Program-made: the position numbers and the translations under genes
The notes under the pieces: generated by a model
Seen by the model: only the letters and a program-made list of their open reading frames with translations
The model's database searches: none
Told to the model about the DNA's origin: nothing
Shown here: one piece after another, positions 1 to 64,000 of the stretch
How positions within the stretch are numbered: position 1 is the first letter of the stretch
How the letters are laid out: each line of letters opens with the position of its first letter
NCBI GenBank assembly: GCA_963825135.1
Contig: CAWGRW010000009.1
Location: forward strand, 192,001-256,000
Source: an uncultured bacterium
GTDB lineage: Bacteria > Desulfobacterota_D > UBA1144 > Nemesobacterales > UBA2774
Length of the DNA: 64,000 bases
Direction of reading: 5' to 3'

Positions 1-2
1 CG

Positions 3-227
3 AATGATCTGGCAAGAAGACTTCAGGAACACAAAGACAGCAGAATAGACGAAAACAGCTTCGCCGGAAAATACCACTGCTACAATCTTGTATACTGCGA
101 AATTTATGAAAACATAGAGGAAGCAATTAGACGTGAGAAAGAAATCAAGAAATGGAGAAGGGAGAAAAAGAACTGGTTAATCGAGAGTCAAAATCCAGAA
201 TGGAGATTTATGAACGGGGACATATAG
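3..227 (+). CDS. GIY-YIG nuclease family protein (UPF0213/YhbQ-like), 5'-truncated by window edge
   Basis: Own translation of frame 3: NDLARRLQEHK...FAGKYHCYNLVYCEIYENIEEAIRREKEIKKWRREKKNWLIESQNPEWRFM*. The NDLxRRxxEH and AIxREKxIKxWxRxxK...NPxW motifs are typical of small GIY-YIG proteins. Confidence 0.85.
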   Translation, partial: NDLARRLQEHKDSRIDENSFAGKYHCYNLVYCEIYENIEEAIRREKEIKKWRREKKNWLIESQNPEWRFMNGDI

Positions 228-232
228 ATCTT

Positions 233-314
233 TGTCATTTCGAGCGTATGTGAGAAATCTATTGTTTATCTATGTCATAGAGAAGACAGATTTCTCCCGC
301 TGGTCGAAATGACA
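233..314. repeat. REP-like paired palindromic repeat (TGTCATTTCGAGC..GAGAAATCT / AGATTTCTC..TCGAAATGACA)
   Basis: TGTCATTTCGA 233-243 is the reverse complement of TCGAAATGACA 304-314; GAGAAATCT 252-260 pairs with AGATTTCTC 288-296. A related left half is at 36481. Confidence 0.85.
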
Positions 315-356
315 TATTATTGTTCTACCCAAGTTTCTTATCAGTAGTTGCAGCTA

Positions 357-414
357 TGGGACAATGGGACACATCGTCCCGGTATATACCCCGCCCGTCT
401 GTCCCATTGTCCCA
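357..414. repeat. Double-repeat inverted palindrome with central GGTATATACC
   Basis: TGGGACAATGGGACA 357-371 and TGTCCCATTGTCCCA 400-414 form a perfect 15-bp inverted repeat; palindromic GGTATATACC at 381-390. Confidence 0.85.
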
Positions 415-506
415 ATCCTGTAACCATTTGATGAGACTTATTAATTTTTGAGGATCAGATGTGAGTGCTTTTGGTTTTCGCAGGGAAGAAACCTATCCCG
501 TGCCGC

Positions 507-1475
507 TCAAACCCATACGCCCATATACTCGAGCGCGCGCCTGATGCTTGCCGGGGTCTGGGTCTCACCGCGGCATGCGTACCAGCACGCGGTGCACTTG
601 GTCTCTTCGTAGAGCTTCGGGGAATATTCGGAGTAGTGAGTGGTAATCGGCATTTCGGAGCACCGTTTTAAATGCCCGGACGGCGTGACCTGTATGTGGC
701 TTATCCCCGCCGTGCATCCCGGTATCCCGCCCGTCTCGAAATACCTCGGAATCTCTTTCAGGTAGTACTCGGTCGATAATATCGTCCCCTTCCAGGTCTT
801 CCTCAGCCTGATGAGCTCGGCGACGAGGTTCTTCACCCTTTCGAGCTCTTTAGGATGCACGAAATGGGTCTCGTTGTTCGTCTTCATGACGGAGTACGAG
901 CTGAAAGAGATGCCTATCCCCCACTCCCTCGCCTTGGCCGCGAGCTCCGGTATGGAGTCGATGTTGTCTTCCATGATAATAGTGTTGAGCGTCACCTTCC
1001 CCTTTGGGAACCTCTTTCCGAGAACGGGAAGCAGCTCCGAGAGGTGGTCCCAGAGGCCGGGCACGCCCCTGTACGTGTCGTGCGTCTTCCCCGGGAAGTC
1101 GAGCGATATCGCTATCTGGTTTATCCCGGCGTCGTATAGCTCCTTCGCCTTATCGACCGTGAGAAGGTCTCCCTTCGTGACCATCGACGTGAATATGAAA
1201 TAGGACGACTCCTTCACCTGTCTGACTATATCCGGCAGGTCCTTTCTAAGCATGGGCTCGCCGCCCGTGATCACGACCACGAGGGGGTTAATGAGCTTTA
1301 TGACGGGGCGGTAATCGTATATGCGCTCCTCGTGCCTCGTCTGCCAGTAGTCGCAGAAATCGCACTTTGCGTTGCAGAGCTTCGTGATTTCGAGGTTAAC
1401 GAGCTTGGGACGCCCCGTGAACCGGGTCTGGAAATATTTGATGGCCCCGAAGAGGCTTTCCTGAGGTGTAATCAT
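507..1475 (-). CDS. Radical SAM protein with C-terminal SPASM/twitch-type Cys domain
   Basis: CNAKCDFC (CxxxCxxC), TGGEPMLR, C-terminal GCTAG...KRC...CTACWYAC. Start taken at ATG 1475. Confidence 0.85.
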   Translation of the reverse strand: MITPQESLFGAIKYFQTRFTGRPKLVNLEITKLCNAKCDFCDYWQTRHEERIYDYRPVIKLINPLVVVITGGEPMLRKDLPDIVRQVKESSYFIFTSMVTKGDLLTVDKAKELYDAGINQIAISLDFPGKTHDTYRGVPGLWDHLSELLPVLGKRFPKGKVTLNTIIMEDNIDSIPELAAKAREWGIGISFSSYSVMKTNNETHFVHPKELERVKNLVAELIRLRKTWKGTILSTEYYLKEIPRYFETGGIPGCTAGISHIQVTPSGHLKRCSEMPITTHYSEYSPKLYEETKCTACWYACRGETQTPASIRRALEYMGVWV

Positions 1476-1625
1476 TATAGAATTTATACATAACCCGCCG
1501 GCGGATTTCAAGCGAAGCCGGCAATCTCGGCAAATTACCGGCTGAATACATTGGCATTATTCAACAAAAAGGGGCGAGGGCTCCTTGTGCGGATTAATCC
1601 GGCCCACATCACGCAACAAAACATA

Positions 1626-1654
1626 TTGACTTATCCCTCCCGATTTATTTTAAT
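1626..1654 (+). promoter_or_regulatory. sigma70-like promoter for first Zn-finger gene
   Basis: TTGACT-17 bp-TTTAAT; a near-identical architecture is at 2032-2060. Confidence 0.5.
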
Positions 1655-1697
1655 AGTTGGAATATGGTTATCTGCTTGTATATGCAAGGGGTGAGGG

Positions 1698-2003
1698 ATG
1701 TCTATTAAGCTTATAAAGAAAGAGCTTTTTCAATGCGACCATACGGACGAGGACGGGGAGAGGTGCGAGAGAGAGGGGAGCAGGGACTCGATAAAGACGT
1801 GCGGGCTGTGCGGCATGGACATCTGCATCACGCACTACGAGCTCGTAACGGTGACGCTCCAGGGGACGCGCGACCATTTCACGTACTATTTCTGCGCCAA
1901 CCATACGGACGAGTTCCTGGAGACCCTCGCCCGTAAATACGGCGATACGAGGCCCATACCCCAGACGGGGTACGGCGTCACCCTGCCGCGGATGCGCCAC
2001 TGA
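1698..2003 (+). CDS. Small Cys/His-rich putative zinc-finger protein (AN1/B-box-like), paralog 1
   Basis: C-x9-C-x11-CxxC-x4-C-x2-H-x19-C-x2-H; purine-rich RBS (GGGGTGAGGG); homologous to 2139..2423. Confidence 0.75.
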   Translation: MSIKLIKKELFQCDHTDEDGERCEREGSRDSIKTCGLCGMDICITHYELVTVTLQGTRDHFTYYFCANHTDEFLETLARKYGDTRPIPQTGYGVTLPRMRH

Positions 2004-2031
2004 CGGCGAGCGGGGGGGTAATACATCCGTA

Positions 2032-2060
2032 TTGACATCGGGGGCAGGATTTAGTTTAAT
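2032..2060 (+). promoter_or_regulatory. sigma70-like promoter for second Zn-finger gene
   Basis: TTGACA-17 bp-TTTAAT. Confidence 0.55.
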
Positions 2061-2138
2061 CACTGTGGGGGGGGCTGCTGGTACGGGCGGGCGGCGGGTT
2101 TAATTACAGGCTACGGATTTACATAAAGGAGATTAGAT

Positions 2139-2423
2139 ATGTCGAGCAAATCCATCACGGTTGAAATATTCCAGTGCGACCACGTAAACGACGACGGCGA
2201 GCGCTGCGCGAGCGAGGGGGAGAGGGTAACGATAAAGACGTGCGCCCTCTGCCATAAGGACCTCTGCAGCAGGCATTACGAGCAGATAAGCGTATCGAGC
2301 CGCGGCGGCAGGGACTCCCTCCTCTATCATTTTTGCGACGAGCACACGCAGGAATTCATGGATACGCTCATAAACACGTTCGGCGACACGAGGCCCGTCG
2401 CCTACGCCGGCATGGCGAAGTGA
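2139..2423 (+). CDS. Small Cys/His-rich putative zinc-finger protein, paralog 2
   Basis: Same 8-ligand spacing as paralog 1; shared FQCDH..DGERC, IKTC and GDTRP; AAGGAG RBS. Confidence 0.8.
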   Translation: MSSKSITVEIFQCDHVNDDGERCASEGERVTIKTCALCHKDLCSRHYEQISVSSRGGRDSLLYHFCDEHTQEFMDTLINTFGDTRPVAYAGMAK

Positions 2424-2890
2424 CACACACATAGCGTGTTTCTACGATTCTACCCAAGCTCCTCAGCCCTGCCAGCGTCACGCATGTCATTGCGAGGCTT
2501 TGCGAAGCCACTGCAATTCGTCGAGAATCTTTTCTCCTTTTCTCCCGACATTACAGAATTTGCGTAAAGAAAATCGATTGTACGAGCGTTAAGAATCTTC
2601 CACGGTATGGGGTTGAATTGGAAGATTTAGCGAGTACATGAGATTTTTAGCACAATTCTGTAGTCGGATGATTTTTGCTTCTTTTCATCAAGGAAAAGAA
2701 GGATAAAAAAAACAGCCTCTCACTTTTCATTGTCTTTTCATAAAACGCGCTACGTGTGTCTTTTCATCGAGGAAGAGAAGGATAAAAAAATAGCCTTTCG
2801 CTGTACTTCCTTGTCTTTCCATAAAACACACTACGTGTGTTCATCAAGGAAAAGAAGAAATAGAAAGCTTGCCTATTCATTGTCTGTTGA
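2424..2890. repeat. Intergenic repeat mosaic: TGTCATTGCGAG REP, long bulged hairpin (2545-2667), and about 78-bp tandem units containing TCATCAAGGAAAAGAAG
   Basis: CCGAC..TACAGAATT 2545-2560 pairs with AATTCTGTAGTCGG 2654-2667; TCATC(A/G)AGGAA at 2685, 2764 and 2841; homologous to 36614-37000. Confidence 0.8.
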
Positions 2891-2954
2891 TTACCCACTC
2901 TGCTCCCCCCACCTATACAATCCCCCAGATTTACGTTATTTTTTATGGACGCAC

Positions 2955-4508
2955 ATGAAAATAGCGACGCGCGAAATAGTAAGGGAGATAGACGCCCTGT
3001 CGATAGAGAAGCACGGCATACCGGGCCTCGTGCTGATGGAGAACGCAGGGCGCGCCGCGGCCGACGTCGTCATCGAGGAATTCCCCCACGCCGACAGCGT
3101 AGCCGTATTCGCCGGGGGCGGGAACAACGGGGGCGACGGTTTTGTCATCGCCCGCCATTTGATGGGACAGGGCGTTAGGGTAACCACATACCTCGCGGCA
3201 GGCTCCGCGAAATACAGGGGCGACGCGCTCTCGAACCTGAAAGCGCTCAAAAAATCGGGGGGCGAAGTCGTCGAGCTTGACGGGAGCTTGAGGAAATATA
3301 AGCAGGCGGACCTGATAGTGGACGCCCTCTTCGGCACCGGTCTGGACAGAAAGGTCGAAGGGTTTAATAAAAAGATAATAGAGTTCATGAATAATCAGCC
3401 CGTCCCGCGGGTCGCGGTCGACCTGCCTTCGGGCATAGACGCGAATACGGGCTTCCCCCTCGGGGCGGCCGTCAGGGCGGACGTGACCGTAACGTTCGTG
3501 CTTCCAAAGATCGGAATCTCGATATACCCCGGACTCGACTATGCGGGCAGGATATACGTAGCCGACATCACCACGCCGAAACACCTGGAGGACGGCATAC
3601 CGTACGAGCTGCTCACCCGCGCGTCCGTGGGCGGGATACTCTCGCCGCGCCGCGCCGATACGCACAAGGGCACATACGGCCACCTCTTCATTCTGGCGGG
3701 CTCTCCCGGAAAGACCGGGGCCGCGACTCTCGCTTCTCTCGGCGCCCTCAGGGTAGGCACAGGGCTCGTTACGGTGGGGATACCCGCGAGCCTGAACGAC
3801 ATAATGGAGGTAAAGACGACGGAGGCTATGACCGAGCCGCTTCCCGAGACCGACCTCCGCACGCTCGGAAGGGTCTCCGTAAAGCGCGCGAAGGGAATCA
3901 TCGCCAATAAGAAAACGGCCCTCGCTGTAGGGCCCGGCATCTCGACCACGGAAGAGACGCGCGGGTTCCTGTACGAAATTATCAGGTCGTGCGAAATTCC
4001 GGCGGTTATAGATGCCGACGCGCTCACGCTTATAGCGGAAGACCCGGGGATTCTTCGCGGAGCGAAGGCCCCCATCGTGCTCACGCCGCACCCGGGCGAG
4101 ATGTCCCGGCTCGCGGGCATAACGACCGACGAAGTGGAGCGGGACAGGATAGGCGTGTCCCTCGATTTCGCGAGAAAGCATAAAGTCATTCTCGTCCTCA
4201 AGGGGGCGAGGTCCCTCGTAACTACGCCCGGAGGGCACGTCTACGTAAACACGTCGGGCAACCCCGGCATGGCGTCGGGCGGCATGGGGGACGTACTCAC
4301 GGGCGTCATAGGGGGCTTTCTCGCCCAGCGCATCCTGCCCGAGGACGCGGCCAGGCTCGGGGTCTTCCTTCACGGACTTGCCGGAGACATAGCCGCCCGG
4401 GAGCGGGGACAGGTCGGACTGATAGCGGGCGACCTCGCCGATACCCTCCCCGGGGCCATCCGGGAGCTTCCGGAATCGGACGAGGAGCCTTTCTTCCGAA
4501 TCCGCTGA
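2955..4508 (+). CDS. nnr: Bifunctional NAD(P)H-hydrate epimerase/dehydratase
   Basis: LMENAG, GNNGGDG, DALFGTG, HKGTYG, TPHPGEM, GGMGDVLTG. Start at MKIATRE; the upstream ORF extension is repeat DNA. Confidence 0.95.
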   Translation: MKIATREIVREIDALSIEKHGIPGLVLMENAGRAAADVVIEEFPHADSVAVFAGGGNNGGDGFVIARHLMGQGVRVTTYLAAGSAKYRGDALSNLKALKKSGGEVVELDGSLRKYKQADLIVDALFGTGLDRKVEGFNKKIIEFMNNQPVPRVAVDLPSGIDANTGFPLGAAVRADVTVTFVLPKIGISIYPGLDYAGRIYVADITTPKHLEDGIPYELLTRASVGGILSPRRADTHKGTYGHLFILAGSPGKTGAATLASLGALRVGTGLVTVGIPASLNDIMEVKTTEAMTEPLPETDLRTLGRVSVKRAKGIIANKKTALAVGPGISTTEETRGFLYEIIRSCEIPAVIDADALTLIAEDPGILRGAKAPIVLTPHPGEMSRLAGITTDEVERDRIGVSLDFARKHKVILVLKGARSLVTTPGGHVYVNTSGNPGMASGGMGDVLTGVIGGFLAQRILPEDAARLGVFLHGLAGDIAARERGQVGLIAGDLADTLPGAIRELPESDEEPFFRIR

Positions 4509-4544
4509 TTTCACTCGTTTTTTTAATTCACCGAAAATACCTAC

Positions 4545-5054
4545 ATGACGAAAAGAGAGAGTATGGACATTCTGGTAACGGATGCGGAGGAGACGATAAA
4601 ACTGGGTGAGATTATTGGCAAATCGCTCGAACCCGGTAGTATTATCGCCCTTAGGGGCGGCCTGGGCGCGGGCAAAACCGTCCTCGTAAAGGGTATAGCG
4701 AGGGGGCTCGGCATTGAAGACGAGCCGGTGAGCCCCACGTTCGTTATAATGAACGCGTACGAGGGCAGGATACCGCTTTACCACTTCGACCTCTACAGGA
4801 TCTCGGGCGCGGACGAGCTCCTGGGCATAGGCTCCGACGAATTTTTATTCGGCGAAGGGGTGTCGGCCGTCGAGTGGGCGGAGAGGGTTCGGGAAATATT
4901 TCCTGAATATACTATATATATCGATATAAAAATCCCGGACCCCGAAGGCGGCGTCCCGGAAAACACGCGGGAAATCAGGATAGAAGGAAAAAAGGAATGG
5001 GTCTCATCGTTCAGAAGTACGGCGGAACAAGCGTTTCCGGCCTCGACAAGATAA
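4545..5054 (+). CDS. tsaE: tRNA threonylcarbamoyladenosine biosynthesis ATPase
   Basis: GGLGAGKT P-loop, SPTF, HFDLYR, VEWAE; follows nnr. Confidence 0.95.
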
Positions 5055-6229
5055 AGTGGGTAGCGGGACACGTCATCAGGACGAAGGGGAAGGGGAACGA
5101 CGTCCTCGTCGTGGTCTCGGCCATGGCGGGCGAGACCGACAAGCTCGTCAAGCTGTCGCTCCGGATAATGGACCCCCCTGACGAGCGGGAGCTCGACGTC
5201 GTGACATCGAGCGGGGAGCAGGTCTCCTCGGGACTGCTCGCGATGTCCATAAAATCCCTCGGGCATGAAGCGCTATCGCTGCAGGGCCATCAGGTGAGGA
5301 TCGTCACCGACAACGCCCATTCCAAGGCCAAAATAGTCAGGATAGACGCAGAGAAGATAAAGAAGGCGCTCGGCGAGGGAAAGATCGTCGTCGTGGCGGG
5401 TTTCCAGGGGGTGGACGAGGAGGGCAACGTCACGACCCTCGGCAGGGGAGGCTCGGACCTCACGGCGGTCGCGCTCGCGGCCGCGCTCAACGCGGACTCC
5501 TGCGAGCTATACAAAGACGACGTCGACGGCATATACACGTCAGACCCCGGCATGGTGCCCACGGCGAGGAAGCTCGACAAGATATCATACGAGGAGATGC
5601 TCGAGCTGGCGAGCCTCGGCTCGAAGGTGCTCCAGGCGAGGGCCGTCGAGTTCGCCATGAAATTCGGCGTAACGCTCCACGTCCGTCCCACCGCAAAACC
5701 GGATACCGAAGGAACGTGGGTAGTAGAGGAGGAAAAAATGACTCACCTGGAAAACATTCTCATATCGGGGGTATCGTCTGACAAGAACCAGGCGAAGATC
5801 ACCATCACGCAGGTGCCCGACAGCCCCGGCATCGCGGCTAAAATATTCACGCCACTGAGCGAAAACGGCATCATCGTCGACATGATAGTCCAGAACGTCA
5901 GCATAGAGGGGCACACCGACATGACGTTCACCGTGCCGAGGACAGAATTTAAAAAATCGATTATACTAACAGAAAAGGTGGCGAAGCAGCTCGGGGCGAA
6001 AAATATGATATCCGACGACAAGATAGCCAAGGTATCGCTCGTCGGCGTCGGAATGAAAACCCACTCCGGAGTGGCGAGCCGCATGTTCTCGACTCTCGCG
6101 AAAGAGGGCATAAATATTCTGATGATAAGCACTTCGGAAATAAAGATTTCGTGCGTCGTAGAGGAGAAATACACGGAGCTCGCGGTAAGGGCGCTCCACG
6201 ACGCGTTCGAGCTGGGGGAAAAGAAATGA
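4997..6229 (+). CDS. lysC: Aspartate kinase
   Basis: [23 protein letters not shown], two ACT domains, STSEIKIS. Confidence 0.97.
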
Positions 6230-7827
6230 GCCGGGATTCGGTAAAGATATACGACGTTACGCTCAGGGACGGGACTCAGGGAGAGAGTATATCGTTCTCG
6301 ATCCACGACAAGCTGAGGATCGCCCAGAAGCTCGACGAGCTCGGCGTGCATTACATCGAAGGCGGGTGGCCGGGCTCGAACGAAAGGGACGAGGGGTTCT
6401 TCGAGGAAGCCAAGAAGCTCCGGCTTGGAAAAGCCAGAATCGCTGCTTTCGGCAGCACGAGACGCACGGGGAAGACGTGCGAGGAGGACGGGAGCATACA
6501 GGCGCTGCTCAAAGCCGAGACCCCCGCCGTTACCATCGTCGGCAAGAGCTGGGACTTCCACGTAAAGGAAGCCTTGAGGATACCGCTTAAGGAAAACCTG
6601 GAAATAATCCACGACTCCGTTACGTACCTCAAGAAATACGTCGACGAGGTATTCTTCGACGCCGAGCACTTCTTCGACGGGTACAAGCACAACCCCAAAT
6701 ATGCCATCGAGTCTATAAAGGCGGCTCATGACGCCGGAGCCGACGTCCTCGTGCTCTGCGACACCAACGGCGGCACTCTCCCCTGGGAGATAGAGGAGAC
6801 CGTGAGGGACGTGAACTTGAAGCTCGACAGCCCGCACCTGGGCATACACACGCACAACGACGGCGAAGTGGGCGTCGCCAACACGCTCTACGCCGTGAGG
6901 GAAGGCGTGAGGCAGGTGCAGGGGACGATGAACGGATACGGGGAGAGGTGCGGCAACGCGAACCTCTGCTCGATCCTGCCCAACCTCAAGCTCAAGCTCG
7001 GCATAGACTGCATAGAAGAGGACGAGCTCAGGAGGCTCTACGAGGTTTCCCATTTCATACACGAGCTCACGAATCTGCCGCCGCTCAGGCACAGGCCTTT
7101 CGTAGGGGAGAGCGCCTTCGCCCACAAGGGCGGGCTCCACGTGAGCGCGGTCATGAAAAAATCGGAGACCTACGAGCACGTAAACCCGGACGTCGTCGGG
7201 AACCGCAGACGCATCCTCATATCCGACCTCTCCGGGCGGAGCAACATCATCTACAAGGCAAAGGAGTTAGGCATTGAGCTCGACCCACAGGACAAGCGCA
7301 TCAACAATATCCTGAATGAGCTCAAGAAGCTCGAGAACGAGGGGTACGAGTTCGAAGGCGCGGACGCATCATTTGAGCTTCTCGTGAGGAAGGCGCTCGG
7401 GGAGTTCAGAAAGGCGTTTGAGTTAAAGAGCGTCCGCACGATAACCGAGAAAAGGAACGAGGACGAGGAGCCCGTAACCGAGGCGACTCTCATAGTGCAG
7501 GTGGACGGCGTAACCGAGCACATGGCCGCGATAGGAAACGGCCCGGTGCACGCGCTCGACCAGGGCTTGAGGAAGGCGCTCGAAAAGTTCTATCCCAACT
7601 TAAAAGAGGTCACTCTGAAGGACTACAGGGTGAGGGTGCTTGCGAGACAGCACGGTACGGACGCCGTGGTGAGGGTGCTCATAGAATCGGGCGACGGCGA
7701 GAGCGACTGGAGCACCGTGGGGGTCTCCCAGAACATAGTCGAGGCCAGCTGGAAGGCGCTCGTCGACAGCATCGACTATAAGATACTCAAGGACGAATCC
7801 AAACGCGCCGCCAAAGCGCGGGGTTAA
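6226..7827 (+). CDS. cimA: Citramalate synthase (LeuA/CimA family)
   Basis: [63 protein letters not shown] overlap with the lysC stop. Confidence 0.92.
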
Positions 7828-7906
7828 ACTGCATAAGGATTTTCCCGGATAACAAACCCCGGTTGTAAAAGCGGCTTCCGGTGCGGCACGCAATACCCGC
7901 GCGCCT

Positions 7907-8437
7907 TCACGACCAGACGGGCTTCGGGAGTCCGTACGCGAACAGGAATATCATGTACACGAGCCAGTACGTGATAAGCCCCACGACGCACACCCATATT
8001 GCGTTCCACGTGTTCTTGAAGTCGAGCGCCTGCCTCACGCCGATTATCATCGCGACGAGAGTCCAGACCCATACGACCAGAAGGACGACCGCGGTAAGGT
8101 TGTGCACGACCGCGAAGACCCTGAACATTCCGGGGGCGCTCGCGAACCCGAGCACGCGCATTATCTCCCACTGGTCGCTCCTCGTATCGGATTCCGGGAA
8201 GAGCTTGGTGCCGATAATGTAGATGAGGAAGGCGAGCAGCATCCAGAGCACGAAGTTCGTGATCGTGCCCAGTATCAGGCCCCTGTAATCGCCCGATTGA
8301 TAGCTGTATATACCCCTCGCGAGGCTCGCGAGAAAGACGACGACGACCGCCTGCCACATCGAGCTCTTGTCGTGCTCCACTTCTTCGTACAGCTCCGGAT
8401 CGAGCGTGAGCGCCCTTATTACTCTCTTAATAAACAC
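7907..8437 (-). CDS. YIP1-family membrane protein, paralog 3
   Basis: LYEEVEHD, multiple TM helices, GFASAPG, VRQALDF; homologous to the next two genes. Confidence 0.8.
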   Translation of the reverse strand: MFIKRVIRALTLDPELYEEVEHDKSSMWQAVVVVFLASLARGIYSYQSGDYRGLILGTITNFVLWMLLAFLIYIIGTKLFPESDTRSDQWEIMRVLGFASAPGMFRVFAVVHNLTAVVLLVVWVWTLVAMIIGVRQALDFKNTWNAIWVCVVGLITYWLVYMIFLFAYGLPKPVWS

Positions 8438-8477
8438 GGATGCGGTTCACCTCGGGAACAGTGAATATAGGGATTAC

Positions 8478-8506
8478 AAGATAAATCCAACGAATCCATA
8501 AGTCAA
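8478..8506 (-). promoter_or_regulatory. sigma70-like promoter
   Basis: Minus strand TTGACT-17 bp-TATCTT upstream of 8437. Confidence 0.45.
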
Positions 8507-8576
8507 AGTTATTTAACCGCCGGCTGTCCGGATAAAATATCGCCTGACCGGACTCCAACCCTGCGAACCGCGCCTT

Positions 8577-9101
8577 CTATGCGGCGCCCCGGTTCACGAA
8601 GAACGAATTTACCAAAACGTTAATGATAAAATATATGACCGCGCCCAATATACACACCCCCGCGGCGCGCCACGTGCTCTTGTAGTCGAGCGCCTGCCTT
8701 ACGGCTATGACCATCGCCACGAACATCCAGACCGTCAGAACGATAGCGATAAACTTTCCCGCAACCGGTATTAATAAGAGAAAGAGGAAGATTCCGGGCG
8801 ACCGCGCGAATCCTATTACCCTGAGCAGCTCTCCCATATCCGATTCGGTCTGAGGCTCGGGCAGGAGCTTCGTGCCGATCACAAAAGTCAGGAACGCCCA
8901 TATAAACCACCCGATCAGGTCCAATACCGTCCCGACTATTATTCCCTCTATTCCCAAAATCCCGATCGAGCCGATGCCCGCAGCGATGCTTACCATTACG
9001 ACCACCAGCATCGCCTGCCACATCGAGCCCTTGTCGTGCTCCACCTCTTCGTAAAGCTCCGGGTCGAGCCTGAGCGCCCTTATGATTCTTTTAATCAACA
9101 C
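8577..9101 (-). CDS. YIP1-family membrane protein, paralog 2
   Basis: LYEEVEHD, IGTKLLPEPQT, GFARSPG, AVRQALDY. Confidence 0.8.
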   Translation of the reverse strand: MLIKRIIRALRLDPELYEEVEHDKGSMWQAMLVVVMVSIAAGIGSIGILGIEGIIVGTVLDLIGWFIWAFLTFVIGTKLLPEPQTESDMGELLRVIGFARSPGIFLFLLLIPVAGKFIAIVLTVWMFVAMVIAVRQALDYKSTWRAAGVCILGAVIYFIINVLVNSFFVNRGAA

Positions 9102-9282
9102 TTATGCGGCTCACCTCTCGATTGGGATACAGGAGTGTAAAATCAACGCTTCGAAAATTGAAAGTCAAAGCGATAAAAGCATATCAGATAATTTCTGAAT
9201 ATTAATTCCCGCCTCGGCTTTCAGAAAGGCTCCCCGAAGACGCTGCCGCCGCTTAAACCGTCTCCGCGATACCGGCGATGAA

Positions 9283-9825
9283 TCAGTTGCCGGTCTGAGC
9301 CGCGGGATTTACACCGATAATCGTGAACAGGAACGTCATGATTACCAGATAGACTATAAAGCCGATTACGCAAACCCCGACCGCGCGCCATGTACTCTTG
9401 TAATCTAGCGCCTGCCGCACCGCGATTATCATCGCAACGAGCATCCATATCCCGACTGCGAACGATATGATCGCCCCCACGACCGGGATCACCCCGAGAA
9501 TGCGGAGCACGCCCGGGGAGCTCGAAAACCCGATGGTCCGGAGCATCTCTCCCATATCGGTTTTCGTCTCCGGCTCCGGCAGGAGCTTCGTCCCTATAAA
9601 GAAAGTCAGGAACGCCCATATAAACCAGCCTACGAGAGCGGCGATAGTGGTGACTATCAGCCCCTCTATCCCAAACACCCCCAGAGAGCCGATACCGGCG
9701 GCAACGCTCGACAGGACGACGATAATAACAGCCTGCCCCATAGACCCCTTGTCGGCCTCGACCTCCTCATAAAGACTCACGTCCAGCTTTGAAGCCCTGA
9801 TCATGCGATCGATCAAACTGGCCAT
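9283..9825 (-). CDS. YIP1-family membrane protein, paralog 1
   Basis: LYEEVEAD, IGTKLLPEPET, GFSSSPG, AVRQALDY; GAGGAGG RBS. Confidence 0.82.
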   Translation of the reverse strand: MASLIDRMIRASKLDVSLYEEVEADKGSMGQAVIIVVLSSVAAGIGSLGVFGIEGLIVTTIAALVGWFIWAFLTFFIGTKLLPEPETKTDMGEMLRTIGFSSSPGVLRILGVIPVVGAIISFAVGIWMLVAMIIAVRQALDYKSTWRAVGVCVIGFIVYLVIMTFLFTIIGVNPAAQTGN

Positions 9826-9860
9826 CTTCTTTCCTCCTCTATGCTTTCATGAATATGCAC

Positions 9861-9889
9861 ATAATAAAACCTTAGCGCGGATTCGTCAA
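9861..9889 (-). promoter_or_regulatory. sigma70-like promoter
   Basis: Minus strand TTGACG-17 bp-TATTAT upstream of 9825. Confidence 0.45.
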
Positions 9890-9905
9890 AGAGGGGGGGG
9901 AAGTT

Positions 9906-11543
9906 TCAGGCCCTGCGGCGGGACTCCGTCTCCTCGCGGAGGAGGTCGGTCAGGCGCGCTAAATCGTCGTCCGCGCAGTCTCCCATGAGCGCAATCTGTA
10001 TCCAGTTCCTTTCGAGGAGGTAACCGCTCCTCCAGTGGAGGTAATAGCCCGCTCGTTCGAGCTTCGCTCCCAGGACACGGGAGCTGAGCTTTTCGGGAAG
10101 CGGGATTGTGATAATCGCCGGGGACTCGCGCCCTTCTCCGGCAATGGGCGTCAATTCCGACTTTGCGAGCCATCCCCTGACGAGCCCGGACAGTCTCCGG
10201 ATGCGAGCGTACCTCTCCTCGGCGCGAAAATTTTCGAGGGAAGCCCCAAGCGCGCGGAGGAGGTTCGAAGAGAGCGTAAACGGGGTGCCGGGCGACTCCG
10301 CGTACAGGCCGAGGTCGAGATAACGGGGCAGCCTGTCCGGCCGGGGAGCGATCTCACGGTTATAGAAAACGAACGAGAGTCCGGGATAGGACCTTAGCCC
10401 CTTCCCGCTCACCCCCGTCGCGAGATAGACGCCGGAGAGGTCAAGAGGCACGGTGCCGAGGGAGCTTATGCAGTCAAGGCAGAGGTCAACGCCCCGTGCC
10501 GCGCATATCTCGCCGAGCATGCGAGCGTCGTTCAGCACCCCGGTAGAGGTCTCCGAATGCACCGCCCAGAGCCACGCCGTCCCCGGACCGCGCGAAAGCG
10601 CGTCCTCGATCTCCCGCCGCTCAAAGCATTCCCCCCACTCCTTCCCGAGCGTCTCGAAGGAGAGCCCCCACCTCCGGGCGTGGTCTATCAGGCGCTCCCC
10701 GAACTCCCCGTTAGAGAGAATGAGCCCCTTCCCTCCCGCGAGCGAGAGCTGACCCGAAAGGGCGTCGTTCGCGAGCGTCCCCGACCCCATCAGCAGAGCA
10801 GCGTGTTTCGCCCCCGTAATGTCCGAGAGGAGGCGCTTCACCCGGTCGAGCTCCCCCGCGAATTCCCTAGTGCGGTGCGATACGGGCGCCCCCGAGAAAG
10901 CCTCTTCCGCTTCCGCACAAACGTCCACGGGCCCCGGCAGCAGGTTCACGTGCTTTCCCCCGGCCGGAGCTCCGCTGTCCATCCTCGAAAGGAGCTTCGA
11001 GCGCCCCTTCATACCGTAATAGGAATCAGGCGTGAGGTACATGGGCTGGTACCTGGCCCCTTCCCCTCCCACCTCCGGGCCGAACGGCGCGAACCCGAGG
11101 TTCCTGTAGAGCTTCTCCTGCGTCACGTTGGCCGATATGATGGCGAGGTCGTATTTTTTCTCCTCGCAATAGGCGGCGAGGCTCGTGAAGAGTCCGAGCA
11201 GCACCTTCCGGTAGCGGCGCTCCCTCTTCACGCTGAGGAGCCTCAACTCGCATAGCGAGCGCGCCCGGGGGAGGTATGAATCGAGACCCGGGACCTTCCG
11301 GTCGAGAGAGAACGGCCGCCTGTCCCTGACTGCGAGCATCCCGACCAGATCCCCGCCGTCGAGGCAGATTATATATGTGTTCTCCTCGTGGAATTTATCG
11401 ACGAGCCTCCTCTCCTCGTTCCCTCTGTGCTGGGGAATCTCCTCTACGAAGGTCTCGTAGTTGAGCCTGTGTATCTGCTCGAACTCACGGTCGAGGGAGG
11501 CGATCTTGTAGAGAAGGCCGCCGTTCATGGTGTTCAGGTTCAT
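9906..11543 (-). CDS. GNAT-fold acyltransferase fused to class V PLP-dependent aminotransferase
   Basis: N-terminal GNAT-like domain (ELRLLSV...LYRNLGF); C-terminal LLPGPV, GSGT, NGEFGER, HSETSTG, DCISS, SGKGL. Confidence 0.85.
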   Translation of the reverse strand: MNLNTMNGGLLYKIASLDREFEQIHRLNYETFVEEIPQHRGNEERRLVDKFHEENTYIICLDGGDLVGMLAVRDRRPFSLDRKVPGLDSYLPRARSLCELRLLSVKRERRYRKVLLGLFTSLAAYCEEKKYDLAIISANVTQEKLYRNLGFAPFGPEVGGEGARYQPMYLTPDSYYGMKGRSKLLSRMDSGAPAGGKHVNLLPGPVDVCAEAEEAFSGAPVSHRTREFAGELDRVKRLLSDITGAKHAALLMGSGTLANDALSGQLSLAGGKGLILSNGEFGERLIDHARRWGLSFETLGKEWGECFERREIEDALSRGPGTAWLWAVHSETSTGVLNDARMLGEICAARGVDLCLDCISSLGTVPLDLSGVYLATGVSGKGLRSYPGLSFVFYNREIAPRPDRLPRYLDLGLYAESPGTPFTLSSNLLRALGASLENFRAEERYARIRRLSGLVRGWLAKSELTPIAGEGRESPAIITIPLPEKLSSRVLGAKLERAGYYLHWRSGYLLERNWIQIALMGDCADDDLARLTDLLREETESRRRA

Positions 11544-11590
11544 AGCGATTGAGTGCCGACAGGAATAAAATTATAGCCGATACCGTGCGC

Positions 11591-12010
11591 TCATTCGAGG
11601 AACCTGCTCTTTATATCGGGTGACGGTATCATGCACTCGTCTTTTTTACCGTACCATTTGTACCTGTTCCGGGCTATGTAATCGTAAACGGCGTCCCTCA
11701 AGGGAGCGGGCACGACGATAAACGCGTAGAGGAGCGTGTGGAGGCCGCCCAGGAGCTTCTGCACCCTGAGCCCGGCCTCGGATTTGGTATAGAGCTTCCC
11801 GCCATCGATCAATACGAACGAATCGAGGCTGTCGGCGGGATAGTTAAATTTTCCCAGGATTCTTTTTGCGGCTTCCGACTGGAAGGGTGCGAACCTGAAC
11901 AGGCTGCGCGGGTCTCTTCTGATGATGAGGTTGACCGTACCGCAGCAGTAATTACATACGCCGTCGAAGATTATCAGAGGATGGTCTATATCTTTACCGT
12001 TCACCGGCAC
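11591..12010 (-). CDS. DCC family thiol-disulfide oxidoreductase (DUF393)
   Basis: FDGVCNYC, FAPFQS, RDAVYDYIARNRYKWYG. Confidence 0.9.
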   Translation of the reverse strand: MPVNGKDIDHPLIIFDGVCNYCCGTVNLIIRRDPRSLFRFAPFQSEAAKRILGKFNYPADSLDSFVLIDGGKLYTKSEAGLRVQKLLGGLHTLLYAFIVVPAPLRDAVYDYIARNRYKWYGKKDECMIPSPDIKSRFLE

Positions 12011-12047
12011 CTTCTTTCGAGAGCCATTAATCGTCCGGAGCCCGGAC

Positions 12048-12616
12048 TTACTGTTTTTTCTCTTCGGGCTTCTCGGCGTTCTTTTTCACGGGCAGCACTA
12101 TATACCAGCTCCTTATTATATTGAGTGATTGTGTTCACCATGACACCGACCTTGGCCTTCGTTTTGGTCTCCACTCCCTTGTCGTCTTTCTTTGATGATC
12201 TCCACCTCCGTCACGAGCACGAGAAGGTCGATCGGCGCAACGGGGAAATAGAGTCTTGTCCCCCCTGGAGAATGTCTGCGGGCTTTATCGTATTCCGCAC
12301 ACTTCTTCTATAGGCTGTACTACGAATTCTGTGTTCTTGGGAATCTTTAGGGTAAGGAGATTGTCGATTATGTTGTCCAAGGCTCCCTGGACTGCTCATT
12401 CTCCATAAAGGCGATGACTTCCGGGTGGATGAGGGATTTGATCCCGTCCTTGTTCTGAGTCTTTATGGATTCGAGCACTTTGTTTCCGAGGGCCTCGGGC
12501 GAGCTCGCCCCGCCCTCCGCCCATGCAGTAGTGACGGGCGACGTCAGCATGGCCGCCGCAATGATAATGAGCGCGGCCGCGAAAGAAATTCTGGTATTCA
12601 AATTCTGCCTCCGCAA
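12048..12616 (-). pseudogene. Secreted hypothetical protein broken by several frameshifts (probably assembly errors)
   Basis: Signal peptide ending AWA; protein-like reading continues in shifting frames (LDNIIDNLLTLKIPKNTEFVVQPIEE...GDKTLYFPVAPIDLLVLVTEVE...WYIVLPVKKNAEKPEEKKQ*). Confidence 0.6.
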
Positions 12617-12663
12617 AAAATTATTTTTCGTATTAACAGAGTACCGTCATGAAAGAGGCTTCG

Positions 12664-13404
12664 TCACTGCCTCAACTTCGTGAGGAGCCTCAGGAATTCG
12701 ATGTAAAGCCATATGAGAGTCACCATGAGCCCGAACGCGCCGTACCATTCCATGTACCCGGGCGCTCCCTGCTTCGCTCCCTGCTCTATGAAATCGAAAT
12801 CGAGGACGAGGTTGAGCGCGGCTATAACCACGACGAAAAGGCTGAACAATATACCGAACGTGCCGCCCGAGTATATAAAAGGCACCTTGACGCCGAAAAA
12901 CCCGATGACCATCGACACCAGATAGACGACGAATATAGCGCCCGTCGCCGCGACGACTCCGAGCCTGAATTTCTCCGTTACCTTGATGAGTCCCGACCTG
13001 TAAGCGACAAGGAGAGAGAAGAGCGTGCCGAAAGTGAGCGCGACTGCCTGAAACACTATGCCCTTCAGCTGGGACTCCGCGTAGGCCGAGATGCCGCCTA
13101 TCACGAGCCCCTCCAGTATGGCGTACGCCGGGGCGGTGTACGGCGCCCATGTCTTCTTGAATATCGTAATCATGGCGAACACGAGCCCGCCGATAAGCCC
13201 GCCGTAGAGCCAGGGCGTTACCGACTGCATCCCTGACTTCGCGAACATGTCCCAGACCCATAGGGCCGGGACTACGACTAGGACGAGGAGCACTAGAGTC
13301 TTGTTTATAGTGCCGTTGATCGTCATCTGCCCGGTGCCCGTAATATCCGGAGCGAGCCTGCCGAACGTCTTTTCCGCGAACGCGGGATTGGAACTCTTAA
13401 GCAT
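12664..13404 (-). CDS. Bax inhibitor-1/YccA family membrane protein
   Basis: SSNPAF, MTINGTINKT, AALNLVLDFDFIEQG, EWYGAFGLMVTLIWLYIEFLRLL. Confidence 0.9.
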   Translation of the reverse strand: MLKSSNPAFAEKTFGRLAPDITGTGQMTINGTINKTLVLLVLVVVPALWVWDMFAKSGMQSVTPWLYGGLIGGLVFAMITIFKKTWAPYTAPAYAILEGLVIGGISAYAESQLKGIVFQAVALTFGTLFSLLVAYRSGLIKVTEKFRLGVVAATGAIFVVYLVSMVIGFFGVKVPFIYSGGTFGILFSLFVVVIAALNLVLDFDFIEQGAKQGAPGYMEWYGAFGLMVTLIWLYIEFLRLLTKLRQ

Positions 13405-13734
13405 TTATCTGTTTCCTCCGGTACCGGGTGAGAATATTAACCCGAGTCTGGAAATAGTATATCATCCGCGCGCCGAATTGGCACTCCGCTGACGCGCGCC
13501 GAACGGTTGAAATTCGAATTTATTTCATTGGCACGGGCCGTTTGCCGGAGGATTCAGGCGATTTATCTCTTTCTGTATACCGGGAATTTGAGACGAATTT
13601 TGTCATCCGCGACAATGTTTGCCAATCCAGGTCTCCGCAAACCGTCACCGGATGATTTATATTCAATCTCGGATGATAGTTACGTATAGCCGTAGTGACA
13701 CATTACTTGCACATTTCAAAAATGCGCTAATATT

Positions 13735-14415
13735 ATGCCGAATAAGACAAACGGAGCCGGAGATGGATCGATGAGCGGAGCGAGTGTATTGATAGTAGAG
13801 GACAGCGAGGATTTCTCGGCGTTCTTAAGGGAGCTGCTAATAGCGTCTGGCTATAACGTCCTCCCGGTGCTGTCGTCGGGAGAGGACGCTCTCAGGACGG
13901 CCGGTCTGTCGAGACCCGATATAGTCCTCATTGACGTCGGCATAGGCGGTTCACTCGACGGCATAGAATCGGGCGGGAGAATAATGGAGAATTTCGGCAT
14001 ACCCGTGATTTTCCTTTCGGGATATACGGACGAGGTCGCTCTCGAAAGGGCCAAGACCAAAAAGCCCTCCGGTTATCTGGTCAAGCCCTTCAACAAGGCG
14101 GAGCTCAGGGCGGCGATAGAGATCGCGCTCTACAGACACCGGGCCGAAGCGGGCGAGCCGGACGCTTCTCCGAAGCCCTCCGGGCCGAACGGAGCCGCTG
14201 CCGATTGCGCTCCGGATGCAAAAGAGCTGAAAGAACTGAAGGCCGAGGTCTTGAGGCTCAGGACGGAGAACTCCGGGTACAGAAAGATAATAGATTCGCT
14301 TAACAGGAGCCTCAACCGGACGCAGGGGAACGAGGAGATTATCTTTCTCATCAACGAAGGGTCCGCCCCCCCTGAAAATAAATCCGCCCCCGCAATCGAA
14401 TTCGAGAACGAGTAA
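13735..14415 (+). CDS. Orphan response regulator (receiver domain plus C-terminal coiled coil)
   Basis: LIVED, PDIVLID, PVIFLSG, GYLVKPF. Confidence 0.85.
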   Translation: MPNKTNGAGDGSMSGASVLIVEDSEDFSAFLRELLIASGYNVLPVLSSGEDALRTAGLSRPDIVLIDVGIGGSLDGIESGGRIMENFGIPVIFLSGYTDEVALERAKTKKPSGYLVKPFNKAELRAAIEIALYRHRAEAGEPDASPKPSGPNGAAADCAPDAKELKELKAEVLRLRTENSGYRKIIDSLNRSLNRTQGNEEIIFLINEGSAPPENKSAPAIEFENE

Positions 14416-14473
14416 TCAAAGAGCGCCTTACGATACCGGTCAGGGGATCGTCCGGGTGAGTGCCGGGCCGCAG

Positions 14474-15394
14474 CTAGAGAGCGCCGTCGTAAAGCCTGCC
14501 CTGATATGTAGCCCTCTTTTCGAGCTCCGCTTCTATGCCGCCTATCACCTCGATATGCGACCTGTCCCATCCGGGGGCGATGAGCAGGCTCCTGGGCGTG
14601 TCCGTGAAAAAACGCTCGACGATTATATCAGGCGATAGTCTTTCCAGAAAACTCACGATGAAATCGAGATACTCCTCGTAGCCGAAGAGCTCAAACGGCC
14701 TCTCCCCGTACATCCTGGCAAGCGGCGTGTTCTTTACTATGTGCAGGTTATGGATCTTGAGGCAGTCTACGCCGAGCGCCGACACCTCGCCCGCCATGGC
14801 GAGCATCTCTTCCCGGGTCTCCGTAGGCATGCCGAGTATGATGTGCGCGCCCAGCTCGAACCCCCTCCCCCTCGACATCTCGAAGGCGCGCAGAACCGAG
14901 CCATAATCGTGACCCCTGTTCATGAATTCGAGCGACTTGTCGTAAACGGACTCTATGCCGTATTCGAGAGAGACGTAGCACTCTTTCGCGAGCCTCTCGA
15001 AGATGCCTATCTTCTCCTCGTCGATACAGTCGGACCTCGTGCCCACGGCTATGCCGACGACGCCGTCATAAGAGAGCGCCTCCCTGTACATCTCTTCGAG
15101 CTTCCCGGCGTCGTCGTATGTGTTCGTGTAGGCCTGGAAATAGACTATGAACTTCTCGGCCTTGAACCTCTTCCTGATATAGTCCATGCCGTCCTTCAGC
15201 TGATCGCGCATGGAATAACGGGCGCGGGCGTAGGGAGGGACGAAGCTGTCGTTGTTGCAGTAAACGCAGCCCCCCCGGGCGAGCGACCCGTCCCTGTTCG
15301 GGCAAGTGAACCCCATATCGACCGAGACCTTGTTGACCCGGCACCCGAACCTTTCCTTCAGGTGATCGTGGTACGAGTTATAGCGCCTTTTCAT
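14474..15394 (-). CDS. TIGR01212-family radical SAM protein (YhcC-like)
   Basis: GFTCPNRDG...GGCVYC, YFQAYTNTY, GTRSDC, MNRGH, LKIHNLHIVKNT. Confidence 0.92.
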   Translation of the reverse strand: MKRRYNSYHDHLKERFGCRVNKVSVDMGFTCPNRDGSLARGGCVYCNNDSFVPPYARARYSMRDQLKDGMDYIRKRFKAEKFIVYFQAYTNTYDDAGKLEEMYREALSYDGVVGIAVGTRSDCIDEEKIGIFERLAKECYVSLEYGIESVYDKSLEFMNRGHDYGSVLRAFEMSRGRGFELGAHIILGMPTETREEMLAMAGEVSALGVDCLKIHNLHIVKNTPLARMYGERPFELFGYEEYLDFIVSFLERLSPDIIVERFFTDTPRSLLIAPGWDRSHIEVIGGIEAELEKRATYQGRLYDGAL

Positions 15395-15597
15395 AATTTC
15401 CTCCGGATATTATACAGGGTGCGGGGGGTAAGAGAACGAATTAGTCGATACGTGCACCGAATGTAGCCCGGAAGGAGTACGAGGGGACACCGGTTAGGGG
15501 AATTGCAAGGGGAGCAGGCTCAACCAATATCCCGATAGCATATACCCTTTGGCAATTTGCTGGAAGGCAATACAAAAAGCTGATCGAGAAGAAAAAC

Positions 15598-16422
15598 CTA
15601 GACTTTGTTACTCAGAATGTATTCCCAATCTTCGATTAGATTCTTACCTCTCTGATCTAACAATTTTTCCTGATCGGGCATAATCTTCACAAAATCTCTA
15701 ACAGCATGGCAAATGTATGCAGTACATACGTCTAACAAAGTTTTAATGATTGCCAGAGATTCATCTTCACCCCCACGAAATAAAGATAATTGACTATATG
15801 CGTAAGGAGTGGCATGGGCGTAAGCCGATAGATATTTATATCGTGAATTGTAATAATCGGGATCAATCCCTGCCCTTTTCGACAACTCGGGGTTTTTATG
15901 AAGTATTCCCATTTCCCCTCTACGTATTTTCTTCTTAATCGATGATTCTAACGATTCGTAAAACCTATGGGTGATTACCGAGTCTTTTAGTATTTCCACG
16001 TCCTTTGTAAGCTGAGATACAACTGGGTTAGTTGATTTCATAATTCGGAGCATATCAAGTCTTTCCTTTTCTCCGTGATACTTCCACAAACGATGTCGAA
16101 ACTCCAATTCTTCATCACCAACATTATCAACACCTAGATAAAAAAACACATAGTAAGTTTCTATTAGTGTTCTAATAAGAACTGCAATTGAAGAGATGTC
16201 CCAAGTGGAGATTACATATCGCTCTTTGATCTCCAAATCCGGCAATAATTGCAATATAGCTTGAGCATGTAAACACAATTTTCCAAAAATATATGAGCAG
16301 TACTCCTGACGCCAGTTATTTGCCTCACGTTCATGAGCATCAACTGATATATTCCAAGCAATAGCTGTGATATATTCAAGATCATCTGCTGCCTCTAAAA
16401 ATTTCTTAGTATTTTCGGTCAT
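15598..16422 (-). CDS. Low-GC hypothetical protein, DUF5677-like
   Basis: Open 274-aa AT-rich ORF; LIRTLIE and YKYLSAYAH resemble the RxxxE / YxxLSxxxH pattern of DUF5677 proteins. Confidence 0.55.
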   Translation of the reverse strand: MTENTKKFLEAADDLEYITAIAWNISVDAHEREANNWRQEYCSYIFGKLCLHAQAILQLLPDLEIKERYVISTWDISSIAVLIRTLIETYYVFFYLGVDNVGDEELEFRHRLWKYHGEKERLDMLRIMKSTNPVVSQLTKDVEILKDSVITHRFYESLESSIKKKIRRGEMGILHKNPELSKRAGIDPDYYNSRYKYLSAYAHATPYAYSQLSLFRGGEDESLAIIKTLLDVCTAYICHAVRDFVKIMPDQEKLLDQRGKNLIEDWEYILSNKV

Positions 16423-16570
16423 TGATTTAACTTATTCAAATCGCTACAAAATTTCAATTTCTTGCTCTTGTTTTGAACTATCTAATTACAGTACAAGAAG
16501 CTCCCAAATGTATGATGAGCTAACACCGATCATATTTAAACATACTTTCGTATGATATATTACGTATGCG

Positions 16571-16586
16571 TATAATGTATACATTA
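16571..16586. promoter_or_regulatory. TATAAT box overlapping perfect palindrome TAATGTATACATTA
   Basis: TATAAT 16571-16576; 14-bp palindrome 16573-16586 between divergent low-GC genes. Confidence 0.4.
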
Positions 16587-16619
16587 CAGATTTAATATTA
16601 CATCGGGCGGGAATGTAAT

Positions 16620-17264
16620 ATGAGTACAGAGCTAGAAAAACTTCAAGAAATAAGGTTTCGAATTCTTGAATATCTTTATAAAAAGTCCGAAGCTGATACT
16701 TTTCACTACATAGATTGGAGAGCATTAGTAGGCGATTTAATTGCTAGTAACCTAGAATTTAAAGAGATAGAAATTCGAAGATCGTTTGATTATTTAGTGG
16801 GAGAATATTTAGCAGAGAGAAAAACCATGGGCTCAGTAGGGATAACCCACTATGGAATCAAAGAATATGAAGATGCAATTAAACACCCGGATCAGGAAAC
16901 AACTTATTTCCCACCTTTGAATATACTTTATGTGCAACACATGGAACATTCACAAATACAGCAAGGAAATATTCAAAGTTCCATGTCTCAAAGTATAGTC
17001 ATAGAAAATAAAAATGAAATCGAACAGTTCATCAAATTATTAAAAGAACGCCAAGAAGAGCTAGGATTAGAGAGAAGAACTGAAACCGACCTTAATGCAG
17101 ATATTTCCACAATTGAAGCCCAACTCAAATCAAGCCGACCTAAGACTAATATCTTAAAAGAATCTATATCATCCATTAAGAGTATTTTAGAAGGTACAGC
17201 AGGATCTATTATAGCTGTTGAGCTATTAAAATATATACCGCCAATTTTGGAAAAATTAGGATAG
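16620..17264 (+). CDS. Low-GC hypothetical protein (winged-helix-like N terminus, QIQQG linker, helical C terminus)
   Basis: 214-aa AT-rich ORF; RFRILEYLY...YLVGEYL...ITHYGI pattern resembles a winged helix. Confidence 0.6.
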   Translation: MSTELEKLQEIRFRILEYLYKKSEADTFHYIDWRALVGDLIASNLEFKEIEIRRSFDYLVGEYLAERKTMGSVGITHYGIKEYEDAIKHPDQETTYFPPLNILYVQHMEHSQIQQGNIQSSMSQSIVIENKNEIEQFIKLLKERQEELGLERRTETDLNADISTIEAQLKSSRPKTNILKESISSIKSILEGTAGSIIAVELLKYIPPILEKLG

Positions 17265-17271
17265 CCCAATC

Positions 17272-17391
17272 TTTCCGCCATTCCGCCATGTCCGCAGGGG
17301 TATATAGGTGGCGGAGTGGCGGAAACTGACAGGAATATTATTGAGGTACACCCTCACCCTTCACCCTCTCCCCTCCAATAGAGGGAGAGGG
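17272..17391. repeat. Composite repeat: TCCGCCA double-repeat palindrome with TATATA core plus CCCTCACCC..GGGAGAGGG hairpin (copy 1)
   Basis: TTTCCGCCATTCCGCCA 17272-17288 vs TGGCGGAGTGGCGGAAA 17309-17325 (1 mismatch); related copy at 18046-18156. Confidence 0.85.
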
Positions 17392-17398
17392 AATTAAC

Positions 17399-17425
17399 AA
17401 AAAAAGGGAGCCGAAGCTCCCTTTT
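17399..17425 (-). terminator. Intrinsic terminator downstream of IPTL-CTERM gene
   Basis: AAAAGGGAGC-CGAA-GCTCCCTTTT stem-loop with A-tract (U-tract on the minus strand). Confidence 0.75.
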
Positions 17426-17455
17426 CTCTGCACTGCGTTATTTTTCTAAACTCAG

Positions 17456-17926
17456 TTACGCCGCCGCTTTCTTCCTGCGCGCGGTTACGAGCAACCCGAT
17501 TATCCCCAACCCGACAGCCGTCGCTATCATGCCCCATTCGCTTATTGTAGGTATGGGATTGATTACTTTAAGGTCGCATCTTCGGATCAAGCCGGTTCTG
17601 CATACCTCGGCTTCCTGCGCGGTAATGTTCATCCCTTCAGATTGACCCATAAAAGATATCCCACAGCCAATGCTACTTGGAACATTTTGTACTGAATAAG
17701 CCGCATCAACTTCTGAAATAATTCGAGCTACACCTGAAGTTAAATCGAATCTGACGCCTTCGCCGAGTTCCCCGCCGGGACAGAGAAGCTCAATAATATC
17801 ATTTCCACTAGTCCCGTTCGGCAATTCATGAGTATCACAAGGACAAGAAGGTATTTGCGCATAGGCATACGGAGTTAAAAACAGGAAAGCTAATAATATT
17901 AGCGGTTTAATACCCTTCATTATCAC
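17456..17926 (-). CDS. Secreted Cys-rich protein with IPTL-CTERM-like sorting tail
   Basis: Signal peptide (AYA); C-terminal IPTISEWGMI + TM helix + RRKK. Confidence 0.85.
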   Translation of the reverse strand: MIMKGIKPLILLAFLFLTPYAYAQIPSCPCDTHELPNGTSGNDIIELLCPGGELGEGVRFDLTSGVARIISEVDAAYSVQNVPSSIGCGISFMGQSEGMNITAQEAEVCRTGLIRRCDLKVINPIPTISEWGMIATAVGLGIIGLLVTARRKKAAA

Positions 17927-18045
17927 TCCTCCTTTAATTGGATGGGCATACGAGCATATAAGTTAGGCAGATTATAACCACGAGTAGTTTGTTATGCAAA
18001 CGAGCCAATCTGCAAGGTCATTCAAGGTTATCGAGGCTTTTCTAA

Positions 18046-18156
18046 TCCGCCACTTCGCTACCCCTATACCGCGACGAAGGCGGCGGAGTGGCGGAAACTG
18101 AGGGGAATATTAATGTACCCCCTCACCCTTTCCCTCTCCCACGCTGGGGAGAGGGG
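18046..18156. repeat. Composite repeat (copy 2)
   Basis: TCCGCCACTTCGCTA-CCCCTATACC..GGCGGAGTGGCGGAAACTGA..GGAATATTA..CCCTCACCCT..CCCTCTCCC..GGGGAGAGGG, collinear with 17272-17391. Confidence 0.8.
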
Positions 18157-18171
18157 ATTATGTGTGCTCGC

Positions 18172-18862
18172 TCACACCATCCCCGCGGAGGGGCAAAGGT
18201 GGCTTACAGCGCATTCCCCGCAGCGGGGCTTGCGCGCGAAGCACACGGTCCTGCCGTGGTCGCCGAGCGAGTTCGAGAAGAACGTCCATTTCTTTCTCGG
18301 GAATCAATTTTTGCAGGTCGAATTCTATTTTTACCGGGTCTGTATTTGAAGTGAGCCCGAGCCTTTTGGAGAGCCTCATGATATGCGTATCCACGATTAT
18401 CCCCGGTATGCCGAAATAATTCCCCAGCACGACGTTGGCCGTCTTCCTGCCCACGCCGGCCAGCTTCGTGAGCTTCTCCATCGAAGCCGGGACCTCCCCG
18501 CCGTACTCCCCGACGAGCGCCTTCGAGCACGCCAGTATCGATTTCGCCTTGGCCCTGAAAAACCCGCAGGAGTGTATCTCGTCCTCGAGCTCCGCCCTGT
18601 CTGCCCGGGCGAAATCGGACGCGGCCGGGTACTTCGCGAAGAGGCCCTTCGTCACCTCGTTCACCCTCTTGTCAGTACATTGTGCGGACAATATGCAGCC
18701 GATCAGCAGTTCCAGCGCGTTTCGGTACTCGAGGTGGCACCCGGCCTCCGGGTACTCCTCCGAAAGTACGCGCAGAATGGCGAGCGCCCTCTTTTTCTTC
18801 TCCGAGGGGTTTTCACCGCCCCTTCCGCCGCCTTTCTTCTTAATCCCTTTTTCAGTCTTCAT
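18172..18862 (-). CDS. nth: Endonuclease III, frameshifted near 18290
   Basis: LSAQCTDKRVN, HhH LAGVGRKTANVVL, VDTH; the Fe-S motif HGRTVCFARKPRCGECAVSHLCPS continues in another frame. Start approximate. Confidence 0.92.
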
Positions 18863-18946
18863 GAGCATAAAAAAAGGGGACATGCCGCGGGCACATCCCC
18901 TATCGCTTTTTTTTATTCTTGAAATCAGTTCCTGCCCGGGGAGAGC

Positions 18947-19213
18947 TCAGTCCTTCCGTGCAGGCTCGAGCCCTTCCTTGCCTACGAAGAAATCCGCATT
19001 CTTGGGAGTGTATTCACTCCACTTTTCCGGGAGCTCGTCTTCATGGAATATAGCATCCACCGGACAGGGGTCTACGCAGGCGCCGCAGTCGATGCACTCC
19101 TCGGGGTGTATGTAAAGCTGGTCTTCGCCCTCGTATATGCAGTCCACAGGGCATGCTTCCACACAGGCTTTATCCTTGACTCCTATGCAGGGCTCCGCGA
19201 TGATGTACGCCAT
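18947..19213 (-). CDS. Ferredoxin (FdxA-like dicluster)
   Basis: [22 protein letters not shown]...[29 protein letters not shown]. Confidence 0.93.
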
Positions 19214-19338
19214 TCTGAATACCTCCGGGTATTTGTAATGTCTAATATACTTAATGTGCTTTTGGGCCGCAAGGCAGATGCCGGTCGTCAAAATTCCTGA
19301 TGCGAAATGCCGGGTGCATTAGAGCCTTCGGACCGTGC

Positions 19339-19812
19339 TTATTTTTTCTTCTGCCCGGTATCGTCCGCGCTGCCGGCCCCGTCTCCGGGCTTCTCGCCCT
19401 GAATCCCCGCGCCTTTTCCGTCCGCGGGCGCAGTCGACGCCCCGTTCCCCGCAGGGGATTCGGGAGCAGTAGCCTGGCCTGCGGGCGCGGTAACTCCCTC
19501 GGGCGCTTTCTCCACAGGCGCTTTCTGCTCGACCGCGTTCTCGGGCGAGTCGGTAACTACGGACTTGCTCACGTTACTCGCGGCGAAGTATCCGAGCGAC
19601 AGGGAAGTCAGCATGAAGAGTATGGCGAGCCCCCTCGTCACCTTCACGAGGAAAGGGACCGCTCCGCTCGAGCCGAAGATGGAGTCGCTCGTCCCGCCCC
19701 CGAAAATCGAGCCCAGGTCGCCGCTCTTTCCCGGCTGCAGCAATACCACGATGATGAGCAGTATGCTCACGATGATATGGAATATCTTTACGGAAAAAAT
19801 TATTAGTTCCAC
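19339..19812 (-). CDS. secG: Preprotein translocase subunit SecG with low-complexity tail
   Basis: VLLQPGKSGDLGSIFGGG, two TM helices, downstream of tpiA. Confidence 0.93.
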   Translation of the reverse strand: MELIIFSVKIFHIIVSILLIIVVLLQPGKSGDLGSIFGGGTSDSIFGSSGAVPFLVKVTRGLAILFMLTSLSLGYFAASNVSKSVVTDSPENAVEQKAPVEKAPEGVTAPAGQATAPESPAGNGASTAPADGKGAGIQGEKPGDGAGSADDTGQKKK

Positions 19813-20573
19813 TATTTCTCTCCCGCTGTCTCGACTATGCCCGCCATGGAGTCCGCTCCGAGGCTCGCGCCCCCGACGAGCGCCCCGTCGATATCGGGCT
19901 CTGCGAGCAGGTCTTTTATATTTGTCTCGTTAACGCTTCCGCCGTAAATTATCCTCATACGGCCGGCTGAATCACCCAATATATTACCCGCAATTTCACG
20001 GATTGCAGCCTGGACGAGCTCGGCCTCCGCGGGCGTCGCGTGCTGTCCTGTGCCTATCGCCCATATAGGCTCGTACGCTATTACGAGATCCTCCGGCAGG
20101 CCGGGGTCGATGCCCTCGAGAGCCTTCACCACCTGCTCGTCGACGGCCTTTATAGTCATGCCCCGGTGCCTCTCTTCCAGGGTCTCGCCCACGCATACGA
20201 TGACTTTAAGCCCGGCTTTGAGAGAAGCCCCTATCTTTTTATTGACCATCCCGTCGGTCTCGCGGAGAATGTGTCTCCTTTCCGAGTGACCGACGATTAC
20301 CCAGGAGCATCCCGAGTCGGCAAGCATACCGGGTGAAATCTCGCCTGTAAACGCCCCCTTCTCCTCCCAGAACACGTTCTGGGCCGCGAGCATGATGCCG
20401 GTGCCCCGGAGCGCCTTCCCGACGACGTCGAGCGCGGTAAACGGCGGGGCGAGTATTATATCCACCTTCCCTGAGAGCCCGCTCACCCTGCCCGCGATGC
20501 CGCGCGCGAGCTCCCCGGCCTCCCCCCTCAGCATGTTCATCTTCCAGTTGCCCGCGATCAGTCTCTTTCTCAT
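19812..20573 (-). CDS. tpiA: Triosephosphate isomerase
   Basis: AGNWKMN, GAFTGEIS, GHSERR, AYEPIWAIGTG, YGGSV, LVGGASL. Confidence 0.98.
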   Translation of the reverse strand: MRKRLIAGNWKMNMLRGEAGELARGIAGRVSGLSGKVDIILAPPFTALDVVGKALRGTGIMLAAQNVFWEEKGAFTGEISPGMLADSGCSWVIVGHSERRHILRETDGMVNKKIGASLKAGLKVIVCVGETLEERHRGMTIKAVDEQVVKALEGIDPGLPEDLVIAYEPIWAIGTGQHATPAEAELVQAAIREIAGNILGDSAGRMRIIYGGSVNETNIKDLLAEPDIDGALVGGASLGADSMAGIVETAGEK

Positions 20574-21763
20574 CTAACCCGCCTCGAAAGGGCCTCAATA
20601 GCGGGGAGTGTTTTGTTCCTGATATATTCGATCGCCGCGTCCCCGCCGCTTGATAAAAAGCTCTTGCCGGCGTCCAGTCCCTCTGAAGCCGCCGCATCGA
20701 GGGTGCTCTCCCCTATGACGGCGCTCCACGCGTCCGACTCGGCCAGGGCCTTCACGACCGCAACCGTGCCCTCTCCGAACCCGGCCCGCTCGCACATCCC
20801 GAGGGGTCCGTTCCAGAGGACCGTACGCGCCCTGGATATATGTTTCTCGAACTGCCGCCTTGTTTCGGGTCCTATATCGACCGCCGTGTAGTCGTTCGGG
20901 ATTCGGCCGCCGGAAATTATATAGGAACAGGGTTCATTGTTCAAATCACCCTTTACGACCAGGAAGTCCTCCGGAACCACGAACCTTATCTCCCTCGTCA
21001 TGGACGAGGATATGAGCCTCTTCGCGCTGTAAATCGTCCCCTCGTCTATCTCCGAGCGCCCTATGTCGCGGCCGAGCGCCTTGAGGAACGTGTGCGCGAG
21101 AGCGCCCCCGACGAGAAAGACATCTGCCCTGTCGAGAAGGCTGTCCATGAGCTCGATTTTCCCGGACGTGCAGCTCCCGCCGATTACTACGGCGAAGGGT
21201 CTCTCCGGGCTCTCGAGGCGGCCGAGGTTCTCCACCTCTTCCCTGAACCTGAGTCCTACGCAGACCGTATCGAAATAATCCGCCACGGACAGGAGCGACG
21301 CCCTCGGCTGATGGGACACCGAGAAGGCCTCGTTCACGTATATCTCGGCTACCTCCGACAGCTTCCTCGCGAAGTCCGGATTATTCGCGAGCTCGCCCTT
21401 ATGGAAGTCCAGGTTCTCGAGCAGCATGACCGAGCCCGCGAGCATGTCTCCCGATATCTTCCTTACCGCGTCCCCTATCGAATTCTCCGGGAAATAGATC
21501 TCGCAGTCGAGGAGCTCGGAGAGCCTCCTGCCCAGGGGCTCGAGCGAGTGCCTGCGGCTCATCCTGCCTCCGGCCCCGCTCATGTGGGACGCTATTATCA
21601 CCCTCGCCTTCTGTCCGACGGCGTATCGGATCGTGGGAAGCGCGAGCCCGAGCTTCCTCGCGTCCGCGATTTCCCCCGCACGCGTGACGGCCGTGTCGAA
21701 ATCGACCCTGATGAGGAGCTTTTTGTCCCTTATGTCTATTTCCGCGATCGACGGTATTGTCAT
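20570..21763 (-). CDS. pgk: Phosphoglycerate kinase homologue with degenerate catalytic motifs
   Basis: Full-length, collinear with PGK (RVDF, LLENL, DIGPET, WNGPLG, LPAIEAL) and upstream of tpiA, but substrate- and ATP-binding residues are substituted. Confidence 0.85.
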   Translation of the reverse strand: MTIPSIAEIDIRDKKLLIRVDFDTAVTRAGEIADARKLGLALPTIRYAVGQKARVIIASHMSGAGGRMSRRHSLEPLGRRLSELLDCEIYFPENSIGDAVRKISGDMLAGSVMLLENLDFHKGELANNPDFARKLSEVAEIYVNEAFSVSHQPRASLLSVADYFDTVCVGLRFREEVENLGRLESPERPFAVVIGGSCTSGKIELMDSLLDRADVFLVGGALAHTFLKALGRDIGRSEIDEGTIYSAKRLISSSMTREIRFVVPEDFLVVKGDLNNEPCSYIISGGRIPNDYTAVDIGPETRRQFEKHISRARTVLWNGPLGMCERAGFGEGTVAVVKALAESDAWSAVIGESTLDAAASEGLDAGKSFLSSGGDAAIEYIRNKTLPAIEALSRRVR

Positions 21764-22914
21764 TTTGTTGTGTTTTTCAATTCGTTTAGATACTCGCCCA
21801 GTCTCCCGATCCCCTCTTCGATGTCGGATACCGACGCGGCGTAGGAAAACCTGAGATACCCTTCCCCGCCCTGCCCGAAATCGATACCGGGGGTGACCGC
21901 GACGTGCGCTTTCTCCAGAATATCGAACGCGAGGGCGTGGGAGTCCGGGCTTATCCAGGACGCGTTCACGAAGACGTAAAATGCCCCGAGAGGCTCCGTA
22001 CCAAGGGCGAACCCGAGCTCCCTCAAGCCCTCGATCATCGCCCTTCTTCTCCTGTCGAACTCGCCGGCCATGCCGAGCGCCGCCGCCTTCGCCAGTCTTA
22101 TCGCGGCAATGCCCGCCTTCTGCACGAAGGGGTTAGGCGATATGAAGAGGTTCTGCTGGAGCTTCTGCACGGGTCTCACGAATTCTTCGGGCGCTATCAT
22201 ATAGCCTAATCTCCATCCGGGCATCGAGTATAGCTTCGAGAACCCGTTCACCGCTATGGCGTTCTCCGTGAACTCCAGTATCGTCCTCGCCTCTCCCCCG
22301 TAGACGAGTCCGTGGTATATCTCGTCCGAGATAACGAATACGCCTGACCCCGCGATTGCCGCCATCACGTCCGGGCTCAGCAGGGTTCCCGTGGGATTCC
22401 CCGGAGAGTTAATCAGCACGGCCTTCGTCCGGGGCGTGATCGCCTTTTTGAGCCTGCCGGCGTCTATCTGATAACCCTCTTCCTCGTAAATGCGCACGGT
22501 CCTGGGCACGCCCCCCGCGATCTTTATGAGCTGGGGATAGCAAGCGTAATGCGGGTCCGTGATTATAATTTCGTCTCCGGGGTCCAGCAGCGCCAGCATC
22601 GAAAGGAATAACGCGGGGGAGCTGCCCATGGTCACTATCACGTTCCCGGGCGATATTTTTACCCCGTACGTATTTTCGTAGTCCTCCGCTATCGCTTCCC
22701 TGAGTTCGGATATTCCGAGGCTGTGCGTGTACCTCGTATCCCCTTCCCCGATCGCGCTTACGGCCGCGTCGCATATCAGGGCGGGGGTCGAGAAATCGGG
22801 CATTCCGACCTCGAAGTGTATGACACTCCCTCCGGCGGCTTCAATTTCCTTCGCCCTCTCCAGCACTTCCATCACGTAAAATGGGGAGATATCTTCGGAT
22901 AACCTAGACGGCAT
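21760..22914 (-). CDS. Class I/II PLP-dependent (aspartate-type) aminotransferase
   Basis: NSPGNPTG, SDEIYH, GFSKLYSMPGWRLGY, YLRFSYA. Confidence 0.93.
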   Translation of the reverse strand: MPSRLSEDISPFYVMEVLERAKEIEAAGGSVIHFEVGMPDFSTPALICDAAVSAIGEGDTRYTHSLGISELREAIAEDYENTYGVKISPGNVIVTMGSSPALFLSMLALLDPGDEIIITDPHYACYPQLIKIAGGVPRTVRIYEEEGYQIDAGRLKKAITPRTKAVLINSPGNPTGTLLSPDVMAAIAGSGVFVISDEIYHGLVYGGEARTILEFTENAIAVNGFSKLYSMPGWRLGYMIAPEEFVRPVQKLQQNLFISPNPFVQKAGIAAIRLAKAAALGMAGEFDRRRRAMIEGLRELGFALGTEPLGAFYVFVNASWISPDSHALAFDILEKAHVAVTPGIDFGQGGEGYLRFSYAASVSDIEEGIGRLGEYLNELKNTTK

Positions 22915-23086
22915 GTGAGTTTATTCTATTTGCAAAGGGAGGAGTTGTCTAGACGCACACACGTAGTGTGGCTCTACGATTCTTCCGAAACTCCTCAGCT
23001 CAAACCGCCAATCATGGCGTTTTCGTACGTCAGCGGCGACACGCCGCCCCGTTCACCCCGAGCGCACACGCAGTGTGCTGTCGAAG

Positions 23087-23160
23087 AACAATTGCGAGCA
23101 AGTGAGCAATTGGACGCCCTGGCTCACAATGTACCAAAGCTAGTTAACTTGGCTGCCGCA
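23087..23160 (+). mobile_element. About 90-bp REP-inserted element, copy F (3' end truncated or diverged)
   Basis: AACAATTGC-GAGCAAGTGA-GCAATTG-GACG (perfect 7-bp stem); interior TAGTTAACTTGGCTG resembles copy A; abuts a ..GTCGAAG repeat. Confidence 0.6.
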
Positions 23161-23333
23161 GGATCATATCTTTTTGTCATTGCGAGCGGAGCGCAGCAAT
23201 CTCATCTTTTTCTTTCCTGTCATTCCCGAATGTCTTTATCGGGAATCCAGCCTTTTATTATTTTGATTCAAAATATGGATTCCCGCTCCCCTGGAAGTGA
23301 CAAAAATATTAATGTACCCCCTCACCCTACCTA

Positions 23334-23422
23334 ATTTGGCTCAGGCATCGACGAGCCTCATCTAAGCACCATGTCTAGCTTCGTCGTAAGAGCGACCAAT
23401 TCCTCGCCAACTCGGAATTGTT
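23334..23422 (-). mobile_element. About 90-bp REP-inserted element, copy C (89 bp)
   Basis: Minus strand AACAATTCC-GAGTTGGCGA-GGAATTG-GTCG...GAGCCAAAT; splits a CCCTCACCCT..TCCC..GGGGAGAGGG repeat that is intact at 18118-18156. Confidence 0.7.
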
Positions 23423-23509
23423 TCCCGCGCTGGGGAGAGGGAACTAAGAAGAAAAGAGAGATCGCCACGGCTGCATACGCAGCCTCGCGATGACAGAAAA
23501 AAAGAGTCA

Positions 23510-25211
23510 TCATTCCTCCGCCGCGGGCTCCAGCGTGGGCTGCGGCGTGGGCTGGGGATTGCCGGCGCCGGCGCAGAGCGTGACGACGTAATTTATATCG
23601 TCGCCCTGACAGGTAAAGAGCGCGTTCGCGAGCCCTATCACCTGGTTGCCGTCGTCGAAAGACCAGGCGTAAGCCCCCGCCTGACTCCCTCCCGTATTAT
23701 CGCCGCAAGCGGCGTGCACGTTCTCTATGTACTCAGTGGTATTTTTTGTTCCGCCGTCGTAGGTCGGCCACGCGGACGTCCTTCCCATGGTCGAGTCGCA
23801 CTGCCCGTACGGGTCGCACATGGTCGCCGGGAACTGGCAGCAGGGCGGCGTCGAATTATTCGTCGGCGGTATGTTCAAGTTCGTGCCGCACGTGGTAGAC
23901 GAGGTCATCGCGCAGCTGTTGGCATTATCACCGAAGCTGATCATGCACACGCCCCAGGCGTCGTTATTCGTCCAGGGGGTTTCGTCGTAGCCGCCGACGC
24001 AGCCGAGCCTGTTCATCTCGTCCGTAGTCAGGGAATCGAGCGGCGGAAGCCCTATCGATGACATATTGAACGGGGAGAGGCAGGTGCCGATATCCCCAGT
24101 CGAGGTTTGAACGAAGCCGCCTATGTTGCCCGGTGCCGACGGGCTGAAAACGTAGGTGTCCCACGGGCACGCGGGCAGCTCCGTACACCCGGACCCGGCG
24201 CTCCCGCAGCCGCTCTGACAGGGCGCGGTCTCGATCAGCACGTTGAAGCCGGCGACGAACGATACGTCGTAGTTATCGGCGCCCGTGCAGTTCGCCGGAA
24301 TCCCGCCGTCGAACGTAAACTCGGCCAGGGAAGCGGGCTTAGGCCCGTTTATCCCCCCGCAGTTCTCGACGCCCGTGGTGCCCCCGCAGTTTCCGGTCTC
24401 GCAGGTGAGGTCGCCGCTGTCGGAAGTACAGCCCGTCCGGGCTACGATGACCCCGGAATCCCAGCAAACGGGTATAGTCAGCTGCCTTACGCCGCCAAGC
24501 CCTGCCGGATCGTTGTCACTGGGCGGTATCTCCCAGGTGGCGCCGCCGTTGGTACCCCAGGGCGGAGGCCCTACCCAGGCGGCATTGTTCGTAATCGTGG
24601 GCGGACTCGTCGGCTGAGGGCCCGCCTGACCGCCCTCAGGGCCGCAGTTGCCTATCGAGGGCGAGCTGCCTGTACCGGCCTCGCAGAGGAGCGAGGTGAA
24701 GTCGATGCTCTCCGCACCTATCCATACGGACTGCGAGCATTGGTTCACAATGCTTATAGTGTGTGTCCCGGACGGTCCGGGCGAGGGGCACGGCAGAGGC
24801 GTCGGAGTTGGAGTGGGCGAAGGAGCAGGTGTTGGTGTGGGCGTGGGTACCGGAGTGGGTAGGCACAGGCGTCGGTTCGGACGTGGGTTCCGGGGTAGGC
24901 ACGGGAGTAGGCGCGGGCGTTGCGATCGCGCATGCCTCCGAGAAATCCGTATTACACTCTGAAGACGTCTCTATCGAGTCTACAGAGCCGCATTGGGCGG
25001 GAGAAGTCAGCGGGCAGCAGGCGGCCAGGCCGCCTTCAGCGCAAACCTCGCAGGCCGAATCCCCGCCCGTGAGGTCGCATGTCCGCAATTCAGTGTCGTC
25101 GTCATCACCGGAGCCGTCTCCCGGCGTTTCGCATCCGCCGATGTTTCCGAGGCCGATTAGAATGAATAGTGCGCATACGGCAAGAAATCGAATCCAGTTG
25201 TATCTTTTCAT
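23510..25211 (-). CDS. Lipoprotein with Cys-rich N domain, Pro/Thr linker and thaumatin-like (PR-5) domain; frameshift near 24857
   Basis: Signal ending IGGC; ISIVNQCSQSVWIG, SGVIVARTGC, CETGNCGG, PASLAEFTF, DNYDVSFVAGFNV, AYAWSFDD, FTC..YVVTLC match thaumatin family motifs. Confidence 0.85.
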
Positions 25212-25470
25212 CTCATCTCCTTTACTCCAAGCGCTGGAATTTCACAAACGCTAATATTTGAACTTTATTATTTCGTAAACATACGGCCGGAAACCGCCCG
25301 AAACAATATATTAAATATAAAAGACCGGGCGACGGGGCCCGGGAAGTACACACGCGGGCGGCATGGGGATGAGTAAATCAGAAGAATTTATTAAATGCGC
25401 ATTTCGTAGCATTACCAGTTAAACTATGCGATAGTTAAATTAAGAAAAAAATATACAGGAGACAAATAAC

Positions 25471-25908
25471 ATGAAATTGACCAGCCCCGACTTCGAGGAA
25501 GGAGGCATGATGCCGAGGGAGATGACCTACGACGGCGGGGACGTATCTCCGGAGCTCAATATAACGGAAGTGCCCGAGGGGACTAAGTCGCTCGCGCTCA
25601 TCATGGACGACCTCGACACCCCGAGGGGGACGTTTGTCCACTGGCTCGTATGGAACATACCCTCCGCGACCGGCAGGATAGAGCGCGGAAAGGAGCCTGT
25701 GGGCACTTTTGGCGTAATCGGCTTCGGAGGCAAGGGCTACAGAGGGCCCTGCCCCCCGTCAGGAACGCACAGATATTATTTCAAGTTCTACGCGCTCGAC
25801 GAAGAGCTCGGGCTGAAGGAAGGCTCCGTGAAGGAGGCGTTCGAAGAGGCGATGGAGGGCCATATAATCGACAAGGCCGAGCTTATGGGGAGATACAAGA
25901 GGAGCTGA
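25471..25908 (+). CDS. YbhB/YbcL family (PEBP/Raf kinase inhibitor-like) protein
   Basis: DVSPEL, SLALIMDD, FVHWLVWNIP, YRGPCPPSGTHRYYF. Confidence 0.92.
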   Translation: MKLTSPDFEEGGMMPREMTYDGGDVSPELNITEVPEGTKSLALIMDDLDTPRGTFVHWLVWNIPSATGRIERGKEPVGTFGVIGFGGKGYRGPCPPSGTHRYYFKFYALDEELGLKEGSVKEAFEEAMEGHIIDKAELMGRYKRS

Positions 25909-26013
25909 GCGCACAATGTGTGCTCATATACGATCCTGACAATGCTGCATCCACCTGTCGCTGCGAGCCGAAGCGCAGTAATCTCGTCTTGTTTATTCCT
26001 GTCATTCCCGAGC

Positions 26014-26103
26014 CACGGTTCTGAACGCGTGCAAGAGCCGGACGACCCCGGCTGATTGCAAATACGCTTCAATATCCCGGCACCTTAGCAACACAAGCCA
26101 AAA
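26014..26103 (+). mobile_element. About 90-bp REP-inserted element, copy E (90 bp)
   Basis: CACGGTTCT-GAACGCGTGCA-AGAGCCG-GACG...TGATTGCAAATA...AAGCCAAAA, in the loop of a GTCATTCCCGA..TCGGGAATC repeat (intact form at 23218-23250). Confidence 0.7.
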
Positions 26104-26151
26104 AGAATCGGGAATCTAGTGTTTTCCTTTTTCTTAAATCCACCCTACCCT

Positions 26152-26242
26152 ATTTGGACTTTAGCAACGCTCAGCCAGTAGTTAATCTAACTCGGTTTCG
26201 TAGTTGTCCCGGCGTCCGAATGCTCACACGTTCGCATCCGTT
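26152..26242 (-). mobile_element. About 90-bp REP-inserted element, copy A (91 bp)
   Basis: Minus strand AACGGATGC-GAACGTGTGA-GCATTCG-GACG...AAGTCCAAAT; splits AAATCCACCCTACCCT|CTTTACAAAGGAGGG. Confidence 0.7.
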
Positions 26243-26366
26243 CTTTACAAAGGAGGGAATTAAAGGCAGAATCCGTTCGCCCCGAGCCTATTGCAGGATG
26301 ATGCTTAGTCGATCATTTTAATCATTGGATTAGCCGAATATAAACAGCCGGCAGGTTAAATCTCTC

Positions 26367-26939
26367 TCACATCACTGCGTATCTCTTTTCCTCTTTCCCG
26401 AGAGCCTTCTCTATCTTGCGCTTCAGCAGCTCGCGCTTGAGACGCGTGAGCCTGTCTATGAAGAGCACCCCGTCCAGGTGGTCTATTTCGTGCTGGAACA
26501 CGCGGGCGAGCAGGTCCTCGGCCTCGATCTCGAGGAGCTTCCCATCCCTGTTGTAGCCTTCGAGCACGATTTTGTATTTCCGCTTCACGTCGCTCACGAA
26601 CCCGGGGATGCTCAGGCACCCCTCCTCTCCCACGATCTCGCCTTCAGACGAAATAATCTCGGGGTTAATGAGCTCTATCAGCCCGGGCCCGTCGTATTCA
26701 GGCCCGCCGTCCCCCTCTTCGTCATCGTCCCCTTCCGTCTTTCTCGGAGATATATCGACCACGATTATCCTGCTTTCGACCCCCACCTGGGGCGCGGCCA
26801 GCCCCACGCCCGGGGCCTTGTACATGGTCTCGGCCATATCGTCGAGAAGCTCCAGCACATCGCCGTCGATCTCTTCGACCGGGGCGCATTTCTTTCTCAA
26901 ATACGGGTCGGGGTATATAAGTATTTTACGGAGTGCCAT
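26367..26939 (-). CDS. def: Peptide deformylase
   Basis: GVGLAAPQVG, EGCLSIPG, QHEIDHLDG. Confidence 0.97.
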   Translation of the reverse strand: MALRKILIYPDPYLRKKCAPVEEIDGDVLELLDDMAETMYKAPGVGLAAPQVGVESRIIVVDISPRKTEGDDDEEGDGGPEYDGPGLIELINPEIISSEGEIVGEEGCLSIPGFVSDVKRKYKIVLEGYNRDGKLLEIEAEDLLARVFQHEIDHLDGVLFIDRLTRLKRELLKRKIEKALGKEEKRYAVM

Positions 26940-27069
26940 AAAAAAAAGGCTATCGGATCAGACCTGATTGTCAATGTGGCGGTTATGCGCGGAAGCAGGG
27001 TAACGGAATATGAATACCGTCCCTATGTACGCCATGAATTCCGCCGCCCGGGGCCGGGCGGGCCTGATG

Positions 27070-27354
27070 CTACTCGTTTCCGCCGTTGAGCTTGGTGATT
27101 AACTCTCTGCTCGGCCTGAAATGAGGGAGCTTCTTCGAGGACACCGTGACCTTGGAGCCGGTCCTCGGGTTCCTCCCCTCGTAGGACCCGTAGCTCTTGG
27201 TGAAAAAGCTGCCGAACCCCCTGATTTCTATCCTGCCGCCGCCCTCAAGGACCTGGGTCATGTGCTCGATCACCGTATCGAGTATCTGCTCGGATTGCGA
27301 GGGCTGAAGATTGAATTTGTCCGCCAATTCCTTTTCTATATCTGAGCGCTTCAT
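27070..27354 (-). CDS. ihfB: Integration host factor beta / HU family protein
   Basis: RIEIRGFGSF, GRNPRTG, PHFRPSREL. Confidence 0.85.
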   Translation of the reverse strand: MKRSDIEKELADKFNLQPSQSEQILDTVIEHMTQVLEGGGRIEIRGFGSFFTKSYGSYEGRNPRTGSKVTVSSKKLPHFRPSRELITKLNGGNE

Positions 27355-27524
27355 AGTTAAACTCCCAACCTTTTTAGTCCGCCGTAACGCCCGCCCCTTA
27401 CCCACTCTTCCAATTTAGATAATTCTTAAGTGTTTGTCAAGTGTTAGATTGCCCGGGAATTAAATTAGTTTCGGTCCCCGGTTTTCCGGCCGCAGCCCTC
27501 CTTTTCCGCTTCCCGGCCAATGAA

Positions 27525-28943
27525 TCAAGCCTTTATCTTCTTTTTCGCCCCGCCCGAGGCCCTCGCTTCCCTGCCTCCGGATTTTTCCCCGACGCTCCCC
27601 CGCGCCTCCGGGTGGTCGCTCAGGAATTTGTTCAGGTGCATTTCGGAGTATGACCCCTTCGGATAGTACTTGTCGTAGAACTCCACGTCTATGTTCATCG
27701 CCTGGAAAACGAGCCTCATGTACATGGGATCGACGAACGCCGGGAACCTCCCGTAGGTGTCGTATATATAATTCGCTACGTCCTTAACGATCTGAATCGT
27801 GTTCTTCGTGGGCTTGGGCGCCCTCATTAAATGTTTATCGGGCTCCGTGTAGGGAAACGGCTTCTCGGGCTTCCAGGCGTCTTCCTTATGGTGATGGAAC
27901 GCGTCTATGGCCTCGTCCATATTCTTGTAGTAAGGCGGGCAGTAGGCTTCGAATATACCGTCCCTTCCGACCGGAACCGTGGACGGGGGGTCTATCACTC
28001 CCTTCTTCGGCTGTACGAACCTGAACCCGAGCCCCTTGAACAATTGAGGAGCCCCTCCCATGGCGAACCTCGGTATGAAGCCGCTGAACGTCCAGCCGGC
28101 AAGACCGAGCGCCTGGAGCGCCAGGCTCATGTTCTGGCATATGAAGGCCTGCTCCACGTTTAGCCCCGTGAGTATCCTCACTTCGAGGTCGAAGAGCGAC
28201 ATCTTGACGCCGTCCTTGAGCCTCCCCTTGTCTATCCACTTCTGCACTCCCGCGGGCTTGCCCGTGAGGTCGTCTATGATCGTGAAACCGTATGTGGAGC
28301 TGCAGTAGAGGTGGAGGAGGTTCAGGTACTCCTCGGTGACGTCCGTCACCGGGATAAAGACCGAAGTCCCCGGTTTGTTCGTATTCCACTGGTTGAATTC
28401 GAACAGGCCCGGCATGCGGTCGGGGAGCTCCGCCCTCCCGTCCTCCAGCTTCACGAGGCTCTCGCGGTACAGCTCCAAAATCCTTTCCATTCTCTCTTCG
28501 CGGCCCATGCGGAAAAACATGTCGAGCTCGTGGTTCTTCGGGAGCATGTGCTTTACGTTCACATGGTAGAGCCCCTTGTCGTTCGTGAAAAATAGCTCCG
28601 TCCCGTGGTTGTTGCACGCCGAGGGCCATGTGCGCCCCGTCCACTGGCAGAGGAGGTCGATACCCGTTTCAGGAGGGAGGTCGGCCAGGCAGAGGCCCGT
28701 GAGACCGGTGCCGGACCACACTAAAAGCGCCTCTTCCATCTCCTCGAGGGGAACCGGGTCGTAACGGGATTCGAAACCGAGCGACGTGTCCTCGAGCTTC
28801 ATGCCGAGGCCGAAACGGCGCGAGCGCCTGTTGAATATCGAGTCGAAAAGCGGGTAGTTAAGCGCCTGCTCGTACCTTTCGCCGAGAGCGAACTTTCCGT
28901 TCCCCTTCCCGTTGTTGCCTCTGCTGTTTCCGCCTTTAGCCAT
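27525..28943 (-). CDS. Hypothetical protein, possible nitroreductase-superfamily fold
   Basis: NRRSRRF, GRTWPSACN and QNMSLALQALGLAGW resemble nitroreductase FMN-binding segments; AAGGAGG RBS. Confidence 0.6.
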   Translation of the reverse strand: MAKGGNSRGNNGKGNGKFALGERYEQALNYPLFDSIFNRRSRRFGLGMKLEDTSLGFESRYDPVPLEEMEEALLVWSGTGLTGLCLADLPPETGIDLLCQWTGRTWPSACNNHGTELFFTNDKGLYHVNVKHMLPKNHELDMFFRMGREERMERILELYRESLVKLEDGRAELPDRMPGLFEFNQWNTNKPGTSVFIPVTDVTEEYLNLLHLYCSSTYGFTIIDDLTGKPAGVQKWIDKGRLKDGVKMSLFDLEVRILTGLNVEQAFICQNMSLALQALGLAGWTFSGFIPRFAMGGAPQLFKGLGFRFVQPKKGVIDPPSTVPVGRDGIFEAYCPPYYKNMDEAIDAFHHHKEDAWKPEKPFPYTEPDKHLMRAPKPTKNTIQIVKDVANYIYDTYGRFPAFVDPMYMRLVFQAMNIDVEFYDKYYPKGSYSEMHLNKFLSDHPEARGSVGEKSGGREARASGGAKKKIKA

Positions 28944-29175
28944 AGTAGTCCTCCTTATTAATTAAACAAACATGAATTGATAATGGGACGATTGCCCCCC
29001 CTACCTAGAGAATTTAAAATAACTCGACGGAAAATGCAAGGAATTCGGAGGATACGCGATACTCAGGGGCGCAAAACGATTTCAAGCCCTATCTTGAGTA
29101 ACGAAATGTAGAATTTATATATTGTAGCGGGAATACGACGTTAACACCGGCCCCGGCGAGGAAAAAAGAGGCCCG

Positions 29176-30036
29176 CTATATGGACTGCCCGTGCAGGAGC
29201 TCTCTTTGAGACGGCTTTGTCGCGCCCCCGTCGGGCTCGACCGTGACCAGGAACCTCTCTACGTCGCCGTATTTCTTAAGCGATTCCACCTTCACGACGC
29301 TGTTGCCCTCGCTGTCCACGTCGAAAACGCCTACGCTCTTCGGGACCCCGTGCACGATTACCCACCACTGGTAGGTTTTGCCGGGAGGCGCATCGGGTAG
29401 GTGGAGGCAATAAAGAAGCGCGTCGTTCTCCTCCTTGTCCCAGAGCACCCTTCCTGCCGCCCGGACCTCCGGTCTCGACTTCTTCATCCGTATGAGGACT
29501 ATCTCGGGGTCCTTCATGAATTCGGTTATGTCCTCGATGCTTGCGAGCTTGGCCTTTAGGCCCCCCACCATCCCCTCCCTGTCTGTGAGCAGGTTCTTCA
29601 GGGATTTTATCTCTTCCTCCTGCCCAGAGACCTTGGCGTTAAGGATCCCGACCATCGCTTTCTCCCGGCGGAGATTCCCTCTGAGCGAGAGGTCGTTCAC
29701 GAACAGGAAAACAATGACGCCCGCCGCGAGCGCCCCGCCTAGCCCGAAAAAGTAGGGCCTCAGCCTTTCCATGAAGCCGCCCGTCTGCACGGGTCTCCGC
29801 CTGAGCGCGCTTTTCCTCGCGTACTCGAGTATCTCGCTCCTGACGCGGGGACCGGGCGAAGCGGCGCCACTCGAATAAGAGAGCAGGGACGCCGCGTTCT
29901 CGTATTCATTAAGGAGCTCCTTCGCCTGCGGCGGGCCCTCGCTTATAAGGCGCTCCGCCTCGCGCAGCTCCTCTCCCTCGAGCACGCCTAACGCGTAGAG
30001 TGGGATCAATTCTTCGAGTCTCCGGTCATCCGCCAT
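29176..30036 (-). CDS. Anti-sigma factor, RskA-like
   Basis: LYALGVL N terminus, single TM, coiled coil, C-terminal PPGKTYQWW...SVGVF...VTVEPDGG. Confidence 0.88.
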   Translation of the reverse strand: MADDRRLEELIPLYALGVLEGEELREAERLISEGPPQAKELLNEYENAASLLSYSSGAASPGPRVRSEILEYARKSALRRRPVQTGGFMERLRPYFFGLGGALAAGVIVFLFVNDLSLRGNLRREKAMVGILNAKVSGQEEEIKSLKNLLTDREGMVGGLKAKLASIEDITEFMKDPEIVLIRMKKSRPEVRAAGRVLWDKEENDALLYCLHLPDAPPGKTYQWWVIVHGVPKSVGVFDVDSEGNSVVKVESLKKYGDVERFLVTVEPDGGATKPSQRELLHGQSI

Positions 30037-30336
30037 AAAATAATGGGTCTCACTATCGAGCTTGCGGGATTTATCGTCAATCTAATATAAATTAAGACGC
30101 CGCACAAATAAATATACGGAGATAAACGATATTCGGTTTAATCGACCGTATGTATATTATAACCGCTTAAAACAGGAGGGAAGAAGGTCGTCGCCCCCAC
30201 CCCGGCGCCGACCGGGCGGAGACAAATACGACGCGGCTATATATTTAAACGGGATGTATATTTATTATGTTATATTCTTGTAACCGAATTACACGAATCG
30301 GAATTTGTCTTAGTCAAACAAGGAAGATAGAGACGG

Positions 30337-30921
30337 ATGACAATGCCTTCGGCTGAGACCAGACGTATACCTGAAATCGAGCGTGAGCTGAGAGAGCTCA
30401 TAAGCAAGATCTCGCGCGGATGCGAGTCGGCGCTCGGGAAGCTCTACGACAGGATGATATCCCAGGTCTACGGGCTCGCGCTCAAGATTCTCCGCAGCAA
30501 CTCCGAAGCGGACGAGGTAACTATAGACGTATTCAAGCAGATATGGGATAAGGCCTCGGGCTATACGCCCGACCGCGGAAGCCCGTCGGCGTGGCTGATT
30601 ACGCTTACGAGGAGCCGCGCGATAGACAAGCTCCGGTCGGACACGAAGAGGAGGAGCTTACAGGATCCGCTCCACGACGACATCCCCTCGAATATAGACC
30701 CCCCTGATGAGACCACAGAGACGAGGCAGAAGCGCGCGCTCATCGATAAGGCCCTCTCGGAGCTCCCCCCCAAGCAGAGGGAATCCATAGAGCTCGCCTA
30801 CTTTCACGGGCTCACTCAGACGGAGATATCCGCCCGTATGAACGAGCCGCTCGGCACCGTTAAGAGCTGGATGCGGGCCGGGATGACGAGGCTCCGCGAG
30901 ATCATAGGCGCCGGGTACTAA
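30337..30921 (+). CDS. ECF RNA polymerase sigma factor (SigK-like)
   Basis: LYDR, AWLITLTRSRAIDKLR, LAYFHGLTQTEIS, PLGTVKSWMRAG. Confidence 0.93.
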   Translation: MTMPSAETRRIPEIERELRELISKISRGCESALGKLYDRMISQVYGLALKILRSNSEADEVTIDVFKQIWDKASGYTPDRGSPSAWLITLTRSRAIDKLRSDTKRRSLQDPLHDDIPSNIDPPDETTETRQKRALIDKALSELPPKQRESIELAYFHGLTQTEISARMNEPLGTVKSWMRAGMTRLREIIGAGY

Positions 30922-30936
30922 TCCGCCGCCCCGGTC

Positions 30937-31276
30937 CTAAAGCGGCAGGCCGAGCTTTCCGCCAAGCGCCGCGTATCCGAGAAAAAGCACCACCATCACC
31001 CCGAGGACGCCGCCATAGACAGCCGGAAATTGCAGCCGTGCCGGAGCATCCGCGGCAGGATGAGAAAGAAGAGAAGCGTGGGCAGCACGAAGCGGCCGAG
31101 AGGTCGGCGATCCGTCCCGCGTCCCTGGTATCGGCATAGAGCCATGCCACTGCGAGGAGAGATGTCAGCGGAAGGGCCGCCAGCATGGCGGCGAAAGCCG
31201 TGTGCCTCTTGCCGAGCTCCGACACGCCCGCGATCACGAGCGCCGTTAATACGGTCTTAACAATGAAATATATCAT
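30937..31276 (-). pseudogene. DUF3147-family membrane protein, frameshifted or small deletion near 31090
   Basis: VIAGVSELGKR, AALPLTSLL, WLY; the C terminus continues in another frame. Confidence 0.65.
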
Positions 31277-31418
31277 CTCCCGCTCCTTCCCAGCCGATAT
31301 AATTGATATTAAACTACTCCCTGTCCGTTATGCCTGGAATAATCGGTACAGCCGGGTTTGGAAACTATATACTTTTCCGGCTCTGTTTGAACGGGCATGA
31401 ACAGTCGGAGGAAAGAAC

Positions 31419-32384
31419 TTGAAAATCACTTCTTATATCATTGGCGACGACCTGCACCTCGAAGAAGAAACCTCAGTCACCTCTTTCTCGGAAAGGATAA
31501 AAGACGGCAGGCCCAGATGGGTCGACATCGTAGGCCCGGCAGACGACGAGCTGAGGAGCGTGCTCACGCCCCTCGTCCACGACGATTCATTGATCGAGAA
31601 TTTTATATTGATGGAGCGGAACCTCCCCGTAGCGCATTCGGAAAAAGAGCTCTACTTCGAATTCCCCCTAATCAGGGACACGGCCTCGTTCGATCTCGAA
31701 AACGTATCCTTCCTCTGCATGCCTCATCTCCTTATCACGATCCACGACGAGGAGATCGAAGTACTGAACAAGCTTTCCCAGGACCTGTGCAAACACCTCC
31801 ATCTGCAGAGGGCCACGATTGCTTCCCTCCTGTTCAACCTGATGGCCGAGCTCGTGGAGAAAAACTACTATCTCTACAGGGACCAGAGGGAGGAGATCAC
31901 GAAGATAAGCAACAAGGTAATAATGGGAGAGGACTCGATCGACGTCAGGACCATTCTTCATCTGAAGAAGAATATCGGGCGCGTGAATATCATGGTCGAG
32001 GACCAGCTCTACTGCATCAACACCATACAGGTATACGAAGGGGTGGCTTTCGATATCGGCAAGCAGCGGAGGAATTTCAACTACCTCGAGGACGAGGTGC
32101 GTAACGGCTTCAGGTTCCTGAGCAGGTACGAGAACAGGCTCGAGGACATACACAAACACTATGAGCTCATGCTCCAGGAGAGGACGAACAACAGGCTCAA
32201 GGTGCTGACCATAGTGGCGGCCGTATTCCTGCCCCTTAACCTCGTGGCCGGCATCTACGGTATGAACTTCGAGAATATACCGACTCTCAAATGGGAATTC
32301 GGGTACCACGCCGCGCTCGGTTTCATGCTGTTAGTGGCGGTCTCGATGGTTTATTACTTCTACCGCCGCGGCTGGTTCAAGTGA
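31419..32384 (+). CDS. corA: CorA-family divalent cation transporter
   Basis: LKVLTI..FLPLNLVAGIYGMNF signature, two C-terminal TMs, RRGWF. Confidence 0.9.
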   Translation: MKITSYIIGDDLHLEEETSVTSFSERIKDGRPRWVDIVGPADDELRSVLTPLVHDDSLIENFILMERNLPVAHSEKELYFEFPLIRDTASFDLENVSFLCMPHLLITIHDEEIEVLNKLSQDLCKHLHLQRATIASLLFNLMAELVEKNYYLYRDQREEITKISNKVIMGEDSIDVRTILHLKKNIGRVNIMVEDQLYCINTIQVYEGVAFDIGKQRRNFNYLEDEVRNGFRFLSRYENRLEDIHKHYELMLQERTNNRLKVLTIVAAVFLPLNLVAGIYGMNFENIPTLKWEFGYHAALGFMLLVAVSMVYYFYRRGWFK

Positions 32385-32548
32385 CCGGCTCTCGCCGGGC
32401 TAGTTCAATTTCTCCCGGGCGGTGACCGCGCGGAAGAGTTAGCCCGGAACCCTCGTCTGAATACTAAAATCCTCCTCCGCCCGATCCTGATGTAAAATAT
32501 AGGTCAGCCAGGATGGAAATTGTCAAAGAGAGCACAAAGGCGGCAGCA

Positions 32549-34795
32549 ATGAATTTCGAGCGAATGTTACTCTCCACGACCGTATTAATCCCCCTCGCGA
32601 TCACCGCGGTCATATCGGCCGCGCTCCTGTTCTTCCCGCTGGCCGGGGCTCTCGGCTTCGAGTACTCGGCCGTCATGGGGTTCGTCCTCTCCTTCATATC
32701 CGTATTCGTATCGGCGGAGCTCATGGGCGGCGAATACAAGTCCCACTCGTCGGGGAAGAGGCTCTCGGACAGGGTATCGTCCATACTCCTCGTCTGCTCC
32801 TTCTTCCTGGTCCTCGTGTACCTGATCGGGCTCCTGGGCTCGCTCCTCAAGGGGGACTGCTACATACGGGAGGGGACGGTATTCTTCCTCCTGATCCCGG
32901 TCGTGAGCGTATTCTTCTCGTCCTCCCTCGGGCTCCTGACCGGGTATATCCTGCGCGGCAGGGGTTTCATCGCCGGGGCCCTGATACTGATCGGGATATT
33001 CGCGTATTCTCTCTGGGAGCTCTACAGCGAGCCCTCGCTCTTCGTCTATAACCCGCTCTACGGATTCTTCCCCGGCCCCATCTACGACGAGGCGATACCG
33101 GTCACGGACACGCTCATCGTCTACAGGCTCATGACCGCGCTCTGGGGGCTGCTCTTCCTCGCGCTCCTTCAGCTCGCCAACGGCCTCGGATACAGGAGGG
33201 TCGGCCTCTGGGATTTCGTGAAGGTCTCGGTCGTCGGTATAGCGCTCATCGTCGCGTACTCCCACGAGCACGAGTCGGGCGTCAGCTACGACAGGGCGTA
33301 CATAACCGGCGAAATCCTCCCCGCGTCCGTGGAAACGGACCACTTCATAATTTACTACGACCCGTCCTCACCCGACGCGAAGCGTATAAACCTCATCGCC
33401 GGGGACCACGAATGGAGGTACAGGGAGTTAAGCGAATTCCTCGATCTCAATCCCGGCCCCGGGTCCATGGAGAAAATCCGCTCCTACGTCTATCCCGATA
33501 CCGATACGCGGAAGAGGGTCGTCGGCGCGGGAGATACCACCATTGCGAACCCGATACACAAGGAGATACACCTCGTTTACGATACGTTTCCCCAGCCCGT
33601 GCTCAAGCACGAGCTCACCCACGTCATGGCGGGGGACTTCGGGACGAAGATACTCCGCATGAGCCCCAAGATCGGGCTCCTCGAAGGACTCGCCGTGGCC
33701 GCCGACTGGAGCGGCGACGGCTACGACCCGCACCAATGGTCAAAAGCGATCATCCACAACGGCCAGGCCCCCGACATCGCGGACATAACGGGTTTCGGGT
33801 TCTGGTACGCGCCCCCGGCCCTGAGCTACACCCTCATGGGCTCTTTCTCGAGGTATCTCATCGACACCTACGGCATAGAGAAATTCAAGACCGTTTACAG
33901 GACGGGCGATTTTTCAGTCTACGGCAAGGGCCTCCCGGAGCTCGTCTCGGACTGGAAAAAGTTTCTCGACGGAGTGGACGCCCCCGCCGAGATAAACGCG
34001 CTCGCGAAAGCCAGGTTCGGCGCGCCCAGCATCTTCACGGCCTCGTGCCCGAGAAGGGTCGCCGCTCTAAAAGCGGAGGGGTTTAAATATTACGGGGACG
34101 ACAATTTCTGGAAGGCGAGAGAGAGATTCAAAGAAGCGCTCCGGTACGACGGCCGGGACCCGGTGCTGCTGAACGGGCTCGCGTATTCGAACTACTACGA
34201 GGGCGACTACGGCGAGGCCGAGAAAATAGCGGAGACGCCGGGCGCGCTCACGGAGGCCGACAGGGCGGTGCTCGGGAACCTCAGGGGGAACGCCCTCTGG
34301 CAGTCGGGCGACACGAAAGCGGCGGCCGGGATTTTCAGCTCCTTACGGCCGGGCCCCCTGCCCGACGACCTCAAGAGGGAGATAGACATAAAGCTCTCGG
34401 CCATAGGGACGGGCGGCACGCCTGAAGGGAGCGTAAGCGAGTTCTTCTCGACGAGGGACAGGACGCTTCAGGCCGCATCCCTCTCGGAATCGATACTGAA
34501 TTCTCCCGAATACTCACCGCCCTACTATCTCATGGGGAGGCTATTCTTCAACACCGGTGATTATCAAAGGGCGATACCCTATCTGTCCATGGCGGACTAT
34601 CTGGGCCTCCCTTCGGCCGAGCTCACGCAAGAGAACCTGCGCATACTCGGCATTTCCCTCTTCGCAGCCGGCAGGTACGACGAATCGGCCGCCGTGTGGA
34701 GCCGCCTCGCCTCCGGGGACGACCCGGAGCTCAGGGAATACGCGTCCGACTTCCTTCGCAGGATCGAGTGGGGCAGGAACAACCTGTTGAAGTAA
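32549..34795 (+). CDS. Multi-pass membrane protein with HExxH metallopeptidase-like domain and C-terminal TPRs
   Basis: Several N-terminal TMs; LKHELTH followed by LLEGLAVA; TPR-like helices. Start may be 32513. Confidence 0.7.
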   Translation: MNFERMLLSTTVLIPLAITAVISAALLFFPLAGALGFEYSAVMGFVLSFISVFVSAELMGGEYKSHSSGKRLSDRVSSILLVCSFFLVLVYLIGLLGSLLKGDCYIREGTVFFLLIPVVSVFFSSSLGLLTGYILRGRGFIAGALILIGIFAYSLWELYSEPSLFVYNPLYGFFPGPIYDEAIPVTDTLIVYRLMTALWGLLFLALLQLANGLGYRRVGLWDFVKVSVVGIALIVAYSHEHESGVSYDRAYITGEILPASVETDHFIIYYDPSSPDAKRINLIAGDHEWRYRELSEFLDLNPGPGSMEKIRSYVYPDTDTRKRVVGAGDTTIANPIHKEIHLVYDTFPQPVLKHELTHVMAGDFGTKILRMSPKIGLLEGLAVAADWSGDGYDPHQWSKAIIHNGQAPDIADITGFGFWYAPPALSYTLMGSFSRYLIDTYGIEKFKTVYRTGDFSVYGKGLPELVSDWKKFLDGVDAPAEINALAKARFGAPSIFTASCPRRVAALKAEGFKYYGDDNFWKARERFKEALRYDGRDPVLLNGLAYSNYYEGDYGEAEKIAETPGALTEADRAVLGNLRGNALWQSGDTKAAAGIFSSLRPGPLPDDLKREIDIKLSAIGTGGTPEGSVSEFFSTRDRTLQAASLSESILNSPEYSPPYYLMGRLFFNTGDYQRAIPYLSMADYLGLPSAELTQENLRILGISLFAAGRYDESAAVWSRLASGDDPELREYASDFLRRIEWGRNNLLK

Positions 34796-34828
34796 TCGTT
34801 TAATCCTATATAATCTTAGCTTCCGAAA

Positions 34829-35314
34829 ATGGACAGATACAGAAAAGCCGCGGTCATCACAGTACTCGTAGTCGTAATCGACCAGTTGTCCAAGTGGCTC
34901 GTGATCAAGTACGTGCCGCTCTACGGCAGGGTGAACCTGCTCCCGTTCCTCGACGTGACCCACATCAGGAACCCCGGGGCCGCGTTCGGCATCTTCCGGG
35001 AAATGCCCGAGTCGCTCAGGCTCCCGTTATTCATAGTCGTGCTCCTGGCCGCCGTCGTGGTCATCATATACTTCCTCTCGAAGACCGGGAAGCAGGACAG
35101 GCTCCTCGTCTTCTCTCTATCCCTCATACTAGGCGGGGCGATAGGAAATTCCATAGACAGGTTCAGGCTCCGCTACGTTACGGACTTCATAGACTTCCAC
35201 TGGTTCGGCAACCCCGCGCTCCACTGGCCGCCGTTTAACCTCTCGGATTCGGCCATTACCATCGGCGTCATACTGATACTTTTCGACACATTCATCCTTA
35301 AACGGGGCAGATAG
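34829..35314 (+). CDS. lspA: Lipoprotein signal peptidase II
   Basis: DQLSK, NPGAAFG, GGAIGNSIDR, VTDFI, WPPFNLSD. Confidence 0.96.
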   Translation: MDRYRKAAVITVLVVVIDQLSKWLVIKYVPLYGRVNLLPFLDVTHIRNPGAAFGIFREMPESLRLPLFIVVLLAAVVVIIYFLSKTGKQDRLLVFSLSLILGGAIGNSIDRFRLRYVTDFIDFHWFGNPALHWPPFNLSDSAITIGVILILFDTFILKRGR

Positions 35315-35316
35315 AC

Positions 35317-35928
35317 ATGTTCACGGGGATAGTAGAGGACACAGGGACTGTCACGGCGATTAAACGCCGCTCCAGGGAATCCTCTTTCACTTTCAGCGTA
35401 GGCAGGATCGACTTAAATGAGGTATCAGCGGGGGAGAGTATATCCGTAAACGGCGTGTGCCTCACCGTTACCTCGCTCGAAGGCGATACGTTCACGGCCG
35501 ACGCGTCGCGCGAGACCCTTTCGAGGACCGGCCTCGGGAAGCTCAGGGTCGGCGGCAGGGTGAACCTCGAGCGCTCTCTTCGGGCCGGGGACAGGATGGG
35601 CGGGCACATCGTGAGCGGGCACGTGGACGGGGTTGGCAAGGTCAAATCGAAAAAGAAGCGGGGAACGTCCGTGGAATTCAGGTTCGCGGCCCCGGACGGG
35701 ATCATGAAATATATCGTCGAGAAAGGCTCGGTCGCCATAGACGGCGTGAGCCTCACCGTAAACGCGGTCGAGGGCGGGGAATTCACCGTGAACATCATCC
35801 CCTACACGCTCTCGGAAACCACGTTCGGAGCGCTCAGGACCGGGAATACGGTCAACATAGAGTGCGATATAATAGGGAAATACGTCGAGAGGTTCACGAC
35901 GGGCGCAAGAGACATAGAGACGGGCTAA
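35317..35928 (+). CDS. ribE: Riboflavin synthase (alpha)
   Basis: MFTGIVE, NGVCLTV, VNLER, GGHIVSGHVD, DGVSLTVN. Confidence 0.96.
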   Translation: MFTGIVEDTGTVTAIKRRSRESSFTFSVGRIDLNEVSAGESISVNGVCLTVTSLEGDTFTADASRETLSRTGLGKLRVGGRVNLERSLRAGDRMGGHIVSGHVDGVGKVKSKKKRGTSVEFRFAAPDGIMKYIVEKGSVAIDGVSLTVNAVEGGEFTVNIIPYTLSETTFGALRTGNTVNIECDIIGKYVERFTTGARDIETG

Positions 35929-35938
35929 AGATCATCAG

Positions 35939-36464
35939 ATGACTCCTCCGCGGAAAAAACCGAAGAACATATTCCTCGTCGGCTTCATGGGAGCGGGCAA
36001 GACCACCATCGGCAGGATACTCGCCCGGACGCTCGGGTACAGGTACTGCGATTCCGACAAGGTGATAGAAACGAAAGCGGGGAAGACGGTCTCCGAAATA
36101 TTCTCGAGCCTAGGGAGAGTCTCGTTTCAGAGAGCTTGAATCGGAGACGCTCAATTCGCTCGCCGGGAAGGAAAAACAGGTGATAGCCACGGGCGGCGGC
36201 GCTGTGATGAGGGAGGAGAACCGGGAGGCGATGAAAAAGGGCGGGGTCACGGTCTATCTTAAAGCCCCCGTGAGCGTTATCTGGGAAAGGATCAGACTCA
36301 GCAAGACGCGTCCCCTGCTGAACGTGGACAATCCGCTCGAGGCCGCGGAAGAGCTCCTTCAAAAGCGCGCCCCTTTCTATGAATCCGCCGATATAACTAT
36401 CGATACGGAGAGCCTCACGCCCGAAGAAGCGGCTTCTGAGGTCATAAAGAAGCTCGGGATTTGA
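35939..36464 (+). CDS. aroK: Shikimate kinase, frameshifted near 36110-36125
   Basis: GFMGAGKTT in one frame; FRELE..VIATGGGAV..TRPLL..RAPFY in the next. Confidence 0.92.
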
Positions 36465-36480
36465 AAGGAAAGCTTTATAC

Positions 36481-37080
36481 TGTCATTTCGAGCAACAGTT
36501 GCAAGCGCGCGCGCAACCGGTCGTTGCTGGTTGATTGCAAATAACCTGAATCGACATGCGTATATAATCCGCGTAAACCAAAACGAGAAATCAATCTTTT
36601 ATCTTTGCTTTTGTTTTCTCCCGACATTACAGAATTTGCGTCAAGAAAATCGGATTGTACGAGTCGTTAAGAACTCTTACGCTAGGGACTCGGTCGGGAG
36701 TCCGAACGATTCAGCGAGCACAGTCGAGCATGTTAGCGACAATTACTGTAGAATTTGCGGATGAACATCGCGTGTTTAGCATCAAGGAAAAGAATTGAAA
36801 GATTTTAGCTTAAACACAAGATTTTTAGCGTAATTCTGTAGTCTTTTCGGAAACCACACTACGATTTTTGCTTCTTTTATCCAGGAAAAGAAGGATAATA
36901 TCACCTTCACCACTATCTTTTCTGTCTTTGCATAAACCACTATCGGTGCACGGAAGTTTTCATAATCCACACTTCGTGTGTTCATCAAGGAAAAGAAATA
37001 AATAACATTAGTTAGGTACCGCCCTCACCTTCACCCACAAAGCGGGGAGAGGGAATGACATACAGTGAGAGATCGTCACG
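36481..37080. repeat. Intergenic repeat mosaic homologous to 2424-2890
   Basis: 28-bp identity TTTTCTCCCGACATTACAGAATTTGCGT (36614-36641 = 2538-2565); AATT(A)CTGTAG right arms near 36741 and 36832; ATC(A/C)AGGAAAAGAA units near 36781, 36879 and 36984. Confidence 0.8.
36494..36583 (+). mobile_element. About 90-bp REP-inserted element, copy D (90 bp)
   Basis: AACAGTTGC-AAGCGCGCGC-GCAACCG-GTCG...TGATTGCAAATA...AAACCAAAA between TGTCATTTCGAGC and CGAGAAATC (intact form at 233-260). Confidence 0.7.
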
Positions 37081-37132
37081 CTGTGCGCCCCGCTTTGCCC
37101 TTCCTCGAAAAATTGATTAAGATAGTTGGGCC

Positions 37133-37822
37133 ATGCAGATGCGTTCCCCGAAACAGGCTCCCAGGAAGAAGAGAAGCTACGGGCTCGGCTCCGAGGAATG
37201 GATTGACATAACGGTGCCCCTGTCGGACGGCATGGTGCACTGGCCCGGAGACCCTCCGGTGAAGGTGTTCCGCGTCCGGGACATGGGAAAGGGGGACGAT
37301 TTCAACATGTCCGCCCTCTCCATGTCGGTGCACACGGCGACGCATCTCGACGCCCCTTCTCATTTCACGAAGCTCAAGACCGGGATAGACAAGATGCCCC
37401 TTTCGGCTGTCGTCGGCAACGCCCGCGTAATCGAGATCGCGGATAACGACTTTATAACCGCCGACGAGCTCCGCGCGCACCGCTTGAGAAAAGGGGAGCG
37501 CCTGCTTTTCAAGACCCGGAACTCGAAAAGGAAATGGGACAAGAAGCCCTTCGACCAGAATTTCGTACACCTCTCGACCGACGCCGCGAAATACCTTGTG
37601 GAGCGCCAGGTACAGACCATAGGGGTCGATTACCTGTCGATAGGGGGATACGAGGGGAACGTCAGCGAGGTCCATCACATAATACTCGCCGCCCGCATAT
37701 GGGTCATCGAGGGACTTGACCTCTCGCAGGTCGAGCCCGGGGATTACGAGATGATCTGCCTGCCGATAAAAATCGAGGATTGCGAAGGCGCCCCCGCCCG
37801 TGCATTGCTGAGGCCGGTTTAA
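37133..37822 (+). CDS. Cyclase family protein (kynurenine formamidase KynB-like)
   Basis: WPGDP, HTATHLDAPSHF, IGVDYLSI, IEGLDL, GAPARA. Confidence 0.88.
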   Translation: MQMRSPKQAPRKKRSYGLGSEEWIDITVPLSDGMVHWPGDPPVKVFRVRDMGKGDDFNMSALSMSVHTATHLDAPSHFTKLKTGIDKMPLSAVVGNARVIEIADNDFITADELRAHRLRKGERLLFKTRNSKRKWDKKPFDQNFVHLSTDAAKYLVERQVQTIGVDYLSIGGYEGNVSEVHHIILAARIWVIEGLDLSQVEPGDYEMICLPIKIEDCEGAPARALLRPV

Positions 37823-37879
37823 GAATTGAGCGCACTTAGTGTGATATTGCGAACCGTACTCCGGCCCGGTTCATGATTC

Positions 37880-38136
37880 ACTGCAATTCTCGCGAAAGCG
37901 GGAATCAATTCTTTAAATCAACAACGACGAAAAGACAGATTCTCGAACATGCGGGAATGACAAAATTATAAATCCTCCCTAACCATTTGGACTTCAGAAG
38001 GATGGAGCTGGAAGTTAAGTTACTTCTGTGCTATTTAAGAGGGCCTTGGCAGGCTCGCCCGTTCGCAACCAAACTTTTACTAAGGCGGGAATCAACAGTA
38101 TTTTCCCCCTTTGGAAAAGGGGAATTAACGGGAATT
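37880..38136. repeat. Intergenic REP mosaic
   Basis: TTCTCGCGAAAGCGGGAATC..GATTCTCG..CGGGAATGACA followed by AAATCCTCCCTAACC..AAGGCGGGA and TTCCCCCTTTGGAAAAGGGGAA. Confidence 0.75.
37985..38073 (-). mobile_element. About 90-bp REP-inserted element, copy B (89 bp)
   Basis: Plus strand starts ATTTGGACTT and ends CGTTCGCAACCAAA, collinear with copy A (30 of the first 50 nt identical, ungapped); same host repeat family as A. Confidence 0.7.
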
Positions 38137-38236
38137 AACCCGACTGCTCTCGATGTCCCCCGATACCATAACCCCCGTTCATTATGTATTCTTGTATATC
38201 CCGGCATCAAGGCCGATTAACATCCGGAGGTTTCAA

Positions 38237-39550
38237 ATGTTCGAAGGCTCGCCGCTTGAATACTACATAAAGAAATTCTCCGACTACGACCCCGTCATCT
38301 CCGCGCACGTGATAGAAACCATGGATATAGAGGAGAGCGCCGAGGTCTTCAGGAGCCTGCCCCCGCAGATATCGAAGACGATTTTCGAGAACCTCCAGAA
38401 CGAATACGCGGCCAAGCTCCTGGGCAGCCTGCCCGACGATATCGCCGGGGAGATCATACGGGGCATTGAGCCGCTCAAGGTCTCCCTCATCGTGAGCGTG
38501 TGCCCCATGTCGCTAAAAAACAAGATAGCGCAGAACCTCACCGAGAAGCAAAAGCGCGAGATCGGGGACCTGCTGGAGTACCCCAAGGACAGCGTGGGGT
38601 ACATGATGAGCCCGATTTTCCTCGCGCTCCGGGACGACCTCAGGATTTCCGACGCAGTGAACAAGATAAAGCTCATGGCCGGGCAGGAGAACATGCCGCT
38701 CTCCTACGTCTACGTCGTCGACGCGGACTTCAAGCTGGCAGGGGTGCTCAGCATGAGGGACCTGCTCATAGGGGAGCCGCACAGGAAGCTATCGGACGTG
38801 ATGATAAAGAACGTCTTTTGCCTCAACTCCTTCATGGACGCGAATGACGCGGCGAGCATCGTATCAAAACAGAAATTCTTCGCCGTGCCCGTAGTCGACA
38901 ACACGCAGAAGCTCGTGGGCATAGTGAACACGAACCGGCTCCTGAGCGACATGCAGGACGAGTACTCGGCCGACATACAGACCATCTTCGGCGTCTCGAG
39001 CGAGGAGAGGCCATTTTCGAGCACCTTCTTCTCGCTCAGAAAGAGGCTCCCGTGGTTAAACGTCAACCTCGCGACGGCCTTTCTGGCGGCGGGCGTCGTC
39101 TCCATGTTCCAGGACACGATAGCGAAGATCACGGTGCTCGCGGTCTTCCTCCCCATAGTCGCGAGCCAGGGAGGAAACGGCGGCGCGCAGTCGCTAGCGG
39201 TCGTGATGAGGGGGCTCGTGATGAGGGAGATATCCAAAGGCGATTTCCCGAAGCTCCTCTGGAAGGAGGTAAAGCTCGGGATCGCGAACGGTCTCATAGT
39301 CGGTCTCATCACGGCGCTTATCGCGTACGCCTGGCAGCGGGACGTCACGCTCGGCGTGGTGATCGGGCTCGCCATGATCGTCAACCTCCTGATCGCGGGC
39401 CTCTCGGGCGCGATGGTGCCTATAGGGCTCAAGTCCCTGGGCTTCGACCCCGCGCAGTCCTCCATGATAATCCTCACCACCGTGACGGATATCGTCGGGT
39501 TTGCGGCGTTTCTCGGACTGGCTACAATATTCTTCAGGTTGAGTATGTAG
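38237..39550 (+). CDS. mgtE: Magnesium transporter MgtE
   Basis: MgtE N domain, CBS pair, KRLPWL, GGNGGAQ, DPAQSS, TTVTDIVG; GGAGG RBS before MFEGS. Confidence 0.93.
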   Translation: MFEGSPLEYYIKKFSDYDPVISAHVIETMDIEESAEVFRSLPPQISKTIFENLQNEYAAKLLGSLPDDIAGEIIRGIEPLKVSLIVSVCPMSLKNKIAQNLTEKQKREIGDLLEYPKDSVGYMMSPIFLALRDDLRISDAVNKIKLMAGQENMPLSYVYVVDADFKLAGVLSMRDLLIGEPHRKLSDVMIKNVFCLNSFMDANDAASIVSKQKFFAVPVVDNTQKLVGIVNTNRLLSDMQDEYSADIQTIFGVSSEERPFSSTFFSLRKRLPWLNVNLATAFLAAGVVSMFQDTIAKITVLAVFLPIVASQGGNGGAQSLAVVMRGLVMREISKGDFPKLLWKEVKLGIANGLIVGLITALIAYAWQRDVTLGVVIGLAMIVNLLIAGLSGAMVPIGLKSLGFDPAQSSMIILTTVTDIVGFAAFLGLATIFFRLSM

Positions 39551-39565
39551 GCGGGACTGAAACGG

Positions 39566-40102
39566 ATGGCAAAGGAACGGGTAAAACTGCTGATAGGAAG
39601 GAAAGAGAAGGTAGACTTTCCCAAGCTCGGGCTCTTCGGGATGAACGCCAAGGTCGACACAGGCGCCTACACCTCCGCTATACACTGCGACAGCATAAGG
39701 GCGGTCAGAAAGGGCGGCCAGAGGTTCGTGAGGTTCAGGCTCCTCGACCCCTCCCACGCCTCTTACGACGGGAGGGAGATACGCAGACGCCTCGTCGGAA
39801 GGAGGAAGGTCAAGAACTCCTTCGGTCAGACGGAATTCAGGTACATCATAAAAACGATCATAGAGATCTTCGGAAGGGAGTTCGAGATAGAGCTCTCGCT
39901 CTCGGACAGATCAGGGATGGAGCACCCGATACTGCTCGGGAGGAAGTTCATACAGGACAAATTCGTCGTGGACGTGTCCAGGTTCGACCTGTCGAGGAAA
40001 AAGAAGGTCATCGAGATCGGCGGTCGCGGCAAGTCCGAGCGGAAGAAGCCGGGGAAACGGGATAAGCGCGGAAGAGCGGGAAAAGACGGCGCGGAGGAAT
40101 GA
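39566..40102 (+). CDS. RimK/LysX-associated retropepsin-like protease (RimB-like)
   Basis: IGRKE, AKVDTGAYTSAIH, VKNSFG, LSDRSGM..PILLGRKF. Confidence 0.85.
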   Translation: MAKERVKLLIGRKEKVDFPKLGLFGMNAKVDTGAYTSAIHCDSIRAVRKGGQRFVRFRLLDPSHASYDGREIRRRLVGRRKVKNSFGQTEFRYIIKTIIEIFGREFEIELSLSDRSGMEHPILLGRKFIQDKFVVDVSRFDLSRKKKVIEIGGRGKSERKKPGKRDKRGRAGKDGAEE

Positions 40103-40129
40103 CCGGGCGCACGCCGGATGCGGCGGGAC

Positions 40130-40334
40130 TCACCCGCTTATTATGTCGATCGCCTGATTCATGAGCGCCTCGGGGAACCTCGCTACCCTGCCGTCCACGA
40201 ACTGGACCCTGTAGGATTTCCCGTGCGGGCAGGTCGAAGGTCTCGACTACCGTCCCCTTTAGCCCCTGCTCGAACCTGTCCTTTTTCCCCTCGATAGGCT
40301 GATTCAACATGACGCTTGACCCTTTCTTGTACAT
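40130..40334 (-). CDS. Small hypothetical protein, frameshifted near 40225
   Basis: GAGGTGAGGG RBS; MYKKGSSV...KGTVVETFDLP then HGKSYRVQFVDGRVARFPEALMNQAIDIISG* in another frame. Confidence 0.6.
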
Positions 40335-40437
40335 CCCTCACCTCTCGCAAATATATCCAAACGAATGAGAAATATACAAATCCCGCGCCGTTTTGCAAAT
40401 TGGGGGGGGACGATTAAATAGAGTGCGATTCTTTATC

Positions 40438-40556
40438 TGTCATTGCGAGCGGAGTAGAACGGAGCGCGGCAATCTCAATTGTCCGCGGCGACCCGCCGCC
40501 GGTTCGACCTGAGCAGGAGCCCGTCCTGAGCGAAGCGAAGGATCGAAGGGTCGAAT
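40438..40556. repeat. REP mosaic (TGTCATTGCGAG..GCAATCTC plus GTTCGACCTGAGC..CTGAGCGAAGCGAAGG..GTCGAA)
   Basis: Same families and order-related motifs as 23032-23203. Confidence 0.75.
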
Positions 40557-40646
40557 GGCGGGAACACAGACGATACTTCACCCTAATGCAACATCTTTAC
40601 ATCGAATCCCTAAAAGTTATATAATGTGACGGCGGAGGTGACGCCG

Positions 40647-41342
40647 ATGGCAGAGTTCCTCGATAAGCTCAAGGTCAGGCTCGACAAGGGTTTGACGACG
40701 GTAAACGAAAAATCAAAGGAAATAATAGGGAGGCAGAAGATAAGGCTCCACCTCTCGGAGCTGGAGGCGGAAAAGAAGATGGTGTTTCAGGAGCTCGGAA
40801 AGGTGACTTACGGCAGTTACCGGCTTTCGGGAGAGGTCCCGGGTCTCGCGGCAGCGGAGACCCCCCGCGCGGCCCTGCCGGAGGCCCTCGACAACTGGGA
40901 GGCGTCGGTCGTCCTCGTGCTGGGGAGGCTCTCTAACGGGGAGCTCGCAAACATCCTGTTCGAAGATACGCCGAGGCAGTTCAAGGTCACCGCGAAGACG
41001 CTCTACGAGGAAGTGGAGAAGCTCATACCCGATTCCGAGAAAAAGGGTCAGAACCTGCAGTGGCTCGGGCGCGTGCTCGGGAAGTTCGGGATTGCGGCGA
41101 AAAAGGTCTCCAAGAGGATAGACGGCGAGAGGGAGACGGTTTACGAGTTCGACAAACAGAAGACGCGCTCCATACTGGACAGCCTGTCGTCAGCCGGAGA
41201 AAAAAAAGGGAAGGACGAGAGTCGGGCCGGAAGCGCCCGGGACATGAGCGCGATAACCTCGGCGTGCGCCAGGCTCGCGGACATAGATTCCAGGATTGAA
41301 AAGCTCAAGAAACAAATGAAGGAAATCGGCAAGGAAGACTAG
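40647..41342 (+). CDS. Hypothetical coiled-coil protein with central inserted domain
   Basis: GGAGG RBS before MAEFLDKLK; open 231-aa frame with host-like codon usage. Confidence 0.65.
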   Translation: MAEFLDKLKVRLDKGLTTVNEKSKEIIGRQKIRLHLSELEAEKKMVFQELGKVTYGSYRLSGEVPGLAAAETPRAALPEALDNWEASVVLVLGRLSNGELANILFEDTPRQFKVTAKTLYEEVEKLIPDSEKKGQNLQWLGRVLGKFGIAAKKVSKRIDGERETVYEFDKQKTRSILDSLSSAGEKKGKDESRAGSARDMSAITSACARLADIDSRIEKLKKQMKEIGKED

Positions 41343-41372
41343 AAGTCAGGCGCCGGCATTCACCGGGTCCGA

Positions 41373-41702
41373 TCAGAGCGCTTTTCCGACGACCCTCTCG
41401 ATCTCGCCCTTGGGCACCGCGCCAATGATCTGCTCCACGGCCTGCCCGCCCTTGAAAACGATGAGAGTGGGGATGCTTCTGATTCCGAACTTCATTGTAG
41501 TCTGCTGGTTTTCATCGACGTTCAGCTTCCCCACCTTGAGCCTCCCCTGATAGGTGGAGGAAATCTCCTCGACGACAGGAGCTATGGCACGGCACGGTCC
41601 GCACCACGGGGCCCAGAAATCCACTAAAACCGGAGTTTCGCTCTTTATAACCTCGGCCTCGAAGTTGGAGTCGCTTAACTCAATTATTCCGTTGGCAGCC
41701 AT
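41373..41702 (-). CDS. trxA: Thioredoxin
   Basis: DFWAPWCGPC, IRSIPTL. Confidence 0.97.
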   Translation of the reverse strand: MAANGIIELSDSNFEAEVIKSETPVLVDFWAPWCGPCRAIAPVVEEISSTYQGRLKVGKLNVDENQQTTMKFGIRSIPTLIVFKGGQAVEQIIGAVPKGEIERVVGKAL

Positions 41703-41755
41703 AGATAATCTCCTTTGTTAGATCCTCGAATATTATATCAGAAATCCCGGCCGTG

Positions 41756-43312
41756 TCACTTTCCCGCGTTATACCCGGCGGGCTTGTTATTCCCGGGGAT
41801 GAAGTTCTCTATCCGGACGCTTTTTTTCTCGAGCAGCGTGCCTTTGGCGTATTCGAGCTCGGCGAGCGATATGTTGTAGCTCGTCACGGCCGTGATCTCC
41901 CTCGTGCCCGCGTCGATGAGGTCCCTCTGGGCTTCGAGCACGTCCCGCGTCGTGCCTATCCCCACGTTGAGCCTCTCCTGCTCGTTGCTGACGACTTCCT
42001 CGGCGAGTTTAACCGATTCCTTCGCCGCGTCGATCGCCCGGAGGCTGTTCTCTATCTGCCGTATCGCGCTCCTCACGTCGAGCGCCACGTCGTCCTCGGT
42101 CCGGCTGAGCACGATGTCGCTCCTGTCGAGCTCGGCCGTGGCCTTCACGTAATTCCCCCTCGCGGTCCTGTTGAAGATCGGGAAGCTGAATATGCCGAGC
42201 ACCTGCCATGTCGCGAAGTCCCCGTTCCATAACTGCCTGAACGCGTCGCCCGGGCTGTTGAACTCGGGCGGTATGGGCTCGGGCTGGTCTTCGAAGCTGA
42301 GTCTGTCGGGGTTCTCGTCCCCGCCGAGGCCCTGGAGCTGGAGGCCCCCCTCCACGGCGAGCCTCGGGAGCCGCTGGTTGGAATAGTAGTGCTTGAGCGT
42401 CTTCTTGTTCTCTATGTCGAGCTTCACCTGGTCGATTTCGGGCCTCCGCTCGTAAGCGACCTTGAGCGATTCTTCCTCGCTGAATGTATAGACCGTCGTA
42501 GTCGGCTCGTCCACGGCCGTTATCTTCCGGGCGAGGTCCATTGCGAGGACGTTTTTCAGGTCGTCCTGCGAGGCCTGGAGGTCGTTCTCGGCCCTTATCA
42601 CGTTGACCTCCCTGGCGGCGACCTCGGACTCGGCCTGCGTCACAGAGACCGGCGGCAGGACGCCTACGTCCACCTGTATCTGGTTACGGTTCTTGAGGTC
42701 TACGGCGAGATCGAGCGCGGTCCTCTCGAGCTCCAGGTTCTTCCTCGCCGCCACGACCAGCCAGTAACGCCTTTCGACCTCTAGCAGCACCTGGGATATC
42801 CTTTTTTCGAGCTCCTTCTCCGTAATCCGGCTCGTCCTCTTGGCCGTAACGATGAATGTCCTGTTCACGTCCGCGCCGAAATTCCTGAGCAGCTCCTGCC
42901 CCAGGCTGAAGCCCACGTTGTTGAACCAGCTCGGGCTCAGGTCCTCAAGTGGGTTATTGGTTTTGGTCCAGGTCGTGGAGAAATCGATAAGGTTGTAAAA
43001 CGTGCCCGTAGGCAGCGTCCCGGCTACGTTGGCCTCGGCGCTGAACTCCTTCTGCGTCACGGTTCCGCTCGGTATAAAAGTGCTTAACTCCGGTGTGTCC
43101 CCGTCGTTAAAAAACGACACGATATTGAAGAGCGGGTCGAATTTCCCCTCCTGTGACGTTATTTCCCCTTCCGAGAACAACACGTTTTTTTCCTCTATCT
43201 GTATGTCCCTGTTATTCTCGAGGGCTATCCTCACCGCGTCTTTCAGTGTGAGGTCGAGAGCGCTGTCAGTTCCCGTCATCGAGATCAAAATCAATAAAAA
43301 CATTTTGGTCAT
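41756..43312 (-). CDS. TolC-family outer membrane efflux protein
   Basis: LTLKDAVRIALENN, RRPEI, two OEP repeats, GIGTTRDVLEAQRDL. Confidence 0.9.
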   Translation of the reverse strand: MTKMFLLILISMTGTDSALDLTLKDAVRIALENNRDIQIEEKNVLFSEGEITSQEGKFDPLFNIVSFFNDGDTPELSTFIPSGTVTQKEFSAEANVAGTLPTGTFYNLIDFSTTWTKTNNPLEDLSPSWFNNVGFSLGQELLRNFGADVNRTFIVTAKRTSRITEKELEKRISQVLLEVERRYWLVVAARKNLELERTALDLAVDLKNRNQIQVDVGVLPPVSVTQAESEVAAREVNVIRAENDLQASQDDLKNVLAMDLARKITAVDEPTTTVYTFSEEESLKVAYERRPEIDQVKLDIENKKTLKHYYSNQRLPRLAVEGGLQLQGLGGDENPDRLSFEDQPEPIPPEFNSPGDAFRQLWNGDFATWQVLGIFSFPIFNRTARGNYVKATAELDRSDIVLSRTEDDVALDVRSAIRQIENSLRAIDAAKESVKLAEEVVSNEQERLNVGIGTTRDVLEAQRDLIDAGTREITAVTSYNISLAELEYAKGTLLEKKSVRIENFIPGNNKPAGYNAGK

Positions 43313-43448
43313 CGTAATCTCCTCGAAAGGTACGCTCTACCGGGGATACTTGTTCATGAGTCCGGGCTACATTATTAATTGAACTACTCAGGTTTTCAAT
43401 CGGTCACAATAATCAGCGTTCGATAAGCCGGCCGGAAGCCGGCCAATC

Positions 43449-43498
43449 TTGACACTCCATACCATCGCTGGTAATTTGTAAGTAATTACTTACTTACA
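43449..43498 (+). promoter_or_regulatory. sigma70 promoter of tetR with adjacent palindromic operator
   Basis: TTGACA 43449-54, 17 bp, TGn-TAATTT 43472-77; perfect 16-bp palindrome GTAAGTAATTACTTAC 43478-43493. Confidence 0.7.
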
Positions 43499-43518
43499 GC
43501 CTACAGGGATAAAACAAA

Positions 43519-44175
43519 ATGTCAACAGATAAAGCGCTCGAAAAAGCGGCGTCTCCGTCAAGGGAATCAGCGAAAGAAAAAGTAAACACGCACGACAAAA
43601 TACTCGAAGCGGCTATAAAACTTTTCTCCGTAAAAGGGTTCAACGGCACTACGACGAAGGAGATAGCGGAGGCGGCGGAGGTCAACGAAGCCCTTATCTT
43701 CAGGCATTTTTCCACGAAGCGGGACCTCTACGGCGCGATAATCGAGCGGAAGATAAGCGAGGAGCCCGGGATCGAGATGTCTCTTGAGACCCACAGGGAC
43801 TCCAAGGACGACCGTCTCGTATTCACAGCGATCGCGGAGCGGATGTTCGACAAATGCGGCAGGGACCCGAGCTTCATGAGACTGCTGCATTTCAGCGCGC
43901 TCGAGGGGCACGACCTCTCGGACATGTTCTTCGACACCTACGTCGAGTACATCAACATGCTTATCTCCGATTACATAGACACGAGGGTCAAGGACGGCGC
44001 TTTTAAGGGCCTGAACCCACTTTATTCCTCGAAGGCCTTCATAGGGATGGTCGTCAATCAGATAATAGTGCAGGAGCTTTTCGGGGAAAAGAAAAAGAAT
44101 AAAACGGACAATAAAGAATTGATCGGGACCTTCGTCGAAATTTTCCTCGAGGGCATAAAAACGAGTCCGGCCTGA
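43519..44175 (+). CDS. TetR/AcrR family transcriptional regulator
   Basis: ILEAAIKLFSVKGFNGTTTKEIAEAAEVNEALIFRHFSTKRDLY helix-turn-helix. Confidence 0.95.
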   Translation: MSTDKALEKAASPSRESAKEKVNTHDKILEAAIKLFSVKGFNGTTTKEIAEAAEVNEALIFRHFSTKRDLYGAIIERKISEEPGIEMSLETHRDSKDDRLVFTAIAERMFDKCGRDPSFMRLLHFSALEGHDLSDMFFDTYVEYINMLISDYIDTRVKDGAFKGLNPLYSSKAFIGMVVNQIIVQELFGEKKKNKTDNKELIGTFVEIFLEGIKTSPA

Positions 44176-44386
44176 GACCCCCTTATTTGAATTCGAGCCG
44201 CCCCCGCTGAGAGCCGCCTCCGTTTCGCGAAAGACAATAGCGAGGCCGGATCAGCCCGGAATATATATCACATGATCAGACGCGCCGTTCTTCTTTCCGT
44301 CCCCGAAGCCCCGCGCGAGAGCTACGGGTCAGGTGTCCCGCAAATAATCAATCCGAATACGCGGAATATCCGTATTAATCATCGTA

Positions 44387-45265
44387 ATGAAAATCACGTA
44401 CACCGACTGGATTCCGCTCTTTTTACTCCCAGCGCTCGCCATACTCCTTCTGCGTCCGGCCCTCCCGGCGTGGGGGTTTCTTTTCGCGGTCGCGTTCTCG
44501 ATCTTCTACGGGTTCAAGTGGGCGACGTACAGGAGGGCGCATAGAAGGGGCGCGAGGCCGGGGCCCAAGAGTACAATCGGATATCTCTTCTGCTGGGTGG
44601 GGATGGACGGGGCGGCGTTTTTCGACAGATCGGACGGGGTCCCGAAACCGCCCGCCTCCGAATGGCTGCTCGCTCTCTTCAAGACCTCGCTCGGCCTGGC
44701 GCTCTTCTTCTTCGTCGCCCGCATTTGTTACCCCGCGCATACCCTGACCGCGGGATATATCGGGCTCACCGGCTTCCTGCTTTTCACGTTCTTCGGCACG
44801 TTCCACCTGTTGTCGCTTTACTGGAGGCGGCGCGGCGTGAACGCGGTCCCGATAATGAACTCGCCCCTCCGCCCCTCCTCCCTCTCCGATTTCTGGAGCA
44901 GCAGGTGGAACCTCGCGTTCAGGGACATAGACCGCGCGTTCGTGTTCAGGCCGGTCTTGAGGAGATGGGGCGTCGTATACGCGGTCCTGGCCGCGTTCGC
45001 GTTCTCGGGCATACTCCACGACCTCCTCATATCGCTTCCCGCGGGCGCGTGGTACGGCCTCCCCACGCTCTACTTTCTCATCCAGGCCGGAGGGGTGTTC
45101 ATAGAGAAATCGGGTTACGGAGTGAGGGCGGGAATTAACCGCGGACTCAGGGGATGGCTCTTCGCCGCGGTCTTTATTCTCGTCCCGATCGTTTTACTCT
45201 TTCACCCGCCGTCGATCGAGAACTGCCTGCTCCCCTTCATGAAGGCGCTCCGCGCCCTCGGGTGA
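44387..45265 (+). CDS. Membrane-bound O-acyltransferase (MBOAT/wax-synthase-like)
   Basis: SLSDFWSSRWN, FAFSGILHD, multiple TMs. Confidence 0.85.
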   Translation: MKITYTDWIPLFLLPALAILLLRPALPAWGFLFAVAFSIFYGFKWATYRRAHRRGARPGPKSTIGYLFCWVGMDGAAFFDRSDGVPKPPASEWLLALFKTSLGLALFFFVARICYPAHTLTAGYIGLTGFLLFTFFGTFHLLSLYWRRRGVNAVPIMNSPLRPSSLSDFWSSRWNLAFRDIDRAFVFRPVLRRWGVVYAVLAAFAFSGILHDLLISLPAGAWYGLPTLYFLIQAGGVFIEKSGYGVRAGINRGLRGWLFAAVFILVPIVLLFHPPSIENCLLPFMKALRALG

Positions 45266-45327
45266 CCCGGTGGACTTGCCGCCCGGCCGCCGTTAAACTG
45301 AACCCGAAGGCAGTGGAGGGCCCGACC

Positions 45328-45936
45328 GTGCTGTTCTCCGTAAAAAAAAGCGCCCTACTTTCGCTCGCGCTTACGCTCGTGTTCGCGTCGGTCTCCATCC
45401 TTCTGAAACATCTCCTGGGCCTCGACTGGAATCCGCATATCGGCGGAACGGCCCCTAAGCAGTTTTTGTCGGGCCTCGGGTTGATACTGGCGTCCGACTT
45501 CTCGATCACCCTCCTGCTCGTGACCATATTTCATACGGCGTTCGTCCGTCTTTCGATGGAGCTTGCGCAATACTTCAGCCCTCAGGGCGTATACGCGATA
45601 CTGGCGGGGGGCCTCCTCGCCGGGAGCGAGGAGATGTTCTTCCGGGGGATACTCCTCCGGTACATGATTGAGACTCTTAACACCGGGGTCTATTACGCAG
45701 TGATAGCGTCCGCGGTAATATTCGGCTTATTCCACGTCATAAGAAATAAACGCCTCGCGCTCTTCGCAATCTGGGCGGTCTGGGAGGGCGTCATACTCGG
45801 AGCGGTGTATGTATATACGGATTCCCTTCCCGTCACGATGGCAGTGCACGCGGCCCACGATGTGCTGGGGTTCGCGCTTTTTTCCCTCCGGAGGAGACGC
45901 GGGTTTCTCTTGCAGAAAAAACACCCGGGGTTTTGA
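45328..45936 (+). CDS. CPBP (CAAX/Abi) intramembrane glutamic endopeptidase
   Basis: EEMFFRG, FGLFH, HAAHD; GTG start after GGAGG. Confidence 0.85.
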   Translation: MLFSVKKSALLSLALTLVFASVSILLKHLLGLDWNPHIGGTAPKQFLSGLGLILASDFSITLLLVTIFHTAFVRLSMELAQYFSPQGVYAILAGGLLAGSEEMFFRGILLRYMIETLNTGVYYAVIASAVIFGLFHVIRNKRLALFAIWAVWEGVILGAVYVYTDSLPVTMAVHAAHDVLGFALFSLRRRRGFLLQKKHPGF

Positions 45937-45995
45937 GCGGCGATATAGATGGTAAAATGTTACTCCTTAGAATTTTTACACCCGGGGAGTGATAT

Positions 45996-46991
45996 ATGAA
46001 TTTCGAATCCGAGCTAAAAGTGGCCGTCGAAGCGGTGAGGAAGGCGTGCGGGCTATGCGTAGGCGTGCAGTCCTCGCTCGTTTCCGAAAAAACGGTAACG
46101 AAGAAGGATGACTCTCCGGTCACGATCGCCGATTTCGGGGCGCAGGCGGTTATCTGTCACGAGCTTATGAAATCGTTCCCCGGCATACCCATAGTGGCCG
46201 AAGAGGACTCGGCCGAATTGAGGTCGGAGGAAGGCCTCACCGCGCGAGTGCTAGAATTCGCGTCCGAGGTGTTTCCGGGCATGGACGAAGAGGGCCTCGT
46301 CGCGGCGATTGACTCCGGGGACTCAGGCGGAGGCAAGTGCGGCAGGTTCTGGACGCTCGACCCGATAGACGGGACAACGGGTTTTTTAAGGGGCGAGCAA
46401 TATGCGGTCGCCCTCGCGCTCATCGAGGACGGCCGGGTAGTGCTGGGCGTGCTCGGATGCCCGAGCCTGCCGCTCGATCTCAAGCATCCGGACAGAGACA
46501 AGGGCTGCATACTCACCGCGGTCAGGGGCGGGGGTTCATCCATGCGCCCCCTCGGGCATAACACGCCGAAACTCATAGCGGTCTCCGACATAGACGACCC
46601 GAGACACGCGCCTTTCTGCGAGTCGGTCGAATCCGCCCACTCCTCTCACGGGGATTCCGCGCGCATAGCGGAGCTCCTCGGAGTGAAGGCGCCGCCGATC
46701 AGGATAGACAGCCAGTGCAAGTACGCCGTGCTCGCGCGGGGCGACGCGTCCATTTATCTGAGACTCCCGACGAAGAAAGACTACGTCGAGAAGATATGGG
46801 ACCACGCGGCGGGCTCGATAATCGTCGAGGAAGCGGGCGGGGTAGTGACGGACGCGCGCGGTCGGGAACTCGACTTCTCTTTGGGCAGGACCCTTTCGGG
46901 CAATAAAGGCATAGTCGCGACGAACGGACTAATCCACGGGAGAGTACTCGACGCGGTAAGGGAGGTTCTCGGCTCCGGGGCAGAGGGCTGA
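45996..46991 (+). CDS. 3'(2'),5'-bisphosphate nucleotidase, HAL2/Met22-type
   Basis: KDDSPVTIADFGAQA, AEED, LDPIDGT, IDSQCKY, EKIWDHAAG. Confidence 0.9.
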   Translation: MNFESELKVAVEAVRKACGLCVGVQSSLVSEKTVTKKDDSPVTIADFGAQAVICHELMKSFPGIPIVAEEDSAELRSEEGLTARVLEFASEVFPGMDEEGLVAAIDSGDSGGGKCGRFWTLDPIDGTTGFLRGEQYAVALALIEDGRVVLGVLGCPSLPLDLKHPDRDKGCILTAVRGGGSSMRPLGHNTPKLIAVSDIDDPRHAPFCESVESAHSSHGDSARIAELLGVKAPPIRIDSQCKYAVLARGDASIYLRLPTKKDYVEKIWDHAAGSIIVEEAGGVVTDARGRELDFSLGRTLSGNKGIVATNGLIHGRVLDAVREVLGSGAEG

Positions 46992-47002
46992 CATACCGGG
47001 CT

Positions 47003-47997
47003 TCAATCCCTGCACTTGAACCCCGCCGAGACCTCGTCCAGATAGGCGATGTCGTCTTCCGAAAGCCTGAAATCCATCGCCCCCGCGTTCTCCCCCGCCT
47101 GCTCCGCGCTCGTAGCGCCGGGAATGACCACTACGCACTCACCGTGGAAATTCAGGAGCCAGTTAAGGGCCGCCTGAGAGGGCGTCGCGCTGTATTTAGC
47201 CGCGACTCTCTTGATGGCCTCCGCGACGGGCCTCGATTTTTCGAGACTCGCCTTGTTGAGTGATCCGTAAAACCTCCTGAAAAAATTCCTCTCGCTCACC
47301 GTCTCAGGGCGGTCGTGGAACTTGCCCGTAAGGAGCCCCCGAGCGAGCGGCGAGTACGCTATGACGGTCACGCCCAGGTCTTTCGCCGCCCCTAGCACCC
47401 CGTTCGTTTCTATCTCCCGCCGGAGCATGCTGTAATTCACCTGGTTTGAAACGAGGGCGAGGCCGAGACGAGAGAGCTCCATGTGCGCCTTCCTCATTCC
47501 GTCGGCCGAGAAGTTGCTGACCCCGACGTGCCTTACCTTTCCGCTCCCCGCGAGCTCCGCCATCTCCCGCATCTGTGAGCCGATGGAAGAGAATGAAAAT
47601 GGATTGTGTATCTGATGGAGGTCTATGTATTCCGTATCGAGGGACCGGAGCCTGTCGTCGATTGTCTTCCCGATCGATCCCGCCGTCCTGAACAAGGGCC
47701 ACCATTTGGTGGCTATGACGGCGCTCTCCCTCGGCACTTTCAATTCCGCTAAGCGCCCGTGAGAGCGCTTTCTCCGACTCCCCCCAGCCGTAGAGCTCGG
47801 CCGTGTCGAACCAGTTTATCCCGCCTTCGACCGACACCCTCACTATCTCCCTTATCATCGTCAGCGCTCAGGGGCGGCCAGAGGAGCCCCGACATCCCCT
47901 TGCCGCGGCTGAACTGGACGCAACCGAGCCCGACGGGCGAGACGAACATGTCCGACGTGCCGAGCCTCCTCTTATCGCGCGTGTGCTCTCGTTTCAT
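47003..47997 (-). CDS. Aldo/keto reductase, two frameshifts (about 47858 and 47745)
   Basis: LGTSDMFVSPVGLGC / NWFDTAELYG..SE / IATKW..IDLHQIH, GVSNF, SNQVNYS, AYSPLARGLLTGK, IPGA over three frames. Confidence 0.9.
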
Positions 47998-48045
47998 CAG
48001 GCTCCTTCTCTTTTAATCGACGGGGAATTTACATATAATAGCCGT

Positions 48046-48817
48046 ATGACCGCCCGAAGACGAATCATAGACCTCGGCATAACGGTCGAGCCCGCGCCCG
48101 GACCCGAGCACCAGAGGCTCGAAATTAAAGTACGAGAGGCACGAGGACACGGCCGAGTACATGATGATGAGGTTCGAGTGCGAGCGAAAAGACCTCCCCG
48201 GCGGCCTCGGGTGGGCAAACGAGTACGTCACGCTCGGCACCCACGTGGGTACGCACATGGACGCGCCCTGGCACTATCATCCGGTATCCGAGGGGAAGAA
48301 GGCCAGGACCATAGACGAGCTTCCGGTCGAGTGGTTTTACGGGGACGGGGTGGTTATAGACATGAGGCATAAGAAGCCCGGAGAGCTCATTACCACGGCC
48401 GATCTGAAAAAGGCCCTCCTAGATATCGGTTACGAGCTCAAGCCGTTCGACATCGTCCTGGTGATGACCGGGGCCGACAGGCTCTGGGGGACGAAGGAGT
48501 ACTGGTCCCGGTTCCCCGGTCTCGGGCGGGAGTCCACGCTATGGCTCGCGTCTCGGGGCGTGAAGGTGATGGGGACGGACTCGGCAGGGTGGGACAGGCC
48601 GTTTCCGGCGATGGTCGAGGAATTCAAAAGCACGGGGGATTCGAGCGTCATCTGGGGGGCGCATTTCGCCGGGATAGAGAGGGAATACTGCCAGATGGAA
48701 AAGCTCACGAACCTCGACCTGCTGCCGCCTTACGGGTTTAAGGTCGCGTGCCCTCCTGTGAAGATTCTAAACGCGAGCGCCGGGTGGGTCAGGCCTATAG
48801 CGATTATCGGGGATTAG
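48046..48817 (+). CDS. Cyclase family protein, frameshifted near 48120
   Basis: MTARRRIIDLG start in one frame; HVGTHMDAPWHY, GTDSAGWD, MEKLTNL, SAGWVR in the next. Confidence 0.87.
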
Positions 48818-49364
48818 TCCGCTCTGCCGCCCCCTCCTTGGGAGAGGCGAAAACCACGGTCCAGTAAGTCCTGTTTTTGGTGTCCTTGTTGTGAAAGCAC
48901 GCGCCGCCTATCTCGGTGTAGCTCGCCGTCATTATGTTCTCGCAGTGATCAGGGCTCACGAGCCAGGCGGCCACGACCTCCTCCGAGCTCTCTCTCCCCG
49001 CCGATATGTTCTCGCCGACGCTCGTCCACTCGTAGCCGAGCTCCTCCACCCTCTCGTCCACCTCGCTCCCGTCGGAGCCCCTGTGGCTGACGAAATCCCC
49101 TGTCGCCATATCTACGGAATGCGCGAGCGCGGCTCTGGCCAGCGTCGGGCTCCACGTGACCTCCCCCGCTGGCGTGTATATCTTGTAGCCGCAGTTCCTG
49201 CTCTGCGCCCTCGCCCTGTTTATGAGCACGAGCATCTTTTCCTTTATGACGTCGAAATCCTCGCACCGGTAGGAGTCATTCGCGAGGACGTAAACGATCT
49301 CGTTATTTTTCCCGCAGCCGCAGAAAAGCATAACGACTGCCGTAATGGCTAGCAGTCTCGTCAA
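48804..49364 (-). CDS. CAP (SCP/PR-1) domain lipoprotein
   Basis: INRAR, AHSVDM, SHRGSDGS, GENI, WLVSPDHCENIM, YWTVVF; Cys-ended signal. Confidence 0.9.
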   Translation of the reverse strand: MTRLLAITAVVMLFCGCGKNNEIVYVLANDSYRCEDFDVIKEKMLVLINRARAQSRNCGYKIYTPAGEVTWSPTLARAALAHSVDMATGDFVSHRGSDGSEVDERVEELGYEWTSVGENISAGRESSEEVVAAWLVSPDHCENIMTASYTEIGGACFHNKDTKNRTYWTVVFASPKEGAAERTNPR

Positions 49365-49410
49365 GGCCTGTATTATACTCGGCGCGCCCGATAATTACAC
49401 CGTATATTCT

Positions 49411-50052
49411 TTAGTGACCGGCCGCCGCGGCAGCCCCCCAGTATTCCGCGATGAACTGGTCCCTGCCCGAGCCCGACCTGTAGCTTTTATACCTGACCGG
49501 GTCCTTCATGTAGAATTTTTGATGGTAGTCCTCGGCCGGGTAGAACGCGGTCGCCTCGACTATCTCGACCACCACGGGCTTATCGAACCTGCCCGACTTA
49601 TCCAGTTTCTCTTTGGACGCCTCGGCCGCCTTCCTCTGGGCTTCGTCGTGATAGAAGATAGCGGGCCTGTACTGATTCCCCCTGTCCACGAACTGCCCGC
49701 CCGCGTCCGTCGGGTCTATGTTCATCCAGTACACGTCGAGGATCTCTTCGTACGTCACCTTCTTCGGGTCGTAAACTATCTCTATCGACTCCGCGTGCCC
49801 GGTCTTCCCGTAGGATACCTGCTGGTACGTCGGGTCTTTCTCCTTCCCGCCCGTATACCCGACCGTGGTCCTCACGACGCCTTCGAGCTTGTCGAAAGGG
49901 GGCTGAATGCACCAGAAGCACCCGCCGGCGAAAGTGGCCGTCTCAAAGTTAGCATCCTGCGTCTGAGACTTTGCGCCGTTTTCCTCCGCGCGGAGCATTC
50001 CGCCTGACCCCAGAGCAAGCAGTAAAACGAATACAACCGATAATCTTCTCAT
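49411..50052 (-). CDS. msrA: Peptide methionine sulfoxide reductase A (exported)
   Basis: FAGGCFWC, GYTGG, TGHAE, GQFVDRG, FYPAEDYHQ; signal peptide. Confidence 0.96.
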   Translation of the reverse strand: MRRLSVVFVLLLALGSGGMLRAEENGAKSQTQDANFETATFAGGCFWCIQPPFDKLEGVVRTTVGYTGGKEKDPTYQQVSYGKTGHAESIEIVYDPKKVTYEEILDVYWMNIDPTDAGGQFVDRGNQYRPAIFYHDEAQRKAAEASKEKLDKSGRFDKPVVVEIVEATAFYPAEDYHQKFYMKDPVRYKSYRSGSGRDQFIAEYWGAAAAAGH

Positions 50053-50215
50053 GTCGTCTCCCGTTCGTTGATAAAAATCGTCCGTTATTTAGAGCTTTCC
50101 CCTTCCCGTAGTATATATACGCTCCCTGCCAGGAAATGGTTTTAAGGTTTATTTGATCGTGAGATGGATTCCGGCGTCTCCCTGACGAGCCGGAAGCGCG
50201 GAAAAGCGCGCGGCT

Positions 50216-51589
50216 TCAGCTGAGGAGCCCCCACTTCTTCATGCGGTACCTGAGCACCTCGCGGGTGATTCCCAGCATCTCGGCAGTCCTCGTCTGATTC
50301 CAGTTATTGAGCTCTAGCGCCCTCGTTATAACCTTCTTTTCAATTTTATAGAGGGACGCTTCCTCGAGCGGGACGTCGATTACCATCTTATCGCTTGAAT
50401 TCTGAACCTTGAGGCTCTCCCCCTCCTCGAGCATTATATATTTGGGATTGAGCACCCCGTCCTCGCTCAGGAGCGCGGCCCTCTCGAGGGTGCTCCGGAG
50501 CTCCCTCACGTTCCCGGGCCAGTTGTAATTCATGAACGTCATCCTCACCTCGTCGGGGATAACGGCGATGTTCTTGTTGAGGTCCGTGTTGAAATAATTT
50601 ACGAAATGGTCGATGAGTTCGGGGATGTCCTCTTTCCTGTCCCTGAGCGCCGGCATCTCGAAGCTTATCACCCTCAGCCTGTGATAGAGGTCTTCCCTGA
50701 ATTCGCTGTGCTTGACGAGAGACTTGAGGTCGTGGTTCGTCGCCGCTATGACGGAGAGGTCGACCGAGATGTCTCTGTTGCCCCCGAGTCTCCTGAAAGA
50801 GCGCTCCTCGACCGCCTTGACGAGCTTCGCCTGAAGCGAGAGGCTCATATCCCCGATCTCGTCGAGGAATACGGTCCCGCCGTCCGCCTGCTCCAGTATC
50901 CCCTTCTTCATCTTCTTCGCGTCGGTGAACGCGCCCGCTTCATGGCCGAAGAGCTCGCTCTCGAGGAGCGTCTCCGGTATGGCCGCGCAGTTTATCTCTA
51001 TGAACGGGCCCTGTTTCCTCATCCCGTTGTAATGGAGGATCTTAGCCGCAAGCCCCTTCCCGGTCCCGCTTTCACCCGTGATGAGGATAGTCTTCGGGTC
51101 GGATTCCGTGAGCTTCTTGATCAGTTTTTTCAGCTCCGTTACGGACGCGCTCGTGCCTATGAGGGTCTCAAACCCGTATTTTTCCTGGGCCCTCATCGCG
51201 GCCGCGCTCAGGCTGTTCTTGAGCTCGCTCGTTTTGAGCGCGTTACGGACCATTACCTTGAGCTTGTCGAGCGGAAACGGCTTCTCTATGAAGTCGTACG
51301 CCCCCACCCTTATGGCGGTGACCGCGACTTCCACGTTGCCGTGCGCGGTCATCATGATGGTTGTAGGGGGGTGCTCCCACTTCGAGAACGTTTTCAGCAC
51401 CTCGAGCCCGTCCTTGTCCGGGAGCTTCAGGTCGAGCAGCACGAGGTCCGGGTCCTCCCTCTTCGCGAGGTCGATCCCCTCTTCCGCTTCGAACGATGTG
51501 ATGACCGAATACCCCTCCTGCGTGAGCGCCTTGTGAAGCTGCTTGCACAAAAGCCTTTCGTCTTCGATGATCAGTATGAGTGAGCTCAT
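50216..51589 (-). CDS. sigma54-dependent (NtrC/AtoC-type) response regulator
   Basis: Receiver domain, [36 protein letters not shown], Fis-type HTH. Confidence 0.95.
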
Positions 51590-51620
51590 TTTATGCTTTA
51601 TATTCTCCGCCGCCTTACGG

Positions 51621-52952
51621 TCAATTGAGTTTAGGATTATCCCCGGCCTGCTTCCCGGAATTTTTGTCTTCCGCGCCGGGCTCCCTGTTCAGATCGTTCG
51701 GTATTTCCAGCACGAACGTGGACCCCTCGCCGAGACGGCTTGTAATGTGCAGCTTCCCCTTGTGAGCCTCCACAATCCTGCTCGAAATAGCAAGCCCGAG
51801 CCCCGTCCCGGTCTCCTTCGTGGAATAGAACGGCTGGAGAATCTTCTCCATCTCGTCCTCAGGCACTCCGCAGCCCGTGTCGGAGACCGAGATTTCGATC
51901 GAGCCGTTGTTGCTCTTCGTCTCCACCCTCACCTCGCCCCTGCTCCCGGTGGCGTCGATCCCGTTAATGAGCAGGTTCAGAACGACCTGCTCTATCTGCT
52001 CGTGATCCACGTAAAAGCTGCCGGCGCAGGCGAGGTCCTTTTTTATGGTTATCCCCTTTTCCTTCGCCTTCATGCTCACCAGGTTGAGCGCCCTCTCCAC
52101 TATATCGTTCGGGGTGCATTCGATGAGCTGGATGCTCTTCGGATGCCCGAGCTGGAAGAGCCCTTTTACTATCCGTTCCAGCCTCGATATCTCGTTGAGT
52201 ATGTCCCTGATAGTCTGTTTGTGCTCCTCGTTCTCGGTCTCGTCCTTCATAAGCTCAAGCGCGAGCCCTATCCCCGAGAGCGGGTTCCTCACCTCGTGCG
52301 CGACGCCCGTGGCGAGCTCTCCTATCGCCGCGAGCTTCTCTGACTTCATCAGCTCCCAGTGCTTCTCCTCTATTTCCCTGGTCGCCTGCGCGATCTCCGA
52401 TTCCAGGAGCTCGTTGAACCTCCGGGTCGTCTCCAGGAGCTTCATTATCTCCTCGTTCTTCTTCTGGAGCTCCCTGTTGTTCCTCTCGATGTTGTCTATC
52501 ATGTTGTTAAAAGCCTTTACGAGCGTATCTATCTCGCTCGAGGTCTTGGCGTTCTTCAGTCTGACCGAGTAATCCCCTCCCGCCACGGATTCAGCGGCGT
52601 TGAAGAGGCTCTGTATCGGCTTCGTTATCATCCTCGGGATGATAATGGTGAGCACTATGCCGAACAGCATCGTCACTCCCACGACGGAAAGCACCATGAC
52701 GTATGAATATTTTATTTGCTTGTCGGAGATCCTTATGGCTTCGAGGAGCATCTCGTTGGCGAATATCCCCTGCTTCCCCTCCTCTTTTTCGCCCAGTATC
52801 TTCGAGAGGGTGTTGTACCTGCCCCGTATGTTCGAGGCGGTTTTGTCGAGATTATAGATGCTGTAAACGGAGAGCCCGCTGACAAGCAGCATAAAGAAAA
52901 ACATCAGGGCGTATCCGAGAGTAATTTGTTTACTGAGGTTCAAGGGACTCAC
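51621..52952 (-). CDS. HAMP-domain sensor histidine kinase
   Basis: Two TMs, HAMP, AHEVRNPL, NLLING, DTGCG, GTGLGL. Confidence 0.95.
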   Translation of the reverse strand: MSPLNLSKQITLGYALMFFFMLLVSGLSVYSIYNLDKTASNIRGRYNTLSKILGEKEEGKQGIFANEMLLEAIRISDKQIKYSYVMVLSVVGVTMLFGIVLTIIIPRMITKPIQSLFNAAESVAGGDYSVRLKNAKTSSEIDTLVKAFNNMIDNIERNNRELQKKNEEIMKLLETTRRFNELLESEIAQATREIEEKHWELMKSEKLAAIGELATGVAHEVRNPLSGIGLALELMKDETENEEHKQTIRDILNEISRLERIVKGLFQLGHPKSIQLIECTPNDIVERALNLVSMKAKEKGITIKKDLACAGSFYVDHEQIEQVVLNLLINGIDATGSRGEVRVETKSNNGSIEISVSDTGCGVPEDEMEKILQPFYSTKETGTGLGLAISSRIVEAHKGKLHITSRLGEGSTFVLEIPNDLNREPGAEDKNSGKQAGDNPKLN

Positions 52953-53289
52953 ACCGCATAATATCCGCGAATCTATCCATAAAAAATTTTACCTGTTATT
53001 GGGGTCAACTCATATCTAAATTTCATATGCCGGTGTAGGATTTCGATATCGCCGCCTGAAAACAGCCCTGCGCCGGTACTAATTATAGACCCGCAGCCGT
53101 CTTTTACGTAAGAGTACCCGAAATGGAGCGCGGACTCCCTCCCGGGGGATTCCGGGGCCGCACACCCCCCCTCGCGAATCGTTCGACAGATTGCCTGCCC
53201 GCGGAAAAGTACGCCGGATTTATGATATGGATAAATCCGCAAAATCTGGTAGAGTATTAGCCCTTGGGTGGTTACTCCAATCCCGTAAC

Positions 53290-53889
53290 ATGAATATCAC
53301 GAGCCTGAAACAGATTTACGTCATAATTCCGTTTATGGTCATGGTTCTTGCCGGCTGTTACCCCAAAACGGACGAGATAAAGGAGCTTTACGACAGGCAG
53401 GCGGCCCTCGAAGCCAAAATAGACAAGATGTCCCAGGACATGGAAGCGGGGCTCGCTCAAATCAACCGGGACATGGACGTCGTAGAGGGCAACCAGACCA
53501 GGCTCGCGGGGGATATGGTGGCCTTAAAGGAGCAGAACACGGCCCCGGACAAGAGGACAGACACTGCCCCGGGCAAAAAAACTACAAAAAACACAAAAAG
53601 TACGGAGAGTAAGCCTAAATCTCCTTCAAATTCCCCCGAAAAGATATATTCCAAGGCGCTGGCTAATTACGACGACGGCAAGTTCGAGGACGCTATACTG
53701 GAATACCAGAGGCTGATCGACACCTACCCCAGGGACAAGAGGGTCCCCGAGGCATATCTAAAGCAGGGGCTCTCGCTCATCAACCTCGGAAGGAAACAGG
53801 AGGCTAAGTACTTCCTCAACACCCTCATCGACAAATACCCGAACTCCCAGGAAGCCCAGACGGCGCGGGAGAAGCTGAAAACGATTTAA
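53290..53889 (+). CDS. cpoB: Tol-Pal associated TPR lipoprotein CpoB/YbgF-like
   Basis: LAGC lipobox, coiled coil, TPRs (YPRDKRVPEAYLKQG, LIDKYPNSQEA). Confidence 0.8.
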   Translation: MNITSLKQIYVIIPFMVMVLAGCYPKTDEIKELYDRQAALEAKIDKMSQDMEAGLAQINRDMDVVEGNQTRLAGDMVALKEQNTAPDKRTDTAPGKKTTKNTKSTESKPKSPSNSPEKIYSKALANYDDGKFEDAILEYQRLIDTYPRDKRVPEAYLKQGLSLINLGRKQEAKYFLNTLIDKYPNSQEAQTAREKLKTI

Positions 53890-54136
53890 CCGCACGGGAG
53901 AGCCCTCGCCCCGATCCGCTTCTATTCTTAAGTGGAGCCATCATTTGCGTTCCCACAGAAACCCGGGTCGCAATTCCCATATCAAACGCACTGACGCGAG
54001 CCGTTGAAGTAATCCTGCCGAATCCGGAGAAATAATTCTTTTGCAGATCAGACACTTGCAAATGCAACTATAAATGCCCCGCATCCCTTTAGGCTCAAAG
54101 ATCATCACAAACGTAAAATTCACAAGGAGGTGCTTC

Positions 54137-54613
54137 ATGACGAAGCTCAATCTATTGGCAGTTGCAGCTGCATTTGTTTTGGTTCTAGGTCTTGCCGGTT
54201 TTGGCGCAACGGCTGCGCGCGCCGACGGCGGTACGGCGGTAGCGACGGCCGGAGTCGGCGGATACGACCCGGTCTCATACTTCACGGTATCCGGGCCGGT
54301 GAGGGGGAGCGGGAGATACACGGCAGAGTATCAGGGCATAACGTACCTGTTCGCAAACGAAGCGGACAAGAACGCGTTTCAGAAGGACCCGGCCAAATAC
54401 CTCCCGGCTTTCGGCGGTTATTGCGCCTACGGTGTCGCTAAAGGAAAGAAGTTCTGGGCAAACCCCGAGGTGTGGGAGATAGTGGACGGCACACTCTACC
54501 TGAACCTGGATAAATCCGTCCAGCAGAAGTGGGACGAGGACAAACCGGGCTACATTAAGAAAGCGGACGGGAACTGGGACGCCATCAAGGATAAATCCCC
54601 GGGTGATCTGTAA
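54137..54613 (+). CDS. Secreted YHS-domain protein
   Basis: Signal peptide; GGYDPVSYF, YLFA, YLPAFGGYCAYG, IVDGTLYLN; AAGGAGG RBS. Confidence 0.88.
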   Translation: MTKLNLLAVAAAFVLVLGLAGFGATAARADGGTAVATAGVGGYDPVSYFTVSGPVRGSGRYTAEYQGITYLFANEADKNAFQKDPAKYLPAFGGYCAYGVAKGKKFWANPEVWEIVDGTLYLNLDKSVQQKWDEDKPGYIKKADGNWDAIKDKSPGDL

Positions 54614-54641
54614 TAGTTTTAAATAATGGAATCTGAACGCG

Positions 54642-54689
54642 ACGGGGAGTGCGCCCGGATATCCGCAGGCGTACTCCCCGTTTTTTTTT
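54642..54689 (+). terminator. Intrinsic terminator
   Basis: ACGGGGAGTGCGCC...GGCGTACTCCCCGT followed by a T-run. Confidence 0.8.
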
Positions 54690-54738
54690 GTTTTGGATCG
54701 ATAAGGGGGAAAAAGCCGTCTCCGGCGCAGCGTTCTCT

Positions 54739-56136
54739 CTAAATCGTAGCGGGCTTCTTCGAGGCGGCTATAAGCACCGCCACGGCGCAGGACGCGATCT
54801 TGGTGCGGAGCGAATCGGACCTGCTCGCGAGGATTATAGGGACACGCGCGCCGAGCACAATCCCCGCCCCCTCCGCCCTCGCCATGAACGTGAGCTGCTT
54901 CGCGAGCATGTTCCCCGCTTCGAGGTCGGGCACGATCATGATGTCCGGGTCCCCGGCGACCTCCGACACTATCCCCTTCATTTCGGCGGCCTCTTTGTTT
55001 ATAGCGTTGTCGAACGCGAGCGGCCCGTCGAGTATCGCCCCCGTTATCTGCCCCCTCTCGGCCATCTTGCACAGAGCCGCGGCATCGAGCGTAGAGCGGA
55101 TCTTGGACGTAACGGTCTCTACGGCAGAGAGTATGGCCACCTTGGGCCTCTCGATTCCGAGTATATGCGCGAGGTCGATCGCGTTCCTGCATATGTCCGC
55201 CTTGTCGTCGAGCCCGGGGTATATGTTTATCGCGGCGTCAGTGATTATGAGCGTCTTATGGTACGTGGGCACGTCCATGATATACGCGTGGCTAAGTCTT
55301 CTTTCCGTCCTGAGCCCCGTGTCGTGATTAACGACCTCCGTCATAAGCTCGTCCGTGTGCAGGCTCCCTTTCATGAGCACCGTGCACTCCCCCTCCCTTA
55401 CGAGCCTTACGGCTTCGGCGGCGGAGGCGTGGCTGTGGGGAGTGTTGACGATCCTGAGCCCCTCTATATCTATGCCGTTTTCCGCGGCTACTTTTCTAAT
55501 CCTCTCTTCCGGGCCCACAAGAACGGGTTCGATGAGGTCTTCCTTCCAGGCGGTCACGACCGCCCTCAGCGAAGACTCGTCGCAGGGATGCGCGACCGCG
55601 GTGCGGGGAGTATCCAGCTCGGCGCACTTCTCTATGAAGTGTTCGTACTTGTTATAGGTCTTTACTAACAGCTCGGGGCCCTCGGTGAGCGGAACGGAAA
55701 CCTTTACCACCGGGGCTATCACGGACGCGCTCCCCGTCATGACGGTCTCCCCCTTCTGGTTCAGGCAGAGGCAGTCGAAGATTATTATCCTCGTTCCGGG
55801 CTCTTTCCTGTTCACCCGTATGGTGAGCGTTATGGTATCCCCGACCTTGAGCGTCTTGATGAAATCGAGCTTCTGCGAGACGTAAACCGTGCCCGGCCCC
55901 GGCAGCTCGGAGCCGAGGAGCGTAGATGCCAGGAGACCGCTCCATATGCTCTGCGCGGCGAGCTTCCCCGAATTATATTTCATAGCGAAGCCCTCGTCGA
56001 GGTGTATAGGGTCGAGGTCGCCGGTCAAAGCGGCGAACTTCTCGAGGTCGTCCTTCGTTAGGGTCTTCTTGATGCTGGCAGTATCGCCCAGCTTTATCTC
56101 TTCGAAAGTCTTGTTCTCAAGCGTCCTGCCGGTCAC
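54739..56136 (-). CDS. Bifunctional MaoC-type enoyl-CoA hydratase / phosphate acetyl(butyryl)transferase
   Basis: TGDLDPIHLD, LPGPGTVY (MaoC); MKGSLHTD, TDAAINI, DGPLAFDNA, PDLEAGNMLAK, SRSDS. Confidence 0.93.
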   Translation of the reverse strand: MTGRTLENKTFEEIKLGDTASIKKTLTKDDLEKFAALTGDLDPIHLDEGFAMKYNSGKLAAQSIWSGLLASTLLGSELPGPGTVYVSQKLDFIKTLKVGDTITLTIRVNRKEPGTRIIIFDCLCLNQKGETVMTGSASVIAPVVKVSVPLTEGPELLVKTYNKYEHFIEKCAELDTPRTAVAHPCDESSLRAVVTAWKEDLIEPVLVGPEERIRKVAAENGIDIEGLRIVNTPHSHASAAEAVRLVREGECTVLMKGSLHTDELMTEVVNHDTGLRTERRLSHAYIMDVPTYHKTLIITDAAINIYPGLDDKADICRNAIDLAHILGIERPKVAILSAVETVTSKIRSTLDAAALCKMAERGQITGAILDGPLAFDNAINKEAAEMKGIVSEVAGDPDIMIVPDLEAGNMLAKQLTFMARAEGAGIVLGARVPIILASRSDSLRTKIASCAVAVLIAASKKPATI

Positions 56137-56230
56137 TGCACTTCACTCCTCTGATTAATTATAATGCCGTTCGGCACGGGGGAATATTATGCCGGAGTTC
56201 TATGAAGCGGGGATTAAGACCGGAGGGCCG

Positions 56231-57191
56231 CTATAGAGTGCGCTTGAGGTCGGGCCTGTTCTCCATATACCAGTCGATAGTATCACGGAGCCCTTCCCCG
56301 AGGGATATTTCGGATTCGAAGCCGAACTCCTCCCTTGCCCTGGATACGTCGAGCTTACGCCGCGGCTGTCCGTCAGGGCGCGAGGAGTCCCATTCGACTT
56401 CTCCCTCGTAACCGACCATCTTCTTTATCATATCGACGAGCTCGCGAATCCTGATCTCCTCCCCCGAACCCAGGTTAACGGGGGCGCTCTTGTCGTATCT
56501 CTCGGCAGCCATGACTATCCCCCTCGCGGCGTCCCGCACATAGAGAAACTCCCTCGACGGGCTGCCCGTACCCCACGCCGTGACCTTTTTCAGGCCCCTT
56601 TCCCTGGCGTCATTAAATTTTAGTATCAAAGCGGGTATTACGTGGGCGTCCTCGGCATCGAAGCGGTCTCCCGGGCCGTAGAGGTTCACAGGGATCAGAT
56701 ATATCGCGTTAAAACCGTACTGCTTCCTGTAGGACTCGGCCTGGACGAGCAGCGCCTTCTTCGCCACGCCGTAAGGGGCGTTCGTCTCCTCGGGGTAACC
56801 GTCCCACAAGCTCTCCTCCCTGAACGGAACACGCGTGAGCTTCGGATAAGAGCAGACGGTCCCGACAGCCACGAACTTTTTCAACCCCCGCCCGTCTGGA
56901 GGCCTCCATTAGCTGTATTCCCATGACCGCGTTATCGTAAAAGAGCTCGCCCGGGTGCCTCAGATTGTATCCTATGCCCCCCACATTAGCAGCGAGGTGA
57001 ATGACGACGTCCGCGCCGTCGACCGCGCGCGCGCAATTCTCCCACTTCCTCAGGTCGAGGTCGCCGCTCCGGGGTATGATAATATTCTCCTTCCCGACCC
57101 CTCTCGCCGCGAGCTCCCCGGCGACGAACGAGCCGAGAAACCCGCCCCCGCCGGTAAGTAATATTTTTTTCGAGACGAAATCCTTAGTCAT
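56231..57191 (-). CDS. fcl: GDP-L-fucose synthase, frameshifted near 56882
   Basis: [18 protein letters not shown]; then [35 protein letters not shown]. Confidence 0.93.
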
Positions 57192-57255
57192 ATTCCAAAG
57201 TCACCACTGATAAAAATTACGATAAGCTCGCCGCTCCTCCGCCCGGCTGCGGATA

Positions 57256-58299
57256 TTAATCTATTTCCCACCATCTGTCGGGGAATCTTTCTTTCAGTAT
57301 CCTGTCCCCTTCCCCGGGCGGCACGAGCCCTGCCCTTCTCATATCCGCATCCACCATGATTCTCACGAGGTCCCCGAACCCGATAGCGGGCTCCCATCCG
57401 AGGCCCTCTTTCGCCCTCCCGGAGTCCGCTCTCAGGCTCTCGACCTCGTTCGGCCTGAAGTAGTTCGGGTCGCTTTTTACATACTCGCTCCAATTGAGAC
57501 CGACGTAGGAGAAGGCCTCCTCGACAAACTCTCCGACCGAATGCGCCTCTCCCGTCCCGATTACGTAGCTCCGGGGGGCGTCCTGCTGGAGGATCTTCCA
57601 CATCGTCTCGACATACTCGGGCGCGTACCCCCAATCACGCTTTGGCTCGAGGCTCCCCAGGAAAAGGGAGTCCTGTCTACCGAGCAGGATATTGGAGAGC
57701 GCCATGGTAATCTTCCTCGTTACGAACGTCTCGCCCCTCCTCGGGGATTCGTGGTTGAACAGTATCCCGTTGACGGCGAACAGGCCGTACCCGTCCCTGT
57801 AGTTCGTCACCATCCAGTGCGCCATGAGCTTCCCGCACGCGTAAGGGCTCCTCGGACGGAATTCCGTGAGCTCGTTCTGGGGCGGCGGCGAGTCTCCATA
57901 CATCTCGCTGCTCGACGCCTGATAAAAACGGCAGTTTATCCCGCTGCTCCTGATCGATTCGAGGAGCCTCACCGTACCGAGACCGGTGATGTTGTTACTG
58001 TATTCGGGCATATCGAAGCTCACGCGGACGTGGCTCTGGGCCGCGAGGTTGTATATCTCGTCGGGCCTGACGCCGTACATCAGGCTCGTCAAGCTGCCGG
58101 TATCGCTCAGGTCCCCGTAGTGGAGGTAAAGCCTCGCGCCGGGCACGTGCGGATCGACGTATATGTGATCTATCCTCTCCGTGTTGAAGGTGCTCGACCT
58201 CCTTATCAGGCCGTGAACCTCATACCCTTTTGCCAACAAGAACTCTGCGAGATACGACCCGTCCTGTCCCGTTATTCCCGTTATTAGTGCCTTTTTCAT
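57256..58299 (-). CDS. gmd: GDP-mannose 4,6-dehydratase
   Basis: [51 protein letters not shown]. Confidence 0.97.
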
Positions 58300-58496
58300 T
58301 TTTAACCCCGTCCTGTCCCGTATACCGGCCCGACCTCTCGATTCCGTTCCCTTACAGCGGCGCCCGCGTCTAATTATCGCCGCAAACAGAGAAAATAGCA
58401 CGCTTTATGCGCGAAGGGAGAGAGCCTGCCCGGTACGCTTTTCCTGTGCGCATATTACAGGCGTACATATTATATACGGTTATATCCTGCCGCCGC

Positions 58497-59459
58497 TCAG
58501 TATATTGTTTTCTTCGCGTACAGGCCCGCGTAATGGGAAAACCACGACCCCGGCGGATACCTGAACAATACGTCGCTTCTCGCAAGGAGAAACATCTCGA
58601 TTAAAGCGGCTTCCGCCGTTTCCACGGGCAATTCCTGGTGCAGCTCCTTCGAGCTGTCCGTGCCGAATTCCTTTTCGTATGATATTACATTACAGACTGA
58701 TTGTGAGACAAACTCCTGGACAATGCGGGAATCGGTGCATAGAAAGACCGCGTATTCCGAATCCTTAAACCCGGCCGCCGCCTTTTTTATTCTATCCAGA
58801 CAGGCGGCGAGCGCCTTCGTCTGGTCGAGCCAGTACTTCGTATGTCCTGAAGGGGGCATGGCCGGATTGTAATACCTTATATGCACGCCAATGACCTTCT
58901 TGTTTCTGAAATGCTTTTCCTCAAACTCGTCCGCCCTCTCTTTAAGCTCCGCCCTCAATACAAGCGCGTCGAAAAAGGGTTTCAGATTCTGATTCGGGCC
59001 GTAGCAGCCGTGCGTGACGATGATTTTTTGTCTCACGTCGATGAGATTATTTATTATACGGTCCGTCTCCTCCTGCCGTCTTTGCATCCTTCGCTTGAAC
59101 AGATTGTCCGTAATGACGCCCGCTTTACTCAACACCTTATAAAGAATTAAAGACGGGTCGGGTGCGGGGGAGAAAAAGTAGGGGTGTAATATGAGGAGGG
59201 CCGACAAGATGTCGATCCTCGGCTCGGCTATAACCGGAACGCCTTCGATATTTTCCGGGACTTTGAAAAACCGGGTGAACGCGTTCTCCCCTTTATCGGC
59301 CAGGTAAAGCGAGTGCTGCCAGAATACGACAAGGGACCTGTTCGTATGCTTAGCGTAATACCACGCGTTGGCCGCGGCCAGGAGGTTGTCTCCCAACCCT
59401 CTGTTCCGGTGTGAAATAATAACCCTCGGATGCCTTTTCAGTAGCCTCGTAAGGAACAT
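58497..59459 (-). CDS. NodZ-family (GT23-like) fucosyltransferase
   Basis: GLGDNLLAAANAWYYAK..LVVFWQHSLYL..NAFTRFF, IGVHIR, FLCTDS, ALIEMFLLARSD..SWFS; upstream of gmd-fcl. Confidence 0.8.
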   Translation of the reverse strand: MFLTRLLKRHPRVIISHRNRGLGDNLLAAANAWYYAKHTNRSLVVFWQHSLYLADKGENAFTRFFKVPENIEGVPVIAEPRIDILSALLILHPYFFSPAPDPSLILYKVLSKAGVITDNLFKRRMQRRQEETDRIINNLIDVRQKIIVTHGCYGPNQNLKPFFDALVLRAELKERADEFEEKHFRNKKVIGVHIRYYNPAMPPSGHTKYWLDQTKALAACLDRIKKAAAGFKDSEYAVFLCTDSRIVQEFVSQSVCNVISYEKEFGTDSSKELHQELPVETAEAALIEMFLLARSDVLFRYPPGSWFSHYAGLYAKKTIY

Positions 59460-59624
59460 GCCTCAGGTTATTATGACTGATTAAACCGAGGGGTCGATAC
59501 CGGGGCAGGATTGAAGCCGGCAAGCCCCGGATTTCCTTCAATCGAGACTGAGTCTCCCAAACTTTGAAATATTAAATATCCATGCATAATGTAAATGTAT
59601 TAGTGTCAGGGAGGATACCGATTC

Positions 59625-60080
59625 ATGGATTTACAGAAGAAGCACAAATCGCTTTCGCTCGGGGGCCATCTTTATAAATTTTATGCGAAGGGTGAGGACA
59701 CGGGGGGAGCTTACACCTTATTCGAAGCAAATTTACCGCCCATGGACATAGGTCCGCCCCCGCATATACACAGGAACGAAGACGTCGCGTTCTATATCGT
59801 GGAGGGCCTGTTCAGATTTTCTCTGGATGGGAAAGAATTTAAAGCGAAGCCGGGCGACTTCGTGTTCCTGCCCAGGGGACTAAAGCACTGGCTCAGGAAC
59901 GAATCCGATGCGATAGGGAAAATGCTCGTAATCTCTAACCCGGCGGGGTTCGAGAGGCTCTACGACGCGGCGGGAACACCTGTCGAGGACGACGAGAAAA
60001 TGCCGCCCTCTCCCACGAACGAAGAGCTCATGAGACTGGTGCAGGAGGTGCCCAAGTTCGGTATCGAGTTTTTCTTCTGA
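59625..60080 (+). CDS. Cupin domain protein (quercetinase-like), paralog 1
   Basis: GEDTGG, PPPHIHRNED, GDFVFLPRGLKH, PAGFE. Confidence 0.88.
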   Translation: MDLQKKHKSLSLGGHLYKFYAKGEDTGGAYTLFEANLPPMDIGPPPHIHRNEDVAFYIVEGLFRFSLDGKEFKAKPGDFVFLPRGLKHWLRNESDAIGKMLVISNPAGFERLYDAAGTPVEDDEKMPPSPTNEELMRLVQEVPKFGIEFFF

Positions 60081-60117
60081 GATACCGGAGCCCTGTTTTC
60101 CACGGGGTGAAACGCGT

Positions 60118-60573
60118 ATGAATCCTATCAAGAAAAAGAAATCGGTAGCTGTCGTAGGTTCCGTATACAAATTCCTCGCCACCGGGGAGGACACGGGAGG
60201 GGCTTATTCCCTGTTCGAGGCCCTGGTGCCGCCGAGAGACCCGGGGCCGCCGCACCACATTCACAGGAACGAGGACGAGGCCTTATATATACTCCGGGGC
60301 GGGTTCTCGATTTTTCTCGGCGGCGAGGAATTCCGCGGCAAGACGGGTGATTATATATTCCTCCCCCGCGGTATCAGGCACACGTTCAGATCCGATTCCG
60401 ACGAACCCGGCAGGCTGCTCGTAATTGTCAACCCTTCGGGGTTCGAGAAGTTCTTCGACGCCGTAGGAGAGCCCGTTGAGGACGATACGATCCTCCCCCC
60501 GCCGCCGTCAAAGGAGCATATTCAGAAAATTATAGAAGAAGCGCCCAGGTTCGGTATCGAGTTAATCCTCTAA
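60118..60573 (+). CDS. Cupin domain protein (quercetinase-like), paralog 2
   Basis: GEDTGG, PPHHIHRNEDE, GDYIFLPRGIRH, PSGFE. Confidence 0.88.
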   Translation: MNPIKKKKSVAVVGSVYKFLATGEDTGGAYSLFEALVPPRDPGPPHHIHRNEDEALYILRGGFSIFLGGEEFRGKTGDYIFLPRGIRHTFRSDSDEPGRLLVIVNPSGFEKFFDAVGEPVEDDTILPPPPSKEHIQKIIEEAPRFGIELIL

Positions 60574-60577
60574 AAGA

Positions 60578-60612
60578 AAGCCTGCCGTCTTCAGCAGTAA
60601 GACGGCAGGCTT
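60578..60612. terminator. Bidirectional terminator hairpin between convergent genes
   Basis: AAGCCTGCCGTCTT-7 nt-AAGACGGCAGGCTT, a perfect 14-bp stem. Confidence 0.75.
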
Positions 60613-60655
60613 CTTAAAGGAGGTGTGAGAGAAACTGATGTCTTCCCGACTTAAT

Positions 60656-62062
60656 CTAAAAATTGGCCTGAAGCTGGGCCCTTACTATATTCGCGTCCAC
60701 ATTGGGCGCGTTTAAAGTAGCCTCGTTTCTCTGAAACGTATAATTCAGCTGGACCTTCCACCTGTGGTCGTGCGACATGTAGTAGTTTAAGCCCGGCGTC
60801 AGCTCCCATTGCTTACTGGGCACACTCGTATCCGGGGGAACGACGCCCGAGTTCGTATCGAAGTCGATCAATGCGTACCTCGCAGCCAGCTCAACCGTCT
60901 TGGGCAGAAGGAATACGCCCGCCTGGGCCCTGAACCCCTGGTCAAATGCGGTATCCTGAGGGCCCGTATCAGGCGCAAGCCATCTTGCGTCGTATTCCGC
61001 CTCGACGTTGAAGTAGGGCATCTTGAAGTTCAGGTCGCCTGTCAGCTGCGTGAAGTTCGATGATGGGAACCCGAGCTGCGCTATCCTGTCGCAGACTCCG
61101 CCGTTGGGTGTTTTTACCGAGCAGTCGAGTCCGGGTAATGCCGACGCGGCAAAACCTATCGCGAAGGTGGGTTTCTTGGCGAAATTGGGAACAATGTCAT
61201 AGGCTTTCGCGGTGGGGAAAGCTCCGTTTGCGTTAAACTTGTAGTCGTCATCCCCTCCCAAACCTAACTGAATTCTGCCGACGTAGAGCATATTCGAGTC
61301 AACGCTCGTACCGTTAATCCCGTCCCCGTTAAAAACACCGGCTGCATAAGAAAAGTGATTGTTTTTCCCGATGCCACCCAGGAGCGCGAGACCGCGGTCT
61401 CTTTCCAATGAAAACTGGGAGTTGACTATAGACCTTTCAATTATCTGCAACGACGCCGTGGAAGTCAGCTCTTCCCTGTTGAAGGGGACTTTCCACTGTC
61501 CGGTTCTCGGCGCTATTTCCTTCCGATACGCCGCCGTGATGTATGCATCCTTCAGGAGGGAGCTCGCTGCGGGGTCTATCATGAGCATATAATAGAACCA
61601 CGGTTTGAATGCGTAGCCGTCCCACCTCATCTCGAACCTGCGGATGTTGAAGTTTGTCGCCACGTCCTTTCCGTCAGTGTCAGTGACAACACCCTGTATC
61701 TGAGGCATCATCGTAAATCTCATCTTAAACGCAAAACCTTTGTCGTCGGTCGACTCGAAAGTAAAACCCTTATCATACTTTGCTAAAAACTTGTTATACC
61801 AGGCGTCCTTGTCCACTGTCTCCTGCTGTGTCTTTATCTCGGTTATCTTCTCCTGATCGGCCGCCCTTTCCGATTGAAGACTCTCGAGCTGCTTCTTAAG
61901 CTCGTCTATCTGCTTCTGGTTCTGGAGCTGTATGATCTCGATCTGTTTCTTAAGCTCTTCTATCTGCTGCTTCGTCGATTGGGCGTACGAGCCCGCGGGG
62001 CAAAGCAGTATCAGGAAGAGGAGCACCACCGCCTCCATGTTCCTACTGACTTTACTTATCAT
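60656..62062 (-). CDS. OprO/OprP-family porin
   Basis: Signal peptide, N-terminal coiled coil, GQWKVPFNREE, RDRG, beta-strands ending QLQANF. Confidence 0.8.
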   Translation of the reverse strand: MISKVSRNMEAVVLLFLILLCPAGSYAQSTKQQIEELKKQIEIIQLQNQKQIDELKKQLESLQSERAADQEKITEIKTQQETVDKDAWYNKFLAKYDKGFTFESTDDKGFAFKMRFTMMPQIQGVVTDTDGKDVATNFNIRRFEMRWDGYAFKPWFYYMLMIDPAASSLLKDAYITAAYRKEIAPRTGQWKVPFNREELTSTASLQIIERSIVNSQFSLERDRGLALLGGIGKNNHFSYAAGVFNGDGINGTSVDSNMLYVGRIQLGLGGDDDYKFNANGAFPTAKAYDIVPNFAKKPTFAIGFAASALPGLDCSVKTPNGGVCDRIAQLGFPSSNFTQLTGDLNFKMPYFNVEAEYDARWLAPDTGPQDTAFDQGFRAQAGVFLLPKTVELAARYALIDFDTNSGVVPPDTSVPSKQWELTPGLNYYMSHDHRWKVQLNYTFQRNEATLNAPNVDANIVRAQLQANF

Positions 62063-62102
62063 CTTACTGATCCTCCTATAAGTGTTTTTTTGTGACCTGT
62101 CG

Positions 62103-62765
62103 TCATTTTGCGAACGACCCGCCGGCTGATTTTAAATCCGGTCTGTCGTACCTCGAATACCTGACACTCCTCGCGCTCCTCGACCCGCCGGTGACGGGCA
62201 CTCCGAGCGCCTGCGAGAGCCCGCGTCTCAGCGGCTCCAGCTTCTCCCTGAAGACCCTCAGGCCTTTGACATAAGCCGCGGGGTTGTTCTGCCACAAGAG
62301 GAAGTTATTGAATACCTGTTTGAGCCGTTCCCCGACTACGGACGAATCGAAGCTCCAGTCGAAGTCCCCTTCGATAGGGTAAAAGGTCTGGAAGAAGAGG
62401 AGCTGTTTTATGACGCTCCTGTGATCCTCGATGTAATAGAGATCGAAGTAACCCGTCCTCACCCAGCTGTATCCGCTGGCGAAACTCTCCGCGAAATTGT
62501 CTTCCAGCCCTAATTTTTTCCCTGCGATGTACACCAGGTTCACGAATACATACGCCGCCTCCGGCGTGAAATACCCGTGTTCCGAAAATCCCTCGTCGAG
62601 CCGGTTGAGGCTGCTTACAAAATAGAGCCCGCTGTATTTTTTCGCGAAGCCCGAGCCCGGTATCGCGCTCAAATCGAGCTCTCCGACATCGGCGATTTCA
62701 ATAAGTGATTTCCTGATGTTGTTCCATTCCCGATTTGCTATCCTGATCGTTTCTTCAGATGTCAT
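62103..62765 (-). CDS. Hypothetical protein
   Basis: 220-aa ORF with AGGAG RBS; no motif recognised. Confidence 0.6.
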   Translation of the reverse strand: MTSEETIRIANREWNNIRKSLIEIADVGELDLSAIPGSGFAKKYSGLYFVSSLNRLDEGFSEHGYFTPEAAYVFVNLVYIAGKKLGLEDNFAESFASGYSWVRTGYFDLYYIEDHRSVIKQLLFFQTFYPIEGDFDWSFDSSVVGERLKQVFNNFLLWQNNPAAYVKGLRVFREKLEPLRRGLSQALGVPVTGGSRSARSVRYSRYDRPDLKSAGGSFAK

Positions 62766-63012
62766 TTTTTTCTCCTGTAAGCTTCCTTTTGCTTTTTTGC
62801 GTAGAAATCCCCCGTAAAGTTGTATTTATGAAAAATCAACTTTTTAAAGTTCGCGGAAATTTCCCGCAGTTCACCCGTGCGCCCGTATTAAAGCGTCAGA
62901 CCACAGGACCCTCGACTGTCTCAGAAACTAACTGGATTCAGGACAACAGTAATACGTACCCCTCAGCTTGATGCGGTGCTTAAGGACTAACAAATTTTTG
63001 ATATACACGTGT

Positions 63013-63774
63013 TCAGGCATTTAGCAGCCCCCACCTTTCCCTGACGCGGTTCTCGAGCTTCGTGAATACGAACCTGTCGACCGTTATGCCTATGACTATT
63101 ATTATTATCATTACCGCTATGATCTGGCTTATGTCGTTCAACTCCCTCCCCATCGTCAGGAGGTGTCCGAGCCCGATGCTCACGTACAACAGCTCGCCCG
63201 CCATGAGAGCGCGCCACGCGAAGGACCAGCCCTGCTTGAGCCCGCTTATTATGGACGGCATCGCGGCAGGGATTATGACTTTGGTATAGAGATCGAAGCC
63301 GCCCGCGCCCATCGTCCTCGCGGCCCGGAGGTATATGGGGGGCACGTTCTTCACGCCGGAATCGACCCCTATCGTCACGGCGAAGAGCGATCCGAGCACG
63401 ACCACCATAACTATCGCGCTTTCGCTGAGCCCGAACCAGAGGAGCGCTATCGGGAGCCAGCATATGCTCGGGAGCGCCTGGAACCCGAGCACTATGGTGC
63501 CGACAGTCTCGTCGAGCACCTTCACCCGCCCTATCGCGAGCCCAATCAACAGCCCGCCCGCGACGGACAACCCGTAGCCGATCAGCACCCTCTTCATACT
63601 GACCAGTATGCCGATTGTGAAGCTGTTGTCCTGAAAGCCCGCTATGAGCGAGCTTAAGACGCCGAGCGGAGACGGGAACAGGTAAGAGGGCCATATATGC
63701 AGTGCGGCGACCCCTTGCCATATCGCTATCAGGAGCAGATAAAAAGCCGTTAATAGAATTACCTTGCGTTTCAT
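63013..63774 (-). CDS. NitT/TauT (SsuC-like) ABC transporter permease
   Basis: LFPSP, QALPSICWLP, RAARTMGA (EAA-like loop), WRALMAGELL. Confidence 0.92.
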   Translation of the reverse strand: MKRKVILLTAFYLLLIAIWQGVAALHIWPSYLFPSPLGVLSSLIAGFQDNSFTIGILVSMKRVLIGYGLSVAGGLLIGLAIGRVKVLDETVGTIVLGFQALPSICWLPIALLWFGLSESAIVMVVVLGSLFAVTIGVDSGVKNVPPIYLRAARTMGAGGFDLYTKVIIPAAMPSIISGLKQGWSFAWRALMAGELLYVSIGLGHLLTMGRELNDISQIIAVMIIIIVIGITVDRFVFTKLENRVRERWGLLNA

Positions 63775-64000
63775 CAGCCGGCCGCCTCCCTCACTCCCGC
63801 GTCGACATCCTCGCCGTCGTCCCTTATCTCGTCGGTGATCCACTTTGTGTTGAGGAACACCTCGGGGTTGCCGGGCTTCCTCGGCCTCTCTATCTCTATG
63901 TCGTGCTCCGACTTGATCCTCCCCGGGTTCTTCGTGAATACGAGCACCCTGTCCCCGAGTATTACAGCCTCCTCCACGTTGTGAGTAACAAAAATAATCG
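63774..64000 (-). CDS. NitT/TauT ABC transporter ATP-binding protein, C-terminal part only
   Basis: IIFVTHNVEEAVILGDRVLVF..PGRI..RPR. Confidence 0.88.
   Translation of the reverse strand, partial: IIFVTHNVEEAVILGDRVLVFTKNPGRIKSEHDIEIERPRKPGNPEVFLNTKWITDEIRDDGEDVDAGVREAAG

Follow-up and report, generated by a model that had tools for sequence, protein, structure and literature searches.

Elements of about 90 nucleotides located at the loops of host hairpins in an uncultured Desulfobacterota_D bacterium

What kind of sequence repeatedly interrupts, at a nearly constant length of about 90 nt, the palindromic repeats in the 64,000-nucleotide stretch of DNA analyzed here (the window)? Six such copies had been described in an earlier note, and their coordinates and strands were borne out: when the five full copies A to E were used to build a covariance model (R1), it gave exactly six matches in the window, which are copies A to F (Table 1). 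The uninterrupted forms of the D-, E-, and C-type hosts in the window are real as well. Other parts of the description had to be revised. Copy F, considered truncated, is instead a variant of ∼83–88 nt with a different 3′ end and with relatives elsewhere; in one metagenome contig, 15 different letters stand at this site (between 23086 and 23175), but only as a weak record (depth 3.9). The interior, considered divergent, aligns across the copies with conserved blocks (G.TGAT.GCAA..AAG....TTAACT), and CCAAA(A/T), taken as the universal 3′ end, is lacking in some copies and subfamilies.

Table 1. Element copies, host hairpins, and the nuclease gene in the window (scores of copies were obtained with R1).
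Feature	Position	Strand	Properties
Copy A	26152..26242	−	91 nt; host is a C/G-rich palindromic repeat; 81.4 bits
Copy B	37985..38073	−	89 nt; degenerate 5′ hairpin, TTTGG start; 65.8 bits
Copy C	23334..23422	−	89 nt; host repeat CCCTCTCCCC...GGGTGAGGGGG; 71.0 bits
Copy D	36494..36583	+	90 nt; apex of GTC-tagged hairpin GTCATTTCGAGC|...|CGAGAAATC; 74.5 bits
Copy E	26014..26103	+	90 nt; apex of GTCATTCCCGAG|...|AGAATCGGGAATC; 70.2 bits
Copy F	23087..23169	+	5′ module as in the others, variant body and 3′ end; upstream ...GCTGTCGAAG; 32.4 bits
Host hairpin of E, arms	5′ arm 26001..26013, 3′ arm 26104-26116	+	5′ arm: GTC tag and ATTCCCGA
Host hairpin of D, arms	5′ arm 36482..36493, 3′ arm 36584-36592	+	
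Uninterrupted GTC-tagged hairpin, D-type host	234..259; inverted partner 288-313	+	GTCATTTCGAGCGTATGTGAGAAATC
Uninterrupted GTC-tagged hairpin, E-type host	23218..23250	+	GTCATTCCCGAATGTCTTTATCGGGAATC
Uninterrupted C/G-rich repeat, C-type host	about 18110-18160	−	paralogue of the host of copy C
Ssn-type GIY-YIG nuclease gene, 3′ part	1..227	+	whole gene 98 aa; PF01541, 56.5 bits

The element starts with 5′-AA, followed by a 7-bp stem with a conserved, GA-clamped loop (tandem G.A/A.G pairs, one further base pair, and a 4-nt loop), GG(A/T)CGCC, and a homologous body of ∼50 nt, which usually ends in CCAAA(A/T), the boundary being fuzzy. In agreement with the earlier note, the hairpin is subterminal, the ends are asymmetric, and there is no terminal inverted repeat. 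Among 41 distinct copies, the 5′ stem was paired to 96.8%, compared with 78.0% in shuffles, none of 500 of which equaled it; stem cells changed on both sides numbered 59 (19.4 in shuffles), and slid controls were paired to 47% at most. One pair within the loop also covaries (G-C in 37, A-U in 17, and G-U in 8 of 71 copies). Because G-T wobbles favor one strand (in 71 copies, the written strand has 23 G.U/U.G cells and its complement 6), the written strand (AA-stem...CCAAAW) is the strand that folds. No Rfam family corresponded to the element, neither in the window at gathering scores nor in 3.5 kb at E ≤ 10, which agrees with the absence of a named family noted before.

The 3.13-Mb genome was scanned with R1, as had been proposed; a cutoff of E ≤ 10 gave 135 matches and one of E ≤ 0.003 gave 88, and the signal of the family is far beyond chance. 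Nearly all matches were full length (85–91 nt), and a longer, gene-carrying copy with the same ends was found neither among the ∼110 copies in this genome nor among 46 well-formed matches elsewhere; the family is, as claimed, a real, high-copy, non-coding one of fixed length. All nine genomes of the genus carry it (10–105 copies each), whereas 21 of 41 related genomes gave no match at E ≤ 0.001. It also recurs in 19 other genomes that were assembled independently, in further public MAGs, and in one record of a phage of these bacteria, the phage fragment containing 12 copies, all on one strand. As the family recurs in these records with divergent sequence and compensatory changes, an artefact of assembly or basecalling at hairpins was rejected as vanishingly improbable. 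Orientation was not biased relative to neighboring genes (25 same, 18 opposite) or to replication. Element-free relatives lack the expansion of host hairpins, too, and element and hosts can therefore not be separated by their distribution.

The copies are located at or near hairpin loops, in palindromic repeats of several families, as the earlier note had stated. A crude regex sort assigned 87 copies to C/G-rich repeats (38), GTCAY-tagged hairpins (24), the element's own hairpin (7), tRNA-linked sites (4), the leader stem (3), and other hosts (11). Irrespective of the host, orientation relative to it was constant in all copies whose flanks were inspected. Nested copies break the outer copy, which otherwise looks intact, in its loop. 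The 5′ end of the element was AAC, two bases upstream of its hairpin, in at least 10 unrelated host contexts, including coding DNA, a leader stem, and its own loop. At dispersed sites, target duplications were indeed absent, 0–8 target bases being lost or replaced, and no conserved target tetranucleotide was found. For 11 copies, paralogous empty sites exist, one of which corresponds to a clean insertion (GGGGGA|TTAAGGGGG) while in others 2–8 nt are replaced. That no copy lies within a gene holds for the window but not for the genome, in which at least four copies provide the final codons, together with the stop, of IPTL-CTERM genes. There, the target is a hairpin made up of codons for Phe and Arg, and insertion is tolerated because this hairpin reads ..RRLRASKQSDAVG*.

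The earlier note had suggested looking for orthologous empty sites; an uninterrupted hairpin is present at related and paralogous sites. One intergenic site is filled in G000, has the uninterrupted repeat in G008 and G005, and lacks the repeat in G004 and G002; in the intergenic region where copy E sits, G007 has the uninterrupted GTCATTCCCGAGAAATCGGGAATC. At another site, G000 and G003 have a filled hairpin in common that is missing from five genomes. A clean presence/absence allele was not found between strain-variant contigs; in the pair C11 (filled) and C10 (empty), the entire host repeat differs. Most copies are flanked by modules that are themselves repeated, the same module occurring filled and empty, so that independent insertions must be far fewer than copies. 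Chimeric copies, which share their 5′ module and 5′ host but continue into a different body and a different 3′ host, have their junction at the conserved GG(A/T)CGCC and show recombination within the element. Species also differ in the presence of entire repeat blocks. Recombination of whole repeat modules, rather than separate insertions, may account for much of the copy number.

The tandem arrays linked to tRNA genes in this genome belong to the same family. Copies at these sites have a 9–15-nt flanking repeat of the tRNA 3′ end, which is absent from all other copies, and the tRNA-Glu locus contains arrays in all eight genus genomes in which it is readable. The tRNA-linked repeats of E. coli likewise stand in tandem behind tRNA genes, and every unit closes with a copy of the tRNA 3′ end. 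In contrast to these, the unit described here belongs to a dispersed family of more than 100 copies, which suggests that the arrays arose through repeated insertion.

The best reading remains the one of the earlier note, a non-autonomous, structure-targeted element; that these are lineage-specific insertion elements of ∼90 nt landing in single-stranded hairpin tops is given about an even chance. They would probably move as single-stranded DNA, by means of a putative trans-acting enzyme recognizing the hairpin and placing the 5′ terminus two bases before it. Any suitable hairpin could serve as the target, be it of the GTC-tagged Ssn type, a C/G-rich palindrome, the element's own hairpin, a 5′ leader stem, or an IPTL-CTERM tail. 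Insertion would be orientation-specific to the host hairpin, whose loop would be replaced or split, and would usually remove or replace 0–8 target bases without duplicating any. Behind tRNA genes, tandem arrays flanked by the tRNA 3′-end repeat would build up in this way, and after insertion most copies were probably multiplied together with the host repeat modules by recombination. As for the enzyme, no known transposase accounts for the movement: none of Y1_Tnp (HUH), IS110 DEDD, and RVT_1 was found in the 94%-complete genome. The statement that the window contains no mobilizing transposase overlooked the gene of an Ssn-type single-strand nuclease at its left edge, a candidate partner but not a demonstrated mobilizer. 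The gene starts 71 bases before the window (counted from the ATG at L016 1489), is the sole GIY-YIG match in the genome, and is flanked by GTC-tagged hairpins of the kind hosting copies D and E, of which it is the candidate partner.

Alternatively, the repeats might be modules of mosaic arrays, comparable to RS segments in neisserial intergenic mosaic elements, which do not transpose but spread via gene conversion, unequal crossing-over, or template switching at hairpins, events that single-strand breaks by the Ssn-type nuclease beside its hairpins could start. The repeated flanks, filled and empty, the swap of the entire repeat along with the insert between C11 and C10, the chimeras joining different hosts, the small deletions or substitutions in place of duplications, and the repeat blocks that are confined to some species are all consistent with this, as is the nuclease gene with its hairpins. 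Among genomes of the taxonomic family, which are kin and not independent, matches of the element and of Ssn also coincide: 15 had both, three only the element, one only Ssn, and five neither. However, a constant 5′ end in so many unrelated contexts is not expected from microhomology-driven switching, length is held at 85–91 nt, and six genomes from other families of the order have Ssn matches but no element. Furthermore, SsnA cleaves a few bases upstream of the hairpin and not in the loop (PMC11893778). An origin of this kind is considered unlikely.

Even less probable is that the element is primarily a functional structured RNA or protein-binding site (a small RNA, processing signal, or terminator module), with mobility being secondary. 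The strong stem covariation, conserved loop, strand-specific wobbles, and conserved body blocks would fit such a role, as would the persistence of the tRNA-Glu arrays and the filled site common to G000 and G003, where, counted by eye, the hairpin module (31 of 33 positions identical) is better conserved than the body (roughly 80%). Against it speak the missing Rfam match, the independence from the orientation of neighboring genes, a folding strand that is antisense to the tRNAs in arrays but sense in 5′ leaders, the rapid turnover at related intergenic sites, and copies nested in each other or within coding tails. Little probability is also left for miniature forms derived from a known family of transposases and mobilized in trans by an enzyme lost or unassembled here, such as a solo module of IS110 like ssr9 of ISPpu9, a derivative of IS200/IS605, or an IS3-family element that, like IS1397, targets repeat loops. 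Incomplete assembly would agree with this, since repeats are often unassembled, and an IS3-family IS is multi-copy in the genome; yet the element has neither the TG...CA inverted repeats nor the 3–4-bp duplication of the IS3 family. The HUH analogy drawn in the earlier note fails with regard to both genes and anatomy, and IS110, which the note had also brought up, is sporadic as well: Y1_Tnp occurs in 3 and IS110 in 5 of 26 family genomes, compared with 18 of 24 for the element, which has a single hairpin and no conserved target word. In G004, one repeat contains both an element copy and, 8 nt away, an IS110 whose 5′ UTR has a stretch complementary to that repeat, but the ends of this IS110 differ (by eye) from those of the element (AAC..., ...CCAAAW). 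Elements that target palindromic repeats are known (PMC12288879).

Among known systems, the HUH Y1 transposase systems IS200/IS605, with its miniature derivatives, and REP/REPIN with RAYT share with the structure-targeted element considered here the dependence on hairpins, strand specificity, the lack of inverted terminal repeats and target duplications, and single-stranded DNA as the likely substrate. In contrast to the element, which has one hairpin, enters loops, and resides in a genome without a Y1 gene, IS200/IS605 has one hairpin per end and a conserved target tetra- or pentanucleotide. The small dispersed repeats (SDR) of Nostoc and mitochondrial double-hairpin elements, for which a mechanism is not established, are also very small, show compensatory hairpin changes, and are nested in themselves and in other repeats; as described, they are set apart by their length (21–60 nt, compared with ∼90 nt including a long homologous body), and the element occurs in another phylum and in a phage. 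Also similar is ssr9, a selfish module of ISPpu9, one of the IS110-family elements in REPs (PMC12288879): it is likewise a small non-coding module, orientation-specific in palindromic repeats and riding on something encoded elsewhere. IS110 targets one sequence via a guide RNA, whereas the element targets many unrelated sequences of a common shape, with no IS110 gene here and ends unlike those of the relative's IS110. Neisserial dRS3/NIME arrays (PMC1797815) resemble the present case in their intergenic mosaic of hairpins and 50–150-bp repeat segments beside variable surface-protein genes; their RS segments lie between whole hairpins, whereas the 90-nt unit splits a single one. Ssn systems have NTS/SRM hairpin repeats and an NTS-ssnA-NTS layout (PMC11893778). 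The published degenerate SRM pattern had 16 matches in the genome (18–30 in shuffles), missing its hairpins because their loops are longer. The element's own hairpin differs in having no GTC tag and no trailing C on the folding strand, and Ssn is not known to move DNA. What is shared is that about a quarter of the copies reside in tGTC-palindrome-C hairpins like CGTCATTCCCGCG..GCGGGAATC, and that the single-domain GIY-YIG gene (98 aa) is flanked here by such hairpins, as in NTS-ssnA-NTS.

The six copies (A to F) of the ~90-nt non-coding element were all found where the earlier note had placed them, and they can be aligned with one another over their whole length. The divergent interior attributed to them was not upheld, the body aligning across copies with conserved blocks rather than at random. 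A covariance model (R1) was built from the five full copies. In G000, the 3.13-Mb genome to which the window belongs (94% complete), it gave 135 matches at E ≤ 10, 88 of them at E ≤ 0.003 and nearly all of these full length (85–91 nt); within the window, only the six known copies were matched. A looser scan of G000 for the 5′ module added ~20 short copies with other bodies or 3′ ends, and the longer, gene-carrying copies that had been envisaged were not found there by a motif scan for the same module. Read on the strand that runs AAC...CCAAAW (E strand), the element consists, from 5′ to 3′, of AA, a 7-bp stem, a 10–11-nt loop of the form GA(G/A)C..G(C/T)GA, the return stem, GG(A/T)CGCC, a ~50-nt body and, in most copies, CCAAA(A/T).

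Among 41 distinct copies, the 5′ stem was 96.8% paired (78% in column shuffles), and 59 stem cells were altered on both sides (19.4 in shuffles); neither value was matched by any of 500 shuffles. When the partner was slid by one to three columns, pairing fell to 12–47%. When 71 copies were aligned with MAFFT, G·U cells numbered 23 on the E strand versus 6 on its complement, and a pair within the loop covaried (G–C in 37, A–U in 17 and G–U in 8 of the 71), flanked by G·A and A·G. The E strand is therefore the folding strand, its hairpin consisting of a stem, a clamp of tandem G·A pairs, and a 4-nt tip; wobble pairs fit RNA and single-stranded DNA equally and do not discriminate between them. 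Consensus folding of the 71 copies supported the 5′ stem alone and no second helix on either strand. Rfam gave no match at the gathering threshold in the window and, for 22900–26400, only two at chance level (E 2.6 and 7.6).

Flanks were inspected for all 88 copies, and 87 were sorted into host classes by simple patterns (Table). The last bases of the 5′ flanks vary widely among copies, and the orientation of the element relative to the host hairpin was identical in every inspected copy. Pairing between the flanks over at least six consecutive pairs was observed for 67% of the copies versus 32% of 2000 random 90-nt windows, a test too permissive to carry the claim that copies lie in palindromes, which therefore relies on the host classes. 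GTC-tagged hairpins, the host type of copies D and E, share the GA-clamped top of the element when uninterrupted (GTC-ATTTC-GAGCAGCGCGA-GAAAT-C); in the interrupted ones, the tip is replaced by the element (GAGC-unit-CGA). By eye, the class "other" comprised further nested and tRNA-linked copies, copies behind ...GTCGAAG (like F), and three that lie in coding tails of IPTL-CTERM genes; one more of this last kind falls below the cut-off. Thus, the earlier statement that no copy lies in a gene does not extend to the genome. In these tails, the copy splits a hairpin of TTCTTC and AGAAGA codons and provides the last residues (..AVRRLRASKQSDAVG) and the stop, its hairpin being read as a basic C-terminal tail; the copy at C9:13702 was translated and the other three were read by eye.

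The 18-mer GACATTACAGAATTTGCG, with its window copy at ~36620–36700, has 133 occurrences in G000, of which the 224-kb contig C10 contains 78. A conserved stem-loop (tacgagcgttaaRaatctt...ggaagatttagcgagtacatg; 76–78 copies) follows after ~25 nt. A single common promoter or 5′ leader appears to lie before more than 100 different genes, among them genes for IPTL-CTERM proteins, S13 peptidases, and proteins with collagen repeats; the window copy had no Rfam match. The window also encodes a thaumatin-family domain, which is unusual in bacteria.

Table. Host classes of the element copies in G000, IPTL-CTERM genes ending within copies, and a neighboring ORF of the window.
Feature	Location	Strand	Copies or match
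Host class: C/G-rich palindromic repeats			38 copies
Host class: hairpins with 5′ GTCA(T/C) tag			24 copies
Host class: loop of another copy's own hairpin			7 copies
Host class: tied to tRNA 3′ end			4 copies
Host class: stem-loop of widely repeated 5′ leader			3 copies
Host class: other			11 copies
IPTL-CTERM gene ending within copy	G000 C9:13702-13790		
IPTL-CTERM gene ending within copy	G000 C9:666987-667075		
IPTL-CTERM gene ending within copy	G000 C10:148275-148363		
IPTL-CTERM gene ending within copy	G000 C9:2208293-2208381		
Thaumatin-family domain ORF, 412 aa	window 23510-24748	-	PF00314, E 5e-18

In G000, R1 also matched ~88-nt tandem hairpin units behind tRNA-Arg and tRNA-Glu, antisense to the tRNA; these tRNA-linked arrays therefore belong to the element family. 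Read in the direction of the tRNA, each unit runs body, GGCG(A/T)CC, hairpin, and GTT, followed by a 9–15-nt copy of the tRNA 3′ end that starts in the 3′ strand of the T-stem. Tandem units of this kind were found behind tRNA-Glu, Arg(cct), and Arg(acg), and a single unit with a repeated tRNA 3′ end behind Arg(tct). In each of the eight genomes of the genus with a readable tRNA-Glu locus, between one and three units or remnants were present there, and where there was one unit (G008 and G003), the locus resembled a 75-nt insert between 14-nt direct repeats of the tRNA end. The tRNA-linked copies are the sole context with a flanking repeat, which may stem from staggered cuts in the folded tRNA gene or from selection for tRNA-preserving events. 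A palindrome, cacacaatgtgtg, recurs after genes and directly after the last tRNA-end copy of the arrays; palindromes of this type lie at ~25905–25925 and 22950–23085 of the window and at the tRNA-Glu loci of relatives, and they are the sole repeat remaining in the shortest related spacers.

Paralogous sites with similar flanks and no unit were found for 11 copies. One of these pairs is a clean insertion, between GGGGGA and TTAAGGGGG, and in others 2–8 target bases were lost or replaced. The filled/empty pairs bore out the absence of target-site duplication claimed before, the tRNA-linked copies being the exception. Orthologous empty sites, which the earlier note had suggested seeking, also exist: where G000 has a filled C/G-rich repeat, the related genomes G008 and G005 carry the repeat uninterrupted within the same module, and G004 and G002 have 91 nt without any repeat. 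At a second site, a filled GTC-tagged hairpin is common to G000 and G003, absent from G009, G004, G002, and G007, and represented in G008 by a different filled hairpin; by eye, the copy shared by G000 and G003 is identical at 31 of 33 positions of the 5′ module and at ~80% of the body, about the regional level. In the spacer harboring copies E and A, G007 has GTCATTCCCGAGAAATCGGGAATC where G000 carries E, G006 is without repeats, and G004 contains two other copies in other hairpins. These intergenic regions turn over fast.

Several observations limit how far the element can be called mobile. Most copies lie within repeated intergenic modules, so that copy number overstates the number of insertions. 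Alignments of 14 strain-variant contig pairs contained no indel of the unit only; a 251-bp block differs between contigs C1 and C10, and a whole repeat with its insert is swapped between C11 and C10. Recombination has also taken place at the conserved GG(A/T)CGCC, as is evident from chimeric copies. In Logan contigs of public runs, the best of which holds 36% of the words and which break at repeats and so display no empty allele, circle, or RNA end, a weak joint (depth 3.9) leads from 23086 to 23175 with 15 other letters. No bias toward gene direction was found among the copies and none toward a replication strand on C9; on C10, plus-strand copies are in excess (19 to 4), which follows gene and repeat orientation. 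Nearly all copies and repeats of G000 lie at C9 2.2–2.79 Mb, on C10, and at C9 0–0.43 Mb, which together resemble a single large region of variable genes that is rich in repeats. Along C9, the cumulative GC skew is lowest near 1.26 Mb and highest near 2.24 Mb, giving very unequal arms.

R1 matched all nine genomes of the same genus (10–105 matches each), 4/4, 1/1, 3/3, and 1/5 genomes of the other genera of the family, and, once and weakly, 1 of 16 genomes from the remaining families of the order. When a single genome for each prokaryote species was scanned with a strict pattern, at least 125 loci were returned; among those listed, 46 had a well-formed stem and the other 79 resemble chance matches. 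Among the well-formed loci up to L106, nearly all carry the label Candidatus Dadabacteria or belong to MAGs with several copies each and the label Spirochaetia, Thermodesulfobacteriota, or delta proteobacterium. A 6-of-7 match in a Terriglobia MAG (L044) looks like chance, lying in G+C-rich DNA without the family body. Many copies were present in two IMG/VR records. One of them (G045; L194 and L195) is a 29.8-kb phage fragment with genes for tail tube, tail terminator, and large terminase; its 12 copies are all on a single strand, opposite the structural genes, and again lie inside the host's two kinds of repeat. In the literature covered (mostly open-access main texts on Dadabacteria repeats, REP-loop insertion/IS1397, SDR/nested insertions, and dRS3/NIME), the family is undescribed.

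The sole GIY-YIG match in G000 is a 98-aa single-domain gene that starts 71 bases upstream of the window (counted from the ATG at L016 1489) and ends at window base 227. It sits between inverted pairs of GTC-tagged hairpins, and its homologues in relatives have the same layout. Because this is the layout given for Ssn single-strand nucleases, whose gene is flanked by NTS/SRM hairpins (PMC11893778), the GTC-tagged hosts are hairpins of the NTS/SRM kind. On the folding strand, GTC directly 5′ of the palindrome and C directly 3′ hold for the hosts of D and E, and the same rule holds for ~230 copies of nine GTCAY 10-mers in G000 (~6 expected each); the element's own hairpin instead has AA...G. The published degenerate SRM pattern matched 16 times in G000 versus 18–30 times in shuffled genomes because the loops of the G000 hairpins exceed the length the pattern allows. 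A 35-bp direct repeat, ggtatataccccgcccgtctgtcccattgtccca, with its second copy at ~380–415, brackets the gene and two inverted hairpin pairs, and the resulting ~700-bp cassette (window 1–415 plus the upstream part) looks like an insertion. Ssn homologues were found in 16 of 24 family genomes and also in six genomes of other families without the element; within the family, whose members are kin and not independent, both were present in 15 genomes, the element only in 3, Ssn only in 1, and neither in 5. Four element-free relatives likewise have no hairpin expansion, so that distribution does not tell the element apart from its hosts. No similarity was observed between the unit and the ssn gene or its ends, the sole matches being to a neighboring element copy in G007. 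Ssn is a lead, not a finding, with respect to movement of the element.

We give about even chances to a history in which the element was inserted into the unpaired tops of hairpins, most likely moving as single-stranded DNA, and would later have been multiplied together with its host repeats. This is suggested by a 5′ end that always lies two bases ahead of a hairpin under selection, the fixed unit length, the at least 10 unrelated host contexts that have hairpin shape alone in common, the self-nesting with one orientation per host, the empty sites at paralogous positions and in relatives, and the copies in a phage. The family might instead have arisen by recombination or template switching without a dedicated enzyme, to which the chimeric copies and the swapped repeat with its insert could be related; set beside the fixed length and the constant 5′ end, we consider such an origin improbable. 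Still less probable is that the unit is a functional RNA or a binding site, the window being without Rfam matches above threshold.

Just as doubtful is derivation from a known IS family. Miniatures of the IS200/IS605 type (HUH Y1) share the absence of target-site duplication with the dispersed copies; against them stand the single supported hairpin, the lack of a conserved target tetra- or pentanucleotide, and the lack of Y1 in G000 (Y1_Tnp, PF01797: no match in this 94% complete genome, present in 3 of 26 family genomes). A solo module of the IS110 family is countered by the absence of IS110 from G000 (DEDD, PF01548: no match at the same completeness, present in 5 of 26 family genomes) and by the ends of the IS110 element in G004, which differ from those of the unit. 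That IS110 (L167, contig C15, 869–2190) shares a C/G-rich repeat with a copy of the ~90-nt element and is inserted 8 nt to its 3′ side. Within the 5′ UTR of the IS110, aatcctcccttag can pair with the arm of the repeat, as would be expected of the target loop of a guide (bridge) RNA. G000 also contains a multi-copy IS3-family IS (HTH_21, rve) at C9 ~306.9 kb, 278–280 kb, and 2621 kb and on contig C8.

Insertion into hairpin tops, if correct, could extend to a new class of mobile DNA, a speculative and rather unlikely generalization: a ~90-nt single-stranded unit, recognized solely by its GA-clamped 5′ hairpin, would be pasted by a host or phage enzyme from outside the known transposase families into the unpaired loop of any extruded hairpin, which would also explain two repeat types that have long lacked an explanation, tRNA-linked arrays and NIME-like mosaics. 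A candidate for this role would be the Ssn-type GIY-YIG single-strand nuclease, together with either a ligase or the replication machinery. Many bacterial genomes are full of small palindromic repeats, and we know of no established route by which most of them spread. Here, one family combines a precise 5′ end marked by a covarying hairpin, insertion into the loops of unrelated hairpins and of its own, occurrence in both host and phage, and membership in tRNA-linked tandem arrays; the pair of Ssn nuclease and hairpin, only recently described, is found in the same genome. It is thus a concrete, testable system for DNA movement guided by shape and not by sequence, and tRNA-linked repeats and the mosaic intergenic arrays beside variable surface-protein genes may have originated in this way. 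If the enzyme were found, a tool for inserting DNA at single-strand hairpins would be of practical interest.

Compared with other known classes, a classical (DDE-derived) MITE does not fit the ends AAC... and ...CCAAAW, which have no terminal inverted repeats and no short target duplication. An integron attC (RYYYAAC/GTTRRRY sought) was rejected since AAC has no GTT partner and the whole unit is not palindromic, and a retroelement-derived repeat since no reverse transcriptase (RVT_1, PF00078) was found in the 94% complete G000. Tandem units ending in a tRNA 3′ end, which characterize tRNA-linked repeats, correspond to the array members of the element; the comparison does not apply to the dispersed copies. 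Each of the closest systems, namely Ssn/NTS hairpins with NIME arrays, REP and IS200/IS605 elements driven by HUH enzymes, IS110 modules in REPs, tRNA-linked repeats, and the very small nested repeats of cyanobacteria, resembles the family in some respects and departs from it in defining ones.

What the first reader, a model, noticed from the sequence alone, without database searches (positions are those of the whole stretch)
23087..36525. Compensatory base changes preserve the terminal hairpin of the 90-bp element
Seen in sequence: a 7-bp stem starting at element position 3 is kept while its sequence changes. C CAATTCC/GGAATTG (perfect), F CAATTGC/GCAATTG (perfect), A CGGATGC/GCATTCG (one G-T), E CGGTTCT/AGAGCCG (one T-G), D CAGTTGC/GCAACCG (one mismatch); B is more degenerate. 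The loop is 10-11 nt, mostly GA(A/G)..G(C/T)GA, and G(A/T)CG follows the stem in five of six copies. Inference: covariation at several pairs indicates a structure recognised as ssDNA or RNA, and argues against random sequencing noise. The GA...GA loop could form sheared G-A pairs.
Basis: partly seen in the sequence, partly recalled or inferred. Interest (0 to 1): 0.75.

Follow-up and report, generated by a model that had tools for sequence, protein, structure and literature searches.

The report
Hairpin-tipped 90-base nesting repeat family
A small hairpin at the head of a roughly 90-base non-coding repeat keeps its pairing while its letters change, and the repeats sit inside one another's hairpin loops, so this looks like an undescribed family of tiny mobile elements in an uncultured bacterial lineage.

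Summary
Five of the six reported copies (F, C, E, A, D) are at the stated places with the stated arms; copy B was not found. About 123 full-length copies occur in the genome. Searches that ignore pairing still find 54 perfect 7-bp stems, against 0 in a reversed-genome control.

On 117 distinct copies from this and related genomes, 97.9% of stem cells pair, against 75.1% when shuffled. Six of the seven pairs show double changes. An extra pair inside the loop also covaries, which fits stacked G·A pairs.

The hairpin heads an 85-93-nt unit. Units sit inside the loops of other hairpins, with intact and filled copies both present, always in the same orientation. They turn over between strains and species.

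The family is confined to a few related genera, probably Dadabacteria. It does not track Y1, Y2, IS110 or reverse-transcriptase genes.

Best reading (0.5): a non-autonomous, REP-like mobile element whose hairpin is the single-strand recognition structure for an unidentified enzyme. RNA versus ssDNA is unresolved. An earlier scan of this genome found the same hairpin in arrays behind tRNA genes.

The parts
23087..23119 (+). Copy F: AAC, then the hairpin at 23089-23112 (7-bp arms, 10-nt GA..GA loop), then the tail GACGCCC. It follows another palindromic repeat that ends in ...GTCGAAGAA.
   Evidence: R1 match at 53.3 bits; coordinates; sequence.
23314..23446 (-). Copy C: a composite 'family I' element. 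A C-rich 5' end forms a first hairpin, directly followed by the covarying hairpin (23397-23420), and the element ends in a G-rich 3' end.
   Evidence: R1 match at 45.5 bits; family I alignment; coordinates.
26000..26115 (+). Copy E: a 91-nt unit (26014-26104; hairpin 26016-26040) lying inside the loop of a TGTC-tagged host hairpin. The host arms are within 26000-26015 and 26105-26115.
   Evidence: R1 match at 22.5 bits; the host arms ATTCCCGA/TCGGGAAT are read; an unfilled copy of the same host type lies at 23218-23247.
26133..26263 (-). Copy A: a composite 'family I' element with the covarying hairpin at 26217-26240.
   Evidence: R1 match at 43.5 bits.
36481..36592 (+). Copy D: a 90-nt unit (36494-36583; hairpin 36496-36519; A-rich 3' end) inside the loop of a TGTC-tagged host hairpin. 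The host halves are 36481-36495 and 36584-36592.
   Evidence: R1 match at 32.5 bits. The empty form of this host and two filled paralogues are seen on contig C11.
23175..23247 (+). Two short TGTC-tagged hairpins (23175-23201 and 23218-23247). They are of the host type that elsewhere carries a unit in its loop. The first has the same kind of GAGCG..GCGCA loop.
   Evidence: weak R1 match at 23179-23200 (10.4 bits).
25956..25983 (+).
   Evidence: (repeat D2). R1 does not detect it.

Best explanation
The hairpin is the cis-acting recognition structure at the 5' end of an 85-93-nt non-coding, non-autonomous mobile unit. The unit reads AAC, a 7-bp stem, a loop of the form GA-N-CNNG-N'-GA, the closing stem, a GG(A/T)CGCC tail, about 55 nt of variable sequence, and an A-rich end.

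Units insert in one orientation, just after an AA, into the single-stranded loop or loop/3'-arm junction of other palindromic repeats. Targets include hairpins of their own kind. Each unit brings a new target hairpin, so units nest and pile up into mosaic intergenic blocks and into arrays behind tRNA genes.

Shown here:
- the conserved structure;
- the sharp left boundary of the unit;
- intact and filled host copies;
- same-strand nesting;
- turnover between strains and species;
- restriction to one lineage.

Inferred:
- that the hairpin is read on one strand, most likely as ssDNA, by a structure-specific enzyme acting in trans;
- that the G.A positions form sheared pairs.

The enzyme is not identified.
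For: Structure under selection
-, as given under the observation check.

Unit boundary
- Among 119 extended copies, 112 pairwise alignments begin exactly at the AA before the stem.

Insertion
- Two copies of a CGATTGC/GCAATCG hairpin are intact. Three copies, with otherwise collinear flanks, hold an 84-87-nt unit between the loop and the 3' arm (alignment A3).
- An empty TGTC host hairpin lies beside two filled ones on C11. The strain-variant stretches C10:130.6 kb and C11 share flanking genes but have different mosaics.
- A strict search finds 8 split same-class hosts, about 5 independent events, with units of 85-93 nt and all in the host's orientation. It finds 0 in the opposite orientation.
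- A looser search finds 13 of 119, against a mean of 3.5 (maximum 9) when the upstream halves are swapped between elements.

Turnover
- The orthologous spacer between the aminotransferase and thaumatin-like genes in four congeners measures 185-1290 nt. It holds other repeats or extra genes, but neither F nor C.

Lineage restriction and copy-number swings
- 22 of 41 related genomes have the hairpin. Counts run from 0 to at least 150 per genome (150 candidates were scored per genome).
- By group: 9 of 9 congeners, 4 of 4 in genus g4, and 1 of 16 genomes in other families.

Not a gene-linked signal
- Flanking-gene orientation is unbiased: 22, 20, 17 and 15 for the four arrangements among 74 copies.
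- Behind four tRNA genes, all 13 hairpins have the GA strand antisense to the tRNA. Read-through RNA would therefore carry the non-GA strand.
Against: - No candidate enzyme was found. Y1_Tnp is absent from this genome (94% complete) and present in only 3 of 14 hairpin-rich relatives.
- IS110-type DEDD genes occur in 9 of 41 genomes, Y2_Tnp in 2 of 41 and RVT_1 in 10 of 41. None tracks the hairpin, and all three are absent here. Draft assemblies often lose insertion sequences, so absence is weak evidence.
- The 3' junctions are imprecise. One or two bases of the host 3' arm are missing or changed, and no clean target duplication can be read.
- No 3' hairpin or terminal inverted repeat of the unit was seen.
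- The nesting events are few and partly paralogous.
- There is no replication-strand rule. C10 has 35 copies on + and 6 on -, but C9 0-430 kb, with the same sign of GC skew, has 12 on + and 22 on -.
- No expression or ssDNA data could be obtained.
Confidence: 0.5

Rival explanations
1. The hairpin is an RNA module, for example a protein-binding, processing or stabilising stem-loop with an internal tandem G.A. It is carried by several families of transcribed intergenic repeats. Selection acts on the RNA fold, and the DNA-level spread is secondary.
For: - Strand-specific features (G.U tolerated; purine mismatches on one strand) fit RNA as well as ssDNA.
- CNNG apical loops closed by a covarying pair are RNA-like.
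- Family I elements have two adjacent hairpins and complementary C-rich and G-rich ends.
- According to the abstract of PMC3733652, REPs of other bacteria often act in mRNA.
Against: - There is no orientation preference relative to neighbouring genes.
- All 13 copies behind four tRNA genes are antisense to the tRNA.
- No Rfam family matches.
- Single copies are not unusually stable.
- Beyond the two 5' hairpins, RNAalifold finds no shared structure in the rest of the element.
- No transcript data are available.
Confidence: 0.22
2. The inverted repeat works in duplex DNA. It would be a binding or crossover site for a dimeric protein such as a site-specific recombinase that also uses tRNA T-arm-like sites. 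The hairpin never forms.
For: - Arrays lie behind four tRNA genes, and each unit carries a copy of the tRNA 3' end, as integrative elements that target tRNA genes do.
- Two 7-bp arms around a 10-bp spacer resemble a recombinase core site (general knowledge, recalled).
- Housekeeping recombinases would show no presence/absence pattern.
Against: - 41 different arm sequences that keep only their complementarity cannot all be read by one sequence-specific protein.
- G.T is tolerated more often than A.C (33 against 8 cells).
- The conserved purine mismatches lie on one strand only.
- All nested units share the host's strand.
Confidence: 0.08
3. There is no selection on structure. Perfect palindromes are produced by the copying mechanism, or a few palindromic master copies are simply inherited by subfamilies, and the apparent covariation is phylogenetic.
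For: - Many copies are near-identical subfamily members, and part of the count comes from strain-variant contigs.
- The shuffle control ignores relatedness, as the tool's own text warns.
- By distinct stems, G.T against A.C is only 16 to 7.
Against: - 41 distinct arm pairs all remain paired.
- Closely related elements with almost the same downstream sequence differ in the stem. One pair changes on both sides (T-A to G-C). A G-C, G.T, A-T series occurs at another pair.
- An unselected inner pair covaries.
- Stems that contain G.T have multiplied (5 of 16 occur in two or more distinct copies), whereas 6 of the 7 A.C stems are single copies.
Confidence: 0.08

Closest known systems
REP / BIME elements of enterobacteria and pseudomonads (GTAG-tagged REPs with RAYT/TnpA-REP)
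   Same: Short intergenic palindromes in about 100 copies. The arms covary. There are conserved unpaired flanking bases. The repeats combine with other motifs into mosaic blocks, and the structure is thought to be read on single-stranded DNA.
   Different: There is no GTAG tag. The loop is 10-11 nt with internal G.A positions rather than a short loop. No RAYT is present in this genome or in most carriers. The hairpin is the head of a longer, asymmetric 85-93-nt unit.
CGTC-tagged REPs (Di Nocera et al. 2013, PMC3733652; includes Neisseria dRS3 and the mosaic elements built on it)
   Same: On the opposite strand the stem is preceded by ..CG(T/A)CC. That paper's conclusions say this super-family 'apparently lack[s] a dedicated transposase'. 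Units are clustered in some species. The short TGTC-tagged hairpins next to our units, whose stems start with AT, fit that description better than the unit's own hairpin does.
   Different: Section 'CGTC families' gives stems of 8-9 bp that start with A/T pairs, loops of 4-5 nt, and a CCA-like tail. Here the stem is 7 bp and starts with C-G, the loop is 10-11 nt, and the flank is AAC (GTT on the other strand).
IS200/IS605 ends and their miniature derivatives (recalled)
   Same: Asymmetric ends. A subterminal hairpin is recognised by shape on one DNA strand. Insertion is next to a very short target, in one orientation, without a clear target duplication.
   Different: Those elements have hairpins at both ends and need a Y1 transposase. 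Here only a 5' hairpin was found, and Y1 genes do not co-occur with the elements.
tRNA-linked repeats of E. coli (recalled; also named in earlier notes e1-1205222 and e1-1205223)
   Same: Arrays of the same hairpin units follow four tRNA genes, and each unit carries a copy of the tRNA 3' end.
   Different: The window's copies are dispersed and are not next to tRNA genes. The sequences are unrelated to the E. coli repeats.
Insertion sequences that target REP loops, such as IS1397 (recalled)
   Same: Insertion into the loop of a palindromic repeat.
   Different: Those are full-size elements that encode a transposase. Here the inserting element is a 90-nt non-coding unit that itself carries the target structure.

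Membership tests
Classical REP (RAYT-associated) | Short (20-40 bp) intergenic palindrome in high copy number | tested here: met
   The hairpin is 24-25 nt. There are 123 full-length matches in the genome. 82 are intergenic by crude ORF calls; the other 41 lie in doubtful ORFs that run over repeat blocks.
Classical REP (RAYT-associated) | Conserved GTAG-type tetranucleotide at the foot of the stem | tested here: not met
   The flanks are AAC on the 5' side and GG(A/T)CGCC on the 3' side.
Classical REP (RAYT-associated) | A Y1 (RAYT) gene in the genome, flanked by the repeats | tested here: not met
   PF01797 gives 0 matches in G000. It is found in 3 of 14 hairpin-rich relatives and in many hairpin-free ones.
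CGTC-tagged REP super-family (PMC3733652) | Terminal CGTC (or TGTC/CCTC) tag | tested here: inconclusive
   The opposite strand reads CG(T/A)C one base before the stem. Among 92 perfect copies the tail is GACG in 33 and GTCG in 49.
CGTC-tagged REP super-family (PMC3733652) | Stem of 8-9 bp starting with A/T pairs, loop of 4-5 nt, CCA-like tail | tested here: not met
   The stem is 7 bp and starts with an invariant C-G. The loop is 10 nt (56 copies) or 11 nt (19 copies) among 79 distinct sequences. The definition was read.
MITE (derivative of a DDE transposon) | Terminal inverted repeats and a target-site duplication | tested here: not met
   The unit's ends, a 5' AAC-hairpin and an A-rich 3' end, are not inverted repeats, and no clean duplication is seen. 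Composite family I elements do have complementary C-rich and G-rich ends.
IS200/IS605-derived miniature element | Hairpins near both ends, plus a Y1 transposase in trans | tested here: not met
   Only the 5' hairpin is conserved. Y1 genes do not co-occur.
tRNA-linked repeats | Tandem units directly behind a tRNA gene, each ending in a copy of the tRNA 3' end | tested here: met
   This holds for arrays outside the window, behind tRNA-Arg(ACG), Glu(TTC), Arg(CCT) and Arg(TCT). It does not hold for the five window copies.
Integron attC site | A long imperfect palindrome with the conserved core and inverse-core boxes, in a co-oriented cassette array next to an integrase gene | tested here: not met
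   The pairing is a local 7-bp stem, not pairing between element ends. Copies lie on both strands and several share one spacer. The C10 region has mixed gene orientation, and only an rve fragment was found among the 144 ORFs scanned. An IntI gene was not searched for specifically.
Any Rfam RNA family | A match at or above the gathering score | tested here: not met
   There are 0 matches in the window. In 22850-26450 the only match up to E=5 is a chance one (E=2.7).

The most novel reading that the evidence does not exclude
These units are a new class of structure-guided mobile DNA. A roughly 90-nt passenger carries a hairpin with an internal tandem G.A. An as yet unknown, structure-specific enzyme, not a Y1, Y2, IS110-type or reverse-transcriptase protein, pastes it strand-specifically into the single-stranded loops of other hairpins, including tRNA T-arm-like targets. 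The same mechanism would explain how tRNA-linked repeat arrays and 'transposase-less' tagged REP families arise.
Probability: 0.25. Interest if true: 0.8.

Novelty: new variant of a known kind. Interest (0 to 1): 0.55.

Why it matters
Small palindromic repeats fill the intergenic space of many bacteria, yet how they spread is known only for those tied to Y1 transposases. Whole super-families have no known enzyme. The origin of tRNA-linked repeats has been open since the 1970s.

This family offers three things:
- a very clear structural signature, with dozens of arm variants that all pair;
- intact and filled target sites in one genome;
- relatives with 0 to more than 100 copies.

That makes the search for the responsible enzyme tractable, by comparative genomics or by pull-down. 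It also gives a test of whether loop-targeted nesting builds mosaic intergenic blocks. For annotators, it explains many spurious short ORFs and the rapidly changing spacers in this lineage.

Tried and rejected
- **Expression.** RNA versus ssDNA stays open.
- **Known RNA families.** None matches.
- **Candidate enzymes.** I checked phyletic co-occurrence across the same 41 genomes. Y1_Tnp, DEDD_Tnp_IS110, Y2_Tnp, RVT_1 and small GIY-YIG ORFs do not follow the hairpin counts.
- **Integron reading.** Rejected. Copies lie on both strands within one spacer, gene orientation on C10 is mixed, and no integrase was found among the 144 C10 ORFs scanned.
- **Replication-strand bias.** Not consistent between C10 and C9.
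- **Thermodynamic stability of single copies.** Not distinctive.
- **Shared structure across the whole family I element.** Only the two 5' hairpins are shared.
- **Pseudoknot between the loop's 3' half and the tail.** Considered by eye and dropped, because tail and loop variants do not covary.
- **Literature.** 'Dadabacteria' together with 'repetitive extragenic palindromic' gave 0 papers. Three 10-letter motifs of the neighbouring TGTC hairpin gave 129 papers; the 15 listed looked like primer or unrelated matches. I found no description of this family in those two searches. Subscription journals are not covered.
- **Earlier scan notes.** Look-ups by sequence and by place in this window returned nothing.


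Full report
**What is in the window**

The stretch 23087-36525 holds ordinary housekeeping genes: an aminotransferase, a thaumatin-like protein, PEBP, HU, an ECF sigma/anti-sigma pair, CorA, LspA and riboflavin synthase. Three spacers among them are packed with repeats: 22915-23510, 25905-26370 and 36460-37080.

Five copies of the reported hairpin lie in these spacers:
- F 23089-23112 (+)
- C 23397-23420 (-)
- E 26016-26040 (+)
- A 26217-26240 (-)
- D 36496-36519 (+)

The sixth, 'degenerate' copy B was not recovered by the model scan with filters off. It may be one of the short related hairpins at 25956-25983 or 23175-23201.

**Is it more than chance?**

I laid the whole genome (3.13 Mb, 17 contigs; the window is C9:192001-256000) and scanned it.

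- AAC plus a perfect 7-bp stem (at most one G.T) and a 9-12-nt loop gives 206 sites. In 92 of them G(A/T)C(G/A) follows.
- A looser scan finds 81 perfect stems, against 5 in the reversed genome.
- To avoid circularity I anchored only on unpaired positions (AA, GA..GA, G[AT]C[GA]). Of 195 sites, 54 have 7 of 7 pairs, 2 have six and 5 have five. The rest peak at 2-3 pairs like background. The reversed genome gives 56 sites, none with seven pairs.

A covariance model built from 55 distinct seeds (A1, R1) finds 133 matches at E<=1 in the genome. I kept the 123 full-length ones at E<0.001 and dropped two partial matches. They comprise 79 distinct stem-loop sequences and 42 distinct stems.

Part of the count is redundant. 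The small contigs are strain variants of parts of C9 and C10 at 86-99% identity. 97 of the 123 copies lie on C9 and C10.

**Covariation**

I aligned 150 matches (117 distinct) from this genome and from public MAG contigs (A2).

- 97.9% of cells form standard pairs, against 75.1% in shuffles (0 of 500 shuffles reach it) and 10-42% when partners are slid.
- Six of the seven stem pairs have changes on both sides. There are 226 compensatory cells, against 76 expected.
- RNAalifold predicts the same stem without being told it.
- The first pair is an invariant C-G and the fifth is nearly always T-A.

A2 was fitted to the model's structure, so the structure-blind scan is the cleaner control.

An eighth pair, inside the loop and next to the GA..GA positions, played no part in choosing the seeds. 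It is still 93.2% paired, with GC, GU, AU, UA and CG. The apical four bases are mostly CNNG.

The motif is therefore: a 7-bp stem, two purine-purine positions, one or two further pairs, and a tiny loop. However, only 32 of 56 distinct 10-nt loops are GA..GA.

Non-standard stem cells are mostly G.T/T.G: 33 cells in 16 stems, against 8 A.C/C.A cells in 7 stems. Stems with G.T have multiplied, while those with A.C are nearly all single copies. Closely related elements show a G-C, G.T, A-T series at one pair and a T-A to G-C swap at another.

This points to one strand, the GA strand, as the folding one. Counted by independent stems the excess is modest. Single copies are not unusually stable.

**What the hairpin belongs to**

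Printing all copies with their flanks shows the same module, AAC-hairpin-GG(A/T)CGCC, in several contexts:
- family I elements of about 130 nt, with a C-rich 5' end that forms a first hairpin abutting the module and a G-rich 3' end (window copies A and C);
- elements in which the module and about 60 further bases lie between the two arms of a TGTC-tagged hairpin (window copies D and E);
- the inside of a very abundant repeat that begins ..CCCGACATTACAG;
- tandem arrays behind tRNA genes.

Pairwise alignments of 119 extended copies start at the AA before the stem in 112 cases.

**Evidence for insertion**

- Two copies of a hairpin with arms CGATTGC/GCAATCG are intact. Three copies with collinear flanks carry an 84-87-nt segment between the loop and the 3' arm. 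That segment starts with a complete hairpin of another arm type and ends A-rich. Two bases of the host arm differ at the junction (A3).
- On contig C11 an empty TGTC host hairpin stands next to two filled ones whose insert is a paralogue of window copy D. The C10 strain variant of the same locus has a different mosaic between the same flanking genes.
- A strict search finds 8 hairpins of the same class that are split by a unit of 85-93 nt. These are about five independent events, and all have the unit in the host's orientation. None is in the opposite orientation.
- A looser search gives 13 of 119, against a mean of 3.5 (maximum 9) in a control with swapped upstream halves.
- Double nesting occurs, for example at C9:85956.
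- The base before the unit is nearly always AA. Insertion points are after ..CAA in mid-loop, or after a loop that ends in AA.

**Turnover**

Between the aminotransferase and thaumatin-like genes, four congeneric genomes have spacers of about 185 to 1290 nt. These hold other repeats, an extra gene, or a small GIY-YIG ORF. None holds copy F or C.

**Distribution**

An exact pattern scan of one genome per species found 46 loci.
- 39 have paired stems. They lie in MAGs labelled Candidatus Dadabacteria, Thermodesulfobacteriota, 'Spirochaetia' and 'delta proteobacterium'.
- 7 are unpaired chance hits in high-GC coding DNA of other phyla.

Among 41 relatives the model finds the hairpin in 22:
- all 9 congeners (13 to at least 150 copies, 150 being the number of candidates scored per genome);
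- genus g4, 4 of 4;
- g5, g6 and g9;
- 3 of 5 in g2, with 1-7 copies;
- 1 of 16 genomes in other families.

The labels, and earlier notes on this genome, suggest a Dadabacteria lineage.

**Which enzyme?**

None of the families tested follows the hairpin.
- Y1_Tnp: absent here; found in 15 of 41 genomes, but in only 3 of 14 hairpin-rich ones.
- IS110-type DEDD: 9 of 41, absent here.
- Y2_Tnp: 2 of 41.
- Reverse transcriptase: 10 of 41, absent here.
- Small GIY-YIG ORFs: uncorrelated.
- The repeat-rich half of C10 encodes a patchwork of accessory genes and a single rve fragment.

Draft assemblies lose insertion sequences, so this is 'not found in those searched', not 'absent'.

**RNA or DNA?**

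- Orientation relative to neighbouring genes is unbiased: 22 divergent, 20 and 17 tandem, 15 convergent, of 74 copies (crude ORF calls).
- Behind tRNA-Arg(ACG), tRNA-Glu(TTC), tRNA-Arg(CCT) and tRNA-Arg(TCT), all 13 hairpins have the GA strand antisense to the tRNA.
- Same-strand nesting also suggests a strand-specific DNA process.
- No Rfam family matches.
- I could not obtain expression data.

I therefore favour ssDNA over RNA, but not strongly.

**Comparison with known systems**

The nearest kinds are REPs and the mosaic elements built from them. I read the abstract, conclusions and the section 'CGTC families' of Di Nocera et al. 2013 (PMC3733652).

That super-family has a CGTC/TGTC tag, 8-9-bp stems starting with A/T pairs, 4-5-nt loops and a CCA-like tail. 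It 'apparently lack[s] a dedicated transposase'. Our hairpin shares a CG(T/A)C next to the stem on the other strand and the missing transposase. It fails on stem, loop and tail. The short TGTC hairpins that serve as hosts fit that description better.

IS200/IS605 ends, REP-loop-targeting insertion sequences and E. coli tRNA-linked repeats are functional analogies that I recall from general knowledge. They were not tested for membership beyond the rows given.

An earlier follow-up on this genome (e1-1205224, e1-1205222, e1-1205223) had already described the hairpin arrays behind tRNA genes as REP-like or as tRNA-linked repeats. This work adds four things:
- the same hairpin heads dispersed 90-nt units;
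- these units nest in hairpin loops;
- they turn over between strains;
- four transposase or reverse-transcriptase families do not explain them.

**Verdict**

It is a new variant of a known kind: a REP-like, non-autonomous mobile repeat. It has an unusually clean structural signature and an unknown mobilising activity.

Noticed in passing
window 36600-36700 and 36860-36900; about 100-130 BLAST matches genome-wide: A much more abundant repeat that begins ..CCCGACATTACAGAATTTGCG (up to 134 matches in the genome) fills most of the 36460-37080 spacer. In some copies the hairpin unit lies inside its central stem.
   Followed up: partly
window 23040-23086: Another palindromic repeat (..GTTCACCC.GAGC...GTCGAAG.., about 40 copies) ends exactly where copy F begins. 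In other copies its 3' arm is displaced by a hairpin unit.
   Followed up: partly
G000 C9:662566, C9:665243, C13:20285, C9:13756, C9:2208289: Hairpins overlap the 3' ends of genes whose products end in a hydrophobic anchor plus a basic tail (IPTL-CTERM-like). In three of them a nested unit supplies the last codons, and the stop codon lies in its loop.
   Followed up: no
G000 C10:75000-224025: 35 of 41 hairpins on this contig are on the + strand although gene orientation is mixed. The region is a patchwork of single accessory genes separated by long repeat blocks. C9 shows no such bias.
   Followed up: partly
G000 small contigs C1-C8 and C11-C17: These are strain-variant copies (86-99% identity) of parts of C9 and C10. 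Repeat copy numbers are therefore inflated, and the spacers differ between variants.
   Followed up: yes
window 1-170 (C9:191943-192170) and locus L095 (G001:C65): A small GIY-YIG ORF lies at the window start. In congener G001 such an ORF, flanked by two inverted TGTC/CGTC-tagged hairpins, occupies the spacer that holds F and C here. It may be a nuclease gene tied to the tagged-hairpin families.
   Followed up: partly
window 23510-24745 (-): A 411-aa protein with a thaumatin-family domain (E=5e-18), which is unusual for a bacterium.
   Followed up: no
G003:C8:99575-99868 and 100804-100842: In one congener a Y1_Tnp gene lies about 1 kb from a hairpin copy. This is the only such proximity seen.
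   Followed up: no
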